Program-made: the position numbers and the translations under genes
Part shown: positions 1 to 19,335 of the stretch, in pieces
How the letters are laid out: every line of letters begins with the position of its first letter
Numbering within the stretch: the first letter of the stretch is position 1
Assembly (NCBI RefSeq): GCF_900167395.1
Contig: NZ_FUWK01000046.1
Location: forward strand, 1 to 19,335
Length of the DNA: 19,335 bases
Source: Nitrosomonas europaea
GTDB lineage: Bacteria; Pseudomonadota; Gammaproteobacteria; Burkholderiales; Nitrosomonadaceae
Direction of reading: 5' to 3'
Notes under the pieces: model-generated
Seen by the model: the letters and a program-made list of their open reading frames with translations, nothing else
Databases searched by the model: none
What the model was told of the DNA's origin: nothing

Positions 1-303
1 TTTGCGTTCCGCAACTTCTTTGGGAGATACCGGTGGTTTGTAAAAAGTATTGGGATCCATATATATACTGATCGCTATCGGCTCCCAGTAATCTCCCATC
101 GTCCCTTTCCCCGCTCCATGCGCCGGGTCCTTGTAACGCTTGACCAGCGCTTCATACGTCTCTTTCGGGGTCGCCTTACCTCGATCCAGCTTCAACGCAT
201 CATACGTCTCGTCCGGTACCGTCGATATGTCCGCATGAACCACCCCGCACATCATCAACCCCGCACAGAGCAATAAACCCCTCATCCACTCCCCTATTCT
301 CAT
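1..303 (-). CDS. hao: hydroxylamine oxidoreductase (octahaem HAO) precursor, N-terminal 101 codons; the gene runs off the left edge
   Basis: Not in the ORF track because it is open at the window edge. Manual reverse-complement translation from the ATG at 303-301 gives [101 protein letters not shown], with no stop codon down to position 1. It has a Sec-type signal peptide, and a GGAGG Shine-Dalgarno lies at 314-310, 6 nt before the ATG. I recognise the sequence from memory as the N-terminus of the Nitrosomonas europaea HAO precursor, whose next residues would be the first CxxCH. Not verified by search. Confidence 0.85.
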
Positions 304-333
304 CTCTCTCCTCCGTAAATATGCGGGTCAGAA

Positions 334-597
334 TCAACCCATTGCTTTAACTGCACCGGAAAGACGGCTTTTATGCCTCGATGCCTTATTTTTGTGAATT
401 ATCCCTTTGCTTGCGACTGAGTCGATAACACTCACCGCTTTTCTGAACACGACTTCTGCTACATTCTTGTCACCCGCCGCTACTGCTTTTCGGACACCTT
501 TAATCGCGGTACGCAGCTTGGATCGCAATCCAAAGTTCCGCTCACGCCGTGTGGCGGTTTGTCTTACCCGCTTTTTAGCTTGTGCCGTATTTGCCAT
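334..597 (-). CDS. rpsT: 30S ribosomal protein S20
   Basis: 87-aa basic protein MANTAQAKKRVRQTATRRERNFGLRSKLRTAIKGVRKAV...HKNKASRHKSRL, typical of S20. A GGAGA Shine-Dalgarno lies about 10 nt upstream of the ATG at 597. Confidence 0.97.
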   Translation of the reverse strand: MANTAQAKKRVRQTATRRERNFGLRSKLRTAIKGVRKAVAAGDKNVAEVVFRKAVSVIDSVASKGIIHKNKASRHKSRLSGAVKAMG

Positions 598-753
598 ATT
601 TCTCTAGTTCTCCGTTAAAAATTTATATGCTGCTCATCAATATTTCGAACCGCGCGATTTTACTTTCATTTCGTGCTTAATGCAAAAATCGATAATACGG
701 CCTTGCCGGCTGCTCCCCGATCAACCCGCTTCACCAGGGAGATTACACACGTT

Positions 754-779
754 GAATCAAATACAAACTGCTTTGATTC
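754..779. promoter_or_regulatory. perfect 8-bp inverted repeat (GAATCAAA-N10-TTTGATTC) in the divergent rpsT/acs intergenic region
   Basis: The arms lie at 754-761 and 772-779, about 105 nt upstream of the acs ATG. It could be an operator or a 5'-leader hairpin. No binding factor can be assigned. Confidence 0.2.
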
Positions 780-882
780 CGTACAGTTAACCTTCAAATC
801 GGTGTTTGCATCGCTGGCTTCTTTTGCTGAATGATACAATTGTGAACCAACCAAAGCACTAATCCAGCCGAACGGGAGCAGC

Positions 883-2850
883 ATGGCCACGATCGAATCA
901 ATTTTGCACGAAAACCGGATATTCCCCCCTGCCAGTGAATTTGTCAGGAACGCCAATCTATCCGGAAGGGAAGCCTATGAAACTCTGCGCCAGGAAGCCG
1001 AGCATGACTATACCGGCTTCTGGGCGAAACTCGCACAACAGTACATTGCCTGGCACAAACCTTTCACACGGGTTCTCAATGACGCCAACCCACCCTTTTA
1101 TAAATGGTTCGACGATGGCGAACTGAATATCTCGTGGAATTGTCTGGATCGACACCTGGCAACCCAGGCTGACAAAACTGCCATCATCTTTGAATCTGAC
1201 GCAGGAGAAGTGAATCACTGCAGTTATCGTGAGTTACACCGCCAGGTCTGTCATTTTGCCAATGGACTGAAATCACTTGGAATCCGTCAGGGTGACCGTG
1301 TCGTCATCTATATGCCCATGCGGATTGAAGCTGTAGTTGCGATGCAGGCATGTGCACGCATTGGTGCCATCCATTCGGTAGTGTTCGGCGGTTTTTCAGC
1401 AAAAAGTGTATACGAGCGCATCATCGATGCCGGTGCATCCGCTGTAATCACTGCAGATGAACAGATCCGCGGAGGCAGGTACCATCCACTGAAAGCAACC
1501 GTAGACGAAGCACTGGCGATGGGTGACACAGCCACGGTCCACAGTGTCATCGTTTTCCGGCACACCGGTACCGGAATTACCTGGCAGCCGGAACGAGACC
1601 ACTGGTGGCATGATCTCATTGCCGGACAACCGGATGAATGCGAGCCAGCATGGATCAATGCTGAACACCCCCTGTTTACACTGTATACCTCGGGCTCTAC
1701 CGGGAAACCAAAAGGCGTGCAGCATTCCTCGGCCGGTTATCTGCTCGGGGCAGTGACCAGCATGCAGTGGGTATTCGACTATCATGCAGATGATGTATTC
1801 TGGTGTACTGCGGATGTAGGCTGGGTTACCGGACACAGCTATGTCGCCTATGGCCCGCTTGCCATCGGTGCAACTCAGGTGATTTTTGAAGGAACTCCGA
1901 CTCATCCACATGCCGGGCGATTCTGGGAAATCATCCAGAAACACAGGATCACGACTTTTTATACTGCCCCCACTGCCATCCGCTCACTGATCAAACTGGG
2001 ATCCGATCTGCCCGCAAAATATGATCTTTCTTCATTGCGCCTGCTTGGATCAGTAGGTGAACCGATCAACCCGGAAGCATGGATGTGGTATTACACGGTC
2101 GTCGGCCAGTCACGCTGCCCGGTAGTCGATACCTGGTGGCAAACCGAAACCGGTTGTCACATGATCGCTCCTGCTCCCGGTGCCATATCGACCAAACCCG
2201 GTTCCTGCACTCTCCCGCTACCCGGTATCGATGCCGCAGTGGTAGATGAAACTGGCCACCCGGTAGAACAGGGAAAAGGTGGATTTCTGGTGATCAAGCG
2301 TCCCTTCCCTTCGATGTTACGCACCTTGTGGAATGATCCTGAACGATTCAGAAAAACTTACTTTCCAACAGATATTGCCGGTGGTCGTTATTATCTTGCC
2401 GGCGATTCAGCTCATCGGGATCAGGATGGTTATTTCTGGATCATGGGACGAGTTGATGACGTTCTGAATGTCTCCGGCCATCGTCTGGGTACCATGGAAA
2501 TCGAATCTGCACTGGTGGCGCATCCTCTGGTTGCCGAAGCAGCTGTTGTAGGGAAACCGCACGAAATCAAGGGAGAAGTGGTCGTAGCATTTGTCACACT
2601 GAGAGAAAAACTGCCTGATGACCAACGGGCTGCTGAAATTGCTGCAACTTTACGTGAATGGGTTGCCAGCGAGATTGGTGCAATTGCTCGCCCCGAAGAA
2701 ATCCGGTTTGGTGAAAACCTGCCCAAAACGCGTTCCGGCAAAATTATGCGACGCCTCCTGCGCGCCCTGGCAAGAGGTGAGACCATTACTCAAGATGTCT
2801 CAACACTGGAAAATCCGGTGATCCTCGAACAACTCAGCCAGACGGTATGA
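883..2850 (+). CDS. acs: acetyl-CoA synthetase (AMP-forming)
   Basis: 655 aa with a full-length Acs-like sequence: N-terminal HENRIFPP...[21 protein letters not shown]-loop [19 protein letters not shown], and C-terminal [21 protein letters not shown] Shine-Dalgarno lies 6 nt upstream of the ATG at 883. Confidence 0.97.
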
Positions 2851-3848
2851 CCGAAACCTGCCAGCTCATGGAACAACTTCCTGCCATCATCGACTACCCG
2901 AACGGGATCAGCGTCATCGATGCTCGCTACCACCGCCCCGGGCGTGCAGCCATTCACCTGATCACGGAAGGAGATAAAGCTGCTCTGGTAGATACCGGTA
3001 CCCGTTTCTCGGTTCCGGGCACCATGGCAGCACTGGCACATAAACAGATCACTCCCGAACAGATCGACTACATTTTTCTTACCCATATCCATCTCGACCA
3101 TGCCGGTGGCGCCAGCGAATTCATGAAATGGCTGCCCAATGCCAGGCTGGTGGTACATCCACGTGGCGCATCGCACATGGCTAACCCCATCAAGCTGATC
3201 GCCGGTGTCATGGCCGTGTATGGTGAATCCGAGTTCCGGCGGATCTATGGTGAGATTCATCCGATCGCGGCTGAACGTATCATCGAAGCGCCCGATAATA
3301 CACTTGTCGAACTGAACGGCCGGCCACTGCGGCTACTGGACACACCGGGGCATGCACGACATCACTACTGCATACACGATGCACGCAGCAAATCCATCTT
3401 CACTGGTGATACCTTCGGCGTCTCCTATCGTGAATTCGATATGGACGGGCTGGAATTCGTTTTTCCGACAACGTCACCCGTGCAGTTCGACCCTGAAGCT
3501 GCTCATGCTTCCATCGACCGGCTCATGGCATTGCACCCCGAGCAGGCATTTCTCACACATTACGGGCGCATTCGCAATCTTTCGTACCATGCATCGCAGA
3601 TGCATGCACTCATCGATGCTTTCGTCAGCATCGTACAGCAGGCTGCAGAAATTCAGGACCGGCAGCCCATCATCACAAAAGCGCTGCAGGATCTGCTCCT
3701 GGAGCGACTTGCTGCCCATCGGTGTACCCTCACCCGGGATGCCGCCCTCTCACTATTGCAGACCGATATCAAGCTCAATGCACAGGGGCTTGAGATATGG
3801 CTGGAGCAGACCATCAGGCAATCAACCCAGGCAGCAGGCTCAAGCTAA
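2847..3848 (+). CDS. MBL-fold (metallo-beta-lactamase superfamily) hydrolase
   Basis: 333 aa with the HxHxDH metal motif ([11 protein letters not shown]) and downstream His/Asp ligand candidates ([20 protein letters not shown]). Its start overlaps the acs stop as ATGA at 2847-2850. Confidence 0.85.
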
Positions 3849-3877
3849 ACACCTCGTCTGCAGATTATCACCCGTTG

Positions 3878-3918
3878 CTGTCTGCATCATCAGGAGGCGA
3901 CCTTCCTTCATCAGACAG
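3878..3918. terminator. imperfect hairpin between convergent genes; possible bidirectional terminator
   Basis: CTGTCTG (3878-3884) pairs with CAGACAG (3912-3918), and there is partial internal pairing (AGGAGG/CTTCCT). It sits between the MBL stop (3848) and the amidohydrolase stop (3957). No U-tract follows on either strand, so this is a weak call. Confidence 0.25.
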
Positions 3919-3956
3919 AGTGCGGGTGACGAGTCACGCACACATCCGAAGGCATG

Positions 3957-5252
3957 TTACGGTAACGAGCTGAAATGATTGACGACGATGTGTCCACCGG
4001 AAATCACAAGATCAGGATACTCCAGCCGCTTCAGCTGTTGCTCAGGGTTGCCGCGAATTGCGATCAGATCAGCCGGAGCACCGGGTTGTATCGTCCCCAG
4101 CATAGGAATACCCAGATATCGGCCAGCTTTGGCTGTTGCAGCCCCTAATGCATCCAATAGTTTCATCTTCCCCAAGTGCATCAGATACATCAGCTCTTGC
4201 GCATCGATCCCCCATGGAATATCGGGATGGGCAATTTCCGTACCGTACAGTAATTCACCGCCAAGTTCTGTCCAGACCATTGTATTGTGTGCAATCCCGC
4301 TGCATTTCGAGAGTGTATCGAGCGTACCGATGATCGTGACATTCTGTGCTCTGGCCTGTTTCAGCAACGGCTCAGGAATCGGGTTACAAGGCATGTGCGC
4401 CCATTCATCGACCCCCGCATTCAACGCCACCTGTACACCCGATGGCTCTGCCACATGGGCCGATACCTTGCGCTGATGCCGGTGTGCTTCATCGACAACA
4501 GCCTTGACAATGGGCTCCGGCAACATGGGCCATGCCGACTGGTCATGTGAAGCAGCATGGGCATGATGGTGAGTGACGGCGGATGCGGTATGCGCTGCAT
4601 CATGGTGCGCGTGATCATGGTGTGAAGACCAGGGGGCACCTGCTTCGCTGCCGGGTTCGAGCGCAATCTTGATGATCACTGCACCCTCACCAACCAGATG
4701 ACGCACGGCTTCCCGCGCTTCTGCTTCGCTGGCAACGGGAATCGCCAGATCCCGGGCACCCATGGTAACGATCGGGTACCCGTGCGGTGCGGTGATGATC
4801 CGGCCGGAAGTGAGCACACGTAAACTGCCCTCTCCACCATAAGGCGGATGAACAGGCCCGCCCACATCCCGCAGGGTAGTCACCCCATGCCTCAGCACGA
4901 TATCTGCCGGTACTTTCTGGAAGGCCAAATGGGCATGTAATTCGATAAACCCCGGCAACAAGGTTGCATCACCCAGATCAATGTCAGCGGATGCATCCCC
5001 CGTCCTGAATGAATGACGCGGCCCGACTCTCGCAATGCGCCCGTCTTTCACCAGTACCGACAAACCACTGTGCATTTCATTTCCGTCGAAAACCCGAGCA
5101 GCGTGCAGCAGTAAAGACGAAGGTCCGGTTTTTCCAGTTTCCTGTGCATAAACCTGCGCAGAGAAACACAGTCCCGTTATCACCGCGACACAGAAACAGC
5201 ACATATGCCGCATGCGATTGGAAAGAGTATCAGTAAAGTTTTGTATCCTCAT
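3957..5252 (-). CDS. secreted metal-dependent amidohydrolase (Amidohydro_1 / COG1228-like) with a His-rich insertion
   Basis: 431 aa. The signal peptide is ...MCCFCVAVITGLCFSAQVYA/QE. It has the HxH motif FIELHAHL, a candidate carboxylated Lys in AVIIKIAL, and downstream His/Asp residues (SAHV, DEWAHM, ADLIAI). An AAGGA Shine-Dalgarno lies 8 nt before the ATG at 5252. The insert SSHHDHAHHDAAHTASAVTHHHAHAASHD lies at aa 209-237. Confidence 0.85.
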   Translation of the reverse strand: MRIQNFTDTLSNRMRHMCCFCVAVITGLCFSAQVYAQETGKTGPSSLLLHAARVFDGNEMHSGLSVLVKDGRIARVGPRHSFRTGDASADIDLGDATLLPGFIELHAHLAFQKVPADIVLRHGVTTLRDVGGPVHPPYGGEGSLRVLTSGRIITAPHGYPIVTMGARDLAIPVASEAEAREAVRHLVGEGAVIIKIALEPGSEAGAPWSSHHDHAHHDAAHTASAVTHHHAHAASHDQSAWPMLPEPIVKAVVDEAHRHQRKVSAHVAEPSGVQVALNAGVDEWAHMPCNPIPEPLLKQARAQNVTIIGTLDTLSKCSGIAHNTMVWTELGGELLYGTEIAHPDIPWGIDAQELMYLMHLGKMKLLDALGAATAKAGRYLGIPMLGTIQPGAPADLIAIRGNPEQQLKRLEYPDLVISGGHIVVNHFSSLP

Positions 5253-5282
5253 TTTCTATCCTTGGTTGATAACAAGTATTTT

Positions 5283-6401
5283 TCAACAGTCATAGGGGTC
5301 AATAAGGCCCGCCAGTACCGCAAGCGCAGCCACCAGAAAAAAATTTCCCCATACTGATTCAACTATCTCCTCCCGGTTTTGCCGGGTGCGATAACAACAC
5401 CCCTGGAACAGGCCAGCTGATCCAAAAGCTGAATCCGGATTGATTACAGTGAAATAAGGGCTGTGGAGAACGGTACTGATCTGCTGGTGAGCATATTTGC
5501 ACCAGGATGTTTCATCAGGCAGTAAACGTGCCAGAGATAACATCGCAAGCGATGCAATCACCACTGCGGAAGGATCTTTGACATCTTCTGTCTGATCCGG
5601 ACGATTGCGCGGCAAATTCCCCTTGTGCACATCACGCCAATACGTACAGGCAGCCCTGGCCTGACTCAAATAAGGCTCTCCCCATTGGGCCGCCGCTCTG
5701 CTTAACCCCAGCATGGCCCAGGCCTGGCCGCGTGACCAAACTCCTGCCCGGTCTTTCACCTGAAATTCATGACCATCGAAACTGGCTTCTGCATGAAATG
5801 CTCCCTTGTCTCCCCGGCATGCAGCCAGCAGCGTTTCTGCATGGCACTGTGCAATGCGGTGATACTGTTTTTCCCGGCTGAAGCAAAGCAGTTGAATCAG
5901 GGAAGCAAAATTATCCACGGAAATCGCGCAGCTTCCCGTGGTTAATCCTCCCATCGCCATACCTAAAGGGATGCAATTCAACCGGGGATCAAAGCTGTGC
6001 GCCAGCGCAGCAATGGATGAGTGAGTCAACTCGCGCGCCGGTGCATTCTGTAGCCAGATTTCTCCAAGCGCAGCGCCGTACCAGAAAATCAGGCTGCGAT
6101 ATCCGGAGTCCGCAGTTAGTTTCCGGAACAGCCGCTGGCTGATCTCGCCAGCCTTTTGCCGGTCTCCGGCCGATCCAGTCATCTTTGCCCGCAACCACCA
6201 GCATGCCGCCCAGAAACCGCCCATCCAGGATCCTCCCGGAGAAACAGACCAATCGCTGTTTTCCCCGGAAGAATAAAGCGGGAAATTCTGCCCGCAAAGC
6301 ACATCCATCATTTCCATGCGGCGAAACATCTGCTCCAGCGTATTCACGATTTCATCGGTGCTTAAAAGCCGATCTTCCACAATAAGTACTGGGGATGTCA
6401 T
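5283..6401 (-). CDS. (alpha/alpha)6-barrel protein, glycoside hydrolase family 88 (unsaturated glucuronyl hydrolase)-like
   Basis: By-eye colinear motif matches to Bacillus UGL as I remember it: SWMGGFWAACWWL (UGL DWTDGFWSGILWL), ISVDNFASLIQLL (IIIDCLLNLPLLL), VWSRGQAWAMLGL (TWTRGQAWGIYGF), KDPSAVVIASLAMLSLA (RDSSASAITACGLLEIA) and VWGNFFLVAAL (IWGDYYYLEAL). I prefer the ATG at 6401 (MTSPVLIV...) because a GAGGA lies 4-5 nt upstream and it sits 7 nt after the upstream stop. The track start at 6452 would overlap the upstream gene. No signal peptide is present. Confidence 0.65.
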   Translation of the reverse strand: MTSPVLIVEDRLLSTDEIVNTLEQMFRRMEMMDVLCGQNFPLYSSGENSDWSVSPGGSWMGGFWAACWWLRAKMTGSAGDRQKAGEISQRLFRKLTADSGYRSLIFWYGAALGEIWLQNAPARELTHSSIAALAHSFDPRLNCIPLGMAMGGLTTGSCAISVDNFASLIQLLCFSREKQYHRIAQCHAETLLAACRGDKGAFHAEASFDGHEFQVKDRAGVWSRGQAWAMLGLSRAAAQWGEPYLSQARAACTYWRDVHKGNLPRNRPDQTEDVKDPSAVVIASLAMLSLARLLPDETSWCKYAHQQISTVLHSPYFTVINPDSAFGSAGLFQGCCYRTRQNREEIVESVWGNFFLVAALAVLAGLIDPYDC

Positions 6402-6408
6402 TGCTTCC

Positions 6409-7959
6409 TCAGAAAACCAGATTGAAATTGACCAGAAAAATGCTGGCATCACTTTTACTCGGGTAAATACTTTTCATCGCACTGCCACCAAAGGCATGCG
6501 CAAAATAAAGTTGTGACGTGAGATATTTGTTAAAACCGTGCGTGAGGGTAACATCGATCAGTTGCCCTATCTCCCTGTGCCCATGTGTGGTACTGCCGGA
6601 ATAACCAAAAGCACCTGACTTAAGCGATGCACCAAGCCCGGTATAAAGCAGATCGTTCACGTTAGCCAGAGACAACTGATGCAGATTGACGTTGATCTGT
6701 GTTTTCCCGGTGGGGAAGGCGATGAATTCAAAAAAGATATCCTGAATATTCATCTGATTGTAAAACGGAAATTTGGCATACAAACGTCCGCTGGGTACGG
6801 CCGAAAAGAATGTCTGATGTCGGCCGTCATGCGCATTACCATCACCGGAACTGCGGTAATACACAGCGCGTACCCAGGGCTTAAATGGCAGCTTGTGCCA
6901 TTGATAACCCACTTCTGCATCGAAGGCCCAGGCCCGGTGCGATAAATTGGTCCAGCTGCCAAACTGGTATGCTCCCATCAATAAAGCATCAAAACTGCCG
7001 GAACCCAACGGCTGCAGCGACAACAGATGGGCACCAATGGTATGAATATTCAGTTTTTCATTGCTCAACTGCGGCCTTGCTGACAATGGACGATTATCGG
7101 TCACCTGCGATACCCGTTGATCATCGTAATTCAGGTAATACAGACGGCCTTCGATTCCCGGTAGTACAGCATCTTTTTTGCTGGTCAGCGCCGCATACAA
7201 TATGCTGATATCGCTGATTTGCTTCTGACCCTGAACGGTAAGATTGCCCTGCACTGGATGTACCCCACTGACCGTGGCATTGAATCCCGGCCCGTCATAC
7301 ACCACTGAAAATCCGTCGAAAGCACGCCCGACATAAATTGCGTTGAATCCGCCAACCAGCCGTTCCGCAATCCGCTTTTTTTTAAGTGCATCGAATTTCT
7401 CGACACCCGAGCGGTATTCCATCCCGTCGGCCAGTTCAAAACGGCCAATTTTTACAGCAGCCCCCGGTAGCCCCAGTTTATTGAACTTGAAATTCAGATA
7501 ACCCTGCTTCAGAAAAACATTACTCGCACCAGTAGTACGATTCGCCAGAAAGTAACCTGCACCCAGCCCCAATGCACCTCCCGAGGGTAGAACCGCATCA
7601 TCCGGCAATCCGTAGAGGCCACTATATTGGCCCTGCACAAAGCCATCCGCATAATCGCTGGAGAACATCAAACCCAACCGGGAACGCACCACCCACAAAT
7701 CGTAGCTGTTGTTGACTGCTGATGCCGGGCGAAAGTAATTCCAGTTTTCATAACTGCCAAGAAACTCGCCATTGATACGCAGATACTGATTTATCTGTTC
7801 CGGCGGCTGCCCGGCACGAGTAGCAGCAATACTGCTCACGAACAAACATACCGCCGGAAAACAGTAAAAAAACAGGATTCTCAGAACGGTATTCGACAAC
7901 GATGCGTTAAACAGCAAACGGTCTGACTGCTTCTGGAAAATCACCCGGTTTAATAACAT
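6409..7959 (-). CDS. outer-membrane beta-barrel protein, probably of the alginate-export (AlgE-like) porin family
   Basis: About 516 aa with alternating amphipathic, aromatic-rich strands and a C-terminal ...LVNFNLVF (terminal Phe). A hydrophobic signal-like segment ILFFYCFPAVCLFVSSIAATRA follows a long N-region. The track start at 7971 is TTG, and the first ATG is at 7959. A later TTG (LSNTVLRILFF) is also possible, so the start is uncertain. The family assignment is from general resemblance only. Confidence 0.7.
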   Translation of the reverse strand: MLLNRVIFQKQSDRLLFNASLSNTVLRILFFYCFPAVCLFVSSIAATRAGQPPEQINQYLRINGEFLGSYENWNYFRPASAVNNSYDLWVVRSRLGLMFSSDYADGFVQGQYSGLYGLPDDAVLPSGGALGLGAGYFLANRTTGASNVFLKQGYLNFKFNKLGLPGAAVKIGRFELADGMEYRSGVEKFDALKKKRIAERLVGGFNAIYVGRAFDGFSVVYDGPGFNATVSGVHPVQGNLTVQGQKQISDISILYAALTSKKDAVLPGIEGRLYYLNYDDQRVSQVTDNRPLSARPQLSNEKLNIHTIGAHLLSLQPLGSGSFDALLMGAYQFGSWTNLSHRAWAFDAEVGYQWHKLPFKPWVRAVYYRSSGDGNAHDGRHQTFFSAVPSGRLYAKFPFYNQMNIQDIFFEFIAFPTGKTQINVNLHQLSLANVNDLLYTGLGASLKSGAFGYSGSTTHGHREIGQLIDVTLTHGFNKYLTSQLYFAHAFGGSAMKSIYPSKSDASIFLVNFNLVF

Positions 7960-8015
7960 GAGCCTGCTCAAATCATTTTTGGTATAACTGACTTCTCAAT
8001 TTCAAAATACGCATC

Positions 8016-8807
8016 ATGATGGAACGTATTACATCCCGGGATGGCACGCCCATTGCCTGCTGGCGGCAAGGCAGCGGGCCACCCCTGCTGCTGGTACATG
8101 GCACCACCGGTGACCACTCCACCTGGGGATCGGTACTTGCCGGTCTGCAACAGCATCACACCGTGTGGACCCTCGACCGGCGCGGTCGTGGTCACAGCGG
8201 AGATGCTGCCAACTATTCGCTGGAGCATGAAAGCGAAGATATCGCTGCCGTCATCGATGCCATCGGCAGCAGCGTCAACCTGCTCGATCATTCTTTTGGC
8301 GGGCTTTGTGCGCTGGAAGCTTCACTTCTGACTGCAAACATCAACAAGGTTGTTTTATATGAACCGGCCATTTCATTGGCTGGCAGCGACTGGTCGGCAA
8401 CATTTGAAGCTCGCATGCAGGCTTTGCTGGAGAAAAATGCGCGTGAAGAAACACTGCTGCTGTTTTTTCGTGATCTGCTGAACACCCCCAATCCGGAGCT
8501 GGTTGCACTGCAAGCCGGATCAAACTGGGCGATACGGCTTGCTGCCGCCCACACCATCCTGCGGGAACTGCAAGGTATCGATCGTTATCAATTCACACCA
8601 CAACGATTCCAGACCCTGAAATCCCCGGTACTCCTGCTGGTGGGCGGGAATAGCCACCCGCGCCGCTTCATGACCGCAGAAAGACTGCAACAGGGCTTGC
8701 CTGATTGTCGTGTTGGTATTATTGCCGGTCAGCAACACAGTGCCATGCGAACCGCACCCGATCTGTTTGTTCACCATGTCCTCGAATTTCTCCAAAGTGC
8801 AGATTAA
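8016..8807 (+). CDS. alpha/beta-fold hydrolase
   Basis: 263 aa with the typical N-terminus ...GSGPPLLLVHGTTGDHSTW and the nucleophile elbow LLDHSFGGLCAL. It is convergent with the MFS gene, with 23 nt between the two stops. Confidence 0.85.
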   Translation: MMERITSRDGTPIACWRQGSGPPLLLVHGTTGDHSTWGSVLAGLQQHHTVWTLDRRGRGHSGDAANYSLEHESEDIAAVIDAIGSSVNLLDHSFGGLCALEASLLTANINKVVLYEPAISLAGSDWSATFEARMQALLEKNAREETLLLFFRDLLNTPNPELVALQAGSNWAIRLAAAHTILRELQGIDRYQFTPQRFQTLKSPVLLLVGGNSHPRRFMTAERLQQGLPDCRVGIIAGQQHSAMRTAPDLFVHHVLEFLQSAD

Positions 8808-8830
8808 CCCGGGCTATCGGCTTTTCGTAC

Positions 8831-10033
8831 TCAAACCGATACATGCGAGCGACGCTTGCGCACTGCGGTCAACCGCAATGTCATGATGCAGGCCAGGCAC
8901 AACACACCGGTCAACAGACTCCACGCAAGCGATACGCTGCCAGTTTGACTGAACAGCTGTCCATAAAGCGGTGGACCCAGCGCAAACCCGGAGAAGAATG
9001 CAAAAGAAACATAGCCGGAAGTTTCGGTCACCCGCCCGAATGCAGAATCTCTGATCAGCATACTCATTGCAATCGCATTGGTTGCAACTGCAGACATACC
9101 CATTCCGATCGCCCCGGCCCACAGGTACCCGTGGCTGCCAGGCCCAGCCTGCATCGTCAGCATGATCGCACCAGCAGCAATGGCAATCAGCGCAAACAGC
9201 AAATGGGATTCATCACTGAACTTATTGCCCAGCGGCGTCAATATGATTCGCGACAGCATTCCGGTGATGCCGAATACAGCGATCAGCGTACCTGCCTGTG
9301 CAAGCGGCATCTCCTGTAATGTGGCAAAAGTCGGCAGAAATGTCACAAATGCGGACAAGGCCAGACCAACACTGAACTGGATCGCCATCAGCCACGACAG
9401 CAACATATTCGGGCGCGTAAAAATCAGTTGCCTGTTTTTCCTGACGTGCTGTGCGGGCGTCACAAGCCATGCCGCAAGGCTGAACAGCACAGCGACCGGC
9501 ACGATAACACCAAACGCGATACGCCAGCCGTATTGGAATGCAATGGCAGGTAATACCAATCCGGCGAAAAGCGCAGCCAGCTGGACACCGGACTGTTTCA
9601 ATCCCACTATCCATGCCCTTTGTTCCGGCCGGATCTGGTGTGCAATCAGCAAATTGGTCGCCGGATTTGCCAGTGCCTGTGCGATACCGCAAATGGCTGT
9701 TGCCATGATCAGGCTGAAAAATGCTTGTGTTATTGCAATCAGTGCAAAAGCGGCAGCAACAGCACAAAAAAGAACAATCAATGCGGTACGTACACCAATG
9801 TAATCAACAATTGCGCCTGCTCGAAGCGACAGGATGGCCGCCAGACCAAATGAGCTCATGATCAGATAGCCAATGGCAACCGGTTCGAAACCGAGATCGC
9901 GGCTGAGTAACGGCCCCAGCGTACTGGTGGTATACAAAACAAGCATCGGTAGTGTCATGGCGAACACCAGGACTGCTTGCAACAAAACATCGGTCAGCGC
10001 GGATCGCGGTAATTGCCTGTAATCGACCGACAT
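8831..10033 (-). CDS. MFS transporter (about 12 TM segments), last gene of the thioacid operon
   Basis: About 400 aa and highly hydrophobic, with repeated TM segments in MFS-like 6+6 organisation. I prefer the ATG at 10033 (MSVDYRQLP...), which has an AGAGGA Shine-Dalgarno 7 nt upstream. The track start at 10081 is TTG and overlaps the ACAD stop. Confidence 0.85.
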   Translation of the reverse strand: MSVDYRQLPRSALTDVLLQAVLVFAMTLPMLVLYTTSTLGPLLSRDLGFEPVAIGYLIMSSFGLAAILSLRAGAIVDYIGVRTALIVLFCAVAAAFALIAITQAFFSLIMATAICGIAQALANPATNLLIAHQIRPEQRAWIVGLKQSGVQLAALFAGLVLPAIAFQYGWRIAFGVIVPVAVLFSLAAWLVTPAQHVRKNRQLIFTRPNMLLSWLMAIQFSVGLALSAFVTFLPTFATLQEMPLAQAGTLIAVFGITGMLSRIILTPLGNKFSDESHLLFALIAIAAGAIMLTMQAGPGSHGYLWAGAIGMGMSAVATNAIAMSMLIRDSAFGRVTETSGYVSFAFFSGFALGPPLYGQLFSQTGSVSLAWSLLTGVLCLACIMTLRLTAVRKRRSHVSV

Positions 10034-10077
10034 GAAATATCCTCTGGAAAGTGTTCGATTTCGTGAAAGATCAGAAC

Positions 10078-11277
10078 TCAATCAAACGGATAAACCGTGT
10101 GATGTTCATAATGACTGATCAGGCGGCGCCCCACCGAGCTGATCAGTGATTCATCATTGCCATCCAGAATGCGGGAAGTCCGTGCAATGCGATGAATACC
10201 GTAAAGCGGTGTCAAGTCACTCAGCCCTTCTGCACCATACAGCTGCATTGCACTATCAGAAGCAATGCATAAAGCCCTTGAAGCGGCCATTTTGGCAACG
10301 TTGATCGCGATTTCATCAGGGCACTGGGCATCAACGCCGCGCGCAGCGATGCGAACAAGCTCACGTGCACCGGCAATCGCCTGATAGGTGTTGAAGAAAT
10401 GCTGGCGTACAAGCTGTTTTTCTACCAGAAGCCCGAGTTTTCCCCGGGTTGAATGAACACGCCCGCCCATCAAATCCATACACCGCCGGGCAAGGCCAAT
10501 CCAGTTCATCGCGCGCAGCAACCGGCCAAGGCCAAGCCGTTTGTTCATCAGCTCCAGACCGCCACCACACACCCCTATCAAATAATGTTCGGGAACTTGT
10601 ACATCAGCCAGGGAAACTTCTCCCTGGCCGCAGGCATGTCCCATCATCATCAGTTGGCGCTCGACTCTGAAACCCGGCGTGTCGGCAGGTACTATGATCA
10701 TCGATAAGGCATGATCGAGGGCCGTTTCTTTGCCGGCTGTCCGCGCGAGAACTGTCATGAACGTGGCACGATCCGCATTGGAAATAAACCATTTCCTGCC
10801 ATTGACATGCCAGCGACCATTGGACAGATGCGCCGTGGTTGTGATCAGTCCTGGAATCGAACCGCTCTGGCCAGGCTCGGTCATGCCATAGCAGGGTAAT
10901 GCCTCCCCGTTTGCCATCGGTTGCAGAAACTGCTGCCGGATGATTGCGTTTCCGAATCGCGACAACATATGCGCATCGAGGGCGGTATGACTGGCAAAGA
11001 TCGCCTGGGAAAATTCTGTGCGTCCCTCCTGTTCCGCAACCAGCAAATAATCTTCCAGAGAGGCAATTTTTCCACCATGCGATAGCGGATAGAACAAACC
11101 GTACAAACCGGCCTGTCTGGCTTCAAGTGCCAGATCGGATTGCAACTGCAACGCCTGTGCACCCGGCCGGGAAAGTTGCGGCTCGTTCGGAATGATGATC
11201 TCGTCGACAAATTCCCTGACTTTCTGCGCCAATACCCTGGCTGTTTCTCTGTGACCACTGCTGAATGCCGGTAACAT
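10078..11277 (-). CDS. acyl-CoA dehydrogenase-family flavoprotein
   Basis: 399 aa with ACAD hallmarks: CYGMTEPGQSGS, WHVNGRKWFISNA, and C-terminal QLYGAEGLS...RIARTSRILDGNDES. Its ATG shares one base with the upstream ANL stop (TGATG at 11279-11275). Confidence 0.9.
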   Translation of the reverse strand: MLPAFSSGHRETARVLAQKVREFVDEIIIPNEPQLSRPGAQALQLQSDLALEARQAGLYGLFYPLSHGGKIASLEDYLLVAEQEGRTEFSQAIFASHTALDAHMLSRFGNAIIRQQFLQPMANGEALPCYGMTEPGQSGSIPGLITTTAHLSNGRWHVNGRKWFISNADRATFMTVLARTAGKETALDHALSMIIVPADTPGFRVERQLMMMGHACGQGEVSLADVQVPEHYLIGVCGGGLELMNKRLGLGRLLRAMNWIGLARRCMDLMGGRVHSTRGKLGLLVEKQLVRQHFFNTYQAIAGARELVRIAARGVDAQCPDEIAINVAKMAASRALCIASDSAMQLYGAEGLSDLTPLYGIHRIARTSRILDGNDESLISSVGRRLISHYEHHTVYPFD

Positions 11278-12959
11278 CAGTGCATCCTTGCTGAAAAATC
11301 CACTCTACTGACCACCGCAGCATTACTCTTGAATTGCGTATTTTCCAGTTCGGCAATCAACTGCTTTTTATCGACTTTTCCTGCCGGACTGAGCGGCAGT
11401 TGTCTCAAATAGCGCAGATACTCGGGTAGTTTGTTTTGCTCCAGACCGCGATCGAGCAAAAAACGGGCAAATTGCGCCAACGATGGCCGCTCGGCACCTT
11501 CGCTCATCACCAGGCACAGGCAGACACGGTGTCCCAGATCTTCATCCTCTACCGGGATGCAGGCTGCGCTGACGACAGCGGGATGGGATGCGGCAATATC
11601 TTCAATCTGCGCCGGGCTGATGTTGATACCACCACGAATGATGATTTCCTTTTTCCTGCCGGTCAGTACCAGATTACCCTGTTCATCGATAAATCCGAGA
11701 TCTCCGGTATACACCCAACCCTCGGCATCGCGGTACAACGCATCCAGCTCGGGATTATTGACATATTGCATAGGCGTGATGGGGCCGCGCGCAGCAATTT
11801 CACCAGTTTGGCCCTGCGCCAGTTCGTTCTTCCGATCATCGACAATTCTGATCGAGCATACCTCGGGATTAGGACGGCCGGTTGTATGCAGAACGGTAGT
11901 CATATTATCGTCCAGCATCGTATGGCAATTCACGCCATCAGCTGAACCATACAGATTGATGAAACTGCATCCGAATGCGCCACAGCAACGCAGGATCGAG
12001 GTTTCATCGATTTTTGCACCGCCACTGACGATTGCAACCAGGCTGGAAATATCGATCTTCGCCAGGTCCGGATCAGCTGCAATGCGCTGAAACATGGTCG
12101 GAACACCAAAAACATGCGTTGGTCTGAGTTGCCCAATCGCCCGAATCGTTGCCACAACATCAAACCGCGGCAACATAATCAGGGTTCCCCCCATCCAGGA
12201 CAACACACCGAATGTCGCTGACGAGCCGAAAGCCGTTCCCAGTGGCACCAGATAAAGCGCACGGAAATCTTTGTCCCGCGTGTGAATATGCTGCAGGAAA
12301 CGTCCACGCCCGCCCGCCAGTGCGTTATGGGAATAAGCAATCCATTTGGGATCTGCTTCAGTTCCGGAAGAAATCAGGAAACGTGCGGGTGAATCAGGAT
12401 CGACATCAGGCAGTTCTTCGGTAGCAATCGGCCGGGATTGAAATAGGTCGTTCAGCGTGTGCCAGCCTGTTCGTGCCACACCATCCACCACCAGTATCCG
12501 CAGCGACAGTAACGCAGGCCGCAGTGATTCGATCAGTTCACATAAATCCTGTTGCAGGAACAAGGGTTCAACCACGATTACACGCGCATCACATCGCTGC
12601 AATAGCGATTGAATGTCAAGGCGTCCGCGTCCTGGCGGGAAAGGTGCAACGATGGCACCCAATGCTGCCGCAGCCAGATCAATTGCGCAGTGATGCGCGC
12701 TATTGGCCAGCTGATAAGCAATGACATCGCCGGCAACCACCCCCAGATGCCGTAAACTGTTCGCCAGACGGGTAACTTTGTGCAGCAACTGCCGATAGGT
12801 TAGGGTGTGGTCCAGCGTGACCACAGCCGGTTTTTCAGGATTTTTCCGCGCATGCTCACAAAACAGGTCAAATAAGGATTTATCAGGATAAATCCCATCA
12901 TTTGTCCACTGTTGGCGAACCTCGGCAGGAACCAGATCGATAATGCCGGCGTGATTCAT
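11277..12959 (-). CDS. ANL-superfamily adenylate-forming enzyme (acyl-CoA ligase-like)
   Basis: 560 aa. Motifs: AMP-binding P-loop FLISSGTEADPK (one deviation from the classic S/T-G-x-P-K pattern), YGSADG, YTGDLG, GRKKEIIIRGGINISP and C-terminal PAGKVDKKQL. Its start overlaps the CoA-transferase stop as ATGA at 12959-12956. Confidence 0.9.
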   Translation of the reverse strand: MNHAGIIDLVPAEVRQQWTNDGIYPDKSLFDLFCEHARKNPEKPAVVTLDHTLTYRQLLHKVTRLANSLRHLGVVAGDVIAYQLANSAHHCAIDLAAAALGAIVAPFPPGRGRLDIQSLLQRCDARVIVVEPLFLQQDLCELIESLRPALLSLRILVVDGVARTGWHTLNDLFQSRPIATEELPDVDPDSPARFLISSGTEADPKWIAYSHNALAGGRGRFLQHIHTRDKDFRALYLVPLGTAFGSSATFGVLSWMGGTLIMLPRFDVVATIRAIGQLRPTHVFGVPTMFQRIAADPDLAKIDISSLVAIVSGGAKIDETSILRCCGAFGCSFINLYGSADGVNCHTMLDDNMTTVLHTTGRPNPEVCSIRIVDDRKNELAQGQTGEIAARGPITPMQYVNNPELDALYRDAEGWVYTGDLGFIDEQGNLVLTGRKKEIIIRGGINISPAQIEDIAASHPAVVSAACIPVEDEDLGHRVCLCLVMSEGAERPSLAQFARFLLDRGLEQNKLPEYLRYLRQLPLSPAGKVDKKQLIAELENTQFKSNAAVVSRVDFSARMH

Positions 12960-14848
12960 TGAAACCTCCAGGGTGAAGTGACTCTGGTATACGAACCGAT
13001 CTCAAGATACGGTTTCAGACGGGGATCACCATGCAGGTCATTAAGATCTTCGATAACGATGGCTGCCGGTACAGCAGCCTGCTGCAGAACAACCAGCCAT
13101 TCTGCAGCAGTCTTGCCCAGAAAGGATCTACCCAGCCGTTGCCATAATTCACTCTTATCTCCAGCAGACAAATCCAATGTCTGCATCAGCCGTAGTAATG
13201 TGTCATCATCGAGACATTCGATCGCAATTTTTCCCTTTCCCGTCTCGAAAACCCGATTGAGCACACTTTGCGCGGGCGGAACACAGTCGAAGAAATCGTG
13301 CCGGTTCTGAAAATCATCACTACACAACAATATTGCCGCACCCAGCAGCGAGGAAGTCACCTTAGCCCCTGCACAATTCAATTGGCGATTGAGCAAGGCA
13401 GCAGTAATGCCTTGCGCCGCAATGACTCCACCGAGCACATCCAGCGCCGTGAACAATGTTCCACCCTGTGTGCCGCAAGTTCGGGAAATTTTCTGTGCAA
13501 CGCCGGAATACGCCTGCACCATGAAATCTGTTCCCGGCAGCGACGGGGATCGTAATGATATTTCCCCGCCATCGGTAAACCAGCCAGATGCGTGTGCATA
13601 AATCAGGGCAGGATTTACACGACTCAGATCAGCGTAATCGAGATCCAGCTCAAGCGCCTTGCCAGGTGCCCAATTGTGCAGGAACACATCGGCATGTCTT
13701 GCCATTTCAGTGATTTCCTCCTGCCCGCAGGGAGATTTGATATCAATTTCACGGATGACCTTGAGCCGATTCAATGCATCAAACCGTACCGAGCATCCTT
13801 CTGATACCGGCGGCATCCCGCGCAACGGATCTCCCCCGGGAGGTTCGATACGAATCACCCGGGCACCGAGCAGTGCCAGCAAATGCCCGGCCAGCGGCCC
13901 CTGAATACGCCGACAGGATTCGATTACAGTAAGTCCGCTCAGCGGCAGTAAACCACTGGCGGATGTTAACGGCAATTCTGGTTGAGGTACCGCACAATCG
14001 AATACCCACGGTCCTTTCAGCCAGTTTGATTTGAAATGTTCGTCATCCATCCTTTCATCAAGCGTGCGGACACGACATATCGCCATACCGGCATCCGCGC
14101 AAAGCCTGGAAATATCTGCATATCCCAGCTTCGATACCGCACGGGTAAGTTCACCCGGAATGGGTGCGATGGCTTTTGCGTAGCGCAGCAGAAAAGCGGT
14201 CCAGCCCTTGCCAGCCAGCGTTCTGCTGATATCCAGTTGCGTCCAGAACCTTAGCCAGGGATCCGGATTGAGGGTTTCGAGTTCGAAAACGATGCCATCC
14301 GCTGATATGAATGGAGGGGCCGGGGAATGATCGGCATCAGCGGATGACAGATTTTCCGATGAGGATGTGCTCGTTGCATCGGCAATGTATTGCGAAGTAC
14401 TGAGCAAGGCTGCAGCCGCCATGGAAATATGGCTATCTGAAACAGCCAGGCCACGTAAATTACCGAGTGCTACGGCCATGCCACCTTGCAATGCCAGCGC
14501 AGTCGTAACGGTTGAAACATACTGAAGTCCGAACGGCTGAATTGCCCCGGTTGAACGCCCATGCACCGACATCAAACCACAGGCCGCCTGCATCATGCTT
14601 TCGGTGATGGCGCCCGGTTGATCGCAATCACTCCACCCGGTTATGACACAATTAACGAGCCTGGCCTGCGGTGCCCTGAAAACAAAAGAGAATGTCCCCT
14701 GATCAGCGTAATCATCAGCCTCGACCACTTTCAACCCCAGCCGGCCGGACTGGTAATTCAGGGAAAATCCCACTGCGGCAAAAGGAGACGGGGGCGTTCT
14801 GAAAGGCCCCGAAACCGTACAATCTTTCAGTGATTTGATCATGATCAT
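12956..14848 (-). CDS. family III CoA-transferase (CaiB/BaiF type) with an internal duplication: a degenerate N-terminal module plus a canonical C-terminal module
   Basis: The C-terminal half (about 12959-13957) reads LSGLTVIESCRRIQGPLAGHLLALLGARVIRIEPPGGDP ... HASGW ... PGTDFMVQAYSG (candidate catalytic Asp) ... ALDVLGGVIAAQGITAAL. The N-terminal half (about 13958-14848) repeats the same order in degenerate form: ITGW...AITESMMQAACG...VTTALALQGGMAVAL...FISADGIVFELETL. The track start at 14869 is TTG, and the first ATGs are at 14848 and 14842. Confidence 0.85.
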   Translation of the reverse strand: MIMIKSLKDCTVSGPFRTPPSPFAAVGFSLNYQSGRLGLKVVEADDYADQGTFSFVFRAPQARLVNCVITGWSDCDQPGAITESMMQAACGLMSVHGRSTGAIQPFGLQYVSTVTTALALQGGMAVALGNLRGLAVSDSHISMAAAALLSTSQYIADATSTSSSENLSSADADHSPAPPFISADGIVFELETLNPDPWLRFWTQLDISRTLAGKGWTAFLLRYAKAIAPIPGELTRAVSKLGYADISRLCADAGMAICRVRTLDERMDDEHFKSNWLKGPWVFDCAVPQPELPLTSASGLLPLSGLTVIESCRRIQGPLAGHLLALLGARVIRIEPPGGDPLRGMPPVSEGCSVRFDALNRLKVIREIDIKSPCGQEEITEMARHADVFLHNWAPGKALELDLDYADLSRVNPALIYAHASGWFTDGGEISLRSPSLPGTDFMVQAYSGVAQKISRTCGTQGGTLFTALDVLGGVIAAQGITAALLNRQLNCAGAKVTSSLLGAAILLCSDDFQNRHDFFDCVPPAQSVLNRVFETGKGKIAIECLDDDTLLRLMQTLDLSAGDKSELWQRLGRSFLGKTAAEWLVVLQQAAVPAAIVIEDLNDLHGDPRLKPYLEIGSYTRVTSPWRFQ

Positions 14849-14879
14849 CACTCTGGTGCTCAACAGCAAACAGATAAGT

Positions 14880-15152
14880 TCAACCTCCCGCTACCGCAGG
14901 CAGAATCGTCAACACATCACCATCACGCAGGCTGGTTGCCAGACCATCCTGGAAGCGGATGTCGTTATCATTGACGTATATATTGATGAAGCGATGGGCA
15001 TTGCCATTGGCAACAAGTTTTTCCTTGATTCCAGGATATTGCTGATCCATGTGATCGATGATTTCGGAAACTCTGCTGCCTTCCATATCAATGTGTTTCT
15101 GTTGATGGGTGAGTGGCCTCAATATGGTTGGAATAATGACTGTGATGGACAT
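14880..15152 (-). CDS. MoaD/ThiS-family beta-grasp sulfur-carrier protein, CysO-like, with a C-terminal Gly-Gly
   Basis: 90 aa: MSITVIIPTILRPLT...HRFINIYVNDNDIRFQDGLATSLRDGDVLTILPAVAGG, followed by a stop. It closely resembles M. tuberculosis CysO as I recall it (...HRFVNIYVNDEDVRF...TILPAVAGG). The TGA immediately follows GG (14882-14880). Confidence 0.9.
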   Translation of the reverse strand: MSITVIIPTILRPLTHQQKHIDMEGSRVSEIIDHMDQQYPGIKEKLVANGNAHRFINIYVNDNDIRFQDGLATSLRDGDVLTILPAVAGG

Positions 15153-15358
15153 AAGCGCAATACCCTTTCAGTAAATGGTTTTGTAACGAGGAGGCTGTTT
15201 TAAGAGGAGTAACGTAGCCATACCCCTGAAAAACCGTGCAATCCAGCATGTAACGTTCTCATTCGACGCGTAATCAAAAAAGTAAAAATTTTTTGAACGA
15301 TACGTACCATCGATCCGGAGCGATCAACTGAGGTTTTCAGGTTTAAAGACGGTGTTGA

Positions 15359-15805
15359 TCAAGCCACCATCATCTGGAATTCCAGTTCAGGCTGATATTG
15401 CCGGACGATCTGCACCCTTTCTTCGATCACCATCTGATCAACGATGCGGAAACTGCGGATTTCTTCCTTATGCGGAGAACAGGTTGGAATAATGACGTAA
15501 TGGGCCTGCGGCTCGGCAGCCAGCTCAACGTCACTACGGCTCGGGTATGCCTCGCTGCCAGTATGGGAATGATAAATAACAACCGGCTCTTCATGACGTG
15601 CACTCATTTCTTTCCAGACCTGCAACTGCTGCTGGGGATCAAACATAAAAAAATTCTCTGACTGTGCGACATTACGCATTGGAATCAGGCGTAGAGGCAG
15701 ATTGGAGCCAGCAAGACCGGCAATAATGCCGCAGGTTTCAATGGGGTGATCTTTTAATGACTGTGTAATCATGGCACTGATCAGCTTGGTATGAATCGTC
15801 AGCAT
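15359..15805 (-). CDS. JAMM/MPN+ (Mov34, Prok-JAB) zinc metalloprotease, Mec+/QbsD/PdtG-like
   Basis: 148 aa starting at the ATG at 15805 (MLTIHTKLISAM...), with a GGGAGA Shine-Dalgarno 9 nt upstream. It has the conserved Glu in HPIETCGII and an intact JAMM motif HSHTGSEAYPSRSD (HxHx7Sx2D). The track start at 15946 is GTG and would overlap moeZ by 40 nt, so I rejected it. Confidence 0.88.
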   Translation of the reverse strand: MLTIHTKLISAMITQSLKDHPIETCGIIAGLAGSNLPLRLIPMRNVAQSENFFMFDPQQQLQVWKEMSARHEEPVVIYHSHTGSEAYPSRSDVELAAEPQAHYVIIPTCSPHKEEIRSFRIVDQMVIEERVQIVRQYQPELEFQMMVA

Positions 15806-15906
15806 AATTTTTGTCTCCCGCTTAGTTTGTTGGTCGTTGTTACCGCTTTCCCTGTAACCTGGAGAAATTCGATTTGACTGGTTGAAACTAGCTCTGTGAT
15901 CCGTTG

Positions 15907-17079
15907 CTAATAGATCGGCAGCGATTGGTCGACTTCCCTGATCCACGCGAGAATCCCGCCATCCAGGCTTTTGACGTTGGTGAAACCTTGCTTCTGCATT
16001 TCGAGCAGCACATCACGTGAACGCATCCCCATCTTGCAGTGCAACACGATGAAATCCTCCTTGTTCATCGCGGCCAGAACCTCTTCTGACATGATGCGGC
16101 TCTTGGGAATATGTTTTGCGCCTTCAATGTGCACGATGTCCCACTCTTCGATTCCACGAACGTCGATAAGCTGGACATCCGTACCGTTCTCTTTAATTGC
16201 TTTCAGTTCACGTGCGCTGATTACCGGAATCGTATCCGCGTAAGTAGCTGAAACAGGATTGACGCTGCAAAACCTCTGGTAATCGATCAGCCCATCGATC
16301 GCAGTCCTGTTCGGAGCACGATGCAATGGGATGAAGCGGTAACTCATTTCCAGTGCATCGTAAACAGCCAATCGTCCGAGCATGGTTTCACCAATGCCGG
16401 TGATGAGCTTGATGGCCTCGGTTGCCATCATTGCCCCGATGGAAGCACACAAAATCCCCAGTACGCCTCCTTCGGCACACGAGGGCGCCATTTCAGGCGG
16501 TGGTGGTTCAGGGTATAAATCCCGATAATTCAGGCCCTTTCCGCCTGGAGCGTTTTCCCAGAATACGGAAACCTGGCCTTCGAACCGGAAAATGGATCCC
16601 CACACATAGGGTTTATCAGCCAGCACACAGGCATCGTTCACCAGATAGCGTGTTGCAAAATTATCGGTGCCATCGACTATCAGGTCATACCCCGATATAA
16701 CCGCATGTGCATTGACTACCTCAAGCCGTTCACGATGAAGATTAACCTTGACGTACGGATTCAATTCATTAATTGCATCACATGCACTTTCCGATTTTGG
16801 CCGGCCAATATCGGATTGTCCGTGAATGATTTGGCGCTGCAGATTGGATTCATCGACGACATCAAAATCAATAATCCCGATCGTACCCACACCCGCAGCA
16901 GCCAGGTATAACAACACTGGAGAACCCAGTCCTCCCGCTCCAATCACCAGCACTTTACTGCTTTTGAGCCGACGCTGGCCTATGAGACCTACTTCAGGAA
17001 TCAGCAGATGGCGGCTGTAACGTGAAATCTCATCCTTACTCAGTTCTGCTGCGGGATTAACTAACGGTGGCAAACGCAT
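15907..17079 (-). CDS. moeZ: MoeZ/MoeBR-type E1-like adenylyltransferase fused to a C-terminal rhodanese domain (sulfur-carrier-protein activating enzyme)
   Basis: 390 aa starting at the ATG at 17079 (MRLPPLVNPAAELSKDEISRYSRHLLIPEVG...), with a GGGAG Shine-Dalgarno 7 nt upstream. It has the ThiF/MoeB nucleotide loop VLVIGAGGLGSP, NYRDLYPEPPPPEMAPSCAEGGVLG, and the rhodanese active-site loop HCKMGMRS. It is very similar along its whole length to M. tuberculosis MoeZ as I remember it. Confidence 0.93.
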   Translation of the reverse strand: MRLPPLVNPAAELSKDEISRYSRHLLIPEVGLIGQRRLKSSKVLVIGAGGLGSPVLLYLAAAGVGTIGIIDFDVVDESNLQRQIIHGQSDIGRPKSESACDAINELNPYVKVNLHRERLEVVNAHAVISGYDLIVDGTDNFATRYLVNDACVLADKPYVWGSIFRFEGQVSVFWENAPGGKGLNYRDLYPEPPPPEMAPSCAEGGVLGILCASIGAMMATEAIKLITGIGETMLGRLAVYDALEMSYRFIPLHRAPNRTAIDGLIDYQRFCSVNPVSATYADTIPVISARELKAIKENGTDVQLIDVRGIEEWDIVHIEGAKHIPKSRIMSEEVLAAMNKEDFIVLHCKMGMRSRDVLLEMQKQGFTNVKSLDGGILAWIREVDQSLPIY

Positions 17080-17110
17080 ATAAACTCCCTGTTGTTTATT
17101 CCACGTGTTT

Positions 17111-17270
17111 GTTCCGATTATTCGTATCACTGATCACCCTTTTGATAAGCAAAAGGAAATGGCGCACGCTTTTAATTTGTATTCCGATTACATAAAAAAT
17201 CAGTATTCGCAAAATTTAAACTAAAAAATCGGAATTGAGAATGTGACAAATTGTCGCGCGTCAATTTGTC
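17111..17270. promoter_or_regulatory. candidate operator/promoter region of the moeZ-led operon: three copies of TTCCGATT plus a 9-8-9 palindrome
   Basis: GTTCCGATTA lies at 17111-17120, ATTCCGATTA at 17181-17190, and the inverted copy AATCGGAAT at 17227-17235. The perfect inverted repeat GACAAATTG (17245-17253)-N8-CAATTTGTC (17262-17270) sits just upstream of them. All lie 33-190 nt upstream of the moeZ ATG in an AT-rich 349-nt intergenic region. I could not pick out a convincing sigma-70 -35/-10 pair. Confidence 0.4.
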
Positions 17271-17479
17271 GCAGGCATGATCTGCCTGAACAGAAATGTA
17301 GCCAACAGACAGGAAATGCAGAATTTTTTTCCTGATGACCGGAAGCGTATTTGAACGAGAACAGGGGGGTAAAACTGATTGAGGCTGTGTCTGGATACTC
17401 CGGATGTCTGACTCCACTTTTTCAGATATCTCCCGGATCTTATCCAGTTGAAACGAAGGATAAAATTTATTGGAGGCGC

Positions 17480-18145
17480 TTACCTGCCCGGCCTGTGCTG
17501 ATCAGGTTCAGGCATAACACAATCAGCTTTCTCCAGAAAACCGGAGTGACCAAGCCTGACAGTTTCTCCTGTCTGGAATTGAGGGGGAGTTCGCTGCGTC
17601 ATGACATGGTAATGGCCATCATCCGCCAGCAAGCCGATTTTGAAATAAACCGGCTCCACGATATTCTTGTGAGGTGGAAAATATCCACTGCTTCCGGCCA
17701 CCGCCACATCAGCATAAAATAATTTTTCTCCATGCTGACCATACGGTATGGCTGCCATCCCCGGAATAAACGTATCGACACGACCAGGATCGCCATAATA
17801 TGGCTGCATCACGAATTCGATACGATCAACAATTCCACAACGGCCTGGTGCAAGTAACTGCGGTGGAATAAATGCTGCTGCCGCATCTGTGCTTCTGGTA
17901 CGGCGATAGGGAGGTTTTTTCAACTCGCTGTTATCCTGCCCGGCTTCTGTAGAAGAAAGTACGGCTGCCGGCCTGGATTTTCTTCGATCCCTGATTTCCT
18001 GATACCCGGTGAATGTATCCGCGCCAATTGCCTCTGCAACCTGCCGGGCATCCGAAACCGGAATATGTCCGGCTATGCCTGTTCCAGTCAGCAATAGCAA
18101 AAGCATTGCCTTTTTACAAAAAATGCGTGCCATGTAGCCAGACAT
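17480..18145 (-). CDS. secreted hypothetical protein
   Basis: 221 aa with a signal-peptide-like N-terminus MSGYMARIFCKKAMLLLLLTGTGIAG. A GGAG Shine-Dalgarno lies 6 nt before the ATG at 18145. I recognise no family motif. Confidence 0.6.
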   Translation of the reverse strand: MSGYMARIFCKKAMLLLLLTGTGIAGHIPVSDARQVAEAIGADTFTGYQEIRDRRKSRPAAVLSSTEAGQDNSELKKPPYRRTRSTDAAAAFIPPQLLAPGRCGIVDRIEFVMQPYYGDPGRVDTFIPGMAAIPYGQHGEKLFYADVAVAGSSGYFPPHKNIVEPVYFKIGLLADDGHYHVMTQRTPPQFQTGETVRLGHSGFLEKADCVMPEPDQHRPGR

Positions 18146-18253
18146 ACAGACTCCAGAATGATCAGAGATGTAATGCAGCAGTATATCGGCGCTGATTCCC
18201 GCTATCTGAAGCTTCCCCGGAAATTGATGTAAAGCAGTTTTTCAACCTGCCGG

Positions 18254-19335
18254 TCAATCTTCCTTGCGCAACTGCGGGAACAGAATCACATCACGAATGC
18301 TGGGGGAATCAGTCAGCAACATCACCAGTCGATCGATCCCGATTCCTTCTCCCGCGGTTGGCGGCAGCCCATATTCCAATGCCTGAATATAATCAGCATC
18401 ATAGTGCATGGCTTCCAGATCACCAGCCTCTTTCGCTCTGGCCTGCTCAAGGAAGCGGTTGGCCTGATCTTCAGGGTCATTCAACTCGGAAAACCCGTTC
18501 GCAATTTCCCGCCCGGCGATATAAAGCTCGAAACGATCGGTAATTTCCGGATTGGCATCGTTACAACGTGCCAGCGGAGAAACCTCAGCCGGATAATCAA
18601 CGATAAATACCGGCTCAAACAGCAAGTGCTCGGTCGTTTCATCGAAAAGAGCCAGTTGCAGCCCGCCAATTCCACTATCAGGGTTTACAGTAACCCCTTT
18701 TGCCTGTAGCGCTTTAGTAAGAAAATCCCGATCATTGAGCTGTGCATCAGAATATTCGGGATGATATTTCAGGATCGCCTGCGCAATGGTCAGCCGGGCG
18801 AAAGGTTGTGCCAGATCCATTTCGCGCTGCTGATAAACGATGCGAGTTGTTCCCGATACTTTCAACGCGACTTCACGCAGCATGGATTCCGTCAGATCCA
18901 TCAGATAATTGTGATCCTGATAAGCTTCATAAAACTCCAGCATGGTAAATTCAGGATTGTGGCGGGTAGATATCCCTTCATTCCTGAAATTCCGGTTGAT
19001 TTCAAAAACCTTTTCCATACCGCCCACCACCAGCCGCTTCAGGTAAAGTTCCGGGGCAATGCGCAGATACAGGGACATATCCAGCGCATTATGATGAGTT
19101 ACAAAAGGACGCGCAGTGGCACCGCCGGGAATGGAATGCATCATCGGTGTTTCAACTTCGAGATAATCCCGATCGACGAGGAACTCACGGATCGCCTGAA
19201 TGATCTTCGAACGAATCGCAAACACCCTGCGTGTATCTTCATTCGTGATCAGATCGAGATACCGGCGCCGGTATTTCTGTTCCTGATCGGCCAGCCCGTG
19301 GAATTTTTCCGGTAAGGGCCGCAAAGATTTGGTCA
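18254..19335 (-). CDS. lysS: lysine--tRNA ligase (class II), C-terminal ~360 codons; the 5' end lies beyond the right edge
   Basis: ...[38 protein letters not shown]...[46 protein letters not shown]...[19 protein letters not shown]...[20 protein letters not shown] is colinear with E. coli LysS. The track 'M' at 19324 is an internal TTG (Leu), and the frame stays open to 19335. Confidence 0.97.

Follow-up and report, generated by a model that had tools for sequence, protein, structure and literature searches.

A Probable pdt-Type Thiocarboxylate Metallophore Cluster in Nitrosomonas europaea

Results and Discussion

The window analyzed here, a 19,335-nucleotide stretch of Nitrosomonas europaea DNA taken as a whole, contains a locus that is, in our view, quite likely a pdt-type thiocarboxylate metallophore cluster, with the pdtFGHIJON core and a GH88-like gene. 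The cluster itself is not new, contrary to what a preliminary description of this DNA implied. It appears in comparative-genomics lists of 2006 and 2018: Iyer, Burroughs and Aravind 2006 placed N. europaea among the PdtF-J "siderophore biosynthesis" neighborhoods (PMC1779556, Table 1, row 4a), and Dong et al. 2018 listed the thioacid cassettes of other ammonia oxidizers (PMC6006322, Supplementary Data 2). The additions made here are a larger block, the GH88-fold gene, three genes of ammonia oxidizers and methanotrophs, the absence of certain pdt genes, and a palindrome.

Gene Organization and Conservation

All seven reported ORFs are present, co-directional on the minus strand, and the domains proposed for them (ThiF, Rhodanese, Prok-JAB, ThiS, CoA_transf_3, AMP-binding, ACAD and MFS_1) were all matched in Pfam or NCBIfam searches. 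An E1-rhodanese protein (15907..17079; Pfam ThiF 1.5e-78 and Rhodanese 1.1e-17) is followed by a JAB/JAMM metallopeptidase similar to PdtG, QbsD and Mec+ (15359..15805; Prok-JAB 1.3e-29) and a ThiS/MoaD-fold sulfur-carrier protein (SCP) similar to PdtH, QbsE and CysO (14880..15152; Pfam ThiS 6e-18). Next come a 630-residue CoA-transferase (12956..14848, NE2350; Pfam CoA_transf_3 7.7e-68 in two stretches), an ANL-family acyl-CoA ligase similar to PdtJ and PtmA3 (11277..12959, NE2349; AMP-binding 1e-59 and AMP-binding_C), a PdtO-like flavoenzyme of the acyl-CoA dehydrogenase (ACAD) family (10078..11277, NE2348; three ACAD domains) and a PdtN-like MFS transporter (8831..10033, NE2347; Pfam MFS_1 9e-34). 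The tags NE2347-NE2350 are those of PMC11024918, and we assign NE2352 to the JAB protein and NE2351 to the carrier by inference. The 90%-identity cluster of the CoA-transferase contains CAD86262.1 from strain ATCC 19718.

The junctions described earlier were each read directly in the sequence. The transferase and ligase genes share an ATGA overlap (caATGAat, 12959-12956), and the ligase and ACAD genes share a TGATG overlap (cacTGATGtt, 11279-11275). The ACAD stop codon (TGA, 10080-10078) lies 44 nt from the MFS start codon (ATG at 10033), which is preceded by GAGGA. The E1 and JAB genes are about 100 nt apart, the JAB and SCP genes 206 nt, and the SCP and CoA-transferase genes about 30 nt. NE2347-NE2350 are co-regulated in published RNA-seq data (PMC11024918), and this co-regulation, together with the overlaps and the translational coupling that they imply, supports an operon.

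The same seven genes occur in the same order and orientation as pdtFGHIJON of Pseudomonas, which produce the metal chelator PDTC, a sulfur compound. They encode in turn an E1-rhodanese, a JAB protein, a ThiS-fold carrier, a two-domain CoA-transferase (PdtI), a ligase, an ACAD (PdtO) and an MFS protein (PdtN), and the proteins are 49-69% identical. Median identities to the fluorescens group are 69% for the E1, 59% for the SCP, 62% for the ligase, 52% for the ACAD, 51% for the CoA-transferase and 49% for the MFS protein. In P. kilonensis F113, in which PDTC derivatives have been detected, the published order is pdtCKPELMFGHIJON, in which pdtC encodes an AraC-type regulator, and one locus of our set (L075) reads P-E-L-M-F-G-H-I-J-ACAD-MFS. 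The gene order is kept in at least 25 of the 27 ammonia-oxidizer loci and in most of the 51 other proteobacterial loci, so the arrangement is not due to chance. These observations support the route put forward previously, in which a carboxylate is converted via an acyl-CoA to a thiocarboxylate by a pathway with its own sulfur module. The ligase tree tracks taxonomy within the Nitrosomonadaceae, and the cluster therefore looks ancestral in this family.

The Sulfur-Delivery Genes

The E1 start was placed at the ATG at 17079, although the ORF reaches upstream to a GTG at 17130. Its translation shows a GxGxxG motif and the rhodanese loop HCKMGMRS, and it is about 68% identical to the E1 of the Pseudomonas pdt cluster. 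The JAB protein has an E...HSHx7SxxD motif. The carrier ends in ...PAVAGG followed directly by the stop codon, that is, in an uncapped Gly-Gly, as do 57 of the 74 members of the SCP family.

Such a trio could also act as a sulfur relay of primary metabolism, of the CysO/MoeZ/Mec+ type for cysteine, Moco or thiamine synthesis, that happens to neighbor a catabolic operon of ligase, CoA-transferase and ACAD genes with no relation to it. Against the NCBIfam MoeZ equivalog, the E1 reaches 626 bits, slightly below the cutoff of 647, and it could thus also serve primary sulfur metabolism, a point that we count against the pdt-type assignment. The carrier is uncapped like CysO, and gaps of 100-206 nt separate the E1, JAB and SCP genes. 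However, in about 70 of 80 loci, from both β- and γ-proteobacteria, the transferase and ligase genes are linked to the trio in this order, and in one metagenomic protein (P0065, PF02515 and PF02597) MoaD and the transferase are fused directly. As stated in the preliminary description, no PLP or CysM-type gene was found by Pfam among the large ORFs of the window. The E1-rhodanese, the uncapped carrier and the JAMM protease are common to the mycobacterial CysO/MoeZ/Mec+/CysM system, whereas the acceptor CysM is replaced in our proposal by an acyl-CoA handled by the CoA-transferase homologue.

The transferase scores far below each NCBIfam catabolic equivalog cutoff (e.g., 105 versus 750 bits), and the ligase likewise misses all of them by a wide margin, which speaks against the catabolic type of operon that the preliminary description had named as an alternative. 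We therefore regard the primary-metabolism relay as very improbable.

An E1, a β-grasp protein and a JAB deconjugase are also the minimal parts list of a ubiquitin-like conjugation or anti-phage system, and the E1 adenylation core weakly matches CBASS Cap2 "E1-E2" models (at most 74 bits). Conversely, no E2 domain was found, the JAB and SCP proteins have no PADLOC match, the rhodanese domain of the E1 is a signature of sulfur transfer, and the genes are strictly linked to those for small-molecule CoA enzymes and transporters. A conjugation system, the ubiquitin-like alternative named in the preliminary description, is thus extremely unlikely.

The Acyl-CoA Enzymes and the Transporter

The N-terminal 300 residues of the CoA-transferase match CoA_transf_3 by themselves (4e-11). 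In alignment, its PGTDF motif falls on PGYDF of formyl-CoA transferase, the motif with the catalytic Asp, and this Asp is invariant in 16 homologues. The pair formed by the transferase and ligase had been compared to PtmA3/PtmU4 of thioplatensimycin biosynthesis. The homology holds, but the pair is not borrowed from platensimycin, since both enzymes, as well as the ACAD and the MFS protein, are encoded by pdt genes (PdtI, J, O and N).

The nearest solved structure to the ACAD is ACAD11 (E 2e-40), with RILDGNDE aligning to RLADGPDE of ACAD11. The catalytic-base position is Asp, and it is kept in 67 of 68 aligned homologues, which are all those that cover the position. The MFS protein is about 49% identical to the Pseudomonas MFS protein in the equivalent position and is presumed to be an exporter.

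We propose that the E1-rhodanese would adenylate the C-terminal Gly-Gly of the carrier and that the rhodanese persulfide would then yield the carrier thiocarboxylate; homology points to this chemistry, which is established for MoeZ/CysO, QbsC/QbsE and PtmS4/PtmS2. The ANL ligase would turn a small carboxylic acid into the corresponding CoA thioester, as shown for PtmA3, and the CoA-transferase homologue would form R-COSH and regenerate CoA, as shown for PtmU4. The ACAD, with its ACAD10/11-like Asp base, may act on the CoA-bound intermediate; its likeliest role would be the desaturation or aromatization of a partly reduced N-heterocycle, for example, dihydro- or hydroxy-tetrahydro-dipicolinoyl-CoA from the lysine pathway. 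On that ring, a hydration or dehydration step may be added by the GH88-fold protein. Both roles are argued from chemical plausibility only, which counts against the pdt-type assignment. The JAB protease could trim capped carriers or recycle carrier adducts, and recycling is suggested by the uncapped carrier of N. europaea. The MFS protein would export the product, which is predicted from the genes to be a metal-binding compound, either PDTC itself or a closely related heterocyclic (bis)thiocarboxylate.

Genes Flanking the Core

The conserved block extends from 3957 to 17130 and is wider than 8831-17079, the interval within which the cluster had been called self-contained. Self-containment is not obvious, as the core is followed downstream by a conserved GH88-like gene and three more genes, and a gene for building the scaffold is not apparent. 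The lack of such a gene in the cluster (e.g., a DapA paralogue) also counts against the pdt-type assignment.

The GH88-fold (α/α)6-barrel protein (5283..6401, minus strand) has no Pfam or NCBIfam match. Searching with a profile built from 24 homologues gave unsaturated glucuronyl hydrolase (1VD5/2AHF, E 5e-19), and the AF2 model (pLDDT 91.9) gives a Foldseek TM of about 0.8 to the same enzyme. The protein is annotated as "glucuronyl hydrolase". Its gene lies 3' of the MFS gene in both the Pseudomonas and N. europaea clusters and is also found in two Streptomyces loci (L077 and L078); the GH88-fold gene accompanies thioacid cassettes both in Proteobacteria and in Streptomyces.

In contrast to the Pseudomonas clusters, the ammonia-oxidizer version adds three further genes. 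An α/β-hydrolase gene (8016..8807, plus strand; Pfam Abhydrolase_6/1) is convergent with the MFS gene. An Alginate_exp (AlgE-like) outer-membrane β-barrel (6409..7959, minus strand; Pfam Alginate_exp 5e-23) begins with a signal-peptide-like segment. A periplasmic protein of the amidohydrolase superfamily (3957..5252, minus strand; Pfam Amidohydro_1) has a signal peptide and a His-rich insert, SSHHDHAHHD...THHHAHAASHD, which is present in all homologues except one truncated sequence, with 6-15 His per 39-72 residues; we count this insert in favor of the pdt-type assignment. These proteins would probably serve for passage across the outer membrane and, in the periplasm, for handing over metal or for hydrolytic release. 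Within this cluster type, the three genes are confined to ammonia oxidizers (hydrolase 20/27 loci, porin 22/27, amidohydrolase 20/27) and methanotrophs (hydrolase and porin 2/2), and none occurs in the 51 other loci.

This distribution bears on whether the same enzymology makes something other than PDTC, with the ammonia-oxidizer/methanotroph version starting from another acid and ending in another thiocarboxylate. PdtP (a methyltransferase), PdtE (an MFS permease), PdtL and PdtM are encoded neither in the window nor in any of the 29 ammonia-oxidizer and methanotroph loci. PdtL and PdtM score as the ring-building enzymes PigD/PigE. The precursor, and hence the product, may therefore differ from PDTC. 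Additionally, the ammonia-oxidizer and methanotroph ligases form a separate clade. However, PdtL and PdtM are also missing from Alcaligenes and several Pseudomonas clusters with an unchanged core, so that they look accessory. Moreover, the N. europaea ligase and ACAD are 62% and 52% identical to their Pseudomonas counterparts, far above the approximately 30% mutual identity of thioacid-pathway ligases with differing substrates (Dong et al. 2018, PMC6006322). We consider a product other than PDTC a tentative possibility, somewhat doubtful on balance.

A Candidate Operator and Linked TonB-Dependent Receptors

A 30-bp near-perfect palindrome (17243..17272, strand not applicable), consisting of two 15-bp GCGACAA-N-TTGTCGC sites, lies about 165-195 nt 5' of the E1 start codon and occurs once in the window. 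This candidate operator is found at the equivalent spot upstream of E1 in the N. europaea, N. eutropha and N. ureae-type loci (L001-L004 and L006-L008) and is missing from the Nitrosospira loci. The presence of the palindrome and the lack of a Fur box upstream of the cluster distinguish it from pdt, and the latter counts against the pdt-type assignment. Control is probably exerted by a repressor or activator at the palindrome, not by Fur.

No linked TonB-dependent receptor gene was found in the window or adjoining the cluster in the N. europaea lineage, which counts against the pdt-type assignment; in Nitrosospira, in Nitrosovibrio and in several non-nitrifiers, one lies immediately next to the equivalent cluster, which counts in its favor.

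Comparison with Other Thioacid Systems

In the thioquinolobactin (qbs) system of P. fluorescens (QbsC/D/E and QbsK/L), the E1-rhodanese, JAMM protease, carrier, CoA-transferase homologue and ligase are likewise encoded in one siderophore cluster. The qbs cluster has tryptophan/kynurenine-pathway genes for the quinoline scaffold, whereas the N. europaea window has none. QbsE is capped and trimmed by QbsD, in contrast to the carrier described here, which already ends in GG.

Thioplatensimycin (PtmA3/PtmU4) likewise takes its sulfur from a carrier-protein thiocarboxylate, which a MoeZ-type E1 generates, and this system also includes a JAMM protease (Dong et al. 2018, PMC6006322). However, the sulfur-carrier genes of Streptomyces platensis lie elsewhere in the genome, whereas those of N. 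europaea are in the operon. The ptm substrate is an aminobenzoate, and no ptm ACAD or GH88-like partner has been described. The N. europaea cluster is about 40% identical to its actinobacterial homologues.

Conclusions

All the in silico tests named in the preliminary description support a thiocarboxylate pathway devoted to a small molecule, probably a PDTC-like chelator. The Chrome Azurol S assay of N. europaea, reportedly negative in both Fe-replete and Fe-limited media (PMC3050691), counts against the pdt-type assignment. As the preliminary description stated, the literature presents N. europaea as unable to synthesize siderophores; despite the listings of 2006 and 2018, the ammonia-oxidizer field still describes this organism as being without chelator genes.

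Gene Organization

Seven consecutive genes, all on the minus strand, lie between 8831 and 17130 in the ORF map of the window. Based on Pfam and NCBIfam, they encode an E1-rhodanese (15907–17079; ThiF 1.5e-78, Rhodanese 1.1e-17, and 626 bits to NCBIfam MoeZ, whose cutoff is 647), a JAB protease (15359–15805; Prok-JAB), a ThiS/MoaD sulfur carrier of 90 aa ending in AGG directly before the stop (14880–15152), a CoA-transferase of 630 aa with CoA_transf_3 in two stretches (12956–14848), an ANL ligase (11277–12959; AMP-binding and AMP-binding_C), a three-domain acyl-CoA dehydrogenase (ACAD; 10078–11277), and an MFS transporter (8831–10033; MFS_1). As read from the sequence, the transferase and ligase genes overlap by ATGA at 12959–12956, the ligase and ACAD genes by TGATG at 11279–11275, and 44 nt separate the ACAD stop from the MFS ATG. 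The preliminary description placed the seven genes and their junctions at the same positions as the ORF map and the sequence readout, although it left the minus-strand orientation unstated, and the domain types it expected were matched. The transferase shares a 90%-identity cluster with CAD86262.1 of N. europaea ATCC 19718. In a 2024 transcriptome study, NE2347 (MFS), NE2348 (ACAD), NE2349 (ligase), and NE2350 (transferase) were down-regulated together (PMC11024918).

Relation to the pdt and ptm Clusters

A one-genome-per-species scan with the transferase alignment yielded 80 loci, against which all window proteins were then searched by tblastn. The order E1–JAB–carrier–transferase–ligase–ACAD–MFS is present in at least 25 of the 27 ammonia-oxidizer loci (Nitrosomonas, Nitrosospira, Nitrosovibrio), those short of it being truncated contigs. 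The same order occurs in both Methylococcales loci and in most of the 51 other loci, including Pseudomonas, Alcaligenes, Acidovorax, Thauera, Hahella, and Vibrio/Photobacterium.

This arrangement is that of the genes for the Pseudomonas metal chelator pyridine-2,6-bis(thiocarboxylate) (PDTC). P. kilonensis F113, a strain that yielded PDTC derivatives, has the PDTC gene order pdtCKPELMFGHIJON (PMC7415375). In Pseudomonas sp. GM50 (L075), the order is a methyltransferase (P), an MFS protein (E), an 885-aa protein (L), an 845-aa aminotransferase fusion (M), F, G, H, I, J, ACAD, and MFS. Since this order matches that of F113, the window genes correspond to pdtFGHIJON, where the letters O (ACAD) and N (MFS) are inferred from position. 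As in the pdt cluster, the PdtF/PdtG/PdtH trio (E1-rhodanese, JAB, and carrier) is encoded together in the window, and the ACAD and MFS genes follow the PdtJ-type ligase in identical order. Median identities to the fluorescens-group Pseudomonas proteins are 69% for E1, 51% for JAB, 59% for the carrier, 51% for the transferase, 62% for the ligase, 52% for the ACAD, and 49% for the MFS protein.

The pdt-type family is used here as defined by Iyer, Burroughs and Aravind in 2006, whose neighborhood comprises PdtH, PdtF, PdtG, the CaiB-like PdtI, and the AMP ligase PdtJ (Table 1, row 4a; PMC1779556). The kind of system is already known, and the N. europaea instance itself was listed in 2006. Dong et al. 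2018 showed biochemically that PtmA3, the ligase of the thioplatensimycin (ptm) cassette, forms an acyl-CoA, noted pdt OrfI/J and QbsK/L as homologues, and included cassettes from Nitrosomonas sp. Is79A3, N. communis, and Nitrosospira spp. in their Supplementary Data 2 (PMC6006322). A ptm-type cassette is expected to encode its PtmA3-type ligase at most two genes from the transferase; in the window these genes lie side by side and overlap. Literature searches with pdt gene names and the locus tags NE2343–46 and NE2353–54 returned nothing useful.

Features of the Transferase, Carrier, and ACAD

The N-terminal 300 residues of the transferase match CoA_transf_3 on their own (E 4e-11), indicating a true two-domain protein, with two tandem type III CoA-transferase domains as in the ptm cassette. 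In its C-terminal domain, a PGTDF stretch lines up with PGYDF, the motif holding the catalytic Asp of formyl-CoA transferase, and the Asp of PGTDF is invariant across 16 diverse homologues. By way of formyl-CoA transferase, this residue would correspond to the conserved C-terminal catalytic Asp of PtmU4 (D430). The preliminary description had considered that the transferase might instead be of a catabolic type. Against this, the catabolic type III families (CaiB, Frc, YfdE, succinyl-CoA:mesaconate, etc.) were all missed by a wide margin, the best NCBIfam equivalog scoring 105 bits where 750 are required, and such enzymes are single-domain proteins of ~400 aa, whereas the window protein has 630 aa and two domains.

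An internal repeat is visible in the transferase, T-E90-SMMQAA-C97-G in the N-domain versus T-D448-FMVQAYSG in the C-domain (637-aa ORF numbering). The Glu and Cys of the N-domain are nearly invariant, and this domain may therefore be more than a mere scaffold. A metagenomic protein of 737 aa (P0065) is a natural fusion of a MoaD/ThiS carrier domain to the transferase with its two domains (PF02597 + PF02515). Such a fusion offers direct genetic support for the proposed hand-off of sulfur from carrier to transferase.

The C-terminus of the carrier is an uncapped GG, as in 57 of the 74 family members. A minority of its relatives are capped by GGC, GGAR, or longer tails (L017, L019, L021, L037, L039, L055, etc.). 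Despite the mostly uncapped carriers, the JAB gene is kept in ~75 of the 80 loci, so that JAB may have a role beyond cap removal. Two other uses of such a trio were considered. In the CysO/MoeZ/Mec+/CysM pathway, the acceptor is CysM, which has no counterpart here: as the preliminary description had stated, no PLP-dependent CysM/PALP-type gene is found by Pfam among the large ORFs of the window. A ubiquitin-like conjugation or anti-phage E1–E2–JAB system was rejected, with no E2 domain present and PADLOC giving only generic E1-core matches (≤74 bits) and none for JAB or the carrier. The thiocarboxylate pathway proposed earlier is supported, in that the domains, the pdt gene order, and the transferase tests agree.

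The nearest solved relative of the ACAD is ACAD11 (E 2e-40). An Asp occupies the usual catalytic-Glu position (RILDGNDE versus RLADGPDE in ACAD11) and is present in all PdtO-type homologues covering this position (67 of the 68 aligned). The same replacement is found in mammalian ACAD10/11, Glu being the norm in most ACADs.

An Enlarged Conserved Block

The conserved block extends from 3957 to 17130. The bounds of 8831–17079 assigned previously do contain the seven genes, but four more conserved genes reach down to 3957. One of them (5283–6401, minus strand) encodes a 372-aa protein annotated as ‘glucuronyl hydrolase’ that has no Pfam or NCBIfam match. A profile built from 24 homologues finds unsaturated glucuronyl hydrolase (GH88) at E 5e-19, and the AlphaFold model (pLDDT 91.9) superposes on a GH88 enzyme with a TM of ~0.8, showing the (α/α)6 fold. 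In the profile alignment, D149 of the Bacillus GH88 enzyme corresponds to the invariant D163, and D88 falls on a non-Asp position beside the invariant R102. The active site thus looks remodelled, judging by this alignment. Members of the family are encoded after the MFS gene in Pseudomonas (L075:15571–17022) and accompany transferase, ligase, ACAD, and MFS genes in two Streptomyces loci without the sulfur trio (L077:14898–15935, and L078). The gene for the GH88-fold protein is thus linked to thioacid cassettes in bacteria ranging from Proteobacteria to Streptomyces. No role for a GH88-like protein is described in the thioacid-pathway papers examined.

The other three genes are conserved in ammonia oxidizers and methanotrophs only, tblastn finding them in none of the 51 other loci. 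They encode an α/β-hydrolase (8016–8807, convergent with the MFS gene), an AlgE-like outer-membrane barrel (6409–7959), and a periplasmic amidohydrolase with a signal peptide and a His-rich insert (3957–5252, minus strand). The insert of the window copy has 11 His in 49 residues, and an insert with 6–15 His is found in every amidohydrolase homologue of the ammonia oxidizers and methanotrophs except one, which is truncated. Its composition is conserved, but its sequence and length are not, which suggests a metal-binding loop.

The amidohydrolase can occur independently of the thioacid cluster. A 59%-identical copy in the nitrite oxidizer Ca. Nitrotoga sp. HW29 (L081:9395–10648) adjoins a flavohemoglobin gene and transposase fragments, with the thioacid genes absent, and the protein was accordingly rejected as a cluster marker outside nitrifiers. 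On the other side of the cluster, between it and lysS, lies a gene for a predicted secreted protein of 221 aa (17480–18145, minus strand); it has no Pfam or NCBIfam match and is not conserved beside the cluster in other genomes.

Proposed Pathway and Differences from Pseudomonas

From homology, synteny, and the published biochemistry of homologues, a three-step route can be proposed: the carrier would be thiocarboxylated, the acid would be activated with CoA, and an Asp-dependent thiolysis would give R-COSH. On chemical grounds, the ACAD could desaturate or aromatize a CoA-bound ring of the dihydro- or hydroxy-tetrahydro-dipicolinate type, and the GH88-like protein could catalyze a hydration or dehydration step. 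The speculation in the preliminary description that dipicolinate is the substrate is compatible with these roles. The window contains no DapA-like scaffold gene, nor do the scanned flanking ORFs of Streptomyces L077.

Searches by tblastn with the L075 proteins PdtP (methyltransferase), PdtE (permease), PdtL, and PdtM gave no match in the window or in any ammonia-oxidizer or methanotroph locus. Alcaligenes likewise lacks PdtL and PdtM, as do several Pseudomonas clusters, and the four proteins may therefore be accessory to pdt-type clusters rather than defining. PdtM of L075 (L075:5269–7806) scores as PigE (1431 bits, above the NCBIfam cutoff), and PdtL (L075:2615–5272) is PigD-like (673 bits, below the cutoff). 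In prodigiosin synthesis, PigD and PigE are a ThDP enzyme and aminotransferase pair that builds a cyclic imine, the MAP ring. This resemblance hints that the Pseudomonas PDTC ring may arise by Stetter-type addition and transamination, not from dipicolinate. Since PdtL and PdtM are absent, the nitrifier ring precursor must come from elsewhere, or the product must differ from that of Pseudomonas.

No TonB-dependent receptor is encoded in the window, which also lacks a homologue of the receptor found beside the cluster in genomes such as those of Nitrosospira. That receptor belongs to a distinct subfamily adjoining the cluster in Nitrosospira, Nitrosovibrio, and several non-nitrifiers (L014 at 5680–7665, L009, L013, L015–L021, L025, L030, L033, L035, L037, L038, L041, L043, L047, L048, L055, and L067) and is absent beside the clusters of the N. 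europaea lineage. PdtL and PdtM are absent from all loci with this receptor.

Regulation and Evolution

Two GCGACAA-N-TTGTCGC sites form a 30-bp near-perfect palindrome at 17243–17272, ~165–195 nt before the E1 start codon; along the gene strand it reads GCGACAAATTGACGC/GCGACAATTTGTCAC. The window has a single copy of this palindrome. Loci L001–L004 and L006–L008 carry it in the same place, and the Nitrosospira clusters lack it upstream. As a candidate operator, it may be recognized by some regulator. Control by Fur was rejected, as no 19-mer Fur box with ≤3 mismatches occurs anywhere in the window. In most ammonia-oxidizer loci, the 350 nt upstream of E1 contain none even with ≤6 mismatches; the few marginal matches there (5–6 mismatches) are not conserved, and the single Fur 7-1-7 match lies inside a coding sequence, at chance frequency. 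RNA control such as a riboswitch was likewise rejected, with no Rfam family and no tRNA in the window.

In a neighbor-joining tree of the ligase, ammonia oxidizers and Methylococcales form one clade apart from Pseudomonas and Alcaligenes, and the structure within it tracks the taxonomy of Nitrosomonas and Nitrosospira. This topology suggests a cluster that is long established in Nitrosomonadaceae and was exchanged with methanotrophs, not a recent island. An origin from a mobile element or island is opposed by this topology and was rejected on the absence of plasmid matches and meaningful repeats and an only mild GC difference; the missing plasmid match, repeats, and tRNA agree with an old cluster.

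Possible Metal Role and Significance

The nitrifier literature describes N. europaea as lacking siderophore or chalkophore biosynthesis (PMC3050691; PMC9693385), the siderophore part of which the preliminary description had noted, and the organism was reported CAS-negative, also under iron limitation (PMC3050691). Given the accessory genes of ammonia oxidizers and methanotrophs and the absent Fur control, the cluster could serve a metal other than iron, possibly copper. It is conceivable, though we consider it improbable, that their version of the cluster makes a thiocarboxylate chalkophore, or another carrier of soft metals, by which copper is supplied or buffered for AMO and pMMO. The chelator would then cross the outer membrane via the porin, and its metal would be freed by periplasmic thioacid hydrolysis. 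The added porin, His-rich amidohydrolase, and α/β-hydrolase, the missing Fur box alongside a separate palindromic operator, and the CAS-negative phenotype under iron limitation are each consistent with a copper function.

What these observations contribute is a link between two bodies of literature and the definition of a testable variant, rather than the discovery of a new kind of system. The field scores N. europaea as chelator-negative, yet the organism carries an intact counterpart of the PDTC pathway whose genes are translationally coupled. Within the set of retrieved loci, members of Nitrosomonas, Nitrosospira, and Nitrosovibrio have it too. The conserved ACAD and GH88-like partners give a way to test where the PDTC ring comes from. 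PDTC has a high affinity for copper, iron, and zinc. If the cluster is expressed, nitrifiers would secrete a sulfur-based chelator, which would bear on copper and iron acquisition for AMO and cytochromes, on competition with archaeal ammonia oxidizers, and on metal-based control of nitrification.

Follow-up and report, generated by a model that had tools for sequence, protein, structure and literature searches.

On sequence grounds, the 630-aa protein encoded at 12956..14848 of the window (the whole stretch of DNA analysed, 19,335 nt) is the Nitrosomonas europaea member of the published PtmU4/PdtI-type family of two-module thioacid-forming enzymes. It consists of two unequal family III CoA-transferase (CoA_transf_3) modules, and we consider it probable that the protein is at once an enzyme of this family, a catalyst of the thioacid reaction, and a single-chain pseudo-dimer with one composite active site. 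At stake is how an obligate interlocked homodimer turned into an asymmetric single chain. The two-domain architecture, the live C-terminal Asp, and the family membership of the N. europaea gene have been known since 2018, and the gene neighbourhood since 2006.

12956..14848, minus strand: two-module family III CoA-transferase homologue, coding sequence (630 aa plus stop)

The longest mechanical ORF lies on the minus strand at 12956..14869 and gives 637 aa from a TTG. We have used the ATG at 14848 (630 aa), which was also the end coordinate in an earlier, sequence-only reading of this DNA that did not name the strand; the alternative starts are the TTG at 14869 (637 aa) and an ATG at 14842 (628 aa), the latter matching the RefSeq N. 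europaea protein. All peptide strings cited in that reading were found in the 630-aa translation, which differs from homologue P0001 at 3 of 630 residues and falls in the same 90% cluster as CAD86262.1 (N. europaea). It had also been considered that the fusion might be an assembly or frameshift artefact, with the genes really separate, and one actinobacterial metagenome contig (L005) does carry the two modules in different frames, with a break in the repetitive linker that is either a frameshift or a true split. However, the ORF in the window is uninterrupted, the finished genomes that encode full-length homologues of ~600–690 aa include those of Nitrosomonas, Nitrosospira, Ralstonia, Pseudomonas, and Hahella, and a "C-half-only" call at another locus (L004) is a mis-called start within a single 744-aa ORF. 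Given the single ORF and the full-length homologues, we have rejected an artefact for the window, where it has next to no chance of being correct, and regard this as a genuine single gene.

The sequence-only reading had described two colinear CoA_transf_3 halves, the first shortened and carrying Glu at the catalytic-Asp position, and the second alone keeping the nucleotide-fold signature and the catalytic Asp; each of these points was borne out. A BLASTP comparison of the two halves gave E 0.001 over 176 columns, and hhalign of the two half-profiles, made from 60 homologues, placed N residues 49–284 on C residues 395–630 (E 5.5e-5), in a register that pairs W72 with W423, T-E83 with T-D441, Q87-A88 with Q445-A446, and G91 with G449, and in which PWxF closes both halves. 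Together with the per-half Pfam and PDB profile searches, which agree, this confirmed a duplication inside the protein that far exceeds chance. Profile searches found a CoA_transf_3 domain in each half. The parts of the protein are as follows.

13994..14848, minus strand: N-module, a reduced CoA_transf_3 (residues 1–285; Pfam, hhalign, PDB profile, and AF2 secondary structure)
14600..14602, minus strand: Glu83 codon, at the catalytic-Asp position of family III CoA-transferases (hhalign, PDB profile)
14180..14317, minus strand: conserved block of the N-module small domain (residues 178–223, PPFxSxDG..FELE..W..FW..W..F..RY)
13949..13993, minus strand: inter-module linker (residues 286–300)
12959..13948, minus strand: C-module, a complete CoA_transf_3 (residues 301–630; Pfam, PDB phmmer, and Foldseek)
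13826..13900, minus strand: CoA-pocket signature GPLAGHLLALLGARVIRIEPPGGDP (residues 317–341), in the C-module only
13526..13528, minus strand: Asp441 codon, the catalytic Asp (equivalent to PtmU4 Asp430, Frc Asp169, and YfdE Asp173)

The N-half alone matched Pfam CoA_transf_3 at E 4.5e-11 and 42.9 bits (cut-off 23.3 bits), over profile positions 110–326 of 366. Retained in this module are beta1-alpha1-beta2, the Glu83-QAxxG helix, a long helix, the small domain, and the C-terminal return strand, while ~70 residues corresponding to the CoA-nucleotide pocket region are absent. An N-half profile built from 19 sequences matched solved family III CoA-transferases (10uh, E 2.2e-13), with Glu83 falling on their catalytic Asp. 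When the N-half was folded alone, the top 50 Foldseek matches in the PDB were all family III enzymes; the fit of the isolated model to crystal monomers is poor (TM 0.28, rmsd 14 Å), and only the local fold is confirmed. The linker region is poorly conserved (0.25 for block 271–300), yet it was modelled at pLDDT 85–90. The C-half, by comparison, matched Pfam CoA_transf_3 at E 4e-56 over profile positions 1–311, matched PDB entries by phmmer at E 6e-25, and gave TMt values of 0.62–0.77 against family III monomers in Foldseek. Within GPLAGHLLALLGARVIRIEPPGGDP, residues G317, P318, E335, G338, G339, and D340 are invariant or almost so in the homologue alignments. In alignments with Frc and YfdE, Asp441 falls on their catalytic Asp.

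Because the CoA-pocket region is lost, the N-module cannot act as a CoA-transferase site, and to this extent its earlier description as a dead site stands. The site has not decayed, however: position 83 is Glu in 59 of 60 close and 67 of 70 distant relatives. The catalytic position, Asp in all 60 close homologues, varies more among the 70 distant relatives, with 61 Asp and 9 Glu. Residues Q87, A88, G91, H96, and G97 of the N-module are also near-invariant, and Arg98 is present in most members.

The distribution of conserved positions bears on how the two modules fit together. Positions of at least 3.5 bits number 38 in the Rossmann/CoA part of the C-module and 2 in its small domain, against 14 in the small domain of the N-module and 2 in its beta1-alpha1-beta2 region; in the N-module small-domain block, P178, P179, F180, D184, E189, E191, W198, W202, W216, and R222 are invariant or at least 90% conserved among the 70 distant relatives. 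The conservation of the C large domain and the N small domain, with the reciprocal parts relaxed, fits one composite active site and, following the canonical family III geometry (PMC3720670), we infer that the N-module small-domain block completes the live active site in trans. AF2 modelled the whole chain at pLDDT 89.4 and pTM 0.93, the latter against 0.59 for the N-half alone, although the two alignments differed in depth (60 versus 19 sequences), which confounds the comparison. The single-chain pseudo-dimer suggested by the sequence-only reading is plausible on this evidence, which supports it only indirectly. The modules would pack together within one chain in the manner of the interlocked family III dimer, with a single composite active site formed by the large domain of the C-module and the small domain of the N-module. 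The reciprocal site, being without a CoA pocket, would perform no CoA transfer but would still hold the conserved Glu83-QAxxG-x4-HG stretch. Searches of the PDB by sequence and by fold found no solved structure of a tandem family III member, and our literature search found no usable pseudo-dimer account of DddD or PtmU4, nor a structure paper for BbsEF.

Two other arrangements have to be weighed against this. As family III modules interlock in obligate dimers, the C-module could pair with the C′-module, and the N- with the N′-module, of a second chain, and the homodimer would then have two live sites of the canonical kind and an N:N′ appendage; as AF2 was run on one chain, such inter-chain pairing could not have emerged from the model. 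The C small domain would then line the live site, however, and it shows little conservation, in contrast to the strongly conserved N small domain; in addition, the single-chain model is highly confident as one body (pTM 0.93), and the N-module is kept family-wide, with full-length members among the 269 family representatives (E<=1e-30) matching through both modules. We therefore judge inter-chain pairing to be improbable. The other arrangement concerns the near-invariance of Glu83, H96, and G97, which a purely vestigial reciprocal site leaves unexplained. The N-module pseudo-site (Glu83, Gln87, His96, and mostly Arg98) may be a second working site, either binding the Gly-Gly-thiocarboxylate tail of the carrier or catalysing the breakdown of an acyl-thioanhydride intermediate, with the modules sharing the chemistry. 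The uniformity of Glu83 relative to the catalytic position and the near-invariant residues listed above speak for this, as do the QAACGLMSVHGR stretch of the N-module, which is nearer to the canonical QAxSGLMxxTG than its C-module counterpart, and one relative that is a ThiS-CoA-transferase fusion. Against it, no part of the protein is less conserved than the C small domain, which in the canonical geometry would complete this site; the N-module is without a CoA pocket; and the conserved stretch may have a structural role in the core of the interlocked interface. PtmU4 mutagenesis was aimed at Asp430 only. We consider a second working site rather unlikely; if it exists, the protein would be a pseudo-heterodimer in one chain, its two former active sites having taken up different steps of thioacid formation.

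Placement in the thioacid family follows earlier work. Dong et al. 2018 (PMC6006322) showed that PtmU4 activity requires Asp430 of the C-terminal domain, and their list of thioacid cassettes includes N. europaea CAD86262.1, with CAD86261.1 as the PtmA3 homologue; the CAD86262.1 entry, from strain ATCC 19718, stands in row 44 of Supplementary Data 2, and the "thioacid group" of the paper comprises 175 enzymes. Our assignment to this group uses the published list and residue position. Four hallmarks of the family are present: two tandem modules, the C-terminal Asp, an acyl-CoA synthetase within two genes, and the thioacid-group listing. The surrounding genes, all on the same strand, are given below.

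15907..17130, minus strand: MoeZ-like E1 (ThiF) plus rhodanese enzyme (Pfam ThiF, Rhodanese)
15359..15946, minus strand: Prok-JAB (JAMM) peptidase, PdtG/QbsD-like (Pfam E 2.5e-29)
14880..15152, minus strand: ThiS/MoaD-type sulfur-carrier protein, 90 aa with a Gly-Gly end (Pfam ThiS E 6e-18)
11277..12959, minus strand: acyl-CoA synthetase, PtmA3/PdtJ-like (Pfam AMP-binding)
10078..11277, minus strand: acyl-CoA dehydrogenase-family (ACAD) gene, in the same place in the Pseudomonas and Ralstonia clusters
8831..10081, minus strand: MFS transporter, a conserved cluster member
5283..6452, minus strand: conserved protein of unassigned function, found after the MFS gene in related clusters

The ATG of the acyl-CoA synthetase overlaps the CoA-transferase stop (ATGA), and the true start of the JAB peptidase is probably the internal Met47. 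The order ThiF-rhodanese, JAB, ThiS, CoA-transferase, AMP-ligase, ACAD, MFS is common to Pseudomonas and Ralstonia, and natural fusions link homologues to ThiS, AMP-ligase, and methyltransferases. The carrier, E1-rhodanese, JAB, CaiB-like transferase, and AMP-ligase thus stand together as in the pdt/qbs-type neighbourhood, and Iyer et al. 2006 (type 4a) listed the N. europaea neighbourhood as PdtF/G/H/I/J-like. The E1-rhodanese scored 626 bits against the NCBIfam MoeZ model, under its 647-bit cut-off. The predicted role of this MoeZ-like enzyme is adenylation and thiocarboxylation of the carrier.

The conversion of an acyl-CoA and a carrier thiocarboxylate to a thiocarboxylic acid has been demonstrated for PtmU4 only, and it is from this biochemistry that we infer the reaction here. 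The adjoining acyl-CoA synthetase would convert a carboxylic acid to its CoA thioester, and the E1-rhodanese, assisted by the JAB peptidase, would place a thiocarboxylate on the C-terminus of the 90-aa carrier. The two-module enzyme would then rely on the Asp441 and CoA pocket of its C-module to form a thiocarboxylic acid from acyl-CoA and carrier thiocarboxylate, with release of CoA. The sequence-only reading had also speculated that there are two modules because thiocarboxylation takes place twice in succession, as in a bis-thioacid. PDTC is such a product, with two thiocarboxylate groups, and its cluster carries the homologue OrfI/PdtI. However, PtmU4, QbsK, and YtkF, from mono-thioacid or thioester pathways, share the two-domain architecture of OrfI, and the N-module is without a CoA pocket, so a second acyl-CoA could not be processed there; we find this idea very improbable and have set it aside. 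No dipicolinate or kynurenine-pathway scaffold genes were seen in the 19,335-nt window, and the product is thus not necessarily PDTC or quinolobactin. For a thioacid, PDTC, or chalkophore product of N. europaea, our literature search returned only the 2006 gene-neighbourhood mention.

Among named systems, PtmU4 likewise comprises two tandem CoA_transf_3 modules (~620 aa), with its Asp in the C-terminal module (D430 versus D441) and an acyl-CoA synthetase adjoining, as here. Its substrate is the CoA thioester of aminodihydroxybenzoic acid (ADHBA), and its sulfur carriers are encoded outside the cluster, whereas here the carrier, E1-rhodanese, and JAB lie within the operon. The core PdtF-G-H-I-J set is identical in the clusters of PdtI/OrfI (PDTC; Pseudomonas stutzeri/putida) and QbsK (thioquinolobactin; P. 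fluorescens), and Pseudomonas homologues of 617 aa are ~50% identical to the N. europaea protein; compared with the PdtI/QbsK clusters, that of N. europaea has the ACAD, the MFS transporter, and the conserved unassigned gene. The fold and the Asp-x3-QA-x-SG motif of Frc, YfdW, YfdE, CaiB, SUGCT, and MCR are those of the C-module, and the N-module is homologous too. Canonical family III enzymes, though, are symmetric interlocked homodimers of ~360–430-aa subunits with two equal sites that transfer CoA between acids. The protein described here shares the CoA_transf_3 fold and Asp with them through its C-module but, rather than being a single-module subunit of ~400 aa, has two unequal modules and a single CoA pocket in a chain of 630 aa and is predicted by homology to transfer sulfur.

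Tandem family III modules in one chain are also found in DddD, which acts on DMSP. In the published work, DddD is named as the sole further two-domain member to have been characterised, and it is an outgroup in the tree (PMC6006322). A DddD-type assignment, with two full-length domains, was rejected: the N-module covers only profile positions 110–326, without the CoA-pocket region. In a distant tandem relative of 761 aa (P0282), the first module spans all 366 profile positions, and it is the N-module that carries Asp and the C-module that carries Glu, the reverse of the arrangement here. Succinyl-CoA:(R)-benzylsuccinate CoA-transferase BbsEF (PDB 9fn0) has two different paralogous subunits, as separate full-length polypeptides that turned up as two distinct chains in our PDB searches by sequence and fold, and is a precedent for non-identical partners in a family III assembly.

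The conserved protein at 5283..6452 showed 48% identity by tblastn to its equivalents in two related clusters (L002 and L003) and 38% in a third (L001), along with a distant GH88-like match. Related putative thioacid clusters occur in nitrifiers and methanotrophs.

The CoA-transferase homologue belongs to a tightly packed operon on the minus strand. Its product and the database protein P0001 share all but 3 of 630 residues, and its 90% cluster includes CAD86262.1 of Nitrosomonas europaea ATCC 19718 (annotated "CAIB/BAIF family"), which places the window in N. europaea or a closely related organism. The genes considered here, with the possible starts of the homologue, are as follows:

15907-17130, minus strand, MoeZ-like ThiF-rhodanese
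15359-15946, minus strand, Prok-JAB peptidase
14880-15152, minus strand, ThiS/MoaD carrier of 90 a.a. with a Gly-Gly C-terminus
12956-14869, minus strand, mechanically called ORF of the CoA-transferase homologue, 637 a.a. from a TTG
14848, minus strand, ATG start of the homologue used in the sequence-only reading, 630 a.a.
14842, minus strand, further ATG start of the homologue, giving the 628-a.a. form annotated in N. europaea
11277-12959, minus strand, AMP-binding acyl-CoA synthetase, its ATG overlapping the stop codon of the homologue
10078-11277, minus strand, acyl-CoA dehydrogenase homologue
8831-10081, minus strand, MFS transporter
8016-8807, plus strand, alpha/beta hydrolase, between the MFS gene and the 5283-6452 gene
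6409-7971, minus strand, Alginate_exp-like outer-membrane protein, likewise between these two genes
5283-6452, minus strand, conserved protein of 389 a.a. with no Pfam or NCBIfam match

The mechanically called JAB peptidase and MoeZ-like ORFs overlap by 40 nt, and both begin ahead of their domain matches; the real starts are likely Met47 (MLTIH, about 149 a.a.) and Met17 (MRLPP, about 391 a.a.), respectively. The carrier terminates precisely at Gly-Gly, leaving nothing for the neighbouring peptidase to trim, while its Ralstonia homologue is 104 a.a. long and is encoded by a gene overlapping the transferase gene start. In the thioacid clusters of Ralstonia and Pseudomonas, the MFS gene is followed by an unnamed gene whose product is 48% and 38% identical, respectively, to the 5283-6452 protein. 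The latter also bears a distant likeness to the unsaturated glucuronyl hydrolases of family GH88 (PDB 2ahf, E 1e-9). By sequence, its gene looks like a conserved eighth member of such clusters. It adjoins the MFS gene in Ralstonia and Pseudomonas, but the two are separated in the window by the outer-membrane protein and hydrolase genes. Between the operon and lysS, a 221-a.a. ORF (17480-18145, minus strand) had no Pfam or NCBIfam match.

The internal duplication proposed in the sequence-only reading is real, as seen in BLASTP, profile-profile, Pfam, and PDB-profile comparisons, and all of the peptide strings quoted there occur in the protein. Residues 1-305 matched residues 306-637 by BLASTP (E 0.001), and a half-versus-half profile comparison built from 60 homologues aligned positions 49-284 with 395-630 (E 5.5e-5), placing W72/W423, T-E83/T-D441, QA, and G in register, with PWxF ending both halves. 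The C-terminal half is a complete module (Pfam CoA_transf_3 profile positions 1-311, E 4e-56), in which Asp441 lines up with the catalytic Asp of the single-module enzymes Frc and YfdE. The N-terminal half alone matched CoA_transf_3 over profile positions 110-326 only (E 4.5e-11; 42.9 bits against a cut-off of 23.3), and its own profile (19 sequences) matched family III enzymes of known structure (10uh, E 2.2e-13), Glu83 falling at the position of their catalytic Asp. The R-x-E-P-x-G-D-x-x-R motif has no counterpart in this N-module. Given that the β1-α1-β2 unit opening the N-module is still present in the AlphaFold2 secondary structure, the N-module is best described, on the predicted model, as a full module minus an internal stretch of ~70 residues, which would be equivalent to the CoA-nucleotide-binding region of the C-module.

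The two-module architecture and the live C-terminal Asp are known facts on a known family, and on this gene itself, as published in the 2018 family study; the gene neighbourhood had been listed in 2006. In PtmU4, the two-module thioacid-forming enzyme of Dong et al. 2018 (PMC6006322), the D430A/E/N mutants lost activity 125-400-fold; the authors counted 2,401 two-domain homologues, and the enzymes for PDTC (OrfI), thioquinolobactin (QbsK), and yatakemycin (YtkF) fall in their "thioacid group". The entry in row 44 of Supplementary Data 2 reads "Nitrosomonas europaea ATCC 19718 CAD86262.1 / CAD86261.1", and N. europaea already appeared under the PdtF/G/H/I/J neighbourhood type in the 2006 survey of Iyer, Burroughs and Aravind (PMC1779556). 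The product is thus an already described enzyme type, its gene being in a published list. Position 441 is Asp in 61 and Glu in 9 of the 70 distant family representatives (A2 alignment), the latter contrasting with the >100-fold activity loss of PtmU4 D430E (PMC6006322).

The N-terminal site had been read as dead. This holds in that deletion of the CoA pocket precludes a CoA-transferase site, but the module is not decaying: Glu83 is kept in 59 of 60 close relatives and 67 of 70 distant ones, more uniformly than the Asp at position 441, Q87, A88, G91, H96, and G97 are near-invariant, and the stretch QAACGLMSVHGR is nearer to the canonical QAxSGLMxxTG than its C-module counterpart. This conserved stretch may be structural, as a core element of the interlocked interface, or may serve a second function, although we consider a true second function unlikely. 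The published PtmU4 mutagenesis covered Asp430 only (PMC6006322).

The suggestion that both modules fold together as an intramolecular copy of the interlocked family III dimer is supported in part: the evidence is indirect but consistent, and concerns a predicted geometry. AlphaFold2 modelled the full chain as one rigid body (pLDDT 89.4, pTM 0.93), while the N-half alone reached a pTM of 0.59, a contrast confounded by alignment depth (60 versus 19 sequences). In a fold search, the best 50 matches to the N-half model were family III enzymes only, all local (E down to 1.5e-5) and with poor global superposition (TM 0.28); a local-only match is expected if the two lobes need a threaded partner. 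Conservation was counted as positions of at least 3.5 bits among 64 relatives, mostly 30-60% identical to the protein. The C-module holds 38 such positions in its Rossmann/CoA part and 2 in its small domain, and the N-module 14 in its small domain (including P178, P179, F180, D184, E189, E191, W198, W202, W216, and R222) and 2 in the β1-α1-β2 region. At the sequence level, conservation of the two modules is thus complementary, as a single composite site would predict. The C-module could instead pair with the C-module of a second chain, but this complementary pattern argues against such pairing and for the intrachain arrangement. Fold-search matches to the whole-chain model were single-module enzymes throughout (TMq ≤ 0.45, TMt 0.62-0.77), and a literature search found no paper treating the tandem as an intramolecular pseudo-dimer. 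Neither sequence nor fold search found a solved structure of a tandem member, and the remaining interest lies in the structure of the tandem class and the role of its conserved N-module.

By analogy with PtmU4, the most likely sequence of events would begin with the acyl-CoA synthetase making an acyl-CoA and the E1-rhodanese thiocarboxylating the carrier protein. The acyl-CoA would be bound by the C-module, with Asp441 as the catalytic carboxylate, and the site closed by the N-module small domain, including loop 159-177, the putative counterpart of the substrate-specifying GNxH or Gly-rich loop in canonical enzymes. The acyl group would then receive sulfur from the carrier protein, and the thioacid and CoA would be released. 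The idea that two modules serve two thiocarboxylations, as in a bis-thioacid, is not supported, since mono-thioacid pathways share the architecture and the N-module has no CoA pocket.

The fusion is not an artefact, with full-length homologues (~600-690 a.a., 93-100% query cover) found in finished genomes including Nitrosomonas, Nitrosospira, Ralstonia, Pseudomonas, and Hahella. HMMER, run exhaustively against 1.84 billion representatives, returned 269 at E ≤ 1e-30, the full-length ones matching both modules in one stretch. An apparent C-half-only gene of 315 a.a. at another locus (L004, 3714-5948) proved to be a mis-called start inside a single 744-a.a. ORF encoding both modules. In metagenome contig L005 (4103-5945), the modules lie in different frames, broken within a GQHLSG-repeat linker; either a frameshift or a genuinely split gene could explain this.

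Close homologues concentrate in two groups, the ammonia oxidisers (Nitrosomonas, Nitrosospira, Nitrosovibrio) and the methanotrophs (Methylobacter, Methylococcales, Methylosinus), with further ones in Ralstonia and Pseudomonas. Genes for a TonB-dependent receptor and DUF2946 proteins flank the Ralstonia cluster (L002/L003, 7522-20205); a secreted metal-binding thioacid is suggested as the cluster product, and no publication on what the N. europaea cluster makes turned up in a literature search. The two-module enzyme is also naturally fused (P0065, P0161, P0204, P0241, P0172) to an N-terminal ThiS, an AMP-ligase, an AMP-ligase with an O-methyltransferase, a methyltransferase, or a biotin carboxylase/BCCP unit. 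The ThiS (P0065), AMP-ligase, and methyltransferase fusions support functional coupling, not the carrier docking site that had been envisaged for the N-terminal half. In a distant tandem relative, P0282 (761 a.a.), the first CoA_transf_3 module is full-length (profile positions 1-366), and the N-module carries Asp and the C-module Glu, the reverse of the protein studied here.
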